Source of the DNA: an uncultured Candidatus Saccharibacteria bacterium
GTDB taxonomy: Bacteria > Patescibacteriota > Minisyncoccia > Phycocordibacterales > UBA12088
Length of the DNA stretch: 64,000 nucleotides
Direction: 5' to 3'
Assembly: GCA_964531785.1 (NCBI GenBank)
Contig: CAZHFF010000004.1
Span: 1,169-65,168 of the forward strand
Shown here: positions 1-64,000 of the stretch, piece by piece
How the letters are laid out: each line of letters begins with the position of its first letter
Numbering within the stretch: position 1 is the first letter of the stretch
The notes under the pieces: generated by a model
Told to the model about the DNA's origin: nothing
Seen by the model: only the letters and a program-made list of their open reading frames with translations
Databases searched by the model: none
Position numbers and translations under genes: made by a program

Positions 1-2336
1 ACCGAGTACCCGGCGACCGACGCCTTAAGCGACAGCTTGCCATGGTCGTATGAGAGTACGTGCCCCCCGGACCCTGCAGGTATGAACACGATCTTGTGGT
101 CAGCGTCACGCAGGAACGCACGATGGTTCTGCTCCACCTCGGTCCAGCTTTCGCGCAACGTGTAGACGTCGCGTTCCCGTGGCGCGTGCGGGTTCGAAAC
201 ATCGAAGAGCGAGAGCTTAACGCTGCTGCCGTCACGACCGACGCCGAGCACCAGGTTCTCGGCCAGGGGTTCCAGGTATGACGAAAAACCGGGTATCTTA
301 AGCTCCCCCGTCATGCGGGGATGGGTGGGAAGTGAAAGGTCGAGCACGTAGAAGGGGTCGATCTGGCGGAACGTTACCAGATAGCCGCGGTCTCCGATGA
401 AACGTGCTGCATAGATCCGCTCGGTCAGACCCAGCCCCTGGATGCTACCTACGGTTCGCAGCGTGGTCGCATCGAGTATGTATACGTCGTTCTCGCTGCT
501 CACGTTCGACCAGGGCTCTCCGACCGTGACTGCTATACGGAGCATGCCCTCATGCTCATCGAGCGAGAACTGGTTCAAGAGGTGGCCCGGCACCTGCACC
601 GTTCCCAGAATGGTGAGCGTATCGAGCGCGATCCGGGTAATGTTGGAGGTGTCGAGCTCTCGCTGGTGCTTCGCAAGGTACTTGGTGAGTCGGTCCTGCA
701 GTTCGTTGTCGAAACGGAGCGCGTCGTCAGGGCTCATGTTCATGCGCTTCTGTGCCAGCAGCGCCTCGATCTCGGTCATTTTCGAGCCGCCTGAGATATC
801 ATATCCTTGTATGGTCCGTATACGGGCAAGGTCTGCCTCTGACAGGAGATCGGTGAGCTCGGTCAGGAAGAAGCGCAGGAGCACGTCGCTGCCGCTCTGC
901 TGTGAGCGTGATGTCAGATAGAGATTCTTGGGGAACATGCTGACGATCATGGAATCGCTCGAGCCGGCGAAAGTGACCGAACGGAGGACGGTTCCGGTCG
1001 AAGGTGAGAGCGCCAGTATGGAATAGCTCGTATTCACCGATTCTATCGTTGCCGGAAGCCACACATCCGTACACCTGAGGACCATGCCTGCGTTCGAGAG
1101 CGGTGCCATAGGACAGGGTCGTGTCCTGTCGAGGTATGCCGCGGTAACGAGGTAGACCTCACCATTCAACAGGCGTGCCGTCTGGATACGCGTGCGGGAA
1201 TCGAGCTCTCGTTCCCAGAGCTTCTTGGGATCGTGCGGCGACTCCACGTCATAGGCAACGACCCGGTCCGAAGCAAAGACAAGTAAAGTGTTCTCGTAAA
1301 GCAGCATCTCGCCGGTTTCTTTGATTGCCTCGCTCACGATACTTAGGTTCTGCGGAGGATAGGCGTCAAGTATGCGTGTTGTGGTGCGCATGGTTTCGTA
1401 CGGCAAGGGAGCCGTTATCGTGCTCAACGGCGTGCCAGGGTCAAGAAAAGGTCGTATGCCAAAGTGCATACCTACCCTTGAAAAGAAGATGTGCTTGCCG
1501 TCCGTTTTGACGATATCTGGCTCGTCGATACCTGCCACCTGCACGTTCGTGCTCGAGATACGTGTTGCGGACTCCGAACCGGCACCATCAGCGGTCGGTG
1601 CCATCGGAGCGGGTACCGCTACGGGTGTGCCCGACCTGCCCATGCCGGCCGCAAGCTGCGCATACGCTCCTGCGGGTGCTTGGTCCACATATGATCGAAT
1701 TTCGTCCGCGGACGCTGCACGCTTGTAACCTGCAACACGTGCTGGAGATGTGACCGAACCGCTCCCTTTCAGGCCGGCAATACCCAGGGTGGTTAGTGAG
1801 CGACCATGCCAATCCTGGCCTATCGTGCGCGCGTAGAACGAACGAACCGCAGCAACGGTCTGGTCGCCATAGTAACCGGTCGCGCCCGCAGGTATCGGAT
1901 ACCCTTGCGCGATGAGGCATAGCTGAAGGTTTCGCACGTTCTGACCCTGCGTACCGTAGGACGCAACCGTGAGTGTTTCTTTGTCGCAGGAAGCCGCTGC
2001 CGTGATCGGCCGGTGCGTGTTGGTCGAACCTGAAAGCGCACTCCTTCCCTGTGGACCGACCGAGCGGCCATCCCAGTCGGCGAGGCCGAGTGTTTTCGCA
2101 TAGAACGACTTCACCGCTGCTTGTGTTTGTGCACCGTAGTATCCCGTGACACCGGCAGGAATACTGTAGCCTGCACCGATGAGGCATGTTTGGAGCGTCG
2201 TTACCAGTCGGCCGCTCTGACCGAACACGAGCGGGCCGTTGACCGGTGTACTGCACGCAGCGTCAACGATCTTGATCGAAAGGAGTGTTGAGATAACAAG
2301 TGCACAGACACCTGAAAGGATGAGCGTACGCTGCAT
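1..2336 (-). CDS. Secreted protein with signal peptide, two peptidoglycan-binding repeats and a C-terminal beta-propeller domain (PF09826-like); 3' end lies beyond the left edge
   Basis: Missing from ORF track because no stop occurs inside the window. Own translation of minus frame from ATG at 2336: MQRTLILSGVCALVISTLL...; repeats LQTCLIGAGYSIPAGVTGYYGAQTQAAVKSFY and LQLCLIAQGYPIPAGATGYYGDQTVAAVRSFY; later RFIGDRGYLVTFRQIDPFYVLDLS, GELKIPGFSSYLEP, VKLSLFDVSNP; frame open to base 1. Confidence 0.8.
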   Translation of the reverse strand, partial: MQRTLILSGVCALVISTLLSIKIVDAACSTPVNGPLVFGQSGRLVTTLQTCLIGAGYSIPAGVTGYYGAQTQAAVKSFYAKTLGLADWDGRSVGPQGRSALSGSTNTHRPITAAASCDKETLTVASYGTQGQNVRNLQLCLIAQGYPIPAGATGYYGDQTVAAVRSFYARTIGQDWHGRSLTTLGIAGLKGSGSVTSPARVAGYKRAASADEIRSYVDQAPAGAYAQLAAGMGRSGTPVAVPAPMAPTADGAGSESATRISSTNVQVAGIDEPDIVKTDGKHIFFSRVGMHFGIRPFLDPGTPLSTITAPLPYETMRTTTRILDAYPPQNLSIVSEAIKETGEMLLYENTLLVFASDRVVAYDVESPHDPKKLWERELDSRTRIQTARLLNGEVYLVTAAYLDRTRPCPMAPLSNAGMVLRCTDVWLPATIESVNTSYSILALSPSTGTVLRSVTFAGSSDSMIVSMFPKNLYLTSRSQQSGSDVLLRFFLTELTDLLSEADLARIRTIQGYDISGGSKMTEIEALLAQKRMNMSPDDALRFDNELQDRLTKYLAKHQRELDTSNITRIALDTLTILGTVQVPGHLLNQFSLDEHEGMLRIAVTVGEPWSNVSSENDVYILDATTLRTVGSIQGLGLTERIYAARFIGDRGYLVTFRQIDPFYVLDLSLPTHPRMTGELKIPGFSSYLEPLAENLVLGVGRDGSSVKLSLFDVSNPHAPRERDVYTLRESWTEVEQNHRAFLRDADHKIVFIPAGSGGHVLSYDHGKLSLKASVAGYS

Positions 2337-2398
2337 ACTGGACGAGTGCTAGGGTAATACATCCATAGTACGGGTACCTTTGCTCCAAGGCCAGCGGC

Positions 2399-3337
2399 TT
2401 ATGCACCGGTCACCTCGACCTGCTTGTTCTGTTGGATCGCCCCGAACAGGGTGCAAAGCTCGGCAACGCTCACGAACGGTGTGCAGTCATGACGGACGGA
2501 TGCATGCCACGTGGTACGTGCCTCGTCGAACCTGCGTTGCGCCTCCGGATCCTGCTTGCTCGAAAGCCCGATAAAGCACCGTATCAGTTTCACCATTATC
2601 TCAGGGGGTATATCAAACTGAAGAAAGTGCGAGAGCTCGCGCACAAGCTCGACATGGGCAGGGACCTTAAGCTTGTCTGCGTACGCGAGGAGCACGTTGT
2701 GGCTCGCGAGCGGGTCGAAGGACGAGTGGAGGAACAGCGCCCGTAGTTCCGAGGATATACCGCGGTAGCGTACCCGACGCGCACGAAGCATGGCCTCGCG
2801 CAATTGTTTAAGCGACATATAACGGTGGTATGAGAGCTTCTTATGTGTTTGGAATGTGGTAGTGAGCGGGGTGCGGGCTATTCTGCGTATGCCGGCTCGC
2901 TCAGCGAGTGGAAGGATGACGTGCGGCAGGAAGAGGCGCCTGGTCGCAAGAAAGGTGCTGATACCCACGACCGCATCGACCGGCCAGTCTGCGGCATGAT
3001 CAAGTGCGAGTGTCGCACCGAGCGAGTATCCCACCAAGACCACTGGTCGCCCTGCTGCATAGAACGGCGCGCAGACCGCTTCTATTTGACCGAGCCAGTC
3101 ATCGTATGCAGCTGCGAAATGCACGGCCTCCTCATCGCCATGTCCCTTGAGGAGGACCAGGGAAACGGATGCGCCGCTCAGCATGAGCGCGCGCGCGAGC
3201 GGCGAGAGGTCCTGTACTCCCATGCCGAGTCCATGCAGGAGAACGAACATGGTGTCTCCACGGTCGCATGTTAGCGTGGTGTGCGGCAGTGTCTTGAGAT
3301 AAGCAAGGCCGTCGGGGTCAGGGGTAACGTAACACAC
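2399..3337 (-). CDS. Alpha/beta-fold hydrolase (esterase/lipase-like)
   Basis: FVLLHGLGMG start of fold, nucleophile elbow GYSLGA, later acid/His candidates (SSFDPLAS, LSHFLQFD). True start probably the internal Met of MFVLLHG near 3250. Confidence 0.7.
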   Translation of the reverse strand: MCYVTPDPDGLAYLKTLPHTTLTCDRGDTMFVLLHGLGMGVQDLSPLARALMLSGASVSLVLLKGHGDEEAVHFAAAYDDWLGQIEAVCAPFYAAGRPVVLVGYSLGATLALDHAADWPVDAVVGISTFLATRRLFLPHVILPLAERAGIRRIARTPLTTTFQTHKKLSYHRYMSLKQLREAMLRARRVRYRGISSELRALFLHSSFDPLASHNVLLAYADKLKVPAHVELVRELSHFLQFDIPPEIMVKLIRCFIGLSSKQDPEAQRRFDEARTTWHASVRHDCTPFVSVAELCTLFGAIQQNKQVEVTGA

Positions 3338-3394
3338 CTGAGCATCATACCCACTCCTGTGCCGCCAGGCAACGGCGTTTTCCGCACCGTTAGG

Positions 3395-4561
3395 CTACGT
3401 GATGCTGTCGGGTATGACCGCTACACCATGCGGGTCGGACTCCGCTTGGGCTCCTGCAGAGTAGTAGCGAAAATCTGCGTGTACGTGCAATTCACCGATC
3501 GTAGCTATCCCGGCATACCACATGCCCTTTCTTGTGGCGGCAGCCATGCGAGCGAGCACATCGGAAGCACTGCCGCGCAACGGAACAAGAGCCTCAACAC
3601 CTTCCGCAAGGAGTATGCTGTGTTGTGATTGCATGTAGCGAGCCCGACTGGCGGAGCTTTCGGAAAGTGCTGCGAGCGATCCCATGCCACGGTACTCTTT
3701 CATTGGTTTTTTCCCAACGAGTACGGTCTTGCCGGGAGCTTCATCTGTTCCCGCGAGCCTGCTGCCGAGCATGACCGAGTCTGCGCCAGCCGCGAGCGCT
3801 ATTGGGACATCGCCATCGTGCTCGATACCGCCATCAGCACAGAGCGGCACATCCATACCGGAGAGCGCCTCGCTGCACTCGTAGAGCGCGGTGACCTGCG
3901 GGCATCCTATACCGGCGACGATACGGGTCGTGCAGATCGAACCGGGACCCTGCCCCACCTTTATGCCGTCTGCGCCGGCCTCTGCTAAGCGACGCGCTGA
4001 CTCTGCTTCTGAAATGTTCCCTGCAACGACATCAACCTCCGGGTACCGCTTCTTGAGGGTCGCGATGAGTTCTTGTACCTCGTATGTATCACCATGAGCG
4101 GTGTCGATCACGAGCACATCGACCCCTGCGTCGACGAGCCTTGCGACACGCTCGAGGTCGCCGGTAAATGGGGCGATCGCTGCGCCCGCACGCAACTTCC
4201 CCCGTACATCGACATTCACCGCAGTAGCCCCAGGAATCGCAGCGTTATCAATATGCGCTGCAGTTTCTTTTACTTCTCGCACCGCCCCGGCCTGTGCTTC
4301 TGCGCTGAGTCCGCGATGCAGTATGCCGAGACCGCCAGCTTGTGCCAGAGCGATCGCCATAGGTGCCTCAGTGATACGGTCCATAGCAGCGCTCACGAAT
4401 GGTATGTTGAGCGGCACTCGGCGTGAAAAACGCGTGATAAGGCTCCGGTCGGCTGGTGAGCCACTAGTCTGGCCGGTCTTTAGCCGCACATCGCGGTACG
4501 TGATCGAGAGGCCCTGCTGCTCGAGTTTTGCAAAAAACGGTCGGGAACGGCGCTCCTGCAT
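3395..4561 (-). CDS. guaB: IMP dehydrogenase-family enzyme lacking the CBS/Bateman insert
   Basis: [27 protein letters not shown], catalytic loop [30 protein letters not shown]; only a short linker where the ~120-aa CBS pair normally sits. Confidence 0.85.
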
Positions 4562-4569
4562 GGGCTGTA

Positions 4570-5226
4570 CTATACAGCACGTCGGGACGTGTTGCTATGA
4601 GCGGGTGTGTATGACCGTACCCGGTGCGCATGGGTGCGTCGCTTGCTCAAAGTCTCAATGAACGCGTGCGCGACGGGATACTCCTCTATTGCCGGATGTG
4701 CATACGTCCCAGGCCATGCGTAGAGGCTCGCGTACCCACTTTCAAGGTTTTCGACCGCTAGCGGATGAAGATAGGAGTATACGTAGGTCTCATCGAGCTG
4801 TCCTTTCTGGTCGAACGGAGCTGCCGGGAAGCTTGGCAGCAGCAGTACCATAAGCCCCATCGTACGACCGAGCGAACCGGACAACGCGAGCTCGATATCA
4901 AAGGATACATGGGTATCGTGGACCGTATGCTCCCCGTAGAGCACGACGAGGAGTGTCGACTCGAGCGCGCCGGGAGTACGTTCAAGGTGGAGCCGGTGCA
5001 TGCCTGGAGAACGGTGTGTTCGGGTCGTTTCTGGTGCAAATACGGCATTCACGAAGTATCCGAAGCGTCGTTCGAACTCTTCATGGTACCCACGGTCGTT
5101 CGGGTGAAAGGTGACGAACGTAGAGTGCTCACGGAGCGTGCGTTCATTGGTTGGTGTGGTTAGTTCGACCATAGTGTTGCACACAAGCGGCATGCTCAGT
5201 ATATCGCATGTGCCGGTAGGACTCAT
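4570..5226 (-). CDS. TIR-like domain protein (DUF1863 / ThsB-type pattern)
   Basis: FVTFHPNDRGYHEEFERRFG, then ESTLLVVLYGEHTVHDTHVSFDIELALSG...GLMVLLLPSFP and ESGYASLYAW. This parallels my remembered DUF1863 pattern F-S-F-H-x-x-N-D, DSTVT-LL-G-x-T-x-x-R-K-HVDWE, G-L-L-x-I-x-LP. Start ambiguous (Met1, Met12 or Met19). Stop is 8 nt from guaB ATG. Confidence 0.5.
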   Translation of the reverse strand: MSPTGTCDILSMPLVCNTMVELTTPTNERTLREHSTFVTFHPNDRGYHEEFERRFGYFVNAVFAPETTRTHRSPGMHRLHLERTPGALESTLLVVLYGEHTVHDTHVSFDIELALSGSLGRTMGLMVLLLPSFPAAPFDQKGQLDETYVYSYLHPLAVENLESGYASLYAWPGTYAHPAIEEYPVAHAFIETLSKRRTHAHRVRSYTPAHSNTSRRAV

Positions 5227-5360
5227 GAAGTCCGGAGACGCTTGACAACGGACGTGAAGTGCGCTTAGCTATAAGTATCAAATCCCCCTAGAGAAGCAAC
5301 TAGTTCTAGTTAGATCTTCGAGGTAGGTATTTGAGATTTACTAGAAGTAGTTTCCGTAGC

Positions 5361-5561
5361 ATGCAGCAAGGCACTATCGCTCGGCTCATGGACAAGGGTT
5401 TTGGCTTCATCAAGCGCGATGGAGAGTCAAAAGACCTCTTCTTCCATGCGAACGAGCTCCAGAACTGTAGCTTCCAGGATCTTCGCGAGGGCGACACGCT
5501 TTCGTTCGAGATCGCGGATGGACAGAAAGGACCTCAGGCGGTAAACATCAGCCGAGTCTAA
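5361..5561 (+). CDS. cspA: Cold-shock protein (CspA family)
   Basis: MQQGTIARLMDKGFGFIKRDGESKDLFFHANEL = RNP1/RNP2-type CSD motifs (KGFGFI, LFFH). Start moved to internal Met11 of track ORF 5331..5561; ~100-nt leader typical of csp genes. Confidence 0.9.
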   Translation: MQQGTIARLMDKGFGFIKRDGESKDLFFHANELQNCSFQDLREGDTLSFEIADGQKGPQAVNISRV

Positions 5562-5565
5562 GAAC

Positions 5566-5595
5566 AAAAAGCGCCCTTCGGGGCGCTTTTTGTGT
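5566..5595 (+). terminator. Rho-independent terminator of cspA
   Basis: AAAAAGCGCCC-ttcg-GGGCGCTTTTTGTG; stem 5571-5576/5581-5586 followed by T5. Confidence 0.85.
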
Positions 5596-5650
5596 TACCG
5601 CGCGGTACGGTTCGGTGCGCATAGCAAACATGTTGTGATATACTTGGTTA

Positions 5651-6175
5651 ATGGCAGAGGAGACCGTGCTCTTTTTGGCAACAAGCGTTGCGTCCGAAGA
5701 AGTGTTCGTGGTCGTCTGCTTTGGCATAGCACTGTACGCATACGTAACGGGCGCGTACCGCACGAGCTTGTATTTCATGATCGGCTGTATAGCGACGGTG
5801 GTGTCCGTGTTCAGCCTCAAAACGCTCCTTAAGGTGGCGCGTCCACCAGAGCCACTGATCCCGATCGACGGGTACGGTATGCCGAGCGGTCACGCGACCG
5901 CCATCATGTTCCTCGCGATCGCGTGCTACGTTGCGTTCGTTACTCGCATGTCCCCGCAGGTCCGAACCGTGTACGTTGTGTTTAGCGTATTCCTTGTGCC
6001 GGCTGTTGGTTATAGCCGGGTGTATTACGGCGTTCATACGCCGCTCCAGGTCTTTGCGGGGTACCTACTTGGTATCGTTGTGGCGCTCGGCACAGCCTTC
6101 CTCGTGTATCGTTTCAAGCATTATCGAAGTCCGTCCCACTCGAGCAAGAACTCGTCCAAGAATGCACGCACATAA
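5651..6175 (+). CDS. PAP2-family membrane phosphatase (undecaprenyl-diphosphatase-like)
   Basis: Three PAP2 motifs: KVARPPE (KxxxxxxRP), MPSGH, SRVYYGVHTPLQV (SRxxxxxHxxxD-like); multiple TM helices. Confidence 0.8.
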   Translation: MAEETVLFLATSVASEEVFVVVCFGIALYAYVTGAYRTSLYFMIGCIATVVSVFSLKTLLKVARPPEPLIPIDGYGMPSGHATAIMFLAIACYVAFVTRMSPQVRTVYVVFSVFLVPAVGYSRVYYGVHTPLQVFAGYLLGIVVALGTAFLVYRFKHYRSPSHSSKNSSKNART

Positions 6176-6780
6176 CGGTCCCGACGCTTTGCGAGCTTCT
6201 TTCCGGTGCGTGTGTTCATACGATCAGCAAGGAGGAGTATCTTTTCATAGAAGTGATGCAGCGTCGATGCCGCGTGTCCCCGCAGATATGATCGGTTGGT
6301 GAGACCGGTCCGCACTCTTCCTACAGGGTCGTACAACGGTTGGTTGCGAAAGCCTCCATAAGCGAACGCTCGGGCGATGCCTATTGCACCAAGTGCGTCG
6401 AGACGGTCTGCGTCTTGCACGACCCATCCTTCGAGGGATTGCATGGGGTTCTGTCCGCCCACACCTTTCGCGTACGAAACATTGCCGACGATGTGGCACA
6501 CAGCATCGATCGTAGCCTGGTCAGCCCCACATTCAGACAGGATGGTCCGCGCTCGGAGAGGCCCGACAACGTGGTCGCCGTTATGGAATTTATGATCCGC
6601 TATGTCGTGAAGTAACGCACCGAGCTCGACAATGAACGCGTCAGCATGCTCAGCCTTGCCGATCGCCTGTGCGTACTTCCGCACGCGCTCGATATGCCAC
6701 CAATCATGGCCACTTCCTTCGTCATGGAGCGCCTGTTTGATCGCAGCCGTTACCGATCTCGTTACCACACGCTTGTTCAT
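6121..6780 (-). CDS. HD-domain phosphohydrolase
   Basis: GHDWWHIERV and LLHDIADHK (H...HD metal motif), QDADRLDALGAIG; converges on and overlaps PAP2 gene by 55 nt. Confidence 0.8.
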   Translation of the reverse strand: MNKRVVTRSVTAAIKQALHDEGSGHDWWHIERVRKYAQAIGKAEHADAFIVELGALLHDIADHKFHNGDHVVGPLRARTILSECGADQATIDAVCHIVGNVSYAKGVGGQNPMQSLEGWVVQDADRLDALGAIGIARAFAYGGFRNQPLYDPVGRVRTGLTNRSYLRGHAASTLHHFYEKILLLADRMNTRTGKKLAKRRDRYVRAFLDEFLLEWDGLR

Positions 6781-6786
6781 GCAGTT

Positions 6787-6900
6787 TCAGGAGTCGCGAT
6801 CTTCGAATGTCTCATCGCGGTACGCTCGGTAGCGTAGAATGCCGAGGTACACAAGTGCTCCTACGATAAGAAGCAGTACCAATACCTGGAGCGCGTACAT
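6787..6900 (-). CDS. 37-aa single-TM mini-protein (below ORF-track cutoff)
   Basis: Own translation: MYALQVLVLLLIVGALVYLGILRYRAYRDETFEDRDS. ATG at 6900 is 1 nt after the YbjQ stop (6902-6904). Its TGA (6787-6789) lies 6 nt before the HD gene ATG (6780). Confidence 0.45.
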   Translation of the reverse strand: MYALQVLVLLLIVGALVYLGILRYRAYRDETFEDRDS

Positions 6901-6901
6901 A

Positions 6902-7216
6902 CTACTTCAGCTTAACGGCAGTGCCGTACACTAGTATTTCGGCAGCGCCTTGGGCGACCATGGACGTCATCATGCGGAGGCCGACCACGGCATCAGCACC
7001 CAAACGCTCTGCATCCTCAACAAGCCGTTCGAGCGCCTGCTCGCGTGAATCAGCCTGTAATTTGGTGTATTCAGTGATCTCTCCGCCCACGATGTTCTTG
7101 AGGCCTGCGACGATATCGTTCCCCAGGTGGCGCGCTCGTACCGAGCTTCCGCGTGCTATGCCGAGCACCAGAACGATCTCTTTGTCTGGTAGTGTTTCCG
7201 TAGTACTGAGGATCAT
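6902..7216 (-). CDS. YbjQ/UPF0145 family protein
   Basis: MILSTTETLPDKEI...GIARGSSVRARHLGNDIVAGLKNIVGGEI..Y...REQALERLVEDAERLGADAVVGLR typical of UPF0145. The Arg-rich upstream extension of track ORF (to 7459) overlaps the KGG gene and was discarded. Confidence 0.8.
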   Translation of the reverse strand: MILSTTETLPDKEIVLVLGIARGSSVRARHLGNDIVAGLKNIVGGEITEYTKLQADSREQALERLVEDAERLGADAVVGLRMMTSMVAQGAAEILVYGTAVKLK

Positions 7217-7313
7217 AGGTACATACAACCATGCAACGGCTTGGTTGTCATGGGCTCTGTGCACAACAGCGGGCATGTGCCCGCTGTTGACCGTGTTCAC
7301 TCGCTCTTGTGTG

Positions 7314-7556
7314 CTAGGAGTTTCGGGATCGTCCGCCTGAACGGCCGGCCTCACGCGCCTCTTTTGACGTGAACTCATGCGCGGTTCCCTTTGCGTGAGC
7401 CGCCTTGCCGCCCTTCCGGCCGGCCTCACGCGCTTCCTCCGAGGTGAACTCATGCGCATTGCCCTTCTCGTGGGAAGCGACGCCGCCCATTCGTGCTATC
7501 TCGCGCTGCTTGTCGGGATCCATTGAAGCAAATCCTCGTTTTGCTGTCGATGCCAT
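7314..7556 (-). CDS. KGG-repeat general stress protein
   Basis: Two copies of KGNAHEFTSEEAREAGRKGG / KGTAHEFTSKEAREAGRSGG, plus PDKQREIARMGG. Confidence 0.8.
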   Translation of the reverse strand: MASTAKRGFASMDPDKQREIARMGGVASHEKGNAHEFTSEEAREAGRKGGKAAHAKGTAHEFTSKEAREAGRSGGRSRNS

Positions 7557-7644
7557 GATAGTAGGTTGTTAGATACTGGTAAGTACCGACCTTTCTACTA
7601 TCACACTATGACAGCTCACCATGAACCTTTGGTTAAGGAGCGCG

Positions 7645-8382
7645 TCAGTCTAGCATTGCGTGTGCGATCCCGTGCGCGACTATCTCTTGTGGAGCAAGGA
7701 CGACGTTCCTACGCATCATGTCGAGCACGTCATCAGCGCTGAGCCGTGAGTTCATCGCCACGACTTCAGCGTACTGCTGGTCTTTGAGCGTGTCCTCCCG
7801 CAGCATCGCGTCCATCTCGGCTGTGGTGTAGCGCATGTTCGGGTCAAAATAGCGGCCGGCCATATGGAGCAGCATCGTCGTGCGAGACGTGATCATGCGC
7901 CGCTTGCCTGAGAGGAATATGAGCACGCCGGACGAGTCGACATCACCCGAACCGACGGTCACGAGGTCAGGACGCAGGATATGTCGCATCGTGTCATAGA
8001 AGCACATGCCTGCACCCGTCGGGCCACCGGCGGAGCTCACCGTGAGCACAACGGACCCTTTCTTGCGCATGAGCTTCTTGATCTCGCTAAAGAGCGTCTG
8101 GTTGGTTCGATGATCGACAGCGCCGAGATACTCCACAACACGATCGGCTGCCGTTCTGAGGAGCGATATGTCCTGGAGCGGGCTCGTGACTGCCTCGGTG
8201 TTATGGTGAAGTTCCGATGAAAGTAGCATAGAGGTGAGTATACGTTCTTGCACCGGGCAAGCAAGCTCAGCCTTTGCGTATCTGCCTTTGTGCAGGTCGA
8301 CGTGTGGTTTCGTGTCGTGGACGTTGTGGAGCGTAGCAGCGTTGTTGTTATACGTTGACTGGCTCTTGCTCCTGGTGTACAA
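7645..8382 (-). CDS. Divergent ClpP/S14-family peptidase-like protein
   Basis: VSSAGGPTGAGMCFYDTMRHILRPDLVTVGSGDVDSSGVLIFLSG...MLLHMAG parallels ClpP INSPGGSVTAGMAIYDTM...G.AASMG...MIHQP. N-terminal ~50 aa of track ORF doubtful. Confidence 0.55.
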   Translation of the reverse strand: MYTRSKSQSTYNNNAATLHNVHDTKPHVDLHKGRYAKAELACPVQERILTSMLLSSELHHNTEAVTSPLQDISLLRTAADRVVEYLGAVDHRTNQTLFSEIKKLMRKKGSVVLTVSSAGGPTGAGMCFYDTMRHILRPDLVTVGSGDVDSSGVLIFLSGKRRMITSRTTMLLHMAGRYFDPNMRYTTAEMDAMLREDTLKDQQYAEVVAMNSRLSADDVLDMMRRNVVLAPQEIVAHGIAHAMLD

Positions 8383-8489
8383 GTGGTAAGGAGCAACGGT
8401 GTCCTGTCAGAATGAGTTCGTTCTGGTGCAGCCGTGATCGCTCTATCACACACTGCCTTACGTAAGGCACAACTGAGGAGAAAATGTGA

Positions 8490-8993
8490 ATGGGTGCAAC
8501 GATACGTGCGTCGGTAGAAACCGGCGTGATCAAGACGGTGGGCTGCGTTACTGACCTGCTCCAACTTCAAGGGTGCAGGATAGGCTACCGTGCCGAGTGG
8601 CTCATGCGAAACAGGGTATGGCGGTTTCCAGAAAGTAAAAAGACCGTGGAGGTTGCCTGGGTATCGGTCGGGGACCTAGGCTTCACCTCTGCCGCGAAGC
8701 AGACCACGGTACTGCAATCGATCGGTGAGTCACAGCTTGCGTACTGCAGAAAAGAGATCGCGCTCCTGGTCGCAACGATAGCGCAGTCGCTACTTGTAGA
8801 GCCAGGCCTTGTCCTGTTTGGTATGCAACCACTCGTGGGGGAGGATGGCCGCTTGGAGGTGCTCAGCCTGCGTCGAGCGGATGAGCTTTGGCTTGAAACG
8901 GAGAGTGGGCACCCGGATTACTGTCTCAGTCCCGACCACGAGCTGATCTTTGAGGTTCAGGAACCAGGCTCGACCGAACCAATCCGCTACTAG
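8490..8993 (+). CDS. Hypothetical protein
   Basis: Open frame ending at a clear terminator; no motif recognised; start uncertain (internal MRNRVWRF possible). Confidence 0.4.
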   Translation: MGATIRASVETGVIKTVGCVTDLLQLQGCRIGYRAEWLMRNRVWRFPESKKTVEVAWVSVGDLGFTSAAKQTTVLQSIGESQLAYCRKEIALLVATIAQSLLVEPGLVLFGMQPLVGEDGRLEVLSLRRADELWLETESGHPDYCLSPDHELIFEVQEPGSTEPIRY

Positions 8994-8998
8994 TAGTT

Positions 8999-9027
8999 CC
9001 CTGCCGGATACCCCGGCAGGGTTTTGT
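8999..9027 (+). terminator. Rho-independent terminator
   Basis: CCCTGCCGG-atacc-CCGGCAGGG followed by TTTTGTT. Confidence 0.75.
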
Positions 9028-9040
9028 TCAATATGCCTGG

Positions 9041-10942
9041 TCAGTGCGTGCGAGGCGCACCTCGCGGGAAGAGCACCGGTGTGCCGTTGGAGGTGTTTCC
9101 GTGTACTGACAGGGGAAGCTGAGAAAGGTCGCGTGGCCACGGCATCGGGAGCGTTCCTGTGGGTACACGGCGACCAAACACCACATCAGCCACTCCCGCG
9201 CCCTCGCTTCCGGGCAGCCATGCAACAAGGAGCGCATCCCAAGTAGCGATCGAATCGGTGATAAAAAGCGGCCGGCCGGTAACAAGGATCACGAGAACGT
9301 GTCGCGCATGCTCCTTAAGGGACTCGATCGCGCGCAGGTCCTCTGGAGTGAGTTGGGGGAGCGGGTTATCGCCCCAGCCCTCAGCATATGGCGCCTCACC
9401 AACGATAGCGATACCGAGGTCAGCGGGTGACGTTTTGCTGTCGAATGTACCATCTTTGTGGTATTCGATCATTACGTCGGTGCCCGCAACCGCCCGAAGT
9501 CCGTCGAGTATCGACGTTGCGCCAGGCAGCCAGGTTCCCTCGATCCCCTGCCATTCCACGGTCCATGCCCCGGACTGGCGACCGGTGTCATGTGCTGCAC
9601 TGCCTGAAACGCGAATGGACCGCACGTCAGGTGTTACGGGTACGATACGTGCTTCGTTCTTGAGTAGCACCATGCTCCGTGCAACGGCCTCGCGCGCGAG
9701 CGCTCGATGCTCCTCGTTCCCTAGCACATCCACCGACTCGGTAGCGGTTCGACCATCGAACAGGCCTAGTGCGAACTTGGCGCGGAGGATACGGCGTACG
9801 GCGTCATCGACCCGTTCGACCGATATATCGTTCCGCCGGACGGCGCGCTTCATATCGCGCACGAATTGTTGGTAGTCGAATGGCAGCATGACCATGTCAA
9901 TACCTGCATTGACGGCCGTCACGGTCGCGCGGTACGTACCGCCGGGTATCTCATAGACCCCGTACCAATCAGACACCACAAAGCCCCGGAAACCAAGCTC
10001 CTCTTTCAACACATCGGTAAGCAAATAGCGCTCTGCAGCAACATCAAGATCTCCCCACCAATTCAGGCCGGCCATGATCGACAGCGCCCCTGCGTCGATC
10101 GCGCTCTCAAAAGGTGGTAGGAACTCGGCCCTGAGCCGCGCCTCATCGGCAGCGGTCCGGCCCTGGTCGATCTTAAAGTTCTTGTTCCGAGAGCTCCCCC
10201 ACTCCATTGCACCAAGCCCCACATAGTGTTTTGCGGTCGACAGTGCCCGCACGTGGCGGGTGCTCGTTCCCTGCTCTGCTTGCATGCCGCGTACGTACGC
10301 AGCGCCAAGCATTGCGGTGCGGACCGGGTCGTCACTGTACGTTTCGTAAACTCGGCCCCACCGTATGTCCGTCGGTAGGTCGAGCGATGGTGCGAAGTTC
10401 CAGTATATTCCCGTAGCCTCAAGCTCGCGTGCCGTCGCCTCCGCGATCTGTTCTACTAATCGGGGATCGTTCGCGGCTCCAAGTCCGATCTGGTGGGGGA
10501 AAACGGTCGCTCCGGGTATGTTCGTGTGGCCGTGTGCTGCGTCGACTCCGTACAGGAGCGGGATACCAAGCCTCGTACGGCGTGCGTAGCTCGTGAACTC
10601 CTCGACCATCGTCCGCCACGACTCCGGAGTATTGGGGTCTGGTTTTGCTCCAGCACCGCTGAGGAGAGCCCCAAGCCGGTACTTTCGAACATCGTCAGGC
10701 CGCTTAATACTGTTCTTGTCGACCAGTGCCATCTGTCCGATCTTCTCCTCGAGCGTCATATACATGAGCAGATCATCGATACGCGCCTCGATAACAAGCT
10801 CGGGGTCCAGGTAGCGTGCGTCTATTGGCGGCATATTGGGCTGCTCAAGGTATCGCACGAACAGCAACCCTCCCAGTATTACGGTGCCTGTGGCAAGGAG
10901 GAATAAGGTGGGCATACGACGAATGTGCTCGCTCGTGGTCAT
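9041..10942 (-). CDS. Glycoside hydrolase family 3 (beta-glucosidase/beta-hexosaminidase-like), membrane anchored
   Basis: N-terminal TM, LEEKIGQM, GIPLLYGVDAAHG, KHYVGLG, nucleophile context GFVVSDW, C-terminal alpha/beta sandwich region. Confidence 0.85.
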   Translation of the reverse strand: MTTSEHIRRMPTLFLLATGTVILGGLLFVRYLEQPNMPPIDARYLDPELVIEARIDDLLMYMTLEEKIGQMALVDKNSIKRPDDVRKYRLGALLSGAGAKPDPNTPESWRTMVEEFTSYARRTRLGIPLLYGVDAAHGHTNIPGATVFPHQIGLGAANDPRLVEQIAEATARELEATGIYWNFAPSLDLPTDIRWGRVYETYSDDPVRTAMLGAAYVRGMQAEQGTSTRHVRALSTAKHYVGLGAMEWGSSRNKNFKIDQGRTAADEARLRAEFLPPFESAIDAGALSIMAGLNWWGDLDVAAERYLLTDVLKEELGFRGFVVSDWYGVYEIPGGTYRATVTAVNAGIDMVMLPFDYQQFVRDMKRAVRRNDISVERVDDAVRRILRAKFALGLFDGRTATESVDVLGNEEHRALAREAVARSMVLLKNEARIVPVTPDVRSIRVSGSAAHDTGRQSGAWTVEWQGIEGTWLPGATSILDGLRAVAGTDVMIEYHKDGTFDSKTSPADLGIAIVGEAPYAEGWGDNPLPQLTPEDLRAIESLKEHARHVLVILVTGRPLFITDSIATWDALLVAWLPGSEGAGVADVVFGRRVPTGTLPMPWPRDLSQLPLSVHGNTSNGTPVLFPRGAPRTH

Positions 10943-10981
10943 GACAGCAGTATAGCGTTGCTTCGCGCGTATATGAAGTTC

Positions 10982-11641
10982 CTAGCCCACAAAACGGTAA
11001 CCGAGACCACGCACGGTCTCTATCTTTGCCGCAGTATGTGCTTCTTCGAGCTTGCGGCGCACGTTCTTGATGTGGACATCGACGACGTTGCTGGTCGACT
11101 GGTACGTCTGATCCCATGCATGTTCGAGCAGCTCCTCCCTGGTCACCACCTTGTTCGCATACCGCAGCAGGTAGGCGAGCAAGGTGAACTCCTTGTCAGT
11201 GAGCGGGACCTTCGCGTCGCGCAGGGTGAGCGCGTGCGTGCGGAGGTTGAGCGCGACCGTGCCGCTCGGGGAGTCAATGTGCATGGGAGGCGGGTTCTCG
11301 TGATCGTGGAAGAGCTCGGTGACGTGGTTCTCGAACTCTGCGAACGAGAACGGGTGCACAATGGTGTCGTTCGCACACGCAACGGCTTCTTCCGCATGTT
11401 GCGTGATCGCGAGGACTGGGATCGCGCGACCACGCTGCTGCATGCGTCTGCACCACTTTAAGAGCTGCTCGTTGCGCGTTCGTTGATCGAGCACGATCAG
11501 ATCACTGGGAGTGTCGGCCCAATCGCTCTGGTCGTTGCCTGTGTTCTGTCCGAGAACGACGGTATCTCCGCGTTTCTCAAAGCCGCGACGGAGCAGCTCG
11601 CGCAGCTCACCCGTTTCTACCATGAGTAGCACCTTCATCAA
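10982..11641 (-). CDS. OmpR/PhoB-type response regulator with atypical receiver
   Basis: Winged helix LTDKEFTLLAYLL...VVDVHIKNVRRKL...VRGLGYRF. The receiver keeps DLIVLD and VLAIT. It has ET instead of the acidic DD pair (VLLMVETGE) and HPF instead of KPF. No kinase is adjacent. Confidence 0.75.
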   Translation of the reverse strand: MMKVLLMVETGELRELLRRGFEKRGDTVVLGQNTGNDQSDWADTPSDLIVLDQRTRNEQLLKWCRRMQQRGRAIPVLAITQHAEEAVACANDTIVHPFSFAEFENHVTELFHDHENPPPMHIDSPSGTVALNLRTHALTLRDAKVPLTDKEFTLLAYLLRYANKVVTREELLEHAWDQTYQSTSNVVDVHIKNVRRKLEEAHTAAKIETVRGLGYRFVG

Positions 11642-11686
11642 TCCATCGTAATGAAGAAAGATGAAGTACTGATGAATACGGTCGTG

Positions 11687-12580
11687 CTACCGTTTGACCA
11701 ACAGGTAGTCATCGAACGACACGTCCATGAAGTCTGTTCGCACGCCCACATACCCTTCCGTAAGCACGCCTCCGCCGAACGTCTTGCTGTCGGTGGCGGT
11801 AAGCAGGGCCTCGTAGGTGCCGTTCCCCCTGTCGAGCCAGAGCGTAATTCGGACAGTACCGTTCTTTTGCGGCACCACCTCGGTCTTCACACGCATCCAC
11901 CGTTCTGATGGGATCAAGTTAGGTGCAGCATATCGATGGTACGTGCCGGGGAATACGCCGCTCTTGGTGGCCAAGGTGTAGTAGACCCCCCGGTACTTCT
12001 TTTTGATGACGGCTTTGCCGTCCGTGCGGATACCCGCATAGTAGAGGTTTGCGCCGTCCTGGTAGTTGCTCATGAGGAGTACCCCGTTGTGTCCATCGCG
12101 GTTCGGGCTTTCGGTCAGATTGATCCTATCGATCCTGAAGCGGATCTCCTGAACAGGACTGTGCCAGGTCGATCGTGTGAGCAGGCGGAACAGGTTCTGC
12201 GGGTACTTCCCTGCCTCAGTATCGGCCGAACTGCTCTTCGCATATCGTGCGAGCCAGGGATCATCCGGAGCGAGCGCTCCATGCACCGTACGCCCGATGC
12301 CGTTCTCTATGACCAGTCGTGCACCCGAGTTCAGCCAGAAATAGGGGCTCGAGCTGTCACCCATTGAACCGGTCTCCTCAAGCGTGCCGGGCTGGCTCCA
12401 CGTATAACTGAAGGGCGAGCTTGCGGTTCGTGCGGGCGCCGCTTCGGCGAGGAGTGCGCCGAACGCAAGCGAAAGGAGCGCCGCCGTGATAAAAAACGAC
12501 ACGCCAGTTCCTGTGCGTGGAAGTGCGTACGCGTAGACACCGGTACGCGGCCGTTCTGCTATATTTCGTTTATGCTTCAT
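11687..12580 (-). CDS. Secreted concanavalin-A/LamG-like (DUF1080-style) domain protein
   Basis: N-terminal TM/signal. C-terminal ...WMRVKTEVVPQKNGTVRITLWLD...GYVGVRTDFMDVSFDDYLLV resembles the beta-sandwich lectin/glucanase fold. Similar module at C-terminus of 12827..14440. Confidence 0.5.
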   Translation of the reverse strand: MKHKRNIAERPRTGVYAYALPRTGTGVSFFITAALLSLAFGALLAEAAPARTASSPFSYTWSQPGTLEETGSMGDSSSPYFWLNSGARLVIENGIGRTVHGALAPDDPWLARYAKSSSADTEAGKYPQNLFRLLTRSTWHSPVQEIRFRIDRINLTESPNRDGHNGVLLMSNYQDGANLYYAGIRTDGKAVIKKKYRGVYYTLATKSGVFPGTYHRYAAPNLIPSERWMRVKTEVVPQKNGTVRITLWLDRGNGTYEALLTATDSKTFGGGVLTEGYVGVRTDFMDVSFDDYLLVKR

Positions 12581-12826
12581 GTAGGTAGAGTTTTTACCAG
12601 TAATGCACGTTCATGGTATTTTCATGTAACGTACAAAAGCCACTCTACCACGGGACATCGTGCCGATAGGCAAGGCGCGGGGAGACCGTTTCATGAAAAA
12701 TGGCGCGCGGCGATGATGCGGTACTTGTTCTATAATAAGACACACGTGAGCACGCACGAGCTTCATACGAAGAGCAAAGGTGCTTGACAGAGCGTGTCGT
12801 GATCGGGACGCTTGCAGCAAGCACGC

Positions 12827-14440
12827 TCACTTGTCTCCTGCTGTTACAGGGTCGAGCGGCTCCACGACAAGGTCGAGGACCGTAAGCTCTGCCGTACCTG
12901 GCACAGGGTTCCAGGTCTTCACGCCGACACCGCCCGTCTGTAGCGTTGCGTCAAGGAATTCGCTTGATACGATCGCTTCCCCATCGATACCGCAGGTAAT
13001 GGTTCTGCCTTGGACGACGACAGAAACATCGAACGTATCTCGCGCAGCAAGGTTCACCTCGCGGTAACCTTTGATGACGCGCCTTTCTCCGTCTTGAACC
13101 TGCTCGAGGTGGACGAAATCGCGACCGACGTTACAGAATGCGTGGTTGCTAGGGTCGCGGAAACGTACAATGACCGTGGCGCCGTTCTGGTTGGGGGAAC
13201 GGACCCGTGTCGTTACCCGGTAGTCTCGCCAGTGTCCTGTCCCGTCTAAAATGACGGTAGCACCAGTGCCGACCGCTTCCTTAGTGCGCAGGGTGAGGCC
13301 ACTCCCCGGGTAGTGTACGGTTCCCCAATCGGCGAGCCACCCTTCATGCTCGTCAAGGCTTGCGTGGTACGGGAGCGACTTCGGGACACCCTGTTCGAGC
13401 AGTGCAACGAGCTCCCGTCCACTCCACGATGCTTCAGGTGTGAGTCGCTTGTAGAGCCGCGCAGGTTCGCTGCTACGGTAGTTCTGACTAAATCCCTCCC
13501 CTTCCCACCACTGGTAGAATGCGAGCTCGTAGTGTCGGGCAACGATGTTTTCGAGCACGCGACTGGCATTCCGGTGGTTGGCGCTCAGTTGGCCGAATTC
13601 ACCGAACGGGAACGCGAACGAACGGATCGCTACGGCGAACCGGCGTTCCAGGTCGTGCCTTGAGGTGCGGAGATCATGATCGACGCGTGTTGCATACTCG
13701 AGATCCGTTTCAAGGCGTCCCTGTTCAGGAAGCCAGGCACGGTTCGCGAGAGCCGCACCGAGCGTCCCCTGATCGTCGATAGGCAGGAACTCATGCACGT
13801 TCTGTCCATGCGACCCGATCTCCCATCGCCCGCTCCCGAGCATTTTTTCGATCTCGTTACCCGAAAGATAGTAGTGCGTTCCTGGTCCGTTCGAGTATTT
13901 TGGAAGCAGGAAGCTCACTGCGTTGAAGCCGGTCGCACGGAGCACGGGATCGACCGGGTGGTAGCTCTGTTTTGCGCCATCATCGAACGTAAGGAGGAAC
14001 GAACGCTCAGGCAGGGACAGTTCGCTCTGCATGTATGCTTCGAACTCAGCGAGGGTGATACTCCTCCAGCCAGCTTTTGCGAGCGCGTGCATTTGCTCCG
14101 AAAAAGAAGCTCTGGTGAAGTTCTGCTCTTCGCCCACGTGGCCGATGCTGTGGTACATGAGCACCGGCACCGCACGTGCCGGCTCAGTACTTGTGCTGGT
14201 GCGTGTGAGCTCTACGCCGGCGAGCGCGGCGACGAGCCCGTCAGTACGAGCGATTCGATCCAGACGATAGGTACTATCATAGACCATGTTCGAACCGACC
14301 CACTCGATGATCTGTCCGAACGAGCTCATGCCATAGTATGACTGCTTAATATTGAACGTGAGATGTACGCTAGCGACCAGGAAGAGCAAGCTGGCGCCAA
14401 GAAGAGCGGTCTTATGTGGCGGTAGCTCAAGGTAGGTCAT
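12827..14440 (-). CDS. Polysaccharide deacetylase (NodB homology) with C-terminal LamG/ConA-like domain
   Basis: N-terminal TM, catalytic motif LLTFDDGAKQSY, GSHGQNVHE, FAFPFGE; C-terminal VILDGTGHWRDYRVTTRV...GGVGVKTW. Confidence 0.8.
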   Translation of the reverse strand: MTYLELPPHKTALLGASLLFLVASVHLTFNIKQSYYGMSSFGQIIEWVGSNMVYDSTYRLDRIARTDGLVAALAGVELTRTSTSTEPARAVPVLMYHSIGHVGEEQNFTRASFSEQMHALAKAGWRSITLAEFEAYMQSELSLPERSFLLTFDDGAKQSYHPVDPVLRATGFNAVSFLLPKYSNGPGTHYYLSGNEIEKMLGSGRWEIGSHGQNVHEFLPIDDQGTLGAALANRAWLPEQGRLETDLEYATRVDHDLRTSRHDLERRFAVAIRSFAFPFGEFGQLSANHRNASRVLENIVARHYELAFYQWWEGEGFSQNYRSSEPARLYKRLTPEASWSGRELVALLEQGVPKSLPYHASLDEHEGWLADWGTVHYPGSGLTLRTKEAVGTGATVILDGTGHWRDYRVTTRVRSPNQNGATVIVRFRDPSNHAFCNVGRDFVHLEQVQDGERRVIKGYREVNLAARDTFDVSVVVQGRTITCGIDGEAIVSSEFLDATLQTGGVGVKTWNPVPGTAELTVLDLVVEPLDPVTAGDK

Positions 14441-14446
14441 AGGCTC

Positions 14447-15823
14447 CTAGCGCGTTCCCCATCGGGAATCGCGTATGGTGAGTGCCGCATAGGGCAGTTG
14501 CCAAATAAGTACTATCGTCGTTAGCCAGAAGCTGGTTACGGCAAGCGCCCACTCGCGTACACCAACCTGGATGCGGTAGTAGAGTCCGTGCAGGAGCAGC
14601 ATCAACAAGAGGCCGATGAGGTATATGATGGGCCAGGTCTCGTGGACGATCGGGTACCAGAGCATCGCACGTACGAACACGATGGGAGACGCGAATGCGA
14701 GGAAGACATACGCATAGAACGAGAATGCTGCGATCGGGTGCTGGCGCCACATGAAGGTTGATGCTATCAGCGTTTCGCGTATCCATGACTTTTTCCAGCG
14801 AAGCTGCTGCTTTGCGTATTTCTTAAAGTTGTCAGGTACGACCGTATGCGCCTTTGCTTCTTCGGAGTACGTGGCTTTGTACTTACGTATCATGAAGTTC
14901 GTGAGACTTCGATCGTCGCCAAAGGTGCACGGGCCTCCGAGGAATGTTTGCCCCAACCACTCATCGATATACTCATCGAGGTATGCGCGACGATACGCAC
15001 TGCAGCAGCCCGGGCAACAGGTGACCAGGCCGAATACGGATTCTGCCGCTTTGTATACCTTGAACGAAATATAGTATCGCAAGGCCTGCATGGCGGTAAG
15101 TAGGTTCGTGTCCGCATTATGAACGTCCGTATGTCCCGACACCGCGCCGACGTCGGGGTCCTTGAAGTACTTGACGAGGTGACGCACGCCATCACGCTCA
15201 ATGAACGAATCAGAGTCAATGAATATGACGATATCGTGCGAGGCCCGCTTTACCCCTTCGGCCATGCCATGTCGTTTCCCCCTGTTCTTGCGCCAGTGAA
15301 CCACCTCGACGCGACGCAGGTGTGGACGCAGCTCATGCGCTGCACGCTGCATCTCCTGCAGTGTACGGTCCTTTGAACCGTCATTAATAGCGATAACCTC
15401 GAGCTTGTAGAGTGGGTAATCGACCCGTGCAAAGCACCGCATGGTCTCGGCGATGTTGTCCTCCTCGTTCATGGCGGGTACTACGAAACTGACCGTCGGC
15501 TCGTATGAGAGGTCAGGTAGTATCGGTTTATGCAGGTAAGCCAGTACGAAGCGCGACAGGATGTACGTGGTGATGAGTAGGCTGTAGAAACCGAAGAGCG
15601 GGTCATGGAAGAGTGCGTCATACGTCAGCGCTTTGAGCATGAAGATGACATAGAGCGCGATAAAAAAGAATATCCACAGTCCGGTTTGTCTCACCTGGGT
15701 GACAAGTTGTTTCATCGCGTCACGTGTTAGTTCGAACGCTGACCGCGAGCGACCTTCAGGTCGTTCTCCTGTGGACGTGCGTGCAGCGTGTCCGTAGTAG
15801 TGTAAGGGCTGTATGTGTTCCAT
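14447..15823 (-). CDS. Processive family-2 glycosyltransferase, class I hyaluronan-synthase/chitin-synthase-like
   Basis: VVPAMNEE, INDGSKD, FIDSDS, GDDRSLTNFMI and QQLRWKKSWIRE (compare HasA GDDRCLTNYA / QQNRWNKSFFRE as remembered); 2 N-terminal + ~4 C-terminal TM helices. Confidence 0.8.
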   Translation of the reverse strand: MEHIQPLHYYGHAARTSTGERPEGRSRSAFELTRDAMKQLVTQVRQTGLWIFFFIALYVIFMLKALTYDALFHDPLFGFYSLLITTYILSRFVLAYLHKPILPDLSYEPTVSFVVPAMNEEDNIAETMRCFARVDYPLYKLEVIAINDGSKDRTLQEMQRAAHELRPHLRRVEVVHWRKNRGKRHGMAEGVKRASHDIVIFIDSDSFIERDGVRHLVKYFKDPDVGAVSGHTDVHNADTNLLTAMQALRYYISFKVYKAAESVFGLVTCCPGCCSAYRRAYLDEYIDEWLGQTFLGGPCTFGDDRSLTNFMIRKYKATYSEEAKAHTVVPDNFKKYAKQQLRWKKSWIRETLIASTFMWRQHPIAAFSFYAYVFLAFASPIVFVRAMLWYPIVHETWPIIYLIGLLLMLLLHGLYYRIQVGVREWALAVTSFWLTTIVLIWQLPYAALTIRDSRWGTR

Positions 15824-15834
15824 ATATCGATGTA

Positions 15835-17265
15835 TTACCTGCCGATCCCTCGGTATCGTACGTCAGCTTTAAGAAACGCATCTTTAGGCAGACAGTTGCG
15901 CCCGTCCACAACGATTCGAGTGCCGCCCTTTCTGATACGCGCTGGCTCTAACCGGCTTACGAATTCGCTGTGATCCGTCGCGAGCACGATAGCGTGGGCT
16001 CCCGCAAGTGCTGACTCGAGCGAGTCTGCCGATGACAGCTCGGGGACGTACGGGTCGTACGTACGTACAGTCGCACCCTCCTCGTTCAAGAGGTCTCGTA
16101 TGAGGAGTGCTGGGCTCTCTCGCGTATCAGCAATATCTCGCTTGTAGGCGAGCCCAAGCAGGGCCACCTCGGCTGCGAGCAGACTGTTTCCGTCGCGTGC
16201 GAACTCCTCTTCGAGGATACGCACGGTATGATCCGGCATACTATTGTTCACGGTACGCGCGGCACGGAGCAATCGATGGTCGAACCCGTTCCTTCGCGCA
16301 TGTTCGATCAGGTAGTACGGATCGACCGGTATGCAGTGGCCCCCAACCCCACACCCCGGATAGTGTGCCATGAAGCCGAACGGTTTGGTCGCCGCACCAT
16401 CGATCACGCGCACCACATCGATACCGAGTCTGTCGAACGAGCGCGCGAGCTCATTAACGAACGCGATGTTGATATCCCGAAAGGAGTTCTCGACCATTTT
16501 TACCGCCTCTGCCTCTTCAAGGCTGCCCATGGGGGTGATCGGGGCATCAATGACGCTTGCATAGAACGCGCTCGCTCGCTCAAGACTGCGTTTGCCGATG
16601 GCGCCAAGCACCCTGGGTATGGTTCGCACGTTCCATTTTGGATCTCCGGGGTTGATACGCTCCGGGCAGTGTGCCACAAATAAGGTTTCCTCACGGCGCA
16701 GACCGTGGCGTTCGAGTATCGGAAGGACGACCTCTGCGGTCACGCCCGGATTCACGGTCGACTCAACGATCACCAGCGCATTCTTGCGCAGGAAGGGAGC
16801 GATCGCGGTCGTGGCCCGGATGAGCGGCCGCAGGTCAGGTGTCCTGTCCTCGTTGACCGGTGTCGGCACACAGAGAAGGACCGTCTGTGCCTTGGCGACC
16901 GCAGCTGGCCCCGCGTATGCACGAATACCCTGACGTTGTATCTCGGCTGCCTCTTCCTGCGATACGTACCCAGGTGCCTCGTTTCGGTTCAGCATATCCA
17001 CGATCGTGTGGTTCGTATCTATCCCCACCACCTCATACCCTTTGCGGCGTGCGAGCACGGCAAGGGGCAACCCAACATAGCCCAGACCTACCACAGCGAC
17101 CGTTGCGGTCGAGGCAGGATGCCAAACCGGTTGAGTTACACGCTCTCTGCGACCGAACTCGGCTGTCGCACAGCGCATGCGCGCCTGTGTCCTACTATGC
17201 TCCGCTTTTGCGTACTGTCCCTGCTTATACTGAGTCCTGTGGTTCGTGTAGCTGTGCTTGTCCAT
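15835..17265 (-). CDS. Nucleotide-sugar dehydrogenase (UDP-GlcNAc/ManNAc 6-dehydrogenase-like)
   Basis: VAVVGLGYVGLPLAVLARRKGYEVVGIDTN Rossmann start, catalytic GGHCIPVDP, C-terminal UDP-binding domain. Track ORF start 17469 rejected because an intrinsic terminator lies inside that extension. Start at Met69 (17265) or Met98 (17178). Confidence 0.8.
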   Translation of the reverse strand: MDKHSYTNHRTQYKQGQYAKAEHSRTQARMRCATAEFGRRERVTQPVWHPASTATVAVVGLGYVGLPLAVLARRKGYEVVGIDTNHTIVDMLNRNEAPGYVSQEEAAEIQRQGIRAYAGPAAVAKAQTVLLCVPTPVNEDRTPDLRPLIRATTAIAPFLRKNALVIVESTVNPGVTAEVVLPILERHGLRREETLFVAHCPERINPGDPKWNVRTIPRVLGAIGKRSLERASAFYASVIDAPITPMGSLEEAEAVKMVENSFRDINIAFVNELARSFDRLGIDVVRVIDGAATKPFGFMAHYPGCGVGGHCIPVDPYYLIEHARRNGFDHRLLRAARTVNNSMPDHTVRILEEEFARDGNSLLAAEVALLGLAYKRDIADTRESPALLIRDLLNEEGATVRTYDPYVPELSSADSLESALAGAHAIVLATDHSEFVSRLEPARIRKGGTRIVVDGRNCLPKDAFLKADVRYRGIGR

Positions 17266-17359
17266 GGTGTTTGGTATAAGGCCGGTAAGTGTCTTTACGA
17301 TACGCTTGAGCGGTGAAGGCAAGGTGAAGCAGAGTGTCTCCGAGGGATGACCAGCATAC

Positions 17360-17392
17360 CCAAAAACACCCCGCGTACGCGGGGTGTTTTCC
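17360..17392 (-). terminator. Palindromic intrinsic terminator after 17402..19528
   Basis: Minus sense GGAAAACACCCCGCGTACGCGGGGTGTTTTTGGG, 8-bp GC stem plus U5. It also reads as hairpin+T4 on the plus strand. Confidence 0.8.
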
Positions 17393-17401
17393 AGAGCGTG
17401 C

Positions 17402-19528
17402 TTACAGTGTTTGCAGGGCTTCGCGTACCTTGCCGACCTTGTCGGAGCGGATGACGCCGGTCGCGACAAGGAGGTCGACCATTCGGTGTAACTCCTCTTG
17501 GGTTATCTGGCGATCTATGGTTGTTTGGTTGAGCTTACCGCGTGTCAGTGGACCAACGTAGCCGGTCTGCGGCAGTCCCTGGGCCTTCTGGTACGCAATG
17601 ACGGCCTCCTTCGTAATGGGTCCAAAGTAACCGGTCGCAGTCTCGAACGTGAAGAATCCCTCGGCCTTGAGCCGTACCTGGAGCTCGCGCACGTCGTTGC
17701 CGCTCGTGCCGAACCACAGATCCTGGTCGAACCGGAAGGTCGCAACACCGAGCACGCTGCCACTTGTGCGGATAAGCGTCGTCGTCGCGACCGTGACCGT
17801 GGTCGTTGCGGTGCTGCTGGTCGCCTGCTCCTCGGCGTCGGTGGCAGCGGTGGTTCGGGGACGATCGGGATTGAGCAGTGCGCCGCCGCCTGTACGTATC
17901 GGCGTGACGACTGCGGGGGTCGACGTCGCCTCCTCTTCCAGGGGAACGCAGGTGCCGGTGCCGTCATCATTCGTGCCCGGCGGACACACGATCGGCTCCT
18001 CTGCAACTGCCACGATCTCGAACGGGGTAACCGGGAGCAAGTTACTCGGATTCCCTGCGGCATCGGTCACCGTGATCGTACAGTCATCATACATGCTGAG
18101 CGGTAGGGTGTTGAACGTAACGGTATTGTTACCGACAACCGCGTTCGTGGTCGCGCTCGTGCATGCGCCGCCATAGGTTATCGTTCCAGCTTCGGTCGAA
18201 TCAAAGGTGTAGTCGGGCGTGGTATCCGTTGTGGTGGCTGGAACGGGTGTCACCTCGGTTACCACAGGTGCGGTCATGTCGTCTGCTGGTGGAAGTTCGG
18301 CACCCATGAGTTCCAGCCCTTCGTGTACGGTCACCGTGCGCACGTCGTTCGCGTCGAGGTGCGTAACGACTTCCTCGAGCGTTCCGCGCAGGCTGCACTC
18401 GGCCGCATACCCTACTCCACCGGAGCTCTCGCACACTTCCCCATCCTCAAGCACTTCGTGGAACATGAGGATGAGCCACGCTTTCTCCGTAACTGCCGTA
18501 TCGATCCAACCCGTGATCTCTGCTGCTGTGGTGGTGTGATCGATCGACTGTACCCTGAGCGCGAGCTTATCCGTATCTTTGTAGTTATAGCCTCGTACAA
18601 CAGAACGTGCACCTACGAAACCTGCGTCAGTGAGGATGGTGCGCACAGCTTCGTTATCCCACCCTTCACCGAACGGGTATGCGAACGTACTCGGCGTAAT
18701 GCCGAGGCTTATAAGGTAGTTCTTGGAATCCAAGATCTCAGCTTCTTTCTCCGCTTGGCTCAGATCATTGAGGTGCAGGTGTCCGTGCCCGTGTACGGCG
18801 ATCTCGTGTCCGTTAGCAGCAAGTGCTGCAAGGTCGCTCGGCGCCATGTATGAGCTGTAGCTTCCCGCGACAGCTCCTGTGTATATGAAGTGGGTACTCT
18901 TGAGGTTGCCTAAGGTCGGCACTGCGTTCGTAAAGATGGATTTCCAACCATCGTCGAATGAAAGTGTCACCATGCCCTCGTCGAACCGTGCCGGTTCAGG
19001 CGCCGTCACGAGCTCGTAGTCGTCGGTCGTAAGCGTACCGGGAGCTGCGATGTACTGACCTATCGTTACTTCGGTCGCTCCGTCGGGAATCTCGATCGTA
19101 AAGGTCTTCTGTGTCCAGGTGGGGGCGGCCGGTGCGTCAGCGAGCCATGCCACCCATGAAAGGTTCTGGTCATAGAGCGCGAACGTCGAAGCGACGGTCG
19201 ACTTGTACCAGGAACTGAACACGTAGCTCGTGCCGGGCGTGACCGATACTGGTGTGAATATGAACTTCGCGTCACCGGTCTGATAGTCATCACCTATCGT
19301 TACCGACGCCGCATTCTCGCCCGTCCGTGCATCGTCCGTGGTGATGCTGTAGGTCGCGTCGTTGTCACCCCATCCGGTGCCCGTCCAGCCCGTAAGGCCG
19401 TCTTCAAAGCCGGGATTGCCGATAAGGTTTCCCGCTGCATAGAGCGGCGTTTGGAGGCCAAGAATAACTGCAAGGCTGAGCGCGAGTACGCTCGTCGCTA
19501 CAACTCGTTTTCTGACGGGTCTGTACAT
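17402..19528 (-). CDS. Secreted multidomain polysaccharide deacetylase (CBM4_9-like + NodB + Thr-rich/Ig-like + peptidoglycan-binding domain)
   Basis: Signal peptide; GNLIGNPGFEDGLTGWTG (CBM); VTLSFDDGWKS and HGHGHLHLN (NodB); C-terminal VRELQVRLKAEGFF...GYFGPITKEAVIAYQKAQGLPQTGYVG (PG_binding_1). Confidence 0.85.
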   Translation of the reverse strand: MYRPVRKRVVATSVLALSLAVILGLQTPLYAAGNLIGNPGFEDGLTGWTGTGWGDNDATYSITTDDARTGENAASVTIGDDYQTGDAKFIFTPVSVTPGTSYVFSSWYKSTVASTFALYDQNLSWVAWLADAPAAPTWTQKTFTIEIPDGATEVTIGQYIAAPGTLTTDDYELVTAPEPARFDEGMVTLSFDDGWKSIFTNAVPTLGNLKSTHFIYTGAVAGSYSSYMAPSDLAALAANGHEIAVHGHGHLHLNDLSQAEKEAEILDSKNYLISLGITPSTFAYPFGEGWDNEAVRTILTDAGFVGARSVVRGYNYKDTDKLALRVQSIDHTTTAAEITGWIDTAVTEKAWLILMFHEVLEDGEVCESSGGVGYAAECSLRGTLEEVVTHLDANDVRTVTVHEGLELMGAELPPADDMTAPVVTEVTPVPATTTDTTPDYTFDSTEAGTITYGGACTSATTNAVVGNNTVTFNTLPLSMYDDCTITVTDAAGNPSNLLPVTPFEIVAVAEEPIVCPPGTNDDGTGTCVPLEEEATSTPAVVTPIRTGGGALLNPDRPRTTAATDAEEQATSSTATTTVTVATTTLIRTSGSVLGVATFRFDQDLWFGTSGNDVRELQVRLKAEGFFTFETATGYFGPITKEAVIAYQKAQGLPQTGYVGPLTRGKLNQTTIDRQITQEELHRMVDLLVATGVIRSDKVGKVREALQTL

Positions 19529-19664
19529 GGTCGAGAACTGGGTTACCGGGTAATAAATAAGGCACCCTAAGGTGCGCTTTCATAAGTAGAGCATTTTTTC
19601 TTGCCGTTCGGGAGTTGACGCTCCAAGCAGAGCGTTACGTATACGGACGATCGGCAGTCCTCAG

Positions 19665-20471
19665 CTAAAAATCGTCCTTGTGGCGGCGGTAGCGCTCGGT
19701 GTGGGGGCGTTGCTTGAGCTTATGGCCACAGCGGGCGCAGAAACCGGCCTCTGGCTGGTGCGTTTCGTGCCCACAGCTCGTGCAAACGAGATATAGCTGG
19801 CGCGAGACGAAGATGCTTTTGAGGAGCTGAAAGAATAAGGTGACACCCAGGAGCATAGTGACGATCGACAGCAGTCTGCCCACGGTACCAACAGCGACAA
19901 CGTCCCCGAAGCCGGTCGTGGTGACCGTGCTGATCGTAAAGTACAGAGCGTCCACGAACGTTTCGATGTCCGGGTTCTTCCCGATTTGTTCAAGGAACAT
20001 GATCGATGACATGACCACGAGAAAAACGATGATGTTGATAAGCCCGGTCACCACTTCAAAGTTCCGGTGAATGAACTCATTATGGGTATCGAAGCGTGCG
20101 CCAAGCTGGTACGCTCGGAGCACCTGAAAGGTCCGTAAGACCCTGAGGACACCGAGGCTCGGCGCGACCGGTCCAAGGAGGAGCGAGCCGATGACCAGGA
20201 TGTCGAGCATATTGACAAGTCGGAAGATGAACGAGCCCTTATGTCTCGAGATCCAGAAGCGTACCAGGTACTCGACCGCAAAAAGTACACCGAACACGAC
20301 CTCCACGTAGACGAAGCCGAGTCCCGGATCCGTGAACAGGTTGATCACGGACGCTAGAATAATGAACAGATTCGCTGCGAGCAGAATGTCCGTCACTATG
20401 GTGCGCGCACGCGCTCTGCCGTACAAGAGCCGACGTAGGTGCGCTTTGATCTCTTTCGTACGTTCGCGCAT
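19665..20471 (-). CDS. Potassium channel (voltage-sensor-like + pore) with C-terminal zinc ribbon
   Basis: Selectivity filter TVTTTGFGD; S4-like LGVLRVLRTFQVLR; C-terminal CTSCGHETHQPEAGFCARCGH. Confidence 0.85.
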   Translation of the reverse strand: MRERTKEIKAHLRRLLYGRARARTIVTDILLAANLFIILASVINLFTDPGLGFVYVEVVFGVLFAVEYLVRFWISRHKGSFIFRLVNMLDILVIGSLLLGPVAPSLGVLRVLRTFQVLRAYQLGARFDTHNEFIHRNFEVVTGLINIIVFLVVMSSIMFLEQIGKNPDIETFVDALYFTISTVTTTGFGDVVAVGTVGRLLSIVTMLLGVTLFFQLLKSIFVSRQLYLVCTSCGHETHQPEAGFCARCGHKLKQRPHTERYRRHKDDF

Positions 20472-20569
20472 AGGAAACTATCAGTAAACACCCAAGCGAG
20501 AGTGGGTGCAATTCTTGTTCTTCGAACGACCCGGCGCTGCCGAGGCGGACATGCGTGACGATCGAGCGA

Positions 20570-21526
20570 CTATTTAACGAGGGTGAGCCGCACGACCTGC
20601 AGCACATCGTTCTCCTCCGTGCCGGCAACGCGAACGCGCATACCGACCGCGAAGGCGCTCTCTTTACACGGAGCACTTTCGCCGCCGTCGACACAGACAC
20701 TAGCTTCATCGAACCGGAGCTCCTTAGTGAGTGCGGGAGCGCCGGCCGTCTCATAGGTCAGGTGCCATGCGTTCGAGGTGCGTCCCGGCGTGCTGCGTAC
20801 CAGGTTGCCCTCGAGCTCAACACCGCCCACAGCGGTGACAGGGTCAAAGCGTAGCACTTTCCATTGATCGTTCTCAAGCGTGGCCGTTGCTTGCCGCACC
20901 GTGGTCGTTCCGCCGGCTATCATGAGGACCGTGACGAGCGCTTCTGTGCCGACGAGTTCGCTCTTCTCTATGGTCACCTGCTCGAGTGCTGTAGGAGCTA
21001 TGCCGACGAACTCCGCAGCGCTGCTTGCGAAGCTGCTCGGTGTGTGTGTCGCGCGTGCAGAACTGGCGAGTGTTTCGAACAGCCGTTCCGCCGACGTCGT
21101 CGCCTGTCCTTCGATCGTGAGTGTGTTCAGGGTCTCGAGAAAGCCGTATACGACCATGCCGGCATCCTCTGCGTCAGGTACGGGCGGTGTACTGCAGAGC
21201 TCGACCCAGTCGGTGACCGATAGCAGTTCGCGGCATGCGTCGCTCATGGCGTCAGGTCCAACGATCGGGCAGCTGAACGCGGCACTCGTCGGGTCACGAT
21301 AGTAGGTTGATCCACCTCCGAGCAGGGCACTATCGACACGTATAAGCGCAGCACTGCTCGAGAGCGAGACAGCGGTGACGTTATCACGTCCACAGAACGT
21401 CTGTGCGTACGCACTCAGCTGTGCAGGATCGAGCCCCGTTCTTCCAACGGGAAAAAAGTACAGCGCAAGACCGGTTGCAGCTACGAGCAGTACCGTAAGC
21501 ACTATGAGGAGCTTTTTCATACTCAA
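20570..21526 (-). CDS. Hypothetical membrane-anchored/secreted protein
   Basis: N-terminal MSMKKLLIVLTVLLVAATGLALYFF anchor; no further motif recognised. Confidence 0.6.
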   Translation of the reverse strand: MSMKKLLIVLTVLLVAATGLALYFFPVGRTGLDPAQLSAYAQTFCGRDNVTAVSLSSSAALIRVDSALLGGGSTYYRDPTSAAFSCPIVGPDAMSDACRELLSVTDWVELCSTPPVPDAEDAGMVVYGFLETLNTLTIEGQATTSAERLFETLASSARATHTPSSFASSAAEFVGIAPTALEQVTIEKSELVGTEALVTVLMIAGGTTTVRQATATLENDQWKVLRFDPVTAVGGVELEGNLVRSTPGRTSNAWHLTYETAGAPALTKELRFDEASVCVDGGESAPCKESAFAVGMRVRVAGTEENDVLQVVRLTLVK

Positions 21527-21611
21527 ACGGTACCATGGCTTGTGAGCTCATGTAAAGCCATATTATGCATCCGTCGTGTGCCACCGGTCCCGAGACAGCT
21601 CAGGGTACACG

Positions 21612-21646
21612 CCAAAAACCACAACGCCGCTCGCTGGCGGCGTTAG
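21612..21646 (-). terminator. Rho-independent terminator of 21674..22435
   Basis: Minus sense AACGCCGC-cagcga-GCGGCGTT followed by GTGGTTTTTGG. Confidence 0.7.
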
Positions 21647-21673
21647 GTAGCGATCACACGCTCTAATTAGCTG

Positions 21674-22435
21674 CTAATGACGCTCGCCCTCCTCGAAGGT
21701 GTCTTGGTCAGCGAACGCCCCAGTACTGCTCTCTTGCGAGTGCTGCCCCTGCTTGCTTCCCTGTTCGTGCGCCGCCTTTCCGGTGCCGAGTGCTGCACCC
21801 CGTAGCGCAGCTTTTGCTGTCTGCCTCAAACTTTCACGTATGTCGTGCGCTGCTTCGTTCGTAGTTTCCGCGTCGCGCAGCTTTTCGGCGATCATTACCA
21901 CGACGTCCTTGCCTGCATGCTTTGCTTCATCGATCACGTCCGCGTACTCGTCCCAGAAGGAAGTCAGGTCCTCTTTGAACGAGTGGACATCCCACTCGGT
22001 CGCTCCCGCGCTCTCGTACGACCCGGCAACACTCTGTACGATGTTGTCATAACCTTCACGGGTCAGTTCCGCTGTGTGTTCGACCCGGCGCGCAACTTCG
22101 TCCTTTGCGTCGTGCATCCACCGTTTTGCCTTTTCTCGCCGATCACGACCTTTTGAGCCGGTGTAATACAAAGCAGCTAGTGTCGCAGCTACCGCCGCTC
22201 CTGCCAGTACCACAGTAGCGGTCTTGTGGCTCTCGACCGTACGCTTTACCGGTTCTAATACTCGGTGTTGGGAGCTTTCGTTCCGCTCAAGCTCCCTGCG
22301 GACGATATCGGTATCGACCTGCTGGCCAGCTTCGGTACCACCTGCGGATGCTTGGTTTCGGTTACTATGCCGAGCGTTAGGACTGCCGTCGGGCACTGCC
22401 CCTCCTCCGCCCCGCTTGCTTGATTTGTTGTTCAT
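21674..22435 (-). CDS. YtxH-like / low-complexity general stress protein
   Basis: Single TM-like VVLAGAAVAATLAALYY followed by charged helical GSKGRDRREKAKRWMHDAKDEVARRVE typical of YtxH-type proteins. Confidence 0.5.
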   Translation of the reverse strand: MNNKSSKRGGGGAVPDGSPNARHSNRNQASAGGTEAGQQVDTDIVRRELERNESSQHRVLEPVKRTVESHKTATVVLAGAAVAATLAALYYTGSKGRDRREKAKRWMHDAKDEVARRVEHTAELTREGYDNIVQSVAGSYESAGATEWDVHSFKEDLTSFWDEYADVIDEAKHAGKDVVVMIAEKLRDAETTNEAAHDIRESLRQTAKAALRGAALGTGKAAHEQGSKQGQHSQESSTGAFADQDTFEEGERH

Positions 22436-22599
22436 AGTGGTTTCTTAGTGCTGGTAATACATATACCAGGGCACCTAACCCCGGTTTCTTTTCATACTCA
22501 GTATGCAATGTTCGGATGAACCGGTGGTGAACACAACGGACCCAAGTGAGGAAACGGCGATCATGCCCTGCCAAGCAGCACCTAGACGACCGGAATAAG

Positions 22600-22628
22600 T
22601 TGACAGCGAGTGGAAACTATGATAGTAT
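22600..22628 (+). promoter_or_regulatory. Sigma70-type promoter
   Basis: TTGACA (22600-22605), 17-nt spacer, TAGTAT (22623-22628). Confidence 0.65.
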
Positions 22629-22687
22629 GTAGACAGTTCAGAAGGGATGCGCTATAGGAGCGACGCTCTGGACGAAAGGAGACAACG

Positions 22688-22840
22688 ATGTTTGACATCA
22701 TGATCTATGGGCTGAAGGTCCTGGAGGCCAACCTGGCGGAGGCGGTTCGCTTTAGCGACCCGGCTGAAGTTCGGGAGTACATGCGGCGGGCCATGCTTCG
22801 CCCGTTCGCCGCGTTCGGTGGCCATGTTTATCTGCCGTAA
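22688..22840 (+). CDS. 50-aa hypothetical protein (below ORF-track cutoff)
   Basis: Own translation MFDIMIYGLKVLEANLAEAVRFSDPAEVREYMRRAMLRPFAAFGGHVYLP; RBS AAAGGAG 6 nt upstream; own promoter and terminator. Confidence 0.6.
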   Translation: MFDIMIYGLKVLEANLAEAVRFSDPAEVREYMRRAMLRPFAAFGGHVYLP

Positions 22841-22878
22841 AGCCTACGCTACGGGAGGAAACTGTCCAAAACAAAAAG

Positions 22879-22910
22879 GCGCTGATGAGTACATCGGCGC
22901 TTTTGTTATT
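22879..22910 (+). terminator. Rho-independent terminator
   Basis: GCGCTGATG-agta-CATCGGCGC (one G-U pair) followed by TTTTGTTATTT. Confidence 0.75.
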
Positions 22911-22998
22911 TCCAGGAACGAGCGCTACGCAAAAGGCCGGCCATTCGTGACCGGTCTCTTTTGAAAATTCCCAGAACGTGAAGCCCTCTGCTTCCCTT

Positions 22999-23229
22999 TT
23001 AGAACTTGTCCGTTCGCGCGAGTATCAGGACGTTAAGGCATTCCCGCGCAGCAGCTATGAGCGCGGTTACGTCCTCGAGAACCCCTAAGAGTCCCTTGGC
23101 CGTTTCGGCCCAGTTGGCGACCGGTGTCCACAGCATTTCCTCGAGCTGACTGCGGCTCATTTTTTTGGCTACGATCAAAGCCTTCGCAGCCTCGACCGGA
23201 TCGTTGACCGGCTCGTAAAGCCCGTCCAT
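22999..23229 (-). CDS. 76-aa hypothetical helical protein
   Basis: RBS GGAGG 6 nt upstream of ATG 23229, dedicated promoter; no family recognised. Confidence 0.65.
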   Translation of the reverse strand: MDGLYEPVNDPVEAAKALIVAKKMSRSQLEEMLWTPVANWAETAKGLLGVLEDVTALIAAARECLNVLILARTDKF

Positions 23230-23263
23230 GGAAAACCTCCACTAATAAAGGAGCATCACGTGT

Positions 23264-23293
23264 AGTATACAATGTCACATGCTGTACTGTCAA
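23264..23293 (-). promoter_or_regulatory. Sigma70-type promoter for 22999..23229
   Basis: Minus sense TTGACA (23293-23288), 18-nt spacer, TATACT (23269-23264). Confidence 0.6.
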
Positions 23294-23324
23294 GTTACCG
23301 GTCGCACCGCAGGACTCCAAAACC

Positions 23325-23352
23325 TTGCACAATGAATAAGCTGTGGTATAAT
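23325..23352 (+). promoter_or_regulatory. Extended -10 promoter facing the hydrogenase operon
   Basis: TTGCAC (23325-23330), 16-nt spacer ending TGG, TATAAT (23347-23352); same TGTGGTATAAT core as the ackA promoter. Confidence 0.65.
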
Positions 23353-23668
23353 TATCCTTGAACATTGCGTTCGTGAAGCACAGGTGTACGCTTGAGGTAA
23401 TGGCAAGGAAGAGCAACAACTCAGTCTCATCGAACGCGGTCTGAAACGGTCGAGGTTTTGTTGCAGAAATAGCACCACCCCGGCCGGAAGGCACGGGCTT
23501 ATTTTGTTCTTTCACACCGAGCGGCAACAGTACTGCATAGAATGAGGATTTTCCCTATTCTGCTGAAAGTGTATCACCCCTGATAGATCACTCACTCTGG
23601 CACACCTTCAGTAGGGCGGCGAAAACTCTTACGTCCCTACGTGTACCTTGAAAAAATGAGGTGAAATA

Positions 23669-25300
23669 ATGACCACGCATGCATTGGGGGGTGCGGTTCA
23701 TCCGCTCCTCCCCACGCTCCACAAGATCCAGAACGAGCATGGGTACATCCCGCCCGAACTGGTGCAGGAGGAAGCAGAAAAGATCGGTCTCAATCCGACC
23801 CATGTGTGGGAGGCGATCAAGTTTTACCACTACTTCCACACAGCGCCACTTGGCAGGTTCTCTATACGGGTCCCGATGTGCCCTGCGAACGTTGTGGCAG
23901 GGATCGAGAGCGTTCATGACGCCCTTACGCAACAGCTCGGCATCTCGTATGAGGACCAGCCGGACGGTGTATACACCACGCCGGACGGACTGATCTCATA
24001 CGAGCCAGTGTCGTGTTGTGGAAGGGACTATATGGCACCCTATCTACTGGTCAACGATGTGCCGGTGCCGCTCGACAAACGAAACCCTGCCGCTCATGCG
24101 CGCACGTTGCTCGACATGGTGCTACAAGGACGATTTGTCGATACTGCATTGCCGATGCCAGAGGTCAAGGTGACCGAAATGCACCACAGGGCTCTCAAAG
24201 GCATCTTGTCGATGACGGCTGACGAGATACTCGAGAGGATCGAACAATCTGGCCTCAGGGGACGCGGCGGTGCGGCGTTCCTCGCCGGCAAGAAATGGCG
24301 TACCGCACGTGAGAATGTGCAGTGCCTCCTCGGCAAGGGGACACAGGAAACAGGTGACCTTGCCTATGTCGTGGGAAACCATGACGAAGGCGAGCCCTGC
24401 ACTTTTAAGGACGAGGACCTGTCGCTCGCGGATGCGCCGCGCGTGCTCATAGGCATGATCGCCTGTGGACGCGTTATCGGTGCCACTCGCGGTGTCGTGT
24501 ATGTTCGGTACGAGTACCCGCATGTTTTTGCTGCCTACGAGCGGGCGATAGCACAGATGCTCGATGCGGGCCTCTTGGGTCGTAACATACTTAACACCGG
24601 GCAAGACTTCTTTATGGAGGTTGTCCGAGGTGGCGGAAGTTATCCGACCGGTGAATCGTCTGGTCTCGTCCGCAGCGTCATGGGAAAATTACGCCCACGA
24701 AAAACGCAACGACTAAGTGTGAGCGGCCTTTGGAACAAACCCACGGTCGTCGGAAACATCGAGTCGTTCGCTTCCGCTGCCGATATTCTTGAACTTGGAC
24801 CAACGATGTGGATCGAGAACGGCCGACTTCGCAGGTTTTCGGTGAGTGGTTGCGTAGTCAATCCGGGTGTCTATGTTCTACCGGAACAGACGACCATTCA
24901 TACACTTATCGAAGCTGCTGGCGGCGCAACGGAGCCTCTCTGGGGCGCTATTCCTGGTGGTGCATCTACTGCGTTCGTCGCCGACCTTGATACGGTTGCG
25001 GCAGGAACAGGTGCTGTTACCGTTATCGGTAAACATGTTGACCTGGCTCGCCTCGCACACTGGATCAGCTGGTTCTTCTGGCGCGAATCCTGTGGCGGGT
25101 GTCTTGCATGTCCATCTGTTACGCAGGCACTTGTCGACTGTACTAATGACGTGGACACGTTCCTCGCACCCTGCACACAAACAAAGCTAGAAGCCCTGCA
25201 CATCGCTGCGCAAGCGGGTCAGTGCGGAATGCTCTGGCCTGCGGTAGAGCCCATACTGGCGCTCTTACATGCGCTCGAGGAGATAGACCATGCCAAATGA
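23669..25300 (+). CDS. Fused NuoE-like/NuoF-like flavoprotein subunit (HydC-HydB/HndA-HndC type) of the hydrogenase
   Basis: N-terminus thioredoxin-like NuoE fold (HGYIPPELVQEEAEKIGL, VSCCGRDYMAP) with an incomplete Cys set. NuoF part: GLRGRGGAAFLAGKKW, YVVGNHDEGEPCTFKDEDL, GGGSYPTGESSGL, ESCGGCLAC. RBS GAGGTGA. Confidence 0.75.
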   Translation: MTTHALGGAVHPLLPTLHKIQNEHGYIPPELVQEEAEKIGLNPTHVWEAIKFYHYFHTAPLGRFSIRVPMCPANVVAGIESVHDALTQQLGISYEDQPDGVYTTPDGLISYEPVSCCGRDYMAPYLLVNDVPVPLDKRNPAAHARTLLDMVLQGRFVDTALPMPEVKVTEMHHRALKGILSMTADEILERIEQSGLRGRGGAAFLAGKKWRTARENVQCLLGKGTQETGDLAYVVGNHDEGEPCTFKDEDLSLADAPRVLIGMIACGRVIGATRGVVYVRYEYPHVFAAYERAIAQMLDAGLLGRNILNTGQDFFMEVVRGGGSYPTGESSGLVRSVMGKLRPRKTQRLSVSGLWNKPTVVGNIESFASAADILELGPTMWIENGRLRRFSVSGCVVNPGVYVLPEQTTIHTLIEAAGGATEPLWGAIPGGASTAFVADLDTVAAGTGAVTVIGKHVDLARLAHWISWFFWRESCGGCLACPSVTQALVDCTNDVDTFLAPCTQTKLEALHIAAQAGQCGMLWPAVEPILALLHALEEIDHAK

Positions 25301-27068
25301 GAAAATGGTGACGGTGACGGTCAACGGGTTTCCCGTTACCGTCCCGGTAGGAAGTGAGTCGATACATGCGATCGAGCAGGCTGGCTTCACGGTGCCCATG
25401 GGGTGCCGTGTCGAAGGTCTGCCTCCGCTCGGTCGCTGCAGACTCTGCACGATCGATGTTGGAAAACGGGATCCAGTCTGCGCATGTGAAACAAAAGTTA
25501 CGGACGGTATGGCGATCAAAACCGATACGGCTGCGATCCATACCGGCCGCAAACAGACCATGCGCGGGATCCTTTCTGATCACCTGGCGGAGAACGACTG
25601 CACACTGTGCCAAAAGCACGGCAAGTGCGGACTACTCGACCTTGCTCGTCGGTGTGGGATGGCCGAAGAAGAAATTCCACACAAAAAGAGAAAGACTGTG
25701 GCGCGTAAACTGGATCGGTCTACCGGTGCTATACGTTTTGATCCAACGAGCTGCATCAAGTGTGGCAAGTGCGTTCAAGTTTGTAGCGAGATCCAAAAGA
25801 TCGGCGTGTTCGGGGTGTTTGGTCGTGGTAACAACCTCACGGTGGGGCCACCGCCAGGCATGACCATGCACGAGGCCGGCTGCATCGCTTGTGGTCAGTG
25901 CACGTTAGAGTGCCCTGTTGCGGGAGTGACGGGCGACACGCATCGTCCGGAGATCTTCAAGGCCTTCGCCGACAGGTCCAAGACTGTCGTGATACAGATC
26001 GCTCCTGCGTTCCGCGTAGCGCTTGGCGAAATGTTCGGCATGGGCACCCAGGAGGTTACGGGCAAGATAAACACTGCATTGCGTTTGCTTGCCGGCCAGT
26101 TCGGCAACACCAATATCGTGATCGGTGACACGTTACCGTTCGCTGATCTTGTTGCAGCGGGTGAGGCGTTCGAGCTCATTGAGCGCATCAAACACGGTGG
26201 CAAGTTGCCGATCTTCACGTCCTGTTGCCCGGCTTGGGTACGGTACGTGGAGCTTCATGCATCGGACTTGATTCCCCATCTCTCGACCATGGTCTCACCA
26301 ATGCAAGCGTTCGGTGCGGCCGTAAAGATGTGGTGGGCTTCCAAAATGGGACTCGACCCCAAGGACGTTGTCGTCATGTTCGCTGGGCCATGTACCGCGA
26401 AGAAACAAGAGGCACGAAGGCCTGAACTTCACGGTATGGTCGACTTCGCATTCACGACGCGTGGCCTCGCAGCTGCGCTTCATCACCGCGGTATCGACCT
26501 TGCACGACTTCCGGAGACGCCGACGGATGCACCGTTCGCGATACACTCTGGAGCGGCTCCGATATTTGGGTTCCAGTGTGGCGTAGGTACGGCTGCGTTT
26601 AGAGCTGCTGCACACTTCCTCGGTGAGAAAGTATTGCCGCAGCCGGTGTTCGTGCCGGTTCCTGGTATGCCTGGTGTCATGGAAGCCACGATAGTCTTGT
26701 GCGGCACCGCTTACCACGTAGCCGCAGTGAGCGGCATTGGGAATGTTGGTCCTGTGCTTGAGCAGGTCAGAAATGGTACGACCAAGTACGCAGCCATTGA
26801 GGTTATGACCTGTCCGGGCAAGGTAGACCCACTTACGAACGAGTACAAACGCGGTGGGTGTATCAATGGCGGTGGTCAACCACAGCCAGATGAACGACGT
26901 ACACTTGAACGGCGCCACGAATTATTACGGCATAGTGATGCCGTGCGTCCAGTCGAGACGCGTACGTCGAACACCGTTCCGCTCGTTGAGGAGATCGTGA
27001 AAGACCTGGGCGGGTACGAGAGCCTGGCGTTTCAAGAGCTCTTTCATACCCACTATGGACTCCATTGA
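25290..27068 (+). CDS. hydA: [FeFe]-hydrogenase catalytic subunit (M3-type domain layout)
   Basis: N-terminal 2Fe-2S domain, CTLCQKHGKC, two ferredoxin motifs CIKCGKCVQVC and CIACGQCTLECP. H-cluster motifs FTSCCPAW (L1), GPCTAKKQE (L2), EVMTCPG...GGCINGGGQP (L3, with insertion). Overlaps upstream gene by 11 nt. Confidence 0.85.
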   Translation: MPNEKMVTVTVNGFPVTVPVGSESIHAIEQAGFTVPMGCRVEGLPPLGRCRLCTIDVGKRDPVCACETKVTDGMAIKTDTAAIHTGRKQTMRGILSDHLAENDCTLCQKHGKCGLLDLARRCGMAEEEIPHKKRKTVARKLDRSTGAIRFDPTSCIKCGKCVQVCSEIQKIGVFGVFGRGNNLTVGPPPGMTMHEAGCIACGQCTLECPVAGVTGDTHRPEIFKAFADRSKTVVIQIAPAFRVALGEMFGMGTQEVTGKINTALRLLAGQFGNTNIVIGDTLPFADLVAAGEAFELIERIKHGGKLPIFTSCCPAWVRYVELHASDLIPHLSTMVSPMQAFGAAVKMWWASKMGLDPKDVVVMFAGPCTAKKQEARRPELHGMVDFAFTTRGLAAALHHRGIDLARLPETPTDAPFAIHSGAAPIFGFQCGVGTAAFRAAAHFLGEKVLPQPVFVPVPGMPGVMEATIVLCGTAYHVAAVSGIGNVGPVLEQVRNGTTKYAAIEVMTCPGKVDPLTNEYKRGGCINGGGQPQPDERRTLERRHELLRHSDAVRPVETRTSNTVPLVEEIVKDLGGYESLAFQELFHTHYGLH

Positions 27069-27080
27069 TCTCTGTTCTTT

Positions 27081-27115
27081 ACCCGGTCCCCCTCCACAAG
27101 GGACCGGGTTTTTCT
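27081..27115 (+). terminator. Rho-independent terminator of hydrogenase operon
   Basis: ACCCGGTCCC-cctccacaa-GGGACCGGGT followed by TTTTTC. Confidence 0.85.
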
Positions 27116-27128
27116 ATACGTATACATA

Positions 27129-27153
27129 GAACCGCCGGCAGGTGCCGGCGGTT
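27129..27153 (-). terminator. Hairpin downstream of 27180..27716
   Basis: AACCGCCGGCA-gg-TGCCGGCGGTT palindrome; minus sense followed by TTCTATGTAT (weak U tract). Confidence 0.5.
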
Positions 27154-27179
27154 CCCACAGATCGTCTTTGGAATAATAC

Positions 27180-27716
27180 TTAAACCTTTTTCAGTACCTT
27201 GAGCACTGACACTGCAAGCAAGCCACCCAGGAGTGCGGTGATAAGCTGTGGCATGCCCATGGCGGTTTGAAGTGCAAGGTGCAGTTGCTGTGGCACGAGT
27301 GTGGTCATCACGAACAGTACGGTGCCGAACAGAAAGCCGAACTTCAGGACCGCCGCAAGCGCTACGGCGCCTCCTAGGGTACGCCTCCATGCTAGGTGGA
27401 ATGCAAGCACCAGTACCGCATTCCCGAGCATGATGAATGGCACCATGGGAGCAAGTGCTACGGGCAGTGTGCCGCTAACAAGTGCAATGGGGGATGGTAT
27501 GAGTGCCAAGAAGAGCGCTGCCGATGGCCCGAGAAGTACGGTGCTCACAAAAAGCACGGCATTCACGATCGGTCCGACCACCCACTGTGAGTTCACAAGG
27601 AGGGGTACGACCGATGAGACGATCGCAAGCATTGCGAATAACCCGATCTGTGCCATCGTCTGTGTATCTACGGCGACGGTGGGAGCCGTGAGGGTCTTTG
27701 TCTCGAACATAGGCAA
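27180..27716 (-). CDS. Integral membrane protein, 5-6 TM (ECF S-component-like, uncertain)
   Basis: Almost entirely hydrophobic helices; no diagnostic motif; function call is a guess from size and topology. Confidence 0.6.
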   Translation of the reverse strand: MPMFETKTLTAPTVAVDTQTMAQIGLFAMLAIVSSVVPLLVNSQWVVGPIVNAVLFVSTVLLGPSAALFLALIPSPIALVSGTLPVALAPMVPFIMLGNAVLVLAFHLAWRRTLGGAVALAAVLKFGFLFGTVLFVMTTLVPQQLHLALQTAMGMPQLITALLGGLLAVSVLKVLKKV

Positions 27717-27996
27717 AGTTCTTAAACTAATAAAACGGCCAAAAAGGACCGCCAGACCTAACTATACTACTACTTTTGCGCATGTAAAGGCCAATGCGTT
27801 GAGTGATCGACCCGTCGTTGCCAACCACACGCCTGGGCGTATATAGCACGCCTTTTCACCGAAATTACGTTGTTATTCCGGGAGTGTGTGGCATAACTAC
27901 CAAGGACACTGATGAGTGTCAGGAGTTTGAAATAATACTTACCCCGCGGCCCTGCACCGGGGTTTGTGATTGTGATGTTGTACCTGCCCATGAATT

Positions 27997-28640
27997 CTAC
28001 CCTGAACTGCAACTGATCTCTTGATACACTTCCGCAGGTGTCCGCCAGGAGAGAGACTCGCGCGGCGTATGATTCATGAGATCGATCACCGCATCGAGGT
28101 CCTGTTGGTTATGGTACTAATATCAAATTGTTTCGGAAAGACCCGGCGAAGCCTACCGTTGGTATTCTCATTCTTTCCGCGTTGCCAAGGATGGTGCGCT
28201 TCTGCAAAGAAGACCTGCGCCGGTGTGGCCTTTCGTTCAGGAACTCATCGAGGCGGGCATACAGATCCGCATGGCGCGACCCGACCTGTGGCGGACTCAC
28301 GAGCGCACGCTGTGAGATCGCGCGAGATGCTGATCGCGTACTTCGAATCGACGATGCTGCGATACCGATCGACCCCCGTGTCGCTATGTTGTGCGGTTTG
28401 GTCGGGTCCGACCCGCTCCAGCGTGCCTCGGAGGGCAGATCCATAGCCTTCATTGCTGAGGCGGATGCGGACCGTGCCCTGGCGATCTGCCGGTCGTGCA
28501 GTGTATCGGACGTTGCGCGGGGTGCTGCGATCATAGCGACCGTCTGCGAGCGCGGAAACGCGGTCATTAAGAGCTCGGTATTTGGGACCGAATCCTATCT
28601 GACCATGCCGACCGCTGATCAGTTCCCGCGGATCTGTTGA
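27997..28640 (-). pseudogene. Decayed IS30-family transposase (C-terminal DDE region, several frameshifts/stops)
   Basis: Own three-frame reading of minus strand. VFFAEAHHPWQRGKNENTNGRLRRVFPKQFDIS matches the IS30 signature PWQRGxNENTNG. After a frameshift with two stops comes QQDLDAVIDLMNHTPRESLSWRTPAEVYQE (IS30 tail LNxRPRKxLgxxTPxEVf). Upstream frames are only weakly IS30-like. Confidence 0.7.
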
Positions 28641-28667
28641 GCAACGTGCAAGTTCCTTTGATTGGCA

Positions 28668-28701
28668 ACGGGCGTCAGGCGTACCTGGCGCCCGTTTTTA
28701 T
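28668..28701 (+). terminator. Strong hairpin + T5 with no plus-strand gene upstream
   Basis: ACGGGCGTCAGG-cgta-CCTGGCGCCCGT (12 bp, one G-U) followed by TTTTTAT. Confidence 0.5.
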
Positions 28702-28743
28702 ACATGTCCATCGGCCATGAACACTAAACACCATGAACAGGAA

Positions 28744-28765
28744 GCGGCCGCTTGGTAGCGGCCGC
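28744..28765 (-). terminator. GC hairpin 8 nt downstream of the 53-aa ORF
   Basis: GCGGCCGCT-tggt-AGCGGCCGC; minus sense followed by TTCCTGTTCA (weak U tract). Confidence 0.45.
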
Positions 28766-28772
28766 AAGAATT

Positions 28773-28934
28773 CTAGTCCCATTTCTCCGTGTATAGCCGG
28801 GTCATTTCGGGCCCGACCGGGACCAGGTCGAGCTCCTCTTGGTCGCCTCGGGGCGGCACCGCGATAACCCAGGCGTGCATCTCCCTACTGTTTTGGTTTT
28901 GTTCTGGTTCGTGCTTGACGGTCTGTTGGGTCAT
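28773..28934 (-). CDS. 53-aa hypothetical acidic protein (below ORF-track cutoff)
   Basis: Own translation MTQQTVKHEPEQNQNSREMHAWVIAVPPRGDQEELDLVPVGPEMTRLYTEKWD; RBS AGGGG 7 nt upstream; promoter and hairpin present. Confidence 0.5.
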   Translation of the reverse strand: MTQQTVKHEPEQNQNSREMHAWVIAVPPRGDQEELDLVPVGPEMTRLYTEKWD

Positions 28935-28964
28935 CACACACCCCTATTGGTTGCTTCATGGCCT

Positions 28965-28992
28965 ACTGTACAACTTTGCGACTGAATGTCAA
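28965..28992 (-). promoter_or_regulatory. Candidate promoter of the 53-aa ORF
   Basis: Minus sense TTGACA (28992-28987), 16-nt spacer, TACAGT (28970-28965). Confidence 0.5.
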
Positions 28993-29019
28993 TGCCCAAG
29001 TACTGACGCACTCTCTTGG

Positions 29020-29047
29020 TTGCGTATGAGCAAAAAAGTGTTATAAT
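29020..29047 (+). promoter_or_regulatory. Extended -10 promoter of the 491-aa orphan gene
   Basis: TTGCGT (29020-29025), 16-nt spacer ending TGT, TATAAT (29042-29047). Confidence 0.6.
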
Positions 29048-29104
29048 AGCATCGAATTCTCGACTCAGTGGAGCTCGAGAACAGCTCGTTGAAAGGATAC
29101 AGAG

Positions 29105-30580
29105 ATGAACATATTTGATATGCCGCCGTGGGCAGCGCTTTCGGGGCCGCCCAAAGTACGGTTTGGTCCTGGGTACTCCGTTAAGGAGGGACAGCAGCGC
29201 CTGCGAGAGTTGCTGGACCTGTTCCGTTACACGCCAGCCGACTACACTGGCGTCATCATCGGTGCGGCACAGGAAACGGCCCAGGCCGTGCCGACCAGTC
29301 TCCTGCTGCTTGACGGCGCAGTACCTTCGGTGGTTGCAGCCGCAATGATCCTGCGCATGCTCGGTCTTGGGAGGATAGGACTCCTCTGCACGCCTGCGGA
29401 TATTGCTGAGATCTGCTCGGGCTCGGAGTTCAAGGGTGCGAGTAAGCTCGAACGCTTGATGTCACACCGTCTTGTGCACCAGTTCTACGACCAGGTCGCG
29501 TACAAGCTTAATATCGAGCTTGATTGGCCGCACTTGGTGACACGAAGCGGGCTGTTGCGCCTGCTGGACAAGCTCGAGATCGAGCTCGTGAGCACTGATC
29601 CCAAGATACAGCACGAGCTGCAGTGCGGACCCATGATGGACTTTTTGGTGCATCGGTTAGAGGGTACGCACAGCATCTCTGAGCGCCTTAAGGAGGAGAC
29701 GAAAACGGGAAACTTGCACGACTGCGCGCGTACGCTCCTCGAGGATGCTGAGAAGCAGAACCTCTGGCGCGCAGCTGCCAGAACCGCGCTCCAGCTCGGT
29801 GGCTGGACGATGTGCCTCGGCGGTAGGGCGTACAAGACCAAGGACGTTGCGACGGCGGCGCTCGTGGCGATGCGACAACCTGGAGAAGGGCTGTCAAGCC
29901 ACCAGATCATGGCGCGGCGGATGCTCGGGCCGGACAAACAAGGGGTAATCTTTGTCACAGACCCTGCCTACGACCCCAAGAGCACGGTCGCGAAGCGCGT
30001 CGCCTCGACCGCATTCTGTGCGGAACTGCTCAACATGATCGTCGAGTATGCGGTGATCCTCGGCTTACCCCCGGCGATCCACTATGCTGCGCCGTTCACG
30101 TTCTCGACGAACGGCAGTGCCGACGACGAGCACGTGGGCGACCAGAGGTTGGTCGCAGAACAGATCGTCAAGCTCGTTGACATGCCCTACGTCAAAGGGC
30201 ACTGGTCGACGGTGCAGATCGATGCGGCACTCGAGCTCGTGCTCGACAGTCTCATGGACGAGCGGAAGCTCGAACCGCACCTCCAGGGTGCGTTCGGCCT
30301 GCTTACGGCAAAGAGCGTGGTGTCGGGCAATAGCCTGATCAAAGCGCTCGGTCTCATGCGGGCACTATTCGATCGGGCAGGACCGGCGTCGCACTTCATC
30401 AGTGCCGATCCAAATGACCCGTGGGGCGGCAGACCGTGTCCCCTGGGCGACCTCTCGCGAGCAGATGGTGTGCTCGATATCGTACTTGCGGCCGCTGCGA
30501 TGATCGTTTACCAAGTGGTGCACGATTTTGCGGCTCGTGAGCAGATCCGACAACGGCTGCGCAGGAGGTTTGCCTACTAG
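29105..30580 (+). CDS. 491-aa hypothetical protein, no recognisable family
   Basis: Long uninterrupted frame with host-like codon look, consensus promoter, RBS AAAGGA, terminator at 30657. I could find no nucleotide-binding, catalytic or TM motif. Confidence 0.75.
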   Translation: MNIFDMPPWAALSGPPKVRFGPGYSVKEGQQRLRELLDLFRYTPADYTGVIIGAAQETAQAVPTSLLLLDGAVPSVVAAAMILRMLGLGRIGLLCTPADIAEICSGSEFKGASKLERLMSHRLVHQFYDQVAYKLNIELDWPHLVTRSGLLRLLDKLEIELVSTDPKIQHELQCGPMMDFLVHRLEGTHSISERLKEETKTGNLHDCARTLLEDAEKQNLWRAAARTALQLGGWTMCLGGRAYKTKDVATAALVAMRQPGEGLSSHQIMARRMLGPDKQGVIFVTDPAYDPKSTVAKRVASTAFCAELLNMIVEYAVILGLPPAIHYAAPFTFSTNGSADDEHVGDQRLVAEQIVKLVDMPYVKGHWSTVQIDAALELVLDSLMDERKLEPHLQGAFGLLTAKSVVSGNSLIKALGLMRALFDRAGPASHFISADPNDPWGGRPCPLGDLSRADGVLDIVLAAAAMIVYQVVHDFAAREQIRQRLRRRFAY

Positions 30581-30656
30581 CGTTCGGCTTCATGTTCTGG
30601 GAGAATAGTTTTTTGGGAGGAAACGACAAGAAGGTACGTAAAGTACCGTAGAGCAT

Positions 30657-30680
30657 GGGCGCCAAGAAGGCGCCTTTTGC
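30657..30680 (+). terminator. Rho-independent terminator
   Basis: GGCGCC-aagaa-GGCGCC followed by TTTTGC; T tract overlaps the ackA -35. Confidence 0.65.
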
Positions 30681-30705
30681 ATAAGCCAACGCTATGTGGT
30701 ATAAT
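30677..30705 (+). promoter_or_regulatory. Extended -10 promoter of ackA
   Basis: TTGCAT (30677-30682), 17-nt spacer ending TGG, TATAAT (30700-30705). Confidence 0.7.
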
Positions 30706-30770
30706 ATCTAGCAGTAGTTCCCTGCCGTAGCAACGACAGGTTTGAAAAATGACCCTGAAAGGAGGGCGTG

Positions 30771-31970
30771 ATGCCTGGTAAATTGATCCTGGTCGTGAAC
30801 GCCGGCAGCAGCTCGCTTAAATATGCGATCTACATGCTCTGCGCCGACCAAACGCTTATGCTTGTGGCGTACGGCTGTTTCGAATACGAGCCGAGCGGCG
30901 CGGTGCTTCGATGGCTGCACAAGGCCGGGCCAGCCGACGCGAAAGAACGTCCGGTCGCCAGCCTTGATCGGGCGTCAAGCCTGAACGCTCTTTTTGAGCT
31001 GGTTGGCGAGGTCGATGCGGTGGTCCATCGCATCGTCATGGGTCGCGGGAAGCACCTGCGCCCGTTCGTGATCGATACGGAAGCTATGATCGAGCTGGAG
31101 AAGCTCATACCGCTTGCGCCACTCCACCAGCCTCATAACCTGCGGCCTGTGCGCATCCTTAAGGAACTTCGGCCCACGCTCCTGCAGATCGGCAGTCCGG
31201 ACAACGGCTTCCACCGTACGATCCGCGGATACCGGAAGCGGCTTGCGGTTTCGGCGAAGTGGCACCATCGAGGAGTCATGAAGCACGGCTGGCACGGCCA
31301 CTCGTTTGAGTTCGTTGCCAAACGTGCAATTGATATCGTTCCAAAGGCCAAGCGCATCGTTATTGCTCACCTTGGGTCCGGTGCGAGTCTCTGCGCGGTG
31401 AAGGACGGTAGAAGCGTCGACACCACGATGACGTTCACGCCGCTGGCGGGCCTTCCGGGCAGTACCCGGTCGGGAAGTCTCGATGCCGCCGCGGTATTGT
31501 TCATGATCCGCGAACTTCGCAAGGAACGCGCCGCTGCTTCGCTTGACGCACTCGTAAAAGAGGTCGAGACCGACCTCTGGAAACGGTCAGGCCTCCTCGG
31601 GATCGGTGGCGAAGAGGGCGACATGCGCAAGCTGCTTGCCTCCAAAAACCGGAAGGCCAAGCTTGCCGTGAATGTCTTTTGCTTGAGTGTTGCACAGCAG
31701 ATCGCGATGATGTATGCGACCCTTGGCGGGATCGATGCACTCGTCTTCACCGGTGGCATTGGTGAGCGTTCACCCATCGTGAGGAAGAAGATCCTTGGGC
31801 ACGTGCGGGGTCTTGGACTCGAGCTTGACGCGGCGGCGAACAATGCGAACGCACTGAGCATTGGCCTCACGCCGAACAAGATCCTCGTCATCAGGACGAA
31901 CGAGGAGCTCGTCATGGCGCGCGCCGCTGTTTCGTTTTTTGAGCAGGACACAGCTCGTTCTGCTGCATAA
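30771..31970 (+). CDS. ackA: Acetate kinase
   Basis: LVVNAGSSSLKY N-terminal signature, HRIVMG, PLHQPHN, HLGSGASLCAV, FTGGIGE. ATG 30771 preferred over the track's GTG 30768 (RBS AGGAGG). Confidence 0.9.
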   Translation: MPGKLILVVNAGSSSLKYAIYMLCADQTLMLVAYGCFEYEPSGAVLRWLHKAGPADAKERPVASLDRASSLNALFELVGEVDAVVHRIVMGRGKHLRPFVIDTEAMIELEKLIPLAPLHQPHNLRPVRILKELRPTLLQIGSPDNGFHRTIRGYRKRLAVSAKWHHRGVMKHGWHGHSFEFVAKRAIDIVPKAKRIVIAHLGSGASLCAVKDGRSVDTTMTFTPLAGLPGSTRSGSLDAAAVLFMIRELRKERAAASLDALVKEVETDLWKRSGLLGIGGEEGDMRKLLASKNRKAKLAVNVFCLSVAQQIAMMYATLGGIDALVFTGGIGERSPIVRKKILGHVRGLGLELDAAANNANALSIGLTPNKILVIRTNEELVMARAAVSFFEQDTARSAA

Positions 31971-31974
31971 CCAC

Positions 31975-32015
31975 CAGGCCGCTTTCCCGTAGGAAGCGGC
32001 CTGTTTCATTATTTA
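31975..32015 (+). terminator. Rho-independent terminator of ackA
   Basis: CAGGCCGCTT-tcccgtagg-AAGCGGCCTG followed by TTTCATTATTT. Confidence 0.8.
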
Positions 32016-32035
32016 CGGAACCTGCTTACTAGTAG

Positions 32036-32413
32036 CTACGCGGCTTCGCGTATGTCCTGTTCGTGTTCTGTGCCGTCCTCTGTGTGCTTCTGAGCAGCCT
32101 CTACTGCCAACTCTTCCTGCAGTAGCTGCTCATTGCGCTCGCGCTCGCGTCGCATTTTTTCAAGGTCGGTGTACGTTGGGAACGCATGCTCAGGGTGCTC
32201 GTGTGCTAGGACCTCATCAAACATGCCGGGCGTCGCTAGTGTGGTGCCTTGTAGCGCTTCTTCGACCGATAGCTCATTGTAAGCCTTGTGTTTTTCTGCG
32301 ATGGTGCCTCGCAACGCCTCTTCGTCACTGAGCTCAGTGTAGGGGGTGCTACCTTCCGCTATCGTGCCCTTGAGTGCTTCTTCGTCCGACAGCTGTTCAA
32401 AACCGCGTGCCAT
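32036..32413 (-). CDS. Acidic repeat protein, hypothetical
   Basis: Three tandem 20-aa units LSDEEALKGTIAEGSTPYTE / LSDEEALRGTIAEKHKAYNE / LSVEEALQGTTLATPGMFDE, then a Glu-rich helical tail. Confidence 0.6.
   Translation of the reverse strand: MARGFEQLSDEEALKGTIAEGSTPYTELSDEEALRGTIAEKHKAYNELSVEEALQGTTLATPGMFDEVLAHEHPEHAFPTYTDLEKMRRERERNEQLLQEELAVEAAQKHTEDGTEHEQDIREAA
32213..32392 (-). repeat. 3 x 60-nt in-frame tandem repeat
   Basis: Encodes residues 8-67 of 32036..32413; units visibly related at DNA level. Confidence 0.7.
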
Positions 32414-32491
32414 ATTGGTGTATGTTACGTCCGATAATAGAAGCCTTCACTGGCTCGACCTCAGTATACCACAGCGTTAGGATCGCTTACA

Positions 32492-33385
32492 GTGCACACG
32501 TCACACGGCTTCTGTGGTATGGTGCCTAGAGTTGGTATGCGCACCGTGCTCTGGCAATTTGTAGAACCATACAACCTTGTGCTCATGGGCGTGCTTTTGA
32601 TAAGTGGCGCTGCAGCATACCATTACTACAAAGAGCCGGTCGTTGTACCGAAGAGCACGGTTGCCCCGCCGGTCGAAGCAACTGCGCCGACCGTGGCGTG
32701 TGCGGAGCGCACGTTCGCGACGACCACTCGCAACGTTATTCTGCGTGTCGATGATATTCAGGCGTTCGCGTGGGGTTCGGTCGCCAGACTGATGGTCGAA
32801 GATGCGATCAAGAACGGTGCCCCGCTTTCGCTCGCTATCATACCGCCTGATCTACCAAAGGATACGGCACTCATCTCGTTCCTTAAGGAGCGTGAGTGCA
32901 TGCTCGAGTTTGCTCTGCATGGGTATGATAACCTTGAGCCGGAGCCGACCGTGGGTGAGTTTGGCCGTCTCTCGCGCGAAGAAGCCGTCGAGCGTCTCCG
33001 CAAGGGGCTTGCGGTGCTGCGTCCGCTCTCACCCCATGCGGTCACCACTTTCGTGCCGCCGCTCAACCAGAGCAGTGTTGGCACGATAGCCGCGCTTGAT
33101 GAGCTCGGGTTTAAGATCATTTCGTCTGAGGGGGGAGGTAGGTACGATTTTGACACGACCACCTTTGACTTTCACACGGACAAGCTGCGTTCTGTGGAAC
33201 AGGTCGTGCGCGACTGTGAAAATGCGTTCAGTAAGGGCGAGACCGAGTGTGTCGTCATGATCCACCCGCAGGATTTTGTTACGGAGGACGTTCTCGATGA
33301 TGTTAAGTACCGCACGTACCTCGGTGTCATAGAGGAGCTCAAGAAAAAGGACTACTCGTTCGTACGTTTCAGGGACACGCTTTGA
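32492..33385 (+). CDS. Polysaccharide-deacetylase-like protein (DUF2334-style), membrane anchored
   Basis: N-terminal TM; ILRVDDIQAFAW and LAIIPPDL, FALHGYDN pattern of DUF2334/NodB-related proteins. Confidence 0.6.
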   Translation: MHTSHGFCGMVPRVGMRTVLWQFVEPYNLVLMGVLLISGAAAYHYYKEPVVVPKSTVAPPVEATAPTVACAERTFATTTRNVILRVDDIQAFAWGSVARLMVEDAIKNGAPLSLAIIPPDLPKDTALISFLKERECMLEFALHGYDNLEPEPTVGEFGRLSREEAVERLRKGLAVLRPLSPHAVTTFVPPLNQSSVGTIAALDELGFKIISSEGGGRYDFDTTTFDFHTDKLRSVEQVVRDCENAFSKGETECVVMIHPQDFVTEDVLDDVKYRTYLGVIEELKKKDYSFVRFRDTL

Positions 33386-33504
33386 GTTATTGATCATTTA
33401 TATTTCCACAGGCGTCATGTCCGAACGCTTCGTACTTGCACGGTGTTGTGCTAGTGTGTAGCACTCACGCGTGGCGTGGGCTTATACAGCGTAAGCATCA
33501 CACA

Positions 33505-33897
33505 ATGGACCAGAACATTGTCTCGCAGGCCGAGTATGACGGCTGCAAGGGGTGGGGGTTGTGGACGGGTATCGACCTCCACAACTGTGATAAGGAGATC
33601 ATTACCGACGCGGACAGAATACGAAGCTTCGTATACGAGCTGTGCGATAGGATCGGCATGCGTAGGTTCGGTGAGTGTGTGGTCGTAGACTTTGGAGAAG
33701 ACCCCGCGGTATCAGGTTTTTCGATGACCCAGCTTATTGAGACCTCGCTCATATCCGCGCACTTTGTAAACCAGAACGGGAACGTATACCTTGATATCTT
33801 TTCCTGCAAGTACTACGATGCACCGGTCGCGGCTGCATTCGCTGCCGAATTCTTTAAGGCACAAGACTATACGCTTAGAAGCGTTATTCGTAAGTAG
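33505..33897 (+). CDS. speD: S-adenosylmethionine decarboxylase proenzyme (small class 1b type)
   Basis: Size ~130 aa, self-processing-type site LIETSLISAHF (canonical ETSH), DIFSCKYYD. Start moved to Met24 of the track ORF. Confidence 0.65.
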   Translation: MDQNIVSQAEYDGCKGWGLWTGIDLHNCDKEIITDADRIRSFVYELCDRIGMRRFGECVVVDFGEDPAVSGFSMTQLIETSLISAHFVNQNGNVYLDIFSCKYYDAPVAAAFAAEFFKAQDYTLRSVIRK

Positions 33898-33910
33898 CGG
33901 CACACGTGCT

Positions 33911-33936
33911 ACAGGCCGGTCATTCGACCGGCCTGT
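33911..33936. terminator. 11-bp hairpin between convergent genes (no clear U tract)
   Basis: ACAGGCCGGTC-attc-GACCGGCCTGT. Confidence 0.4.
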
Positions 33937-33960
33937 GCTCTTGCCGACTTGCGTTTCACG

Positions 33961-34275
33961 CTACATGAAGAGCGCAAGAGCTTCTTCGGGATGTGGCGTG
34001 CCAATTGGCCCGAACAGCTGCATGTAGAACTCTCCTATCGTGCGAGCATTCTGGTCACCCTGTTCGACGTACAACGAACATTCCTCGAACTCAGCAAGAT
34101 CGCTGCTCCATGCTACATACAGTGTGACCGGACCGGTCAGTGGGTGCGTGGTCAAGATGGGTATGCAGGCAAAACTTTTTTCGAGCAAGGCAGGATCGTG
34201 CTCGAATGCGCGTACCATGTTACGGTCGATCGGCCCGATGCGTTGCAGCACTTTATGTATAGGACGATGGGTCAA
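33961..34275 (-). CDS. 104-aa hypothetical protein (TTG start)
   Basis: RBS AAGGAG 7 nt upstream of TTG at 34275; no family recognised. Confidence 0.55.
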   Translation of the reverse strand: MTHRPIHKVLQRIGPIDRNMVRAFEHDPALLEKSFACIPILTTHPLTGPVTLYVAWSSDLAEFEECSLYVEQGDQNARTIGEFYMQLFGPIGTPHPEEALALFM

Positions 34276-34381
34276 GAACCTACTCCTTAGTCTTCAAGCA
34301 AGATACCATAACCAACGCCGTGAGGACACAAACAAGGTTATTGCTTTGCGTGACGCGCAAACCCGTAGCACCTTGAGTACC

Positions 34382-34411
34382 TTGACACAGCGCGCAGAAG
34401 TGACATAGTAT
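34382..34411 (+). promoter_or_regulatory. Sigma70-type promoter
   Basis: TTGACA (34382-34387), 18-nt spacer, TAGTAT (34406-34411). Confidence 0.6.
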
Positions 34412-34436
34412 TAGTTAGTGAGATAAGGAGCAAAGC

Positions 34437-34802
34437 ATGTTGATCCTTGACTTTGCACGGCCTGTGGTCGTTCTGGCAATGCTTGGTGCAGAGCAACCGA
34501 TACCGAACACCGCAACTCACGTGGTGGAACTCAGCGCCGGCCAAGCGCTGAGATTGTGTGCGGCTGGTGGTGCGTGTAGGAACGTTGCCATACTGACCAC
34601 CTGTATGGAAGACATACAGGGCGTGGTCGTCACCCCCGTGGGGTACCAGGCCGGTATCATGGTCTACGGCCGTCCGCATCTACTGCTTGCGCATGACATG
34701 CTGCAGAACGGCCCTTCCACACTGACGGTCGGCGACATCATCGCTACTGCAGGCACCTGTAAAGCGACGTTCATACATCAGTATGAAGAGGCGGTGCCAT
34801 GA
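34437..34802 (+). CDS. 121-aa hypothetical protein
   Basis: RBS AAGGAG 6 nt upstream; no family recognised. Confidence 0.6.
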   Translation: MLILDFARPVVVLAMLGAEQPIPNTATHVVELSAGQALRLCAAGGACRNVAILTTCMEDIQGVVVTPVGYQAGIMVYGRPHLLLAHDMLQNGPSTLTVGDIIATAGTCKATFIHQYEEAVP

Positions 34803-34908
34803 GCACTATGCCCCGGATCCTGTTCCGGGGCATATTTCGGCCTTACTGAGGCGGACTTGCAATAGCGCGGAGGACCGCTACAGTGAGAGGAGTACAGGGA
34901 GAGCGAGC

Positions 34909-35211
34909 ATGGACAGTGATTGGGAAGAGCGTCGAAAGAGGGCTGAGGTCTGGTACCGGCTCTGGCAGCGATGTGTCAACAGCGGCGCCCCGACGCAGGA
35001 ACAGTATCTTCAGGAGGTCATTCAGTTGTTCTTGAAGCAGGTCGGGTACAGCCCGGGAGAGGGTATGTACGTGGTACGAGACAACCAGCTCATACGTCTT
35101 CGGACAGTCCCCCTGCTCGACCGGCTATCGGACGACGGCACACCTACTGCTGCACCGGCGAGCCTTGAGCGCTACAAACATCTTCGGTTGGTAGATGAGA
35201 CCTTCGAATGA
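34909..35211 (+). CDS. 100-aa hypothetical protein
   Basis: MDSDWEERRKRAEVWYRLWQRC...; RBS GAGAGGAG/GGGAGAG upstream. The upstream part of track ORF 34783.. spans a hairpin (ATGCCCCGGA/TCCGGGGCAT) and was discarded. Confidence 0.55.
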   Translation: MDSDWEERRKRAEVWYRLWQRCVNSGAPTQEQYLQEVIQLFLKQVGYSPGEGMYVVRDNQLIRLRTVPLLDRLSDDGTPTAAPASLERYKHLRLVDETFE

Positions 35212-35245
35212 CCGCTCCTGTCTTGATGTGACCGAGATACAAATG

Positions 35246-35273
35246 ACCGGCCTCATGCATGAGGCCGGTTGTT
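35246..35273. terminator. Perfect 24-nt palindrome between convergent genes
   Basis: ACCGGCCTCATGCATGAGGCCGGT followed by TGTT. Confidence 0.6.
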
Positions 35274-35314
35274 ACGTCACGCTTTAAGTAACGTCGTGAC
35301 GCGTGGTGCGAGCA

Positions 35315-36523
35315 CTAGTTGAGCACACGTACCCACTTTACGATGGGTAGTTCCCTTATCAGCTCAATGATGCTGAGCCGGCCTTCGTAGGTCTTGACAG
35401 CGTCGACGTCGACGATAAGATAGCCAAGCAAGTTTTTCGTACCGAGCTCCATCCTGCTGATGTTCATGCCGGCGTTACGGATCGTTTTAAGGATCTCGAA
35501 TGCAACACCCGGTTGGTTTTGGTGCAGCACAGCAAAGCGTGTCGTGTGCGCTGGTACGCGGTTCATGCTCACGACAGGCGCATTGACGGCACTCAGTACA
35601 GCAGCATCCCTGCAAAACGCCATGATCTGCTCTACAGCGTAGGTGGAGCTCCGAAGCTCCGCTTCTTTTGTTGTGGCACCAATGTGTGGCGTTTGAAAAC
35701 AATCATCGCGTCGCGCAAGCGGGAAGTCGCTGCAGTATCCCGACAGCACGCCGCTATCAAGCGCTGCAAGAACGTCTCCTGCCTCAATGATCTCGGCTCT
35801 GGCCGTATTGATGAGCAGCATACCGCGCTTCGCGCCTGCAAGCAGATGAGCGTTGACCATGCCTTTCGTGGACGGGTTTGCCGGAATGTGGAACGTCACG
35901 ATGTCGCACATCTGCATCAGCCGCTCAAGCGTCACGAACCGCATCGTGTCACCATATCTGCTTACGGTCTGAGGATTGGTTTCGTGCGCGGCCACTTCCA
36001 TCCGAAATCCCTGCGCGATCTGTGCCACATGCTGGCCGATGTTCCCGTAGCCAACGATGCCCAATGTTTTTCCAGTGATCTCATACCCCTGGTTCTGTTT
36101 CTTTTTTTTCCACGCCTCCAGGGGGTTACTTTCGGGATCCCGAAGATGGCTGCTCGAATACTTGAAGCCCTCGACAAGACGTCGCGACGCAGCGAGCATC
36201 AGCGTGAACACGAGCAGTGCAACGCTTAAGCTGTTGCTGTCGGCTGTGTTTTCGACAATGATGCCACGCTCGGCGCACCAGGTGACGCCTTCTGTGCCGG
36301 TCCGCTCTAACGCGTCGTGCGCAATAGTGTCGAAGCCCGCGCCTGCGCGTACAATAAGACGGACTGACGGAGGTATATCGTCGATACTGAGCTTGTGTCC
36401 TCGAAGCAGGATCGCGTCTGGGGACTGCACGTCGGGCCCAACGTTCCAATTGGTGGGAAAAAGCGCCAACCCGGCGGGGTCGATGTTGTCAAAGGTGCGT
36501 ACGGTGTAAGGTTTGGTACTCAA
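35315..36523 (-). CDS. serA: D-3-phosphoglycerate dehydrogenase with C-terminal ACT domain
   Basis: NAD fold GIVGYGNIGQHVA, catalytic region TPHIGATTKEA, ACT-like FAVLHQNQPGVAFEILKTIRNAGMNI. Confidence 0.8.
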   Translation of the reverse strand: MSTKPYTVRTFDNIDPAGLALFPTNWNVGPDVQSPDAILLRGHKLSIDDIPPSVRLIVRAGAGFDTIAHDALERTGTEGVTWCAERGIIVENTADSNSLSVALLVFTLMLAASRRLVEGFKYSSSHLRDPESNPLEAWKKKKQNQGYEITGKTLGIVGYGNIGQHVAQIAQGFRMEVAAHETNPQTVSRYGDTMRFVTLERLMQMCDIVTFHIPANPSTKGMVNAHLLAGAKRGMLLINTARAEIIEAGDVLAALDSGVLSGYCSDFPLARRDDCFQTPHIGATTKEAELRSSTYAVEQIMAFCRDAAVLSAVNAPVVSMNRVPAHTTRFAVLHQNQPGVAFEILKTIRNAGMNISRMELGTKNLLGYLIVDVDAVKTYEGRLSIIELIRELPIVKWVRVLN

Positions 36524-36588
36524 TGTTCTGCTCTCTTGCTGTTTCTAGCGGCACTATAGCAGATACCGGGCAACTGTCGACAGAAGCC

Positions 36589-37707
36589 TCAGCACGTTCC
36601 GTACGGTATGGAAATGCAGAACATGCTGCCTGCGCCCGGCGCACTCTCGACCCATATACGTCCACCGTGCGCCTCGATGATACGCCGACAGAGGAATAGC
36701 CCGACACCCATGCCGGACTGGGTCTGTGCATCAGGTGCACGATAGAACCGCTCGAAGATCTTTTCATGAAGCTCGGAAGGGATGCCAGGACCTTGGTCTC
36801 GCACGCATATCCTCGCCTCGCGCTCGCCTTCGCTCAGGCGTATCACTATCTTGCTCGCCGGTGCGTACTTATGCGCATTTTCAAGAAGGTTCTGCAATAC
36901 TTGCTCGAGCCGCGCGGGGTCTGCACAAACCTGCGGACGAACTCTGCCCTTCACGCTGACGAGCGCAGTTCGATCGGTCCTTATGAGCTCGGCGCGGCAG
37001 GTACGCACGAGCGCGTGCAGGTCTATCGGCTCCTTTGCAATCGTCAGCGTACCGCCCTCAGCTCGGTTGATGTCCGAGAGTTCGCCGACCAAGCGTGTGA
37101 GCTTTTCGACCTGTCGGCGGATCGCAGCGATGTGTTCTGCATAGTACTTGGCATGCTCAGTGCGGAGTGTGTGTTCAAGGTTGGTCGTACTCAGGTTGAT
37201 GACCGAGAGCGGATTCCTGAGCTCATGACTCGTAGCGCTCAAGAACTCTGACCGCCAGGTGTCTAGCTGTTTCTGATGATCGACCTCCTGTTCTGCGAGG
37301 AGAAGCTGGGTCTTTGTGGCGACGTACTCCTGAGTGTTCGGCAAAGCCACGAGTTGCGGCATAACCCACCATACCGCAACGGCAGATATCACGGACACAA
37401 GCGCGGTCATCACATCAACAGCTACTTGAATATAAAAGAACCCGACATGCATGGTTATGGCATGCACTGCATGATGCAGACCGCACCAGAGAATAAAAGC
37501 AGCAAACAGATAGTACAGATAAGGCCGCACGACCAGGTCGGGTCGACGATATATGAAGTAGAGGATAGCGGTCGGTAGACTAAAGTATGCAAGTGCGACG
37601 ACCACGTTCGCTGCAGTGAGTGACCATGCAATACCCGCAACATCACCAAAGTGAACGCTGTGCGGCTCGAAATACGTTGGGTCGAACCAGTGGCTCACTT
37701 GCTCCAT
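36589..37707 (-). CDS. Membrane sensor histidine kinase
   Basis: About 5 N-terminal TM helices; H box SATSHELRNPL; N box LLENAHKY; G boxes DQGPGI and GMGVGL. Confidence 0.85.
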   Translation of the reverse strand: MEQVSHWFDPTYFEPHSVHFGDVAGIAWSLTAANVVVALAYFSLPTAILYFIYRRPDLVVRPYLYYLFAAFILWCGLHHAVHAITMHVGFFYIQVAVDVMTALVSVISAVAVWWVMPQLVALPNTQEYVATKTQLLLAEQEVDHQKQLDTWRSEFLSATSHELRNPLSVINLSTTNLEHTLRTEHAKYYAEHIAAIRRQVEKLTRLVGELSDINRAEGGTLTIAKEPIDLHALVRTCRAELIRTDRTALVSVKGRVRPQVCADPARLEQVLQNLLENAHKYAPASKIVIRLSEGEREARICVRDQGPGIPSELHEKIFERFYRAPDAQTQSGMGVGLFLCRRIIEAHGGRIWVESAPGAGSMFCISIPYGTC

Positions 37708-37873
37708 AGGATAGTGCTGTCGTCCTAGAGATTAAGCCGCTCAGTGTCGAGTGTGCGGGTATCAAGCATACAGAAATGGCTAATGTCATAGTAGCGTACC
37801 AGCAGCCGGGTGCAACTAGTAAAGGTGCGGAGGTGTGTGGTATGTGCCGTGCCGCTGTGCCCTGGTGTTCTGT

Positions 37874-38188
37874 CTACTCTGGAACACGTACGTCGATTGC
37901 ACCCTCACCACCATGCTCCGGCTTGGCGTAGGTGTAATCGAGCGAAAGAGTTCCAAGGATCGCCTTCACGAGGGTCGGCAGCACCGGGACCCCGCCTGCC
38001 GACCGAGTGCCCTTCCCGACGACGATACGCACGCGTGACCAGTGGTTGCGGTCGGCGTCCTCAAGAAATCGAAGCACTGCCTCTCTTGCTTCGCTCCTTG
38101 TATATCCGTGCAGGTCGAGCTCTGCATCAATAGTTGGCGTATACTGCTTTGTTCGCCTGGGTCTGCGTGGCATATGGCGTGCCTGCAC
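37874..38188 (-). CDS. Smr-domain protein
   Basis: LDLHGYTRSEAREAVLRFL...VRIVVGKGTRS. Confidence 0.75.
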   Translation of the reverse strand: MQARHMPRRPRRTKQYTPTIDAELDLHGYTRSEAREAVLRFLEDADRNHWSRVRIVVGKGTRSAGGVPVLPTLVKAILGTLSLDYTYAKPEHGGEGAIDVRVPE

Positions 38189-38194
38189 CGATCA

Positions 38195-39172
38195 CTATGG
38201 CTGGAAGAGCTCCTCTGGCACAAAGCGAACCTCCCTTACGATATCGAACTGCTGTGCTGTCCGTTCGATCTGCGCCCACAGCACTCCGGTGCGGCACGCG
38301 CCGCCCGTGGTTCGGCTATTTGGGTCGTTGAAGCTTAAAGTCAAGACACCATCGCGAACCGACGCGCCGGTCAGCTCTAACCCCGGTAGGGGGAATTCGG
38401 TCGAGATACCCTGTGCGGCTTCCTCTCGAGTCAGCGTGCCGGAAAGAAGGAGACGCACCGTGTCCTGGATCGGCGTGTCCGAGTGCGGGATAGAGCGCTC
38501 GACCTTGACCAGCCCCTGTGCCGAGCACAATACGTTGCCGTCCGCATCCAGGTCGCGTGCGGGGTCGTAGTAGTAGAGATCAATGGTTTGCGTCCTCGTG
38601 TCTGCTGTTTGTTCGGTGTTGAAACGTACCGGAATACGGAGCTCATCATCGTGCTCGGGGAGGCCGGACGGATTCGACCGTTCCAGTATCAGCATGCCGG
38701 TCGGTGTCGTGGGTGGCAGGAAGGTCAGCGTGCCGGTAAAGGACACGAACCTCTCGGTCATCCATTCATCCGTAGCTTCGGCGTAGTGCGAGGCGACCGG
38801 CGTACCGTTCGCGTCCTCGATACGCACCGGAAAACTGGCTTCGAAGTACCAGGGGCCCCGTGCTTTGCCGCGTATGACAAGCGGTGATGTGACCGTGTCA
38901 AGAGGTTGTGGCTTTTCGAGCACGATCAGATCACGTTTACGCTCGATCGCTGCGACCACATCAGCCGAGAGTTCTCCGGACAGTGCCTCGGTAAATCGCG
39001 TACCGTCCGGCAGCGTGCAGGTACGAGGACTGCCAGTCACCGGGTAGCCTGCGCGTTCACACTCCGAAAAGGATGACACGGGCCCGAGATCTCGTTCGTA
39101 GTACGTAATTCCGATCGCCAGAACGAGCGCCAGGACAACGCAGCCGATGAGTATCTTGAGCGTGGTACGCAT
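38195..39172 (-). CDS. Membrane-anchored Gmad2 Ig-like + GerMN domain protein
   Basis: MRTTLKILIGCVVLALVLAIG anchor; PLVIRGKARGPWYFEASFPVRIEDANG (Gmad2); C-terminal TVRLLLSGTLT...LTLSFN...VREVRFVPEELFQP (GerMN). Start moved to Met43, which removes the overlap with the upstream gene. Confidence 0.7.
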   Translation of the reverse strand: MRTTLKILIGCVVLALVLAIGITYYERDLGPVSSFSECERAGYPVTGSPRTCTLPDGTRFTEALSGELSADVVAAIERKRDLIVLEKPQPLDTVTSPLVIRGKARGPWYFEASFPVRIEDANGTPVASHYAEATDEWMTERFVSFTGTLTFLPPTTPTGMLILERSNPSGLPEHDDELRIPVRFNTEQTADTRTQTIDLYYYDPARDLDADGNVLCSAQGLVKVERSIPHSDTPIQDTVRLLLSGTLTREEAAQGISTEFPLPGLELTGASVRDGVLTLSFNDPNSRTTGGACRTGVLWAQIERTAQQFDIVREVRFVPEELFQP

Positions 39173-39248
39173 GATATCTTTATTGTATACCGTAAGCTGA
39201 TGCGCGCAATCACCATCACGCGTTGGTCCGCCCTCTCGGTCGTGAACA

Positions 39249-40097
39249 TTACCTAGTGAGCACAAGGTCTGCAACGATCGGCAGGTGGTCCGATGCATAC
39301 GGCGGCAAGCATTCGCATGTGGTAAATTGCTCGACTACAACACTTGGCGCACGCACAAAGAGGTAATCAATACGCAAGCACACTTTACTGCGAGTCACCG
39401 GGTGCGGTACCCCGAGTACGCAAGTATGCTCAGGCCCTTCCACGCTCTGTGCGACTCGTCGTGCGTCGGTAAGTGCGCTTGCAAGCATTGCGTAGGTTTG
39501 TGACCGCTCGATCATGTTCAGGTCACCCATGACAATGGCCGGCACCTCAGGCGGCAGGTGCTCGATCTGTCCACAGAGCATCATCGCACCCTTGCGACGC
39601 GCAACGTGACTCATGTGGTCAAAATGAGTGTTCACGATGTGCACGATACTTTGCGAGCCTTTTTCCAAAAGGTGTGCCCAGGTGATCGTGCGCGGGAGCG
39701 CCGAGTGCCAGTCTCTGGAACCGGGCTGGAACGGATTTTTGCTTATCCAATAGGTGTCCGATGTGACCAACTCGAAACGGTCAGCGCGGTAGAGGATGGG
39801 GTTGCCTTCGCCCGTGCCGTCCGCACGGCGAGACCGGCCCACATACGCGTACGGCTGTGCTGGTGACGTGAGCGCTTCGGTCAGCGCGTCCATGCGGAAC
39901 ACCGGTACCTCCTGGAGCCCGATCACGTCCGCGTTGAGCGAACGCAGCACTTCCACAAGTGCCGCCTCCTGTGCCGCACCCTTCTTGGTGCTTGACCGCA
40001 GGAACGGCCACCACTTGGTATTGACACTTGCGGCACGAATATGCATAGTGAACGAGGAAGCGAACCTCCTTTGTTCGCGCAAACGCAAGTGTACCAC
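39249..40097 (-). CDS. Endonuclease/exonuclease/phosphatase (EEP) family protein
   Basis: VIGLQEV, VNTHFDH, GDLN, SDHLPIVADL. Confidence 0.8.
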   Translation of the reverse strand: MVHLRLREQRRFASSFTMHIRAASVNTKWWPFLRSSTKKGAAQEAALVEVLRSLNADVIGLQEVPVFRMDALTEALTSPAQPYAYVGRSRRADGTGEGNPILYRADRFELVTSDTYWISKNPFQPGSRDWHSALPRTITWAHLLEKGSQSIVHIVNTHFDHMSHVARRKGAMMLCGQIEHLPPEVPAIVMGDLNMIERSQTYAMLASALTDARRVAQSVEGPEHTCVLGVPHPVTRSKVCLRIDYLFVRAPSVVVEQFTTCECLPPYASDHLPIVADLVLTR

Positions 40098-40110
40098 ATC
40101 TGGAGGTTAT

Positions 40111-40401
40111 ATGCCGAAGCTAACCAAATGGCAGCGCGGCACCGGTCTGCGGGGCCTTGGCGGGATACAGGATGGCGCGCCGCCTACCCGTTTTACTAAG
40201 TTTTTGCACAATGCACACAGGGAAACGCAGCTCAAACAGCGGTTCCCGCTCAAGTCACGGGCACGGGTTCTGGCCAGTAACGAGCGGTGTGTCATCGTCG
40301 GCTACGTCCTGAATCGTGGCGAGATCAAGGTTCGATTGCTCGAAGGCCCGAAGAAGGGCGAGGTCATTAACGTCGCATCATCCGCTCTCGTACTCGAGTA
40401 A
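40111..40401 (+). CDS. 96-aa hypothetical basic protein
   Basis: RBS GGAGG 6 nt before ATG 40111; terminator follows. The rest of track ORF 39796..40401 is antisense to the EEP gene. Confidence 0.55.
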   Translation: MPKLTKWQRGTGLRGLGGIQDGAPPTRFTKFLHNAHRETQLKQRFPLKSRARVLASNERCVIVGYVLNRGEIKVRLLEGPKKGEVINVASSALVLE

Positions 40402-40407
40402 CCACTC

Positions 40408-40435
40408 CGGCCATGCAGTTGCATGGCCGTTTCCC
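40408..40435 (+). terminator. Rho-independent terminator
   Basis: CGGCCATGC-agtt-GCATGGCCG followed by TTTCCC. Confidence 0.6.
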
Positions 40436-40478
40436 TGCTTGCCACTGTTCCAGCCTGCCTGCATACTGATAACTACCC

Positions 40479-42713
40479 ATGCGCCTGTTGATCATCGCGA
40501 ACCGACTCCCCATATCGCTCGACGTTCGAAGCGGAACACTTGAAGTGCGCGACAGTGCCGGCGGGCTTGCGACCGGCCTCTCCACCTTTCTTGGCGCGTG
40601 GCACGGTGCTGACGCGGGTCGCGAACATGTATGGGTCGGATGGCCGGGGTGCGCTGTGCCCGACTCGTTCCGTACTGAGGCGACTCAGTATCTCGGAAAC
40701 CAGAACTTGGCGCCGGTGTTCCTCAACGAGGAAGAGCAAGATGCGTTCTATTATGGGTTTTGCAACGATACGATATGGCCGCTCTTTCATTCTTTTCCCT
40801 CGCTGGTCGAATATGATGCTGCATCCTGGGACGCGTACGTGCATGTTAACGAACGATTTGCAGAGCAGATCGCCGACATGGTACGGCAGGATGATACGAT
40901 CTGGATCCATGATTACCAGCTCATGCTCGTACCGAAACTCCTGCGTGAACGACTCGGACCCGATGTGCCTATTGGTTTCTTCCTTCACACCCCCTTCCCG
41001 ACGTTCGAGATATTTCGTCTTTTGCCGAAGCCCTGGAAACGATCGATCCTGAAAGGGTTACTGGGGGCTGACATCGTCGGCTTCCATACATATGACTACG
41101 CACAGTATTTCGCCGGCTGTGTTGAACGTATTCTGGGGTATGAGCGTACTGCCGAAGCGATCCATATTCCGGGGAGGACCGTTCAAACGCAAGCGTTCCC
41201 CATCGGTATCGATTTCAGAAAGTTCCACGATAGCCCGGTCACAGCTGAAGTCGAGGCACAGCGCGCTCTCTTGACCCGCGCGGTCGGCGACCGCAAGCTC
41301 ATCCTGTCGATCGATCGGCTTGACTACACCAAGGGGATCACCAACCGACTGCTCGCGTACGAGCAGTTCTTGAGCGAACACCCCGAGTACCAGAACAAGG
41401 TCACGCTTGCCCTGGTCGTGATCCCGTCCCGGGAGGAGGTGCCGCGCTATGCAGGCATGAAGCGCAAGATCGACGGTCTGGTGGGACGTATCAACGGTCG
41501 CTTTGGTGCGCTCGATTGGACACCGATCCTCTACCAGTACTCGAGCCTTCCGTTCCGTGAACTGTCTGCACTCTACAGCGAAAGTGATGTTGCGCTCGTT
41601 ACGCCACTTCGTGATGGCATGAACATGATCGCGAAAGAGTACATTGCTTCAAGGCGTGACCAGACGGGCGTTCTTGTGTTGAGCGAACTTGCCGGTGCGG
41701 CCCACGAGCTTGGTGAAGCCGTGCTCATCAACCCTAATCACCAGGACGAGATAACCGAGGCGCTGTTCACTGCGCTCACGATGCCGACTGGTGAGCAGGT
41801 GCAGAACAACACGTTCATGCAGGAAAGGCTGCGTCAGTATGACATCGTGCGTTGGGGCAATGACTTCCTTGACGAGCTCGCTTTACAGAAACAAACGGAG
41901 CGTACCGAACGACGGCCGTTCTATCTTGGTGACGATGAACAGAAGGTCCTGCAGCGGGACTTTGCGGACGCGAAGCGACGACTGCTGCTCTTGGATTACG
42001 ATGGCACGCTCGTTCCTTTCGCTAAGAATCCCCTACTGGCACAGCCGGACGACGATCTGCTGCGACTCTTGAGCGAGCTTACCGCACTACGGAACACACA
42101 GGTCGCGGTACTGTCTGGTCGAAGTAAGGAAACGCTTGATACTTGGCTCGGGTCGACAGGTGCACTTCTGTCGGCCGAGCACGGTGCCTGGATCAAGGAC
42201 CTGAACGGCTGGCGGGTCGTTGCGGACCTTGATACGTCCTGGAAGGAGGTCGTGCTACCCATCCTCGAGACGTATGTTGATCGGATACCTGGTACGTTCG
42301 TGGAGAAGAAAGAATATTCCCTTGTCTGGCACTACAGGAACGCGAACCCGGCCATGGCGAACATGCGTGCAAAAGAACTGGTAAGTACGCTTCGGTCAGT
42401 GACGAGCGGCATGAAAGCACTGGTGCAGACAGGCAGTAAGATCGTCGAAGTGCGTGCGCAGGGCGTTGACAAAGGTTCCGTTGCAACATTGCTACACGAA
42501 GCGTACCAGAGTGAGTTCATCCTTGCCCTAGGTGATGATACGACCGATGAGGATATGTTCCGCGCTCTTCCCGAGACAGCGTATACGGTGAAAGTTCGGC
42601 AGGGCGAAAGCACCGCCCGGTACAGCACAGAGGGCCCTATCGAGGTGCGAGCACTCCTCAAAACGCTGTCGGGTGGTCTTATGGACGAGGGGTCGAACAC
42701 GCGAAAGCGGTAG
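40479..42713 (+). CDS. Bifunctional trehalose-6-phosphate synthase (GT20) / phosphatase (HAD) fusion
   Basis: [48 protein letters not shown] (OtsA part); [12 protein letters not shown] ... [12 protein letters not shown] (OtsB part). Confidence 0.9.
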
Positions 42714-42726
42714 TACGTAGTTTTTA

Positions 42727-43281
42727 TTGCACGCAAGGCAATGGCGTGCTATGAAATGCTGCAGAGCGACCGAGGGAGATATCGTGGCAGAATATGCAAT
42801 CGAGTGCGTCGGCCTTACTTGGTTGCGCATGCTCCTCTTTTTGTATCGACGTCGTATTGCTTTTGGACAGGACGTGCTTCGGTTCGTACATGGCGCAGCA
42901 CCTCACAGAGGCAAGGTCGTGATCTGTACAGCGGAGGCACACCTGTTCTATGCACCGAACAGAACAGATATGAACCTGCCGTTCCATGCACTTCTACGCA
43001 ACACGATCAAAGCAGAGCGACCACGCTTTGCACCAGTTCCGATGGAGGCCGCCCTGCGATTTTTCGCATATGGTCATGCGATCCCGTATGAAACACTGGT
43101 GCTCTGTGAAGATGTGCTTCCCTGCAAGAGGGACCGATCAGGTACCGAACGCATGAGCTTATTATGTCAACGGGATGATGGCGAGCTTGTACACGTGTGG
43201 CGCAGGTGTGGGAGCGAGAGTCGTGACTGGGTGCGGAGGCACAACGTCTTGTGCTTGAGGAAAGGATACGGTGTGCTGTAG
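42727..43281 (+). CDS. Hypothetical protein (start uncertain)
   Basis: Open frame ending at a hairpin; no motif; several possible internal starts. Confidence 0.35.
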   Translation: MHARQWRAMKCCRATEGDIVAEYAIECVGLTWLRMLLFLYRRRIAFGQDVLRFVHGAAPHRGKVVICTAEAHLFYAPNRTDMNLPFHALLRNTIKAERPRFAPVPMEAALRFFAYGHAIPYETLVLCEDVLPCKRDRSGTERMSLLCQRDDGELVHVWRRCGSESRDWVRRHNVLCLRKGYGVL

Positions 43282-43289
43282 CATGAAGA

Positions 43290-43314
43290 ACGGGTCGTCA
43301 GACTGACGGCCCGT
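43290..43314. terminator. Hairpin between convergent genes
   Basis: ACGGGTCGTCAG-a-CTGACGGCCCGT (one G-U), followed by TATTGTGTG on plus. Confidence 0.55.
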
Positions 43315-43326
43315 TATTGTGTGCAG

Positions 43327-43770
43327 TCAAGCGCTTCGACGCTTCCACGCATCCAGCGAAACGACGTTGGTCTTGGAATCAACCATTTCGCTCGGGTCTG
43401 ACCAATTGCTTGCCAGCAGGCCTGTTCGCACACAGCTTACTCGATCAGCTGCAAGTCCGTTCGCGGTTCGGAACCACTCGAACGCACGAGGGCTCATTGA
43501 AAAGAGTTTCGTCCGGAGTGTTTCCGTATCGAAGTCATTCAGACAGAAGTGGTCAAGCAACACTGACTGTTGCATCCGCATGTGCGCCACTTGAAAGTTG
43601 GCCCACGGTTCCGTGAGGGTCACTCGGGAGGCTGCTATCCAACGATGGGTTGGGGTACCGACATAGCAGAGCATCCTACGAGCCGTCTCTTCACTCTGGA
43701 GCGTGAAATCAAAACGACCGGTGATGATGTAGAGGACAAAATAAGTGGAATGCCGCTCACTTGGGACCAT
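43327..43770 (-). CDS. 147-aa hypothetical protein
   Basis: Open frame only; no confident family. Confidence 0.45.
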   Translation of the reverse strand: MVPSERHSTYFVLYIITGRFDFTLQSEETARRMLCYVGTPTHRWIAASRVTLTEPWANFQVAHMRMQQSVLLDHFCLNDFDTETLRTKLFSMSPRAFEWFRTANGLAADRVSCVRTGLLASNWSDPSEMVDSKTNVVSLDAWKRRSA

Positions 43771-43923
43771 GTCAGGTTTCCTCGGGTACTGTAGTAACTC
43801 TTACTTGAGCATAGCGATGACAGCAGAAAAAGCAAGCATTGGTGACCTTGCCTGTCGTGCGTGCGAGCGTAAGCGGTCGAAAGGATACCCCTTCCCCCGA
43901 TGTCCCATTCGAGGACAACCGTC

Positions 43924-44655
43924 CTATTCGCCGACCGGTCGGCGTACCTCCTGTACCTTCCACGTTCCTTCCTCATGCACGAGGTGTAGCACACGAAGCA
44001 CGCGACCGCCTGAGTAGTTGAGTCCGAGCGTGAGTAGTGCGCTCTCAAGTCCCTCCACTTCAAGATCCTCAACGCTCACGCCTTGATCGGGCACGTCCTG
44101 TATACCAACGAAGCGTGCAAGGTCGGGCAGAAGCATCTCGTACGTAACCTGCTCCTGAGCAGCACGAGAGAGCGAATCGTAGAGTCGACGTTCGGCTTCG
44201 GTGTCGGTGTTCGGCGGAGCAACGAGAACGACATCCTGCATGAACCTGTAGCCAACTCGTTCAATTTCGTCGTGGTCTGGGCCGGGAACCACGACGCTAT
44301 TGCGTATATATACCATACGCGGTGTGCGTTCCTCACCCTGTTCAAAGGACAGGTCATACGCACCCGCTTCCTCATAAGAATTGAAGGAGACGAGGGTAAG
44401 TCCATAGCTTTCACCAATCGAGAGTACCGCGATACGTGCCGCTTCAAGTATGCCCGGGGTCATCTCCCACGCACGGACACATGCCCGAGCGGTTTCGTCC
44501 CAGCTATACCCTGCGGGAGTCAGACATCCCTCCGGGGTTCGTGTCCCACCGACCAGAGGCTCGCGCGGCTCAGGTCCCTGGTTAGACTGGCTCCAAAGGA
44601 ACAGTGCAATAAGCACAAGTGCTACCAGAACAATGCTCGTATAGAGGTATTTCAT
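43924..44655 (-). CDS. Hypothetical secreted/membrane-anchored protein
   Basis: MKYLYTSIVLVALVLIALFLW anchor (start moved to Met12). Confidence 0.6.
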   Translation of the reverse strand: MKYLYTSIVLVALVLIALFLWSQSNQGPEPREPLVGGTRTPEGCLTPAGYSWDETARACVRAWEMTPGILEAARIAVLSIGESYGLTLVSFNSYEEAGAYDLSFEQGEERTPRMVYIRNSVVVPGPDHDEIERVGYRFMQDVVLVAPPNTDTEAERRLYDSLSRAAQEQVTYEMLLPDLARFVGIQDVPDQGVSVEDLEVEGLESALLTLGLNYSGGRVLRVLHLVHEEGTWKVQEVRRPVGE

Positions 44656-44771
44656 ACCGGGAGCGTAGCAGAGCACGCTTCCGAACACAAGCTCTGGTAC
44701 GTGTGTACGGTTGCATGGCGTCTGAGGTATATGGTACCGTTCCGGGAGCAGCGACCACGAAGGAGGTTTCG

Positions 44772-45191
44772 ATGCGCATGCTCATAGCAACCCCTAATGC
44801 CGAGTACGCTGAGCAGCTTGCGGGAGAGATACACGCCCAACAGATAGCAGCCCTCGATCCAGTTGACCGCTACCTAATGTTCTTGAAAAGCGACGACCGA
44901 ACCTGCGGTCTGTGCTTCAACCGCGAACAGGTAACCATGGGTTGGTTGCGCGAACGTGTTAGCTGGTTACCGAGCGCGGTTGGCACAGCCACGCTGCTTA
45001 CCTGGTACGTTAGAAACGGTGCCGGTACGGTGCTCTCGGGAAGCTACAGCGATCTTTGTGACTACGTGGGAGCGCTCTCCGGTATACCTGCACCACGTTC
45101 TGATCCGCTTGAGGTGATAACGATGGCGCGCGCCGCTGGCCTTGACGTGGGCTTCACCGCGTTCCCGCCGTACGACAGTTCGGATATGTAG
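44772..45191 (+). CDS. 139-aa hypothetical protein
   Basis: RBS AGGAGG 5 nt upstream of ATG 44772. The upstream part of track ORF 44619.. is antisense to the neighbouring gene. Confidence 0.55.
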   Translation: MRMLIATPNAEYAEQLAGEIHAQQIAALDPVDRYLMFLKSDDRTCGLCFNREQVTMGWLRERVSWLPSAVGTATLLTWYVRNGAGTVLSGSYSDLCDYVGALSGIPAPRSDPLEVITMARAAGLDVGFTAFPPYDSSDM

Positions 45192-45325
45192 CAGCGACCG
45201 ACCCCTGGCACAAGCCGGGGGTCGCTCTTTATCGTGCGTGTCTACTAGCGGCAGCTCTTCACGGTAAGTTCCGGCTTTGCTCGTATACTTACCACGATGT
45301 TATCCATACATAATCTCTGAAAACT

Positions 45326-45880
45326 ATGAAAACGATCACAACCGGTGTATTTCATGACACGAACAAGGCCGAACAGGCACTTACAGCGCTTGTCAAAGCG
45401 GGCGTGCCGGACAGTAACGTTTCCTATCTCTATCAGAACAAGGAAGGCGAGCTTGAACAGCATAACGCCGAAGAAGCCGTCGATCAAGCCGGAGGTGACG
45501 TTGCAAGGACGACCACTGACGGCGCTGCGGCAGGTGCGGTAACCGGCGGAGCGATCGGTGCGGTCGCGGGGTTTGTGGTAGCTACCGGGATCGTGCCGGG
45601 ACTCGGGGCTATAGCGGTTGCGGGACCGATCGGAGCATTGCTCGGTATCGGAGGCCCGGCCGCGACCGCGGTCACCGGAGCAGCGGTCGGGGCGGCCGCG
45701 GGCGGGCTCGTAGGAGCGCTCACGAGCTATGGAGTTTCAGGTACCGACGCGCATCTCTACGAGGATAAGATACGCGGAGGCGAGATCCTTATCGTGGTCG
45801 AATCTGACCATGAGGGTGTGGGGGGCATGCTCACCGAGCATGGAGCGAACCTGGTACGTACGTATCAGTCTGAAGTATAG
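45326..45880 (+). CDS. Glycine-zipper membrane stress protein (DUF1269/general-stress-protein-17M-like)
   Basis: N-terminal GVFHDTNKAEQALTALVKAGV domain, central Gly/Ala zipper GAIGAVAGFVVATGIVPGLGAIAVAGPIGALLGIGG, C-terminal YEDKIRGGEILIVV. Confidence 0.6.
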   Translation: MKTITTGVFHDTNKAEQALTALVKAGVPDSNVSYLYQNKEGELEQHNAEEAVDQAGGDVARTTTDGAAAGAVTGGAIGAVAGFVVATGIVPGLGAIAVAGPIGALLGIGGPAATAVTGAAVGAAAGGLVGALTSYGVSGTDAHLYEDKIRGGEILIVVESDHEGVGGMLTEHGANLVRTYQSEV

Positions 45881-46659
45881 CAATGAGTCGTGTCGTGTCT
45901 ATTCGAGACGGCGGTTGAGTGCGGTGCATAAGGTCAGGTTCAGGACAAGGCAATGGTAGGATGGCTTCATGTGCCACATTCACCTTGGCCTGATCGCGAG
46001 CATCGAGTTCCTGCCGCTCGTTGCGATACTTATCGTATCCCCTCGCTATGGGTTCATGGGTCGGTGGTGGCACTCTGCATAGCCAGGGTCGTCTCGTTCG
46101 GACTCTCGTGGGCGGTCGACCGGAGAGTCGCCCGTTTCGGTCTGTTCTCGGGCCTATCGGTCGTTTCCCTGGGCGCAATGACGCTCGTACGGGAAGATCC
46201 GAACACTCTATAGTTGTACTGGACACGTCGGGCCGCTCGGGTTTGCGGTGTTCCTGCTTGGAGGTCGAGCGGGTAACCTGTTGATCCTGAAGGTGTATTT
46301 CGAACGTTACTTTGCGATCACCGATCGTGGCTGACGCGTGCTGACCGTGCGCCGGTCACAGTTCTTTATAGTCTTTGCGGTGGGTAATGAGTATGTGCGA
46401 CTGTTCCTCGCGTCCGAGACCTGGGTGTATTGGAACGCGCTCGGCGCTCTGGCGGCCGCTCTGTTCGGCACGTATCAATTCACACTGAGCAAACGGGAAC
46501 GCCTTCCGGGACCGAGTGTGTGGGGTTTGCGGACGAACTAGCTCCGACACACACTGGTACGCACGAACATACGCTCATGTTCGAGAGCGGAACCTGACCG
46601 ATTTGCTGTCATACTTGAGCGCGCGGAATAAGAAGCCGCTTGCTAGGTGTGGCCAACGA

Positions 46660-46920
46660 TCAGTATGTTATATCTTGCTGCGAATTGACCGTTTGACCGT
46701 GGTCATGACCGGAGCGTTGATCGCCAGGCGAACGTGGAATGATGAGCACTGCGAGCACGTACGCAAGTATGCCTGGAAAGAAACCGGTGAATATCACGAA
46801 CAGCACGAACAGCACGCGCAGTACGGTCGCGTCCACGCCAGTGAACTCTTCAACGCCGCCAAAAACGCCCGCAACGATGTGGTTTCGGTCGCTTCTATAG
46901 AGCTTACGTTGTACCTCCAT
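46660..46920 (-). CDS. PspC-domain protein
   Basis: KLYRSDRNHIVAGVFGGVEEFTGVDATVLRVLFVLFVIFTG. Confidence 0.75.
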   Translation of the reverse strand: MEVQRKLYRSDRNHIVAGVFGGVEEFTGVDATVLRVLFVLFVIFTGFFPGILAYVLAVLIIPRSPGDQRSGHDHGQTVNSQQDITY

Positions 46921-47106
46921 ATAGCATACATCCTAGCACAATTTTGACCGTTCTGAACATCCGACTCCCAGCTTCTACAGGCGTGGCTGGTACCAAGCGA
47001 TGTCACCTATGGTCAGCTCGGTGACACGCGAATCCGAAAACTGGCCAGGATCGGTCGAATTTGCTATGGTTCTGTCTGGAACAACTTCAGCAAGAGGAAC
47101 ACGTAC

Positions 47107-48342
47107 TTGACAACTCTCGGAAAGCTGATCGCCCGTCACCAGGAGTACTGTGAAAAAATGCTTGCCCTCGACCTCACTAGGGGCAAGCCCGCTCCTCTGC
47201 AAACCGACCTGTCCGCGCCGATGCTAGCTCTGTCCCAAGACTGGGGAGCACGGCGACCGGATCCCCGCAATTACGGCGAGCCCTTAGGAACACCAGAGGC
47301 GCGAACGTTCTTCGGCGCCTACCTCGGTGTCCCGCCAGAGTCGGTCATCATGGGCAACAACTCGAGTCTAGCGCTCATGCATGACATTGTCGTGCAGGCA
47401 ATGCTCCGTGGCATGGCTGGCCATGCGTGGGTGTGGGGCGTGGGGAGACCCATTTTTCTTTGTCCGGTCCCCGGGTACGATCGTCACTTCACCATAACCG
47501 AGCGATACGGTATCCAAATGGCGCCGGTCGAGCTCGGGCCGGATGGTCCTGACATGGACTGCGTCGAGGACCTCGTCAAGAACCCACACGTCGTAGGGAT
47601 GTGGTGTGTGCCGCAGTACAGCAACCCCACGGGCATTACCTATAGTCCCGAAGTAGTAGAACGGATGGCGCACATGCATGTAGCCAACCCCGGTTTCAGA
47701 CTGTTTTGGGACAACGCCTACGCGGTACATGACCTGTATCCGAGCAATGAGCGAGTACACAACGTCTGGGAGACGTGTCGTACCGCCGGTAACCCGGAGC
47801 GTCCGATACTCTTCGGCAGCACCTCGAAGGTGACCATTGCCGGAGCAGGTATTTGTGCAGCGGCCATGGGGCCAGAAACGTTCGACTGGTTCCGAACGGC
47901 TCGCGTGACGCAGACCATCGGGCCGGACAAGCTCAACGAGCTGCGCCATCTGGCATTCCTGCCCGACCTGGATGCGTTAGCAGTCCATATGGAGCGCCAT
48001 GCAGCTATCCTGCGGCCTAAGTTCGAGCTCGTGGAGCGCGTTCTTGCTGAGCATCTGACGGGACAGCCGGGTGTGTTTTGGACCAAACCTCGGGGCGGAT
48101 ACTTTGTCAATGTGGAGGTACCAACTGCAGCCACAAGAACTGTTCTGTTGGCTAAAGAGGCAGGCGTTGCCCTCACACCCGCAGGTGCGAGCTTTCCGTA
48201 CGGCAACGACCCGTACGATCAGCATGTCCGGATCGCGCCGACGTTCCCGTCGCTCACTGAACTCGAGACTGCGATGCAGGTGCTGGTGCTCTGCATCAAG
48301 ATCGCGGTCCTTGAACAGCACGTGGCATACAGCAGCGTGTAG
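47107..48342 (+). CDS. Class I/II PLP-dependent aminotransferase (TTG start)
   Basis: LDLTRGKP, YSNPTG, FGSTSKVTIAGAG (PLP-lysine context), RIAPTFP. Confidence 0.8.
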   Translation: MTTLGKLIARHQEYCEKMLALDLTRGKPAPLQTDLSAPMLALSQDWGARRPDPRNYGEPLGTPEARTFFGAYLGVPPESVIMGNNSSLALMHDIVVQAMLRGMAGHAWVWGVGRPIFLCPVPGYDRHFTITERYGIQMAPVELGPDGPDMDCVEDLVKNPHVVGMWCVPQYSNPTGITYSPEVVERMAHMHVANPGFRLFWDNAYAVHDLYPSNERVHNVWETCRTAGNPERPILFGSTSKVTIAGAGICAAAMGPETFDWFRTARVTQTIGPDKLNELRHLAFLPDLDALAVHMERHAAILRPKFELVERVLAEHLTGQPGVFWTKPRGGYFVNVEVPTAATRTVLLAKEAGVALTPAGASFPYGNDPYDQHVRIAPTFPSLTELETAMQVLVLCIKIAVLEQHVAYSSV

Positions 48343-48405
48343 CTGACCAAGCGCCACCGTTCTAGACGGGGGCGCTTACTTTTACGGTACACCTGCCGTT
48401 TCGTT

Positions 48406-48672
48406 CTAGCTCCCAGCAAATGGTGTTCCGAAGATCCCGACCGCCAGCTCTCCCCAAACAAGAGCGAGCAGAGCTAAGATCGCAAGAATAATAAGGGCAC
48501 GACGCGCTTGGCTCCGCACAGCCATACCGAAGGTGAGCCCGATCCCGAGCACAAGCAGCAGCGCACCCCCGACGATGTAGTCGATCGCGTCCCACGGGGC
48601 ACCGAACACAAGTGGTACCAGGAGCAGAACAAGCGGCAGGAAAAGGGTGAGTAGGGTTCGGGGGGCGAACAT
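48406..48672 (-). CDS. 88-aa three-TM membrane protein
   Basis: MFAPRTLLTLFLPLVLLLVPLVFG...; start moved to Met48 of track ORF. Confidence 0.5.
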   Translation of the reverse strand: MFAPRTLLTLFLPLVLLLVPLVFGAPWDAIDYIVGGALLLVLGIGLTFGMAVRSQARRALIILAILALLALVWGELAVGIFGTPFAGS

Positions 48673-48841
48673 GGTGTGTACGGTTACGGGAAGGTGACGA
48701 TCGAAGAGCCTTTTGATACTTATAGAACCAACACCATGAAGCACTGGTTGCAGGACCAACGGGACTCGCTTCGCCCGGGCACCGTAGGAACGATCACGCA
48801 CGAAACGGCCCATCGCAGATCAGCGGATGGGCCTCCTATTG

Positions 48842-49114
48842 TCAGTTCGACGTTGTTCTTGGGCGGAGCTCTTCCCAAGCTGGGGGTTCAAAATTGTTGT
48901 ATGGACAGGTATAGATGCTGATCGCATTGCACTTGCCATGCATGCAATGCGTTCTGCGTGCTTTCGCGCACTCCAGCTTTAGTTTGTTGTACTCAGCTTG
49001 AGTTTTTGGGGGCATAATCACGGACCCATCCCAGCGCCGCTCAAGTGCCTCGAATGCCGAGGCCTGGGTGACGATCACGAGACTAAGTACCAGGATACTC
49101 AGAATCTGCTTCAT
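48842..49114 (-). CDS. Small secreted Cys-containing protein
   Basis: Signal peptide MKQILSILVLSLVIVTQASA; 4 Cys in the mature part. Confidence 0.55.
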   Translation of the reverse strand: MKQILSILVLSLVIVTQASAFEALERRWDGSVIMPPKTQAEYNKLKLECAKARRTHCMHGKCNAISIYTCPYNNFEPPAWEELRPRTTSN

Positions 49115-49264
49115 GCGACCCCTCCGTGACGCAACTGGGGTCTACATTACATCACAATTCGCTCTCTGTCTAGTATTCGCTCCCGTTCTCACGCACCTGC
49201 CTGTTCTTAGGCCAATGGAACCTGAGACACGTCACCTGCTCACCGTGCCTGTAAGCACAAGTCG

Positions 49265-50329
49265 TTACGCCGTAACCGTGCCACCATTCTTGAGTGCGAT
49301 GAACGAAAAGTCGTTCTGCGCTTCACAGATAGCGCTGAGGAGCTCGGTCGGCTCGTCCTGAGGTTCGTCACCGAGCGCGAACGTCCCGTGGTGTATCGCC
49401 AGCGCCTGCCGGATACCGAGATCCTGCTTCATTTGGTACGCCTCGTACGGATCCGTATGCACGAGCCGGTTGTACCACCTTGGTGCGTAGGCACCGATCG
49501 GCAACAGGCCGAGCAGGAAGCCCTCAGGGTACATACGCCGTATGGCACTAATGAATAGCCCATAGCCGGTGTCGCCGGCAAAGTAGATATTCCCTGCCGG
49601 TGCTTCGATCACGAAACCGCCCCAGAGCGTACGATTTGCGTCGGTGATCCAGCGTTCGGTGTTGTGTTGCGCCGGCACTGCAGCGACCGTAACGTGCCGC
49701 GTGATCGCTTTTCGCTCGCCCCATACCATGTCCTCTACACCTTGAACACCGAACCGTGCAAGGTACGCCGCGTTCCCTGCGTGCGTCAGCATACGCGGCG
49801 CATCACGCTCTGCAAGCATACGAAGCGTCGCCATATCCATGTGGTCGTAGTGGTTGTGCGAAAGGAGCACCAGGTCGATATTTGGCAGGTCCTCGAATCG
49901 AACCCCGGGGTTTTGGTACCGCCTGGGCCCCAGGAACGGGAACGGGCTCGCCCGTTCTGACCAGATCGGGTCGGTGATGATGTTGAGCCCCTGGGTCTGG
50001 ATAAGCACGGTTGCGTGATTGATGAACGTCGCCACCACGCGCTTTCCCCGCACCCTTTCTCGCGGCACGACAGGCTCGACATTACGGTACTCCCATTTTG
50101 GCCATCGGTGGTCAACTATGCGTCGTGCTCGGTTCGTGTATGGGAAGAGCGTTTCCACGAGCACATCGTCAAAAGCGTTGCGGAACCGCTTTCCGTCAAA
50201 ATGCAGGCCGGGTGCGTGGTCTTTGACTCTGCGGCTCGCCACCAGGTATTCGCCCGCGTAGACAAGGGACCCAAGGAGCCCCAAAAAGAGGGCCGAGCCT
50301 TTCAGTGTTCGTGCAGTGGTTCGGGTCAT
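49265..50329 (-). CDS. MBL-fold metallo-hydrolase (NAPE-PLD-like)
   Basis: LLSHNHYDHMD metal motif, N-terminal anchor, AGDTGY. Confidence 0.8.
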   Translation of the reverse strand: MTRTTARTLKGSALFLGLLGSLVYAGEYLVASRRVKDHAPGLHFDGKRFRNAFDDVLVETLFPYTNRARRIVDHRWPKWEYRNVEPVVPRERVRGKRVVATFINHATVLIQTQGLNIITDPIWSERASPFPFLGPRRYQNPGVRFEDLPNIDLVLLSHNHYDHMDMATLRMLAERDAPRMLTHAGNAAYLARFGVQGVEDMVWGERKAITRHVTVAAVPAQHNTERWITDANRTLWGGFVIEAPAGNIYFAGDTGYGLFISAIRRMYPEGFLLGLLPIGAYAPRWYNRLVHTDPYEAYQMKQDLGIRQALAIHHGTFALGDEPQDEPTELLSAICEAQNDFSFIALKNGGTVTA

Positions 50330-50498
50330 ATGATGCTTATATTACGCGGTTTCCGAAGCGGCCTCAGTATTCCCTATATACACCATAGTTGACGTAGTGG
50401 CAAGCTGTGTCAAAATAGCTGAGCTCTGGAGAGTACCGCGCGGATCGGTAGGTACATTATACGCCCCGCGTCAAGCGACACGGGGCGTAAGCAAGCGC

Positions 50499-50852
50499 TC
50501 ATGGCGCTTGCTCTAGCTCCCTGAACCAGAAGTCGTCCGGCCCAAAGAGCAGTTGGAACTCTCGGCCGTCAGCCAACGTCATGGCGAGCGTGTACTCGCC
50601 CAGATGGCTAACGGACAGCCCTATGGCGCTGGCCGCGACCTTCTGGTCGCCGCCCAGTGTCTCCTCGAGGAGTTGCCAGGGGTCGTCCCGCCATTCCTCG
50701 TCGAGCTCGTCGATCTCCTGGGCGGGCACTCGTGCTTCTTCGGTCATCGGACACTCCACACCACAGAGGCGGCACCAGCGCTGCCCCTGTGAATGGAGTG
50801 ACTGCCGGTGGTTACAATAGCACATACCAAAAGCTGTGTCAATTGCAGACAC
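50499..50852 (-). CDS. 117-aa hypothetical acidic protein
   Basis: Open frame; possible later start at MTEEARV; no family. Confidence 0.4.
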   Translation of the reverse strand: MSAIDTAFGMCYCNHRQSLHSQGQRWCRLCGVECPMTEEARVPAQEIDELDEEWRDDPWQLLEETLGGDQKVAASAIGLSVSHLGEYTLAMTLADGREFQLLFGPDDFWFRELEQAP

Positions 50853-50919
50853 GCAAGCTGACGCCTGTCTACGTCAGATGAGCCGCGCGGTGCTCACCAT
50901 ATGCAGCACGCTTGCATCG

Positions 50920-51403
50920 ATCACGTACCCACACAGGTTTCCATGTCATGCTCCGATCCTCGGCAAGCGCCTGCTTCCCTGCTTTGCCCTAGATGAGCAA
51001 CATAGGTGCACGTTGTCGTGCCTTGTGGCCGACGATAGTCACGTACATCCCCTTGCGGTCTGTTCCGGGATGAAAGAAAGTCCGCAACAAGAGTGTTTTC
51101 ATCTACGTAGGTTCTCCACCAGGAAACGGTGTTTCGGTGCACCGCTCTTCCTGCATAGTCAACGATATCTGAAGATGCGACATTCAGTTTTGCATAATTG
51201 CATTCGTCAGGTCGCTCATTAGGGAGATCTCGTACGGACAACCCTTCGTGAGGTTCTCCAAATCATGAGTACGCATGAAGCCTGAGCAAAACGCGATGTC
51301 AAACTTCTTATCCTTGGTTATGGTTTCAGCGCGAACGGACTGTTCACGCCCTGGTCCATGATTCGACAGTCTCGGTCGTTTTGTTGCCGTGCTTAACCAC
51401 CAT
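50920..51403 (-). pseudogene. Decayed paralogue of the histidine-phosphatase gene at 53372..53920
   Basis: Own alignment of minus-strand frames to the intact copy. VVKHGNKTTETVESW ~ FVHGTTTDNEQHISSGW. GREQSVRAETITKDKKFDIAFCSGFMRTHD ~ GRQQSVALKEQTKDKKFDVVFCSDLKRAHD. PNERPDECNYAKLNVASSDIV ~ PDARLRECNYGDLNGASSDIV. GMYVTIVGHKARQ...*GKAGKQALAEDRSMTWKPVW ~ GKHVAIVGHKAPQ...KGKTWKEALAEDWRKTKSWQPGW. At least two frameshifts, one in-frame stop, and the 5' end truncated. Confidence 0.8.
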
Positions 51404-51439
51404 TTAAGACTGCCTACTGTATTTACCAGAAAAGTGTGT

Positions 51440-52684
51440 TCATGGAGCTGCGCGGATGAAATAGACTACCCCCCTATGATCATCGGTCATAAAAAATGAG
51501 TTTTCATCATGTTGCAGAAAATCTACGGGGCGACCGAGACGTTCCCTATCTGCAGAAAGGAAGCCGTCCATGAACACTTCGTTCGTGCCGTCGAGTCGCA
51601 CTCTATGTACCGCATATCCCGTGCCTAGCGATTGATCAAAAGATCCATGGAGTGCGACCAAGAAAGACTTATCCAAGACAGGGTGAGCCTGTGTAAAATA
51701 TTTGAGTCCAAGCGGAGCCGACCTCGGAGCAAAAAGTGTGAGCGGGGGAGGAACATCCTCACAGGAGAATTCTCGGTTCCACAGCCCTGTGTCATCGGGC
51801 TTCAGTGCGTCTTCATCCTGGTAACAGTAAGGCCATCCGTAGTGCACGCCCTGCTCAAGACGATACATCGTCTCGTACGGCAGGTTTGGGCCCAAGTGAT
51901 CCACTCCATTGGCGGTCGCGTACAAAACATCTTCTACAAACTCAATTCCTACCGAATTCCGGAGCCCATCTGCATACACGCGTGCATCGCTACCGTCCGG
52001 CGCCATCACCATTACCATGCCTCGTAATTCTCCCGATGGTTGCTCACAAGCATTACAGCCACTCCCGATCGAAATATAGAGTTGATCATCATGGAAAAAA
52101 AGCGTACGTGTGATGTGCCACACCACGCTCTCTTCTCCGGGTGTCTGCGTATTAGGAAATGTTGCGATAATCTGTCCTTCCCCTGACGGCTCGAGATCGC
52201 CAGGAACATATGGGTAACGAATAAGGTGCTCTGTCAGTGCGAGATAGAGCCAATGATCACCTGTGTCATCAGTATAAAAAGCGATGCTGTTGGGGCCGCG
52301 AAGTCCAGACAGGTAGGTGTGCTTTTCGGCAAAACGACCACTTTTCTCGTCAAACCCTCCGAGAATGTGCACTGCTCCCTGACGAGACAGATTGTAATCG
52401 ACAAGGTCAGGAACAAAAATGCGGTCATCCGGGCTGCGTGCTAAAAATCGCGCTTTTCCTAATCCCTCTGCGGCAACCATTATTTCAAATGGCTCTGCAA
52501 TCCGGTAGGTAATCGTTTCCCCGTCTTCAAATGAAACAGTTCGAGCGGAAAGTGTTCTTAGGGGCGATATTATCTGGTGCGTCTCTACGAAACTCTTCTC
52601 ATTTGAAAATATAATCGAGTATACAAACCATATAGTGACGACACACGCGACGATCGCAATTATAATGAAGGGGTGTTTGTGCAT
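51440..52684 (-). CDS. PQQ-dependent sugar (glucose/sorbosone) dehydrogenase, beta-propeller
   Basis: N-terminal TM; GLRNSVGIEF, NGVDHLGPNLPYETMYRLEQGVHYGWPYCY. Confidence 0.75.
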   Translation of the reverse strand: MHKHPFIIIAIVACVVTIWFVYSIIFSNEKSFVETHQIISPLRTLSARTVSFEDGETITYRIAEPFEIMVAAEGLGKARFLARSPDDRIFVPDLVDYNLSRQGAVHILGGFDEKSGRFAEKHTYLSGLRGPNSIAFYTDDTGDHWLYLALTEHLIRYPYVPGDLEPSGEGQIIATFPNTQTPGEESVVWHITRTLFFHDDQLYISIGSGCNACEQPSGELRGMVMVMAPDGSDARVYADGLRNSVGIEFVEDVLYATANGVDHLGPNLPYETMYRLEQGVHYGWPYCYQDEDALKPDDTGLWNREFSCEDVPPPLTLFAPRSAPLGLKYFTQAHPVLDKSFLVALHGSFDQSLGTGYAVHRVRLDGTNEVFMDGFLSADRERLGRPVDFLQHDENSFFMTDDHRGVVYFIRAAP

Positions 52685-52766
52685 GGAATAGGTAGATTAC
52701 GGAATGACAGGCAGTAAGCCATCTAAGAAGCAGGATGATTCTGAAAGAGAAGAAACTGAGCTTGGT

Positions 52767-53369
52767 CTAATGCCGCTCCGCAACGATATATCCACAACCC
52801 TCGGCTCCGACTTTTGCTGAATGTACATGGCCTCTCGGAATCTCCTTTTCGTCGCCAGCTTTCAATGAGAAATCAGTAAGTGCTCCACCAATTACCGTCT
52901 TTATCCGGATTCTACCGGAAAGTACGTGTGACTTTGTATCGAAATCGTGTTGGTCCTCCTCGCCCACCTCTTCCGTCTCGGTATCACAGGCATATACGTT
53001 GTCGTATCCTTCGGCCTTTAGGCGATCGATAGTTTCCTGTTCGTCGTGAATAAGGAAATCGAGCTGCTCCTCCGGAATGCCCACAGACTTCCCATGCGCG
53101 ATCGCTTCTGCCCACGTGGACTTGTCGGAATACTTGATCCAAAAGTACTTATCCTTGAAAACAACCAATACTTTATCGTCGCCAGTCTGCCAGAAGTGGA
53201 TGTACCACGGACCATCAGCGAGATAGCCACCGATCTTAAGAGCGGTTTCTTCATCAATCAAAACATTATGAAGCGTCCAGCTTCCATCCTGCCAAGTCCT
53301 CTCAATCTTTAAGGATTGAAGAATGCTTGAATCTTTTAGACTATTCTCAATGATCGTTCCTTTAAGCAT
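52767..53369 (-). CDS. Two-domain protein with C-terminal cupin barrel
   Basis: C-terminal SHVLSGRIRIKTVIGG...GDEKEIPRGHVHSAKVG; N-terminal ~110 aa unassigned. Confidence 0.6.
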   Translation of the reverse strand: MLKGTIIENSLKDSSILQSLKIERTWQDGSWTLHNVLIDEETALKIGGYLADGPWYIHFWQTGDDKVLVVFKDKYFWIKYSDKSTWAEAIAHGKSVGIPEEQLDFLIHDEQETIDRLKAEGYDNVYACDTETEEVGEEDQHDFDTKSHVLSGRIRIKTVIGGALTDFSLKAGDEKEIPRGHVHSAKVGAEGCGYIVAERH

Positions 53370-53371
53370 TG

Positions 53372-53920
53372 TTATTCAATGACGTATTCCCAGCCCGGCT
53401 GCCATGACTTTGTCTTGCGCCAATCCTCAGCAAGCGCTTCTTTCCAAGTTTTCCCTTTGAGGAGCACGTCGAACGAAAGTTGCGGTGCTTTGTGTCCGAC
53501 AATAGCAACATGCTTACCGTCGTAGCTCTGTTTGAGGAATGTAAGAAACTCTGCAATACGAGTTTTTACATCTTCATAGCTCTCCCCGTTAGGAAACGGC
53601 TTTTCAATACATTCCTTTTCCTGCATTGGCTCGACAATATCTGAAGAAGCTCCGTTCAAGTCCCCGTAATTGCATTCGCGCAACCGCGCGTCAGGAATGA
53701 TCTCGTGCACACCCTCCCACGCTAGCTTTGCCGAGTCGTGAGCACGCTTCAGATCGGAGCAAAAGACGACATCAAACTTTTTGTCCTTCGTCTGCTCCTT
53801 CAATGCGACCGACTGCTGACGACCAAGTTCTGAAAGCTCGACATCTTTCCAGCCGGAGGAAATATGTTGTTCGTTGTCAGTAGTGGTGCCGTGTACGAAG
53901 TAAGTGATTTGTATTGACAT
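53372..53920 (-). CDS. Histidine phosphatase (phosphoglycerate-mutase-like) family protein
   Basis: FVHGTTTDN (RHG-type motif with V for R), FCSDLKRAHDSA, VAIVGHKAPQ. Confidence 0.7.
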   Translation of the reverse strand: MSIQITYFVHGTTTDNEQHISSGWKDVELSELGRQQSVALKEQTKDKKFDVVFCSDLKRAHDSAKLAWEGVHEIIPDARLRECNYGDLNGASSDIVEPMQEKECIEKPFPNGESYEDVKTRIAEFLTFLKQSYDGKHVAIVGHKAPQLSFDVLLKGKTWKEALAEDWRKTKSWQPGWEYVIE

Positions 53921-54136
53921 TCTATCATTCTAACAGAAAAGACCGCTCTTTAGGAGCGATCTTTTCTGTCTGGATACCGGACTCGCCGGGTATGCAATGT
54001 GCGGAATAGTGCCTGGAGATTACGATCTGATCTGCTGACTTCTTGGACAAGTTCGTGTCCATGACTGGTTCTCAAAACTATTCCTCCTAAACAGCCGTTT
54101 TGGGCGTTTAGGTAGGTCTCACATGACTGCTGGCTG

Positions 54137-54272
54137 ACTCGGTCTCGAATGTACCACGCAAGGCACCGTAAGGGTTCTTCCAGATCCCTTCTACTCCTTA
54201 GTTGAGGCGTCTCGGTCTGTAGGTCATTTTTCCGAGAATCGTACGGTCAGCCATTTTCACCCGTCTCGGTCT
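54137..54272 (+). repeat. Direct repeats CGTCTCGGTCT (x2) plus partial ACTCGGTCTC
   Basis: Exact 11-mers at 54208-54218 and 54262-54272 (54-nt spacing), partial copy at 54137-54146, all in a 600-nt non-coding stretch. Confidence 0.6.
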
Positions 54273-54408
54273 CCTATACTTTACAAACTTTACACCCCCT
54301 CCCGCCTTTTTAGTTGGCGTTATGTGAACTATATGAGTCGACTTTCCGACGATTCTGTTTCGTAGCGATGATTTGCGGGCTTTTCCACACGTACGCGAAA
54401 AACGCGGG

Positions 54409-54416
54409 TGTATAAT
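54409..54416 (+). promoter_or_regulatory. -10 element TGTATAAT (no good -35)
   Basis: TG at 54409-54410 directly followed by TATAAT 54411-54416. Confidence 0.35.
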
Positions 54417-54461
54417 GCAGATACAAAAGGAGTTCGCTCCAGCTGGTGACCGCTTAAATGA

Positions 54462-54505
54462 GGGCCGGCGCATTCTCGAAAGAGATGCGCGGGCCCTTTT
54501 GCTTA
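54462..54505 (+). terminator. Intrinsic terminator/attenuator 20 nt upstream of the ParB-methyltransferase ATG
   Basis: GGGCCGGCGCAT-tctcgaaagag-ATGCGCGGGCCC (12 bp, one mismatch) followed by TTTTGCTTATT. Confidence 0.6.
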
Positions 54506-54524
54506 TTCACTAAGCAAAAATGAC

Positions 54525-55799
54525 ATGAATCATTCATTGCAGTGGCGGACGGAAACACGCAAGGTCGACGACCTCGTGCCGAACGCCAAGAACCCCCGCT
54601 CCCTCTCGGCTAAGCAGAAGGCTGACCTTGAGGCGAGCATTACCAAATTCAATCTCGTCGAGATCCCTGCCGTGAACACGGACAATCAGGTGCTTGCGGG
54701 ACACCAGCGGCTCAAGATCATGAAAGCCCTCGGACGCGGACAGGAAGAAATCGATGTCCGAGTCCCAGACCGGACGCTGACCGAAAAGGAGTGCGAGGAG
54801 TACATGCTCCGCTCCAACCGCAACACCGGATCGTGGGATATGGAGATGCTCCAGGCCTTCGATACGGAGTTCCTCCTCGACATCGGCTTCGACGACGCAG
54901 ATCTCTCCGACATCTGGGACGATGTGCTTGAAATCGAAGACGACGAGTTCGACGAGGAGAAAGAGGTTGAGGAAGCCAAAGACACGGACATTAAGCCCGG
55001 TGACCGCTTCCAACTCGGCAAGCACAAGCTCATCTGCGGCGACTCGACCGACGAGACAGTCGTAAAGACGCTCACGGGCGAGGATCTCGCTGATCTTGTC
55101 TACGTAGACATCCCCTATAATATCGGCCTCGATTACGACAAAGGAGTTGGCGGAGACAAGACGTATGGCGGCGATGTCGATGACAAGAAATCGAAGCCGG
55201 AGTACCGCAAATTCGTGGAGACGCTGATGCGAAACTCGCTCATGGTCTCGGCGAAGGACTCACACCATATCTGGTACCACGATGCTCGCTATACCGGAAT
55301 GATGCAGTCTCTCTTCGAGGAGGTCGGCATCAAGTACAAGCGCACCTGCCTCTGGATCAAGAATGGCATCAACCCAACCCCGAAGACGGCATTTTCGAAG
55401 ATGTACGAACCTGCCCTTTACGGCGTGAAGGGACGACCGTACCTCTCAGAGAAGCACACCAAGTTCGGCGAGATCTTGAACAAGGAGATCGGTATCGGCA
55501 ACGCGACCATCGACGACATCACAGACATGATCGACATCTGGCTTGCGAAGCGCGACGCGGGTCAGGACTACGAGCACCCGACACAGAAGCCATTGTCGCT
55601 CCATGAGCGGCCGCTCTCCCGTTGCACCAAGATCGGTGATGTGGTCTTGGATCTCTGCGGTGGTAGCGGCTCAACCTTGCTTGCATGCGAGCAGATGCGC
55701 CGCCGGGCCTTATTGGTCGAAAAGAACCCAGTGTTTTGTCAGGTAATCGTCAACCGCTATGAAAAATTCACCGGAGACAAAGCAGCCAAGATCGATTAA
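54525..55799 (+). CDS. ParB-like nuclease domain fused to beta-class N6A/N4C DNA methyltransferase (phage type)
   Basis: NPRSLSAKQ and LAGHQRLKIMKALG (ParB/Srx fold); motif IV VDIPYNIG precedes HPTQKP and motif I LDLCGGSGSTLLACE. Confidence 0.85.
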   Translation: MNHSLQWRTETRKVDDLVPNAKNPRSLSAKQKADLEASITKFNLVEIPAVNTDNQVLAGHQRLKIMKALGRGQEEIDVRVPDRTLTEKECEEYMLRSNRNTGSWDMEMLQAFDTEFLLDIGFDDADLSDIWDDVLEIEDDEFDEEKEVEEAKDTDIKPGDRFQLGKHKLICGDSTDETVVKTLTGEDLADLVYVDIPYNIGLDYDKGVGGDKTYGGDVDDKKSKPEYRKFVETLMRNSLMVSAKDSHHIWYHDARYTGMMQSLFEEVGIKYKRTCLWIKNGINPTPKTAFSKMYEPALYGVKGRPYLSEKHTKFGEILNKEIGIGNATIDDITDMIDIWLAKRDAGQDYEHPTQKPLSLHERPLSRCTKIGDVVLDLCGGSGSTLLACEQMRRRALLVEKNPVFCQVIVNRYEKFTGDKAAKID

Positions 55800-56553
55800 G
55801 CGCGGCGATGTGATCGCCCTCGGGGAGCACTTCCTCATCTGCGAGAACGCCGAGACGTGGTGGTTCGGCAACTACATCCAGGGCGAGGTCGACATGATCC
55901 TCACCGACCCTCCCTACGGGGTCGACTACGCCGCTTCCAAGCGCGGACTTGGCAAGATCGCCAAGGACAAGGACATCGAGAACGATGGATTCATGGACGA
56001 CGAGGTATACATCGACTTCTCGCGCCGCTGGCTTGAGGCGGTCGTACCGTTTCTTGCCGCGAAGAACAGCGTCTACGTCTTCAACTCGGACAAGATGATC
56101 TTCGCGCTTCGCGAGGCGTTCCTCGAGGTCGGACTGAAAGTAGCCCAGCTCATCGTGTGGGTGAAGAGCCAGCCCGTCATCGGCCGTCTCGACTACCTGC
56201 CCCAGCACGAGCTCATCATGTATGGCTGGAGCGGGACGCATGAATTCCGCAGAGGCAAGGACAAGTCGGTGGTGTTCGAGAAGAAGCCGCGCCGGAGCGG
56301 CCTCCACCCGACAATGAAGCCAATTCCACTCCTTCGCAGGCTTATCTTGAATAGCACGCGGGTCGGCGACACAGTGTATGACCCGTTCGGCGGAAGCGGG
56401 TCGACGCTCATTGCGTGCGAGCAGACGAAGCGCCGGTGCATCATGGTCGAGATCGATCCGGAGTACTGCGAGACGATCGTGAAGCGGTGGGAGAAGCTGA
56501 CCGGACATGGCGCGCAAATCGTCAGATCGGACCCTGAAGAGCCAGCGGTCTAA
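55759..56553 (+). CDS. Beta-class N6A/N4C DNA methyltransferase
   Basis: Motif IV ILTDPPYGVDY, HPTMKP, motif I DPFGGSGSTLIACE. C-terminal 65 aa clearly paralogous to the upstream gene; 41-nt overlap. Confidence 0.85.
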   Translation: MKNSPETKQPRSIKRGDVIALGEHFLICENAETWWFGNYIQGEVDMILTDPPYGVDYAASKRGLGKIAKDKDIENDGFMDDEVYIDFSRRWLEAVVPFLAAKNSVYVFNSDKMIFALREAFLEVGLKVAQLIVWVKSQPVIGRLDYLPQHELIMYGWSGTHEFRRGKDKSVVFEKKPRRSGLHPTMKPIPLLRRLILNSTRVGDTVYDPFGGSGSTLIACEQTKRRCIMVEIDPEYCETIVKRWEKLTGHGAQIVRSDPEEPAV

Positions 56554-56941
56554 GGAGAAACTCCTTGGCTTCCTGCGAGACTCCGGCAATATCTCATACT
56601 CGTGCAAGCGGGCGGGTATTTCGCGCGAGGCGTACTATCTGTGGCGAGAAGATGAGGTATTCGCACTTGAGGCTGATGAAGCCATCGCATTCGGCAAGGA
56701 CTTCGTGAATGATTTGGCGCACACGCAACTCATTCAGAACATCCAGCAGGGCAACATGGGTGCGGTGAAGTTCCAGCTCGCGAGCTGCCATCCCGACTAC
56801 CAGCCAAGGAAGCCGTGGCCTCGAGAGCCGAAGGATCTGCTACCGCCTGTTACCGAGATCCACATTCACGAGATCGATCCAGCAAAGGTTAGAGTTGAGC
56901 GGGCTGAGGTGCGGAAGGACGCTGAAGAGAAGAGGCAATAG
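56507..56941 (+). CDS. Phage small-terminase-like helix-turn-helix protein
   Basis: KEKLLGFLRDSGNISYSCKRAGISREAYYLWREDEVFALEADEAI matches the N-terminal HTH pattern of small terminase/HTH phage proteins; 47-nt overlap with upstream gene. Confidence 0.55.
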   Translation: MARKSSDRTLKSQRSKEKLLGFLRDSGNISYSCKRAGISREAYYLWREDEVFALEADEAIAFGKDFVNDLAHTQLIQNIQQGNMGAVKFQLASCHPDYQPRKPWPREPKDLLPPVTEIHIHEIDPAKVRVERAEVRKDAEEKRQ

Positions 56942-57659
56942 TTTCGGCTATGGCCTTCCAGTCCGACTTTGACATCCCGAAGGATGTTGCGTGAGGGACC
57001 ACGGCATACACGGTGTCGTGGCCTTTCGCTATGTGAAGTTTCTTCGGGATGACTTCTTGAAATGGAACACTGGCGATCTGTTGCCAGTCTGAGAGATAGG
57101 TGCGGGAGTAAAAGAACACGAGCTTGGGTCTGTGTTTTTGGATAAGAGTGTGGAGTTCGCGGACGCGCTGTGGTTTGTATGTGACAAGATATTCCTTCCG
57201 CGTAGTTAGTCCTTCAACGCCAGAATCCGCATACAACCAGTCGCTTTCCTTGATCGACTTTGACGGAAGCGGCATAAGTTCGAGAACAGCGTGATCAGCG
57301 GTCTTTCGTCCGAACTGCTTGATTTGGTACTGGCGTATCTCTTCAAGGGTCGGTTCCCCTGTCTGGAGATACAGCTGAATATATATGAGCGGGCGGTATG
57401 TTGGCTGGGTCGGCGCATTCTCCTCGAACCAATAGACATGGCCGGGATCTACTCGAAGGTCTTCGTATATATCAAAAACGGCCGCATGGGCGGTCGCTTT
57501 AAAACGCTCGAAAAGAATCTCGTTCGTTTCGTTGTATCCCTCTTCCATGCCAACGAACCACGTATCGCTAGCGAGGTTGCCGTATCCCCAGAAGTTCTTT
57601 ATTCGTTCTCGGATTAATACCTTGAAGTCGTCTCCGAACGGAGACTGATTGTTGTTCAT
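56889..57659 (-). CDS. 256-aa protein, possibly uracil-DNA-glycosylase-superfamily fold (tentative)
   Basis: TWFVGMEEGYNE at residues ~33-44 where UDG family 4/5 has GE(A/C)PG. LELMPLPS mid-protein. RPKLVFFYSRT and VVPHATSFGMS near the C-terminus where UDGs have HPS. Pattern only, not verified. Confidence 0.3.
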   Translation of the reverse strand: MNNNQSPFGDDFKVLIRERIKNFWGYGNLASDTWFVGMEEGYNETNEILFERFKATAHAAVFDIYEDLRVDPGHVYWFEENAPTQPTYRPLIYIQLYLQTGEPTLEEIRQYQIKQFGRKTADHAVLELMPLPSKSIKESDWLYADSGVEGLTTRKEYLVTYKPQRVRELHTLIQKHRPKLVFFYSRTYLSDWQQIASVPFQEVIPKKLHIAKGHDTVYAVVPHATSFGMSKSDWKAIAETIASSLQRPSAPQPAQL

Positions 57660-57663
57660 ATGC

Positions 57664-57799
57664 CCTTAGCCGGTTTTTTATTTGGGCGGGTAGCAGAAAG
57701 CCCGCCACTGGGAGCTCTATCCTTTCGGACAGAACGCAGGAGTTTCCCCCTACGACCGGCTAAGGAACCCCAATGACGGGTTTTCTACTCCTTAGCCGG
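57664..57799 (-). promoter_or_regulatory. Alternating triple 10-mer RNA element overlapping the SD of 56889..57659
   Basis: Plus strand: CCTTAGCCGG (57664-57673), CCGGCTAAGG (57756-57765), CCTTAGCCGG (57790-57799). In the minus-sense mRNA the middle copy can pair with either outer copy. The 3' copy contains AAGG 4 nt before the ATG. Confidence 0.55.
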
Positions 57800-57922
57800 A
57801 TTTTTTGCGCCATACCCTAGGGTTGCTAGGGGTTAGGCGACTATATTCAATTGTACGAGGACAATGATAGCAAAATTGCTACCGTTTGGCACTCTAGCTT
57901 ACATATGAAGGGTTGCGAAGTG

Positions 57923-58609
57923 CTACTTACCAACAGCTTCTGTTTTCACAGCGCCATCCTTGGTTAAAGCCCACCCCTGCATATAACTGAACAGGATTCC
58001 TGTTATCTCAAAAAATGCACGCACTGCTTCTAAATAATCGCGCTCCTTAATAAAGCCATCAGAAGCGCTGACCTTCATATGGAAGGTCCCATCGCTCTCG
58101 AGTTTTCCAAGGCTGTTGAAGATATGCTTTTCTGAGAGGTGGACATATCCTGATGTATGTTCGTAAACACTTGTCATAACTGGATACTTTTCTGCCAATT
58201 TATTAACCAAGTATCGATCGGTCATAGGGTTCCCATCTCTGTCTTTTAATTTCCGGATATGCGTGCCTCTGAGCACTTCCGTAGAAAATTCATGAGGATC
58301 CTCTGCAAGCCACGCGCCATGGAATCTAAGTAGATTATCTAATTGCAACCTCAAGAGTGGTGCTGCCGCAACGAAATTCTTGCGTTCAATTAGGTCGCAA
58401 AATCCAGTGAGCAAGCAGAGGGACCGATTAAGTACTGCTATGGCAAGCAGGTCTAGCGCATACATATTGCCCGATGCGGCTTGCATAATCTTCACCCCCA
58501 TCTTTTGATGCTCATCAGCAATTTTTCTCAGATTCTCAACTGATGTATTTACATTATTCATTTCTCCCTGGGTTCTTAAAAAGTTGAACGGCTTCTTTCT
58601 GCTTGTCAT
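57923..58609 (-). CDS. Helical partner protein of the KAP NTPase (unknown family, loosely DUF5677-like)
   Basis: Overlaps the KAP 3' end by 56 nt (ATG 58609) or 8 nt (ATG 58561, ATGAATAA, preceded by GGGAGAA). Region AAPLLRLQLDNLLRFHGAWLAEDP...SGYVHLSEKH; no catalytic motif recognised. Confidence 0.7.
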   Translation of the reverse strand: MTSRKKPFNFLRTQGEMNNVNTSVENLRKIADEHQKMGVKIMQAASGNMYALDLLAIAVLNRSLCLLTGFCDLIERKNFVAAAPLLRLQLDNLLRFHGAWLAEDPHEFSTEVLRGTHIRKLKDRDGNPMTDRYLVNKLAEKYPVMTSVYEHTSGYVHLSEKHIFNSLGKLESDGTFHMKVSASDGFIKERDYLEAVRAFFEITGILFSYMQGWALTKDGAVKTEAVGK

Positions 58610-60602
58610 TCAGCTTTTCGACATCCTCGTCAGAAATTTCATTTACTAGCTTTGTTACTTCCTCGAGAGAGTAAAGGCCAGAAATAGAATCAAGATTTAT
58701 GGTGTTGTAGTTTCCGTTGGTTGAAAGTACCCTCCCAACGCATTTCTGTAGAAATTCCAGCAAACCATCACGCGTAGATATCCATCCCGCAATAAATTCA
58801 GATACCGCCTCTGGGGATGACCAATCCTTCCAGCGATAAAGGATAGCTAGTGCGTGCTCCTCCTTCTTAAGATTGCCGCTCTTGGCAGACTCAGCAGTCT
58901 TCTCAACCATTATCTTCTTTAGTTCTTCGGTGGTTGCGTCATCGAGCTTAATCTCGTTAGATCGCTTAGCATCTAGCATGACGCTCAATAAATGCACCGG
59001 GTGATAGATTCTCGTACTTGCCTTGAATAGATCTATCGCAAACTGATCGCGCTCGCTTTCCGGAATAGTCAATAACGCGTGGTATCCGAATCGCATGATT
59101 TGAGTATCGACATCATCGAAATCGAAAATTGCCTCGCGCTGCTCTCTGATTTCGTCTTCAAGCTCCCAGAGCGTTAGTAGTATATTCCGTACTTTATCCT
59201 TGCCTAAATCTGATCGACGGACGAGTAAGCGGCGCAAAATACGCCGGATATTCTTATCTTCTTTTGCCTTCAGAATTGCCGACTTGAATCCTTCGGCATC
59301 GCCTGCGATGTCAATAATTTCTTGGACACGACCTTCAGACACTTCCCCAGTTGGAACTCCAAGCTGGAAGTAGAATTTGAAACGATTCGGATGCGTAATC
59401 ATCATCTCTTTTTCCTGTGTATCCTCGCTATAAGTGCCACCGCCACCAACTCGAGGGAATAAATATCCGCAAACTTCATTGATTGCATCCCGTTCCTTTG
59501 GAGAAGTGAATTCCTCTAGTAACGCTTTGTAACGTTCCATTCTCGCTTGTTGTGCTCTGCTGTCATCACCAAAGAAGCTCTTCGCTTTATAAGACTGGAT
59601 GAAAATATCTTCGTTCGCTGGAATGGCGTTATAGAAAAGCGGGGCAAAAACTCTGATTGCTTCTATGCCGAGGAAATCAATCTTGTTAACATCTGCTGTT
59701 CCGACAACAGACCAATCGAGCCGCAACGAGCTTATGTAACGTTTGATATCTCTGACGGACTTAAAAAGATCTCCGAATCCGTGATAAAGGAGCTCTGACC
59801 ATCGGTCTTCTTCGCGCTTTCCATCCAAGATCGGTTTATCCTGGTAGAACTTACCGATAGTCTTATCTAGCTCCGTAAAGAGAATGGTGCGAATATCATC
59901 CTGATCAGGCATTGGGAGCGTGAACGCGACTTGGACGATTTTTCTCAGATAATCTCCGCCGATTATTCCTGCCTCTTTATCTGTAATTCTCTTCTCGACC
60001 TGTTCTCGATCGTATGAAAGAACGAATATAGTGTTCTGGAAGTTGGCAGTCAGTTTGACGAGCTTGAATATGAGTTTTGTTTCCCTTTGATCGAGACGAT
60101 CTATATCATCGATAACAACTACGATTTTCTTATTGACCTTAGACAGCTCCCTGTCTAAATCTCTCCGCAAACTTTGCAGAGATTGGTCTTTAGTGAAAAG
60201 GCTGAAGAAGAATCTAAGTAACTTTCCCCAGAAGCCGAGTTCGTCTATTAAATCAATGTTGGCAATCTTTGCCGCATAATTTCTTACCTTCTCTCCCAGA
60301 CCTTTACCCACTACATCTTCAACGGCGCTAGAGAGCTGGATGAAGAAGTCTCGCAAGAGAGATGCTTCATCTGAGAAATGCCATGGGTTGAATATGAAAT
60401 ATGATGCTTTGTCGGCATCAATGTCGTTTAGAATGAGATTAATAAAGGATGTTTTTCCTGAACCCCAAGCTCCTTCAATCCCAATTACAAAACTCTCTTT
60501 CTCTTCAAAGTCGTTTATGGTTTCGGCGATTTTTTTCGCTAAGGGAGCTCGCCTTAATCTATCCTGCTCTGTATTAGCAATTGGATAATCAAGAAGAATC
60601 AT
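58554..60602 (-). CDS. KAP-family P-loop NTPase
   Basis: EQDRLRRAPLAKKIAETI, Walker A GIEGAWGSGKTSFINL, FNPWHF, Walker B KIVVVIDDIDRL, SYDRE; long helical C-terminal region. Confidence 0.85.
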   Translation of the reverse strand: MILLDYPIANTEQDRLRRAPLAKKIAETINDFEEKESFVIGIEGAWGSGKTSFINLILNDIDADKASYFIFNPWHFSDEASLLRDFFIQLSSAVEDVVGKGLGEKVRNYAAKIANIDLIDELGFWGKLLRFFFSLFTKDQSLQSLRRDLDRELSKVNKKIVVVIDDIDRLDQRETKLIFKLVKLTANFQNTIFVLSYDREQVEKRITDKEAGIIGGDYLRKIVQVAFTLPMPDQDDIRTILFTELDKTIGKFYQDKPILDGKREEDRWSELLYHGFGDLFKSVRDIKRYISSLRLDWSVVGTADVNKIDFLGIEAIRVFAPLFYNAIPANEDIFIQSYKAKSFFGDDSRAQQARMERYKALLEEFTSPKERDAINEVCGYLFPRVGGGGTYSEDTQEKEMMITHPNRFKFYFQLGVPTGEVSEGRVQEIIDIAGDAEGFKSAILKAKEDKNIRRILRRLLVRRSDLGKDKVRNILLTLWELEDEIREQREAIFDFDDVDTQIMRFGYHALLTIPESERDQFAIDLFKASTRIYHPVHLLSVMLDAKRSNEIKLDDATTEELKKIMVEKTAESAKSGNLKKEEHALAILYRWKDWSSPEAVSEFIAGWISTRDGLLEFLQKCVGRVLSTNGNYNTINLDSISGLYSLEEVTKLVNEISDEDVEKLNDKQKEAVQLFKNPGRNE

Positions 60603-60694
60603 GGTTTTGTAATTTTAGCATTTTGAGCAAAGTTGAGCATTTCTTGTACTACGGTCTAATCTTTTCGAGTTATCAACAGTTTATTTTAGGAGCA

Positions 60695-60713
60695 GATATC
60701 ATAATATGATATC
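60695..60713. promoter_or_regulatory. Perfect 19-nt palindrome (candidate operator) between divergent KAP and methyltransferase genes
   Basis: GATATCATAATATGATATC, 9 nt upstream of ATG 60723; contains -10-like CATAAT/TATGAT on both strands. Confidence 0.5.
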
Positions 60714-60722
60714 CTTTACCAT

Positions 60723-63389
60723 ATGAGTGAGACTTTGAGTGCTAAACAGATCTTTAAGGCGGTTTACTTCCCTGACAATAGGGACGAAAGAGCAAAATCA
60801 AAGTCTCTAACCCTCGCCTTTTCGGAGAACGAAAAGGATATCTACGATTCTATTAAGTACCTCTCTAGCCACGAGATCAGAAAAGCTCTCGGAGTAGGAA
60901 CTTTAGACCTTTTGGAACAGTGTGCCACGCGCGAAGGTTTACCTTTAAACCGCTACTGCATATGGAAACTCAAGAAGGAACTTAATGACGAAAGGAAGGA
61001 AACGAATAAAATCAATTTTGATCCAGCTCACACCACGTTTCAAGGAGGTAAAGAGCTCCCTCTTCAAAATTGGTATCCCTATCTAGAGGGGTACTCACCT
61101 GACTTTGTAAGACATATTCTTAAAGACTATACCGGCCCGCGCACCAAAGTAATCTACGACCCTTTCTCTGGAACAGGCACAACTCCTATGGTATCCGCAG
61201 AACTCGGTTATCAGGCATATTACTCAGAAGTCAATCCATTACTACAGTTCTTAACTAGAGTTAAGACAAAAGCTAGAAATTCTAAGAATCGCAAGAAGGT
61301 TGCAGATGCTCTTGAAGCACTTGCAAAGACGCTAAAACGGGAAGTATTAAGCCAAACCGAGGACCAAGAACTCAAGAGAACATACGTAAGCACATTTGGT
61401 GAAAGCCAATTCTTCTCTGACAAAGTATTTACGTATGTTCTAAAGACAAGGACATATTTAAATCAGCTTTATTTTAAAGATATTCTCCTGTCTGAGCTCG
61501 CTACGGTGGCGGTACTTTCGAGCCTTGTTGAAAATTCTTATCTTAAGAGACAAGGAGATCTCAGGTTCAGGAGAGGAAAGGAATTTGAAGATCTAGAAAA
61601 GACGGACTACTTCGAGAGTGTTATTTCAAGACTGCATCGAATTGCAGAAGACTTGCGTGTCGTTGAGGAATGCACAGCCCCTGTCCTTATTACAGAGGAT
61701 GCTAGAACTATAGGAAAACTGCCCTATATTGGTATCGATGCTGTGATAACAAGTCCTCCCTATTTAAATGGGACGAACTATTTCCGTAATACAAAGGTAG
61801 AACTTTGGTTCCTAGGGTATTTAAAGAGTAAAGAGAATCTAAGTAATTATAGAAGACTTGCTGTGACGGCAGGCATAAATGACGTATCTCTCACAAATAA
61901 GAAAGCTGTCAGGAATAAAAAACTATCCAAATTACTCCTCGATCTTGAGGAGAAGGCTTATGACAAGAGAATTCCGAAGATGGTCAACGATTATTTTGCA
62001 GATATGGAGACCATCTTTAGAAATCTCAAAAAGCAACTGAAACCAAAAGCTATCTTGGCTATTGATCTGGGAGACTCGATATATGGCGGTGTTCACGTGC
62101 CAACCGATCAAATTTTGGTGTCGGTAATGGAGGAAATTGGATACTCTTTTGAAAAGGAGGTTGTTTTAAGGAAGCGACAGTCTAACAATGGACAAGAACT
62201 TAGGCAGGTCCTATTAATCTTTAGGAACGTGCCCTCTGCTACCAAAAACACTGCCACAAAGCCTGAATGGGAGAAGTCGTGGATCAAATTTAGAAACGAG
62301 CTGCCACACCAATCAGGAGAAATGGCAAAGCGTAACTGGGGCGACCCCCTACACTCCCTTTGTTCGTATCAAGGAAAATTGAAACCCTCAATTGCTCATC
62401 AGCTTGTCCGAACCTTTGTCCCTGAAGGTGGACGGCTGCTAGATATATTTGGTGGTGTTGGAACAATTCCACTAGAAGCCGCGTTACAGAATAAGCTAAG
62501 TTATTCATTCGATATTAGCCCGACTGCTGTGGCCATTTCCAGAGCAAAGTTGGATACACCTTCTCCTAAAAAAATTCAGCAAATAATTAAAGACCTTGGG
62601 GACTTTATAGATAGCAAGAAACTTCCGAAGGAAAAAATTGATTCTGCAGCAAAATTTGGTCTTAACAAGACAATAAAAGAATATTTCCATCCTAAGACGC
62701 TTGAGGAAATATTGTTGGCCCGCGAATTCTTCGCTAAGCATGATTATGCATCTTCTACCGAACATGCGCTTGTCATGTCCGCACTAATGCATATCCTGCA
62801 TGGGAATAGACCATATGCCCTCAGCAGGCGTTCACACGGGATTACTCCTTTCGCCCCTACTGGTGAGTTTGAATACAAGAACTTAATAGAAAAACTGAAC
62901 GAAAAAGTCGATCGTACGACCGCTCAGTTAGAGAGAGACAATTTCTGCTCAGGGAAAGTTTTCTTCCAAGATGCCACAAAAACATGGCCAGCAGAGGTAA
63001 AGGAACTTGATGCAATCATTACCAGCCCCCCTTTCTTCGATAGTACGAGGTTTTATTCAGCGAACTGGATGCGTCTCTGGTTTGCGGGTTGGGATCCAGC
63101 CCATTTCAAGACGGAGCCAGTCAACTTTGTTGATGAGTTACAGAAAAAAGACCTGTCTATATACGACGTTATCTTCATGCAGGCACGAGAGCGTCTAAAG
63201 GAAAACGGAGTCTTTGTTCTTCACCTAGGAAAGAATTCAAAGTGCGATATGGCAACCTCTCTCGCTGAGCGAGCACAGAGATGGTTCAATGTGCATAGTA
63301 TTTTTGAAGAAAGTGTCGAAGATGGAGAATCGCACGGAATTAAGGACAGGGGCGGAGTAACCAAGCACCAATACTTAGTGCTTACTTAA
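60723..63389 (+). CDS. Tandem two-domain DNA methyltransferase (two complete motif I...motif IV modules)
   Basis: Module 1: YDPFSGTGTTPMV (motif I) and ITSPPYLNGTNY (motif IV) ~200 aa later. Module 2: LDIFGGVGTIPLEA and IITSPPFFDSTRFY with the same spacing. Confidence 0.85.
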   Translation: MSETLSAKQIFKAVYFPDNRDERAKSKSLTLAFSENEKDIYDSIKYLSSHEIRKALGVGTLDLLEQCATREGLPLNRYCIWKLKKELNDERKETNKINFDPAHTTFQGGKELPLQNWYPYLEGYSPDFVRHILKDYTGPRTKVIYDPFSGTGTTPMVSAELGYQAYYSEVNPLLQFLTRVKTKARNSKNRKKVADALEALAKTLKREVLSQTEDQELKRTYVSTFGESQFFSDKVFTYVLKTRTYLNQLYFKDILLSELATVAVLSSLVENSYLKRQGDLRFRRGKEFEDLEKTDYFESVISRLHRIAEDLRVVEECTAPVLITEDARTIGKLPYIGIDAVITSPPYLNGTNYFRNTKVELWFLGYLKSKENLSNYRRLAVTAGINDVSLTNKKAVRNKKLSKLLLDLEEKAYDKRIPKMVNDYFADMETIFRNLKKQLKPKAILAIDLGDSIYGGVHVPTDQILVSVMEEIGYSFEKEVVLRKRQSNNGQELRQVLLIFRNVPSATKNTATKPEWEKSWIKFRNELPHQSGEMAKRNWGDPLHSLCSYQGKLKPSIAHQLVRTFVPEGGRLLDIFGGVGTIPLEAALQNKLSYSFDISPTAVAISRAKLDTPSPKKIQQIIKDLGDFIDSKKLPKEKIDSAAKFGLNKTIKEYFHPKTLEEILLAREFFAKHDYASSTEHALVMSALMHILHGNRPYALSRRSHGITPFAPTGEFEYKNLIEKLNEKVDRTTAQLERDNFCSGKVFFQDATKTWPAEVKELDAIITSPPFFDSTRFYSANWMRLWFAGWDPAHFKTEPVNFVDELQKKDLSIYDVIFMQARERLKENGVFVLHLGKNSKCDMATSLAERAQRWFNVHSIFEESVEDGESHGIKDRGGVTKHQYLVLT

Positions 63390-63957
63390 TGTAACCGAGC
63401 AACCTCTTGTTTTCATCAGAGAGCTTCTCTACGAGTTTATAGTCCTCCAGAAGCTTCTTAAGATCCTTGATTCGCTTGGTTATATCAGTGGCACGTCTAA
63501 CGGTTAGCATCCTTGTTACGCAAGCATCAACATCTATATTCTGATTGATGATTGGTTCAGGACTTGCCAGAAGAAAAAGATCGGCACCAAGAATTTTAGC
63601 GAGCTGCTTTAGTTCTTCGTTCGTATAGAACTGACTCGGCCAGCTATCTCGTTTATTATCGTTGGCTTCCTTCGAAAGAAGCACAGCATTACGAACACTC
63701 AGAGGGTATAGCCACCGTGATGGCAAAAGATGGTCGACAGCCCACGATTTCCTTTCTTCAAATTTAAGCGGCTTGCCCGTTTTGAAACACTTGCCTTCAA
63801 ATCTCTCAAAAAGGGCTTTCAGATCGAGGCGCTCATTGGTGCCGGCAAGTAACAGTTCTGCTGTGCGACGACGAGCTGCAGACTCGTGCAACTGCTCTTT
63901 AGTTCGCTTCGGATTCAAACTTGCATTAATCACCGCCTTACATCCACGGCATTCCAT
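63382..63957 (-). CDS. HNH endonuclease (candidate restriction partner)
   Basis: CFKTGKPL...WAVDHLLPSRW...NAVLLSKEANDNKRD (C..C / DH / N / N HNH pattern) plus N-terminal CRGC; 3' ends overlap the methyltransferase by 8 nt. Confidence 0.75.
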   Translation of the reverse strand: MECRGCKAVINASLNPKRTKEQLHESAARRRTAELLLAGTNERLDLKALFERFEGKCFKTGKPLKFEERKSWAVDHLLPSRWLYPLSVRNAVLLSKEANDNKRDSWPSQFYTNEELKQLAKILGADLFLLASPEPIINQNIDVDACVTRMLTVRRATDITKRIKDLKKLLEDYKLVEKLSDENKRLLGYIK

Positions 63958-64000
63958 CTGCTTCTCAAGAGGACCCCATCCTGTGTGACCACTAAAGGCA

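Follow-up and report, generated by a model that had tools for sequence, protein, structure and literature searches.

The window, meaning the whole 64-kb stretch of DNA analysed here (64,000 nucleotides from an uncultured Candidatus Saccharibacteria bacterium), contains an open reading frame (ORF) of 218 codons placed directly upstream of guaB, the gene for a 388-aa IMP dehydrogenase (IMPDH) devoid of the regulatory Bateman (CBS) domain. The two genes are separated by only 8 nt (4562-4569, 'tacagccc'). An initial annotation, made from the sequence, had described the 218-aa ORF, the 8-nt gap, the CBS-less IMPDH with its catalytic motifs and a number of motif strings, all of which are found in the sequence; it had also placed both genes on one strand, which is confirmed, the strand left unspecified being the minus strand. 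The features of the locus are compiled in Table 1.

Table 1. Coordinates of the genes and sequence features at the thsB-like/guaB locus (window positions).
Feature	Position	Strand	Remarks
thsB-like 218-aa ORF	4570..5226	-	alternative starts M12 (5193) and M19 (5172)
guaB, 388-aa CBS-less IMP dehydrogenase	3395..4561	-	PF00478
Degenerate active-site motif HVSFDI, residues 106-111	4894..4911	-	D110 codon at 4899-4897
Promoter-like -10 hexamer TATAGT of guaB with 7-nt spacer	4562..4574	-	sequence inspection
CBS-deletion scar AAIPGATA, guaB residues 107-114	4220..4243	-	BLASTP against P0003
DNA extra relative to the TIR-less relative, ~621 bp	4585..5205	-	inferred extent
Divergent intergenic region, cold-shock gene/TIR ORF	5227..5330	.	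the relative has a homologous region between CSD and guaB
Cold-shock (CSD) gene	5331..5561	+	CSD, E 1.8e-19
HD-domain gene	6121..6780		two opposite-strand genes lie between it and the TIR gene

The genes within about 10 kb encode CSD, PAP2, HD and YbjQ proteins, a Clp protease, an alpha/beta hydrolase and a beta-propeller protein. The defence island of the window is situated some 50 kb from the thsB-like gene. The GC content of this gene (0.563) matches that of its neighbours (0.52-0.60), which argues against a fresh acquisition. The window holds no tRNA, and between positions 3000 and 6000 no Rfam element or riboswitch was detected; an Rfam match to sraL was sub-threshold (E 0.083) and was dismissed.

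A divergent ThsB-like protein with an altered core motif

The 218-aa ORF had been considered TIR-like (ThsB/DUF1863) from the motifs FVTFHPNDRGYHEEF (residues 37-51), STLLVVLYGEHT..HVSFDIE (91-112), GLMVLLLPS (124-132) and SGYASLYAW (163-171), and a search with Pfam PF08937 had been proposed as a check. The direct match to this family is below threshold, reaching 13.1 bits (E 0.13, residues 89-127 only) against a gathering cut-off of 21.2 bits, but homology to PF08937 members is significant. A phmmer search of 1.84 billion proteins yielded 29 matches at E<=1e-3, the best non-self match being P0122 (E 5e-29), and all 24 relatives match PF08937 (best 8.5e-20), so that the assignment to ThsB/DUF1863 is upheld by transitive homology. 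When the window sequence is left out of the family HMM, the model still recovers the ORF with an E of 4.4e-33 over 169 HMM positions (6-174 of 188), and the ORF is its sole match among the six translated frames of the window. Crystal structures of ThsB (6lhy and 9b7d) are also matched by the family profile (E 3.4e-6), while the PADLOC models for ThsB and for PDC-M50B are matched by 22 and 23, respectively, of the 25 alignment members. Homology to the relatives starts at about residue 27-33, and the nearest of them share 31-36% identity with the 218-aa protein. A word-indexed homologue search returned only the protein itself, an exhaustive HMMER search being needed, and direct searches of the PDB (phmmer), PHROGs, PADLOC and NCBIfam gave no matches. 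The AF2 model has a confident core (pLDDT 85-91) with a strand at residues 90-97 followed by a helix at 105-116; the fold-determining residues are kept, and the top Foldseek matches in the PDB are TIR proteins, although weak (best E 6e-3). Judged by its relatives, the 218-aa ORF is a very divergent member of the ThsB/DUF1863 (PF08937) subfamily, as a real gene or a former one.

The catalytic Glu, which was to be located in a structure prediction, could be placed by alignment at position 110, but the residue found there is Asp and the Glu itself is absent. D110 replaces a near-invariant residue equivalent to E85 of BcThsB, the family string 'hvdWeI' aligning with 'VRYEI' of BcThsB. The core motif of the family, K-H-V-D-W-E, reads T-H-V-S-F-D in the 218-aa protein. 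In alignment A1 the columns of W109 and E110 are at least 90% conserved and the 218-aa protein has F and D instead; Glu occupies position 110 in 23 of the 24 unbiased A1 relatives, and in 135 of 136 members of a larger set that is biased by its selection with a pattern including RKHVDWEI. The locus scan, which used the alignment A2 patterns RKHVDWEI and YYHxDDQxY, is blind to decayed copies like that of the window, and since such a scan biases a residue census the Glu statistic is taken from A1. All four residues K105, D108, W109 and E110 differ in the 218-aa protein, a state unique among the approximately 24 unbiased relatives, and of the 75 columns conserved to at least 90% the protein keeps only 33 (44%), compared to 92-100% in the other members.

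The substitution E85Q in BcThsB abolishes Thoeris defence (bioRxiv 10.1101/2021.01.06.425286). From the decayed catalytic motif and its Glu to Asp change we infer that the 218-aa protein no longer makes the TIR signal nucleotide, and that at most a fold-dependent, non-signalling role would be left to it. Asp110 retains a carboxylate, and some residual or altered catalysis may persist. The 218 codons are still open despite the heavy divergence; by our own estimate, approximately 3.6% of codons would be stops in random sequence of this GC. The open frame suggests some continuing selection, and the term 'dead relic' may be too strong.

Partner genes of the ThsB-like family

A tightly linked downstream gene is present in 59 of 74 homologous loci and lacking in 15. 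In 36 of the 74, from bacteria as well as archaea, this gene encodes an unannotated protein of ~210 aa with one N-terminal transmembrane (TM) helix, placed directly downstream and often with a 4-nt overlap. The loci nearest to that of the window belong to the same superphylum (Saccharibacteria, Adlerbacteria, Paceibacterota and Taylorbacteria), and the close Patescibacteria loci with a callable downstream gene (L007-L009, L011-L015) carry the TM-protein family. A cluster of TIR-containing proteins, several of them also with a SLOG domain, takes the downstream position in 11 loci. At least two family members occur at 22 of the 74 loci, i.e. systems with several thsB genes are common. The ~210-aa protein is presumed to be a membrane effector and, with no match in Pfam, PADLOC or the PDB, may represent an unclassified Thoeris-type effector.

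Searches of the window in six frames by tblastn and HMM found no trace of either partner family (TM protein, TIR/SLOG), and the PADLOC scan found no ThsA, SIR2 or SLOG among the 60 window ORFs, in agreement with the earlier statement that no SIR2, SLOG or TM effector lies nearby. A Thoeris operon is recognized by thsB together with an effector, be it ThsA (SIR2-SLOG), a Macro-TM protein or another described type; here the gene downstream of the thsB-like ORF is guaB. The HD-domain gene was considered as an effector and rejected on account of the genes intervening (Table 1) and of the PADLOC ORF scan, which listed no family assignable to it.

A housekeeping guaB without the Bateman domain

The 388-aa protein contains a full-length IMPDH barrel (PF00478, model positions 2-345 of 345, E 5.5e-120), its best IMPDH matches in the PDB reach ~1e-90, and its scores with IMPDH models far exceed those with the GMP reductase, GuaB1 and GuaB3 models. 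CBS (PF00571) has no match in it. The TIGR01302 score of 362.5 bits, obtained in two stretches, is under the equivalog cut-off of 481.5, presumably because the CBS domain is missing. The translation includes the catalytic Cys loop, AEGVEA and SRARYMQ (the flap Arg-Tyr dyad); the Cys loop and SRARYMQ are conserved with the closest relative, P0003, and we take the Cys loop and flap motifs to be the catalytic ones established for IMPDH. BLASTP aligns guaB with P0003 in two segments (query 3-106/5-109 and query 115-387/226-498) at 78% identity over the barrel, and eight residues (107-114) stand for the 116-aa Bateman region of P0003 (residues 110-225). Of the 120 IMPDH matches listed, the 119 that are not self all contain PF00571 and are 485-543 aa long. 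By this comparison, a clean 116-aa deletion has removed the Bateman domain of guaB, and the loss is lineage-specific among the matches listed. The resulting enzyme should be catalytically competent and without allosteric nucleotide regulation.

In its architecture guaB resembles the IMPDHs of Borrelia burgdorferi (1EEP, 404 aa) and Cryptosporidium parvum (3FFS, 400 aa), with a barrel of ~390-400 aa and a short linker. Residues 17-385 align in one stretch with residues 7-394 of the 400-aa chain 3ffs, and end-to-end alignments are likewise obtained with several IMPDH chains of ~360-400 aa. We take 1EEP and 3FFS to be naturally CBS-less, and the other short PDB chains to be engineered delta-CBS constructs. 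In contrast to these CBS-less enzymes, CBS is retained by the closest relative of guaB (78%) and by the other 118 non-self entries of the 120 listed. A natural, lineage-specific Bateman deletion could inform on the dispensability of IMPDH regulation in reduced genomes. A second canonical guaB, the presence of which had been put forward for checking, is not found in the 64-kb window.

The gene order PAP2-CSD-guaB-hydrolase-propeller is common to contigs L002-L005, without a TIR gene and with a guaB that retains CBS. The closest guaB relative shows the arrangement PAP2-CSD-guaB-...-hydrolase-...-propeller and no TIR gene; in two more distant relatives guaB is monocistronic, with neither the TIR gene nor the CSD synteny. 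Judged by this gene order, guaB is an ordinary syntenic housekeeping IMP dehydrogenase. A survey of neighbours had been suggested to reveal a recurrent TIR-IMPDH pairing; made from the TIR side, it gave none in the loci sampled, as an IMPDH lies within 6 kb of a thsB-like homologue in 0 of 80 loci.

Homology to the relative is solid (78%) down to window position 5298 and continues thereafter only as collinear matches of 9-29 nt. The anchors flanking the extra DNA are GGCACATGC (5214-5206) and CGACGTGCTGTATAGT (4584-4569). The extra DNA starts at gaTATACTgagcATG (M12) and stops within about four codons of the ORF end, and as its limits thus nearly coincide with those of the ORF it contains the thsB-like gene and nothing else. 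These ~621 bp, the boundaries of which are weak, may reflect an insertion here or a deletion in the relative. No direct or inverted terminal repeats occur around 4450-5350. It is mildly odd that one locus combines two lineage-specific changes, namely the additional TIR gene and the missing CBS domain. Further differences from the relative at this locus concern truB and a 152-aa gene, however, and the two genomes share only 47-88% protein identity.

The initial annotation had cautioned that a TATAGT hexamer could give guaB a leaderless transcript of its own, and this caveat gains weight from the relatives. The hexamer (4574-4569), into which the stop codon TAG of the TIR ORF (4572-4570) falls, is followed after 7 nt by the guaB ATG at 4561, and L002, a relative without the TIR gene, has an identical TATAGT-N7-ATG before its guaB (9997-10002, ATG at 10010). 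More distant guaB relatives have TAGGGT-N6-ATG and TAAGGT-N6-ATG. Four Patescibacteria thus conserve a -10-like hexamer at a distance of 6-7 nt from the guaB start codon, which suggests leaderless guaB mRNAs. Neither the 8-nt gap nor the 3' end of the TIR ORF before it shows a Shine-Dalgarno sequence. In the sigma-70/terminator scan the number of sites was not above that in shuffled sequence, no terminator was found between the thsB-like gene and guaB, and neither a consensus sigma-70 promoter nor a terminator was detected in the intergenic region upstream of the TIR ORF. The guaB mRNA is probably leaderless and transcribed independently of the TIR gene, and read-through co-transcription from a TIR promoter is possible. 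Where a gene has a leaderless-type promoter of its own, an 8-nt spacing from the gene upstream is no evidence of an operon.

Origin of the locus and comparison with Thoeris-type systems

Taken together, the TIR-like ORF is likely a leftover of a ThsB-type Thoeris immune gene, orphaned, strongly diverged and lacking its effector, which lies by accident beside a housekeeping guaB without being functionally coupled to it. In most other genomes sampled, members of this ThsB-like subfamily open a cassette of two genes. Of such a cassette the window would retain the thsB-like gene alone, between the cold-shock gene and guaB, the effector gene having gone, and the catalytic motif would have decayed from K-H-V-D-W-E to T-H-V-S-F-D. 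The guaB gene, retaining its own -10-like element, would be independent of the thsB-like gene, and the 8-nt spacing is attributed to the position of the extra DNA, not to coupling. Of the two possibilities raised initially, a chance orphan TIR gene in front of a housekeeping guaB is therefore favoured, the adjacency being found in 0 of 80 loci and missing from the closest, syntenic contigs. The other possibility, a functional connection between TIR chemistry and purine/NAD metabolism, is not supported by the same 80 loci, none of which has an IMPDH within 6 kb, nor by the relatives which are syntenic without the TIR gene, nor by the conserved promoter-like element of guaB.

The 218-aa protein could instead be functional on its own, as a TIR enzyme in which Asp is catalytic or as a phage-sensing component, with an effector encoded outside the 64-kb window and acting in trans, guaB being irrelevant. 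This would agree with an intact ORF that is full-length relative to its homologues, with the retained fold residues and the confident AF2 core, with the 15 homologous loci that have no tightly linked downstream gene, and with the frequent occurrence of several thsB genes per system. We consider it unlikely, however, as all four core-motif residues are altered in a way unique among the unbiased relatives, no effector is present in the window, the immediate neighbours are housekeeping genes and the defence island is distant.

A working TIR-IMPDH module, in which the TIR protein replaces the Bateman domain as regulator of GTP synthesis or the IMPDH serves as an effector altering NAD/purine pools, is highly improbable. 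The TIR and IMPDH families both bind NAD-type ligands, the genes are closely spaced on the same strand, and only in the lineage of the window does an additional TIR gene coincide with a loss of CBS. However, the adjacency recurs neither at the homologous loci nor in any of the guaB relatives examined, the promoter-like element of guaB is ancestral, being either older than the TIR gene or indifferent to it, the catalytic motif of the TIR protein has degenerated, and the IMPDH lacks the sole domain able to sense a nucleotide signal. A full-text literature search combining IMP dehydrogenase, anti-phage and TIR domain retrieved no paper, and IMPDH, inosine and guaB are unmentioned in the main text of a systematic survey of TIR systems.

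Recruitment of the thsB-like protein as a trans partner of the Bateman-less IMPDH, for example as an NAD-binding regulatory subunit or a phage-triggered switch of GTP synthesis, is likewise highly improbable. The ORF having stayed open and having been gained or retained in the lineage that lost CBS would be compatible with it, and if true it would represent a new kind of pairing between TIR and a metabolic enzyme. Finally, that the ORF is spurious or unrelated and resembles ThsB by accident has a negligible probability: the sub-threshold PF08937 match, the lack of direct PADLOC, NCBIfam, PHROGs and PDB sequence matches and the weak Foldseek result would fit, but this reading is effectively refuted by the phmmer match to P0122, the PF08937 membership of all relatives and the HMM built independently of the window.

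Compared to known systems, the orphan thsB-like relic belongs by transitive homology to the same family (PF08937) as ThsB of type I Thoeris (Bacillus cereus MSX-D12; 6LHY/9B7D), a single-domain protein of similar size (~190 aa) with the same beta-C/alpha-C region, 'VvVLiG..T..r.WV.wEI'. It differs in being below the PF08937 threshold, in having Asp at the E85 equivalent and in the changed flanking K, D and W; unlike in type I Thoeris, neither ThsA (SIR2-SLOG) nor another effector is adjacent and the gene is located outside the defence island. The nearest relatives of the 218-aa protein are found in the PADLOC candidate system PDC-M50 (component B) and in the cassettes of ThsB with the ~210-aa TM protein, which occur in Patescibacteria (e.g. 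L007-L015) and other phyla. In contrast to these, guaB occupies the position of the TM partner, of which the window holds no trace, and the 218-aa protein itself matches no PADLOC model. The combination of ThsB and a ~210-aa membrane protein is a widespread two-gene cassette (about half of the loci sampled, 36/74), and the thsB-like gene beside guaB would exemplify how a fragment of a defence cassette decays next to housekeeping genes in the small genomes of Patescibacteria.

Gene layout and search for an effector

The gene order in the window is PAP2, CSD, thsB-like gene, guaB, hydrolase and propeller, and the 218-aa thsB-like ORF lies 8 nt upstream of guaB on the same strand, as initially annotated; the motif strings quoted for it are all found in its translation. 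Both the original identification and the more sober of the two readings then offered, a chance placement, are right. The 218-aa gene is a new, decayed member of the known ThsB family, and is probably an orphan lacking an effector, with a degenerate active site, that came by accident to stand before a housekeeping guaB equipped with a conserved promoter-like element of its own.

Coordinates of features in the window and of loci with a ThsB-like gene followed by the TM partner (28 other such loci besides)
Feature	Position	Strand	Basis or remark
218-aa ORF (thsB-like)	4570-5226	minus	ORF translation
388-aa ORF (guaB)	3395-4561	minus	ORF translation; PF00478
Gap between both ORFs, tacagccc	4562-4569	minus	
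TATAGT hexamer, then 7 nt to guaB ATG	4574-4569	minus	sequence read
CBS deletion scar, 8 residues in place of 116-aa Bateman module	4220-4243	minus	alignment with P0003
Type II MTase	54525-55799	plus	low-GC block
PifA-like KAP-family NTPase, 682 aa	58554-60602	minus	PADLOC PifA, E 1.7e-87
Double methyltransferase, 888 aa	60723-63389	plus	low-GC block
191-aa protein	63382-63957	minus	PADLOC Cas9 models, short internal segment, E ~1e-9
ThsB-like + TM partner	L007:2598-3868		
ThsB-like + TM partner	L008:5938-7232		
ThsB-like + TM partner	L009:2043-3247		
ThsB-like + TM partner	L011:1915-3161		
ThsB-like + TM partner	L012:3547-4758		
ThsB-like + TM partner	L013:5968-7178		
ThsB-like + TM partner	L014:78-1335		
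ThsB-like + TM partner	L015:6013-7270		

The partner position behind the thsB-like gene is taken by guaB, and the reported lack of a SIR2, SLOG or TM effector nearby is confirmed for the window. Scanning 60 window ORFs with PADLOC revealed neither ThsA nor SIR2 nor SLOG. Against the six-frame window, neither tblastn with all 59 partners of related genes (E 0.02 at best) nor the HMM of the TM-partner family (E 3.5 at best) detected a partner. The PADLOC scan gave only methyltransferases and the PifA-like KAP NTPase, around 54-64 kb. These lie in a low-GC block (52000-64000; GC 0.40-0.47 vs ~0.57 elsewhere) with defence or R-M-type genes, which is probably a defence island gained by horizontal transfer and lies ~50 kb away from the TIR gene; the Cas9-model match of the 191-aa protein is taken to be an HNH nuclease region.

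The family core motif, located after strand beta-C, is K-H-V-D-W-E-I, and its Glu aligns by profile with that of 'VRYEI' in Bacillus cereus ThsB (BcThsB). The E85Q replacement of the conserved TIR glutamate in BcThsB abolished Thoeris defence and NAD depletion (bioRxiv 10.1101/2021.01.06.425286). The 218-aa protein reads T-H-V-S-F-D-I, so that none of the Lys, Asp, Trp and Glu is kept, the Glu being Asp110. Glu occupies the catalytic column in 23/24 relatives of the unbiased family alignment (A1), and in 135/136 of a larger set biased by having been gathered with the pattern RKHVDWEI. Of the alignment columns with at least 90% family conservation, 44% are retained in the window protein, against 92-100% in every other member. 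Judged from its sequence, it is a decayed ThsB-family member with a degenerate active site. The gene is not a fresh import, since its GC content (0.563) is in line with that of the adjoining genes. The fact that the ORF is intact and full-length despite the motif changes argues for some residual constraint, and the label 'dead pseudogene' is withheld. The same intact ORF would suit a solo sensor that still functions with an unlinked effector, a reading set against the altered core motif and unlikely overall.

The CBS-less IMP dehydrogenase and its neighbourhood

As first described, the downstream gene encodes an IMP dehydrogenase (IMPDH) with all its catalytic motifs and without the Bateman (CBS) domain. 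The 388-aa protein matches the whole 345-position PF00478 model (E 5.5e-120), with no CBS match in the Pfam search. In alignment with P0003, the closest IMPDH among the matches listed (505 aa, with CBS; 78% identity over the barrel), its residues 3-106 pair with 5-109 and its residues 115-387 with 226-498. P0003 shares the intact catalytic Cys loop, ADGGI, RGMGS, flap SRARYMQ and AEGVEA. CBS-less IMPDHs are a known kind, since PDB chains 3ffs (Cryptosporidium parvum, 400 aa, aligned end-to-end, as are further IMPDH chains ~360-400 aa long) and 1eep (Borrelia burgdorferi, 404 aa, matched over the C-terminal part) are naturally CBS-less, and many of the short chains are engineered delta-CBS constructs. 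The loss is a clean natural deletion. It is specific to this lineage, because every non-self protein among the 120 matches listed (119, P0003 included) keeps CBS. As the Bateman domain is the ATP/GTP/(p)ppGpp allosteric site, an active enzyme without Bateman-type regulation is expected. No second IMPDH is present in the 64-kb window.

In a survey of 80 loci encoding relatives of the 218-aa protein, tblastn places no IMPDH within 6 kb of any of them; the guaB-side relatives examined are likewise without a TIR gene. P0003 contigs have the order PAP2, CSD, guaB, truB, alpha/beta hydrolase, 152-aa gene and beta-propeller, which makes the thsB-like gene a lineage-specific presence in a conserved housekeeping neighbourhood, and guaB also stands alone in two more distant relatives. 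In a DNA comparison with a TIR-less relative, the CSD gene and the adjoining intergenic stretch are solidly homologous as far as window 5298, and beyond it come short collinear anchors, TTGTCAAGC, then GGCACATGC at 5214-5206 and CGACGTGCTGTATAGT at 4584-4569. These enclose ~621 bp, essentially the thsB-like coding sequence alone, with boundaries that are tentative because the anchors are short. No terminal repeats were found around this segment, which may tentatively reflect either insertion or deletion. The truB gene, located between guaB and the hydrolase in related contigs, and the 152-aa gene, which there separates the hydrolase from the beta-propeller gene, occur nowhere in the 64-kb window (window 2399-4561 vs 10001-14120 of the TIR-less contig L002). 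Upstream of PAP2, the window has HD, YbjQ and Clp protease genes vs PBP and alpha-2-macroglobulin in the related contigs. The locus differs in truB and one further gene as well, and neighbouring proteins of the window genome and relative are only 47-88% identical; given this, the coincidence of an extra TIR gene and CBS loss in one lineage is not remarkable.

The hexamer before guaB, already noted as a possible source of a leaderless transcript, encloses the TAG stop of the TIR ORF (4572-4570). An identical TATAGT-N7-ATG precedes guaB in L002 (9997-10012), and TAGGGT and TAAGGT stand 6 nt before the guaB ATG in two further relatives (L086 and L088, both ~3989-4003). No Shine-Dalgarno sequence is visible before the ATG in the window, nor across the four Patescibacteria. 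Leaderless transcripts have an established promoter geometry in which the -10 hexamer ends 6-7 nt ahead of the start codon. The TATAGT element may thus act as a promoter, and the -10-like hexamers of the four Patescibacteria suggest that guaB in this lineage is expressed as leaderless mRNA. As the TIR-less L002 carries the hexamer too, guaB appears to retain an ancestral, independent expression signal. A real TIR-IMPDH module linked to purine/NAD metabolism, the other original reading, has the close spacing in its favour; the survey, the TIR-less P0003 contigs and this element argue against it, and it is very improbable.

Family membership of the 218-aa protein

Searched directly, the 218-aa protein scores below the PF08937 (ThsB_TIR) cut-off (E 0.13; 13.1 bits, cut-off 21.2), has no match in PADLOC, NCBIfam, PHROGs or PDB, and in a word-indexed search of 5.8 billion proteins matches itself alone. 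When 1.84 billion cluster representatives are searched exhaustively with HMMER, 29 proteins score E<=1e-3, led by P0122 (E 5e-29) and P0123 (E 2e-28), with ~35% identity in nearly full-length alignment. All 24 relatives in A1 match PF08937 (best 8.5e-20) and most match the PADLOC ThsB models and PDC-M50B, while the A1 profile matches the ThsB crystal structures 6lhy and 9b7d at 3.4e-6 and finds 1850 further proteins, the top ones among the matches listed all annotated PF08937. Built from the relatives with the window sequence left out, an HMM picks a single ORF from the six-frame window, the 218-aa ORF (E 4.4e-33). The best PDB fold matches of the AF2 model (43-sequence alignment; mean pLDDT 68, alpha/beta core 85-91) are TIR proteins, at weak scores (best E 6e-3). 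On these grounds the ThsB/DUF1863 assignment is correct by transitive homology: the Pfam check proposed in the initial annotation falls short when made directly and supports the family through the relatives. That the ORF is not a TIR gene at all, as the sub-threshold score might imply, is very improbable beside these matches.

Sensor-plus-effector cassettes of the relatives

ORFs were placed in 74 of the 80 loci collected, the closest of which are all from Patescibacteria (Saccharibacteria, Adlerbacteria, Paceibacterota, Taylorbacteria, Nomurabacteria). A same-strand gene begins <=120 nt downstream in 59/74, often with a 4-nt overlap. In 36/74 the directly downstream partner comes from a single protein family (160-243 aa, mostly 203-243) that has one hydrophobic helix at the N-terminus; the HMM of this family places it within two genes in 41/74. 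This TM-partner family occurs at all close Patescibacteria loci where callable (L007-L009, L011-L015) and at archaeal loci (e.g. L018, L022, L039). It has no match in Pfam, PADLOC or PDB, and is thus not SIR2/SLOG, Macro, DUF2270 or DUF6650; its invariant residues are T85, R86, S105, F110, R114, L141, N142, R146, P147 and W152 (L013 numbering). As a candidate membrane effector of Thoeris type, so far unclassified, it spans Patescibacteria, many other bacterial phyla and archaea, and this widespread two-gene cassette of ThsB and an unannotated TM protein is a lead of greater interest, lying outside the window.

At 11 loci the partner falls in a cluster of TIR-containing proteins; both 684-693-aa members tested have SLOG cluster 2 (PF18163), and a 388-aa member is TIR alone. 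Elsewhere the partner is a second ThsB-like gene, and 22/74 loci have at least two family members. The architecture of the relatives' loci is that of Thoeris-like sensor-plus-effector cassettes. In L017:6515-8596 and L041-L045 (Niallia, Neisseria, Haemophilus, Aggregatibacter) a ThsB subfamily gene precedes a 675-693-aa protein, with TIR_2 and SLOG cluster 2 (PF18163) where tested (L017, L042), followed in the last three genera by a second ThsB-like gene of ~200 aa. Among the approximately 29 effector types catalogued in a recent survey are a variety of TM proteins and of domains without known function (bioRxiv 10.64898/2025.12.03.692087). The three-gene TIR/TIR-SLOG/TIR arrangement differs from the SIR2-SLOG ThsA.
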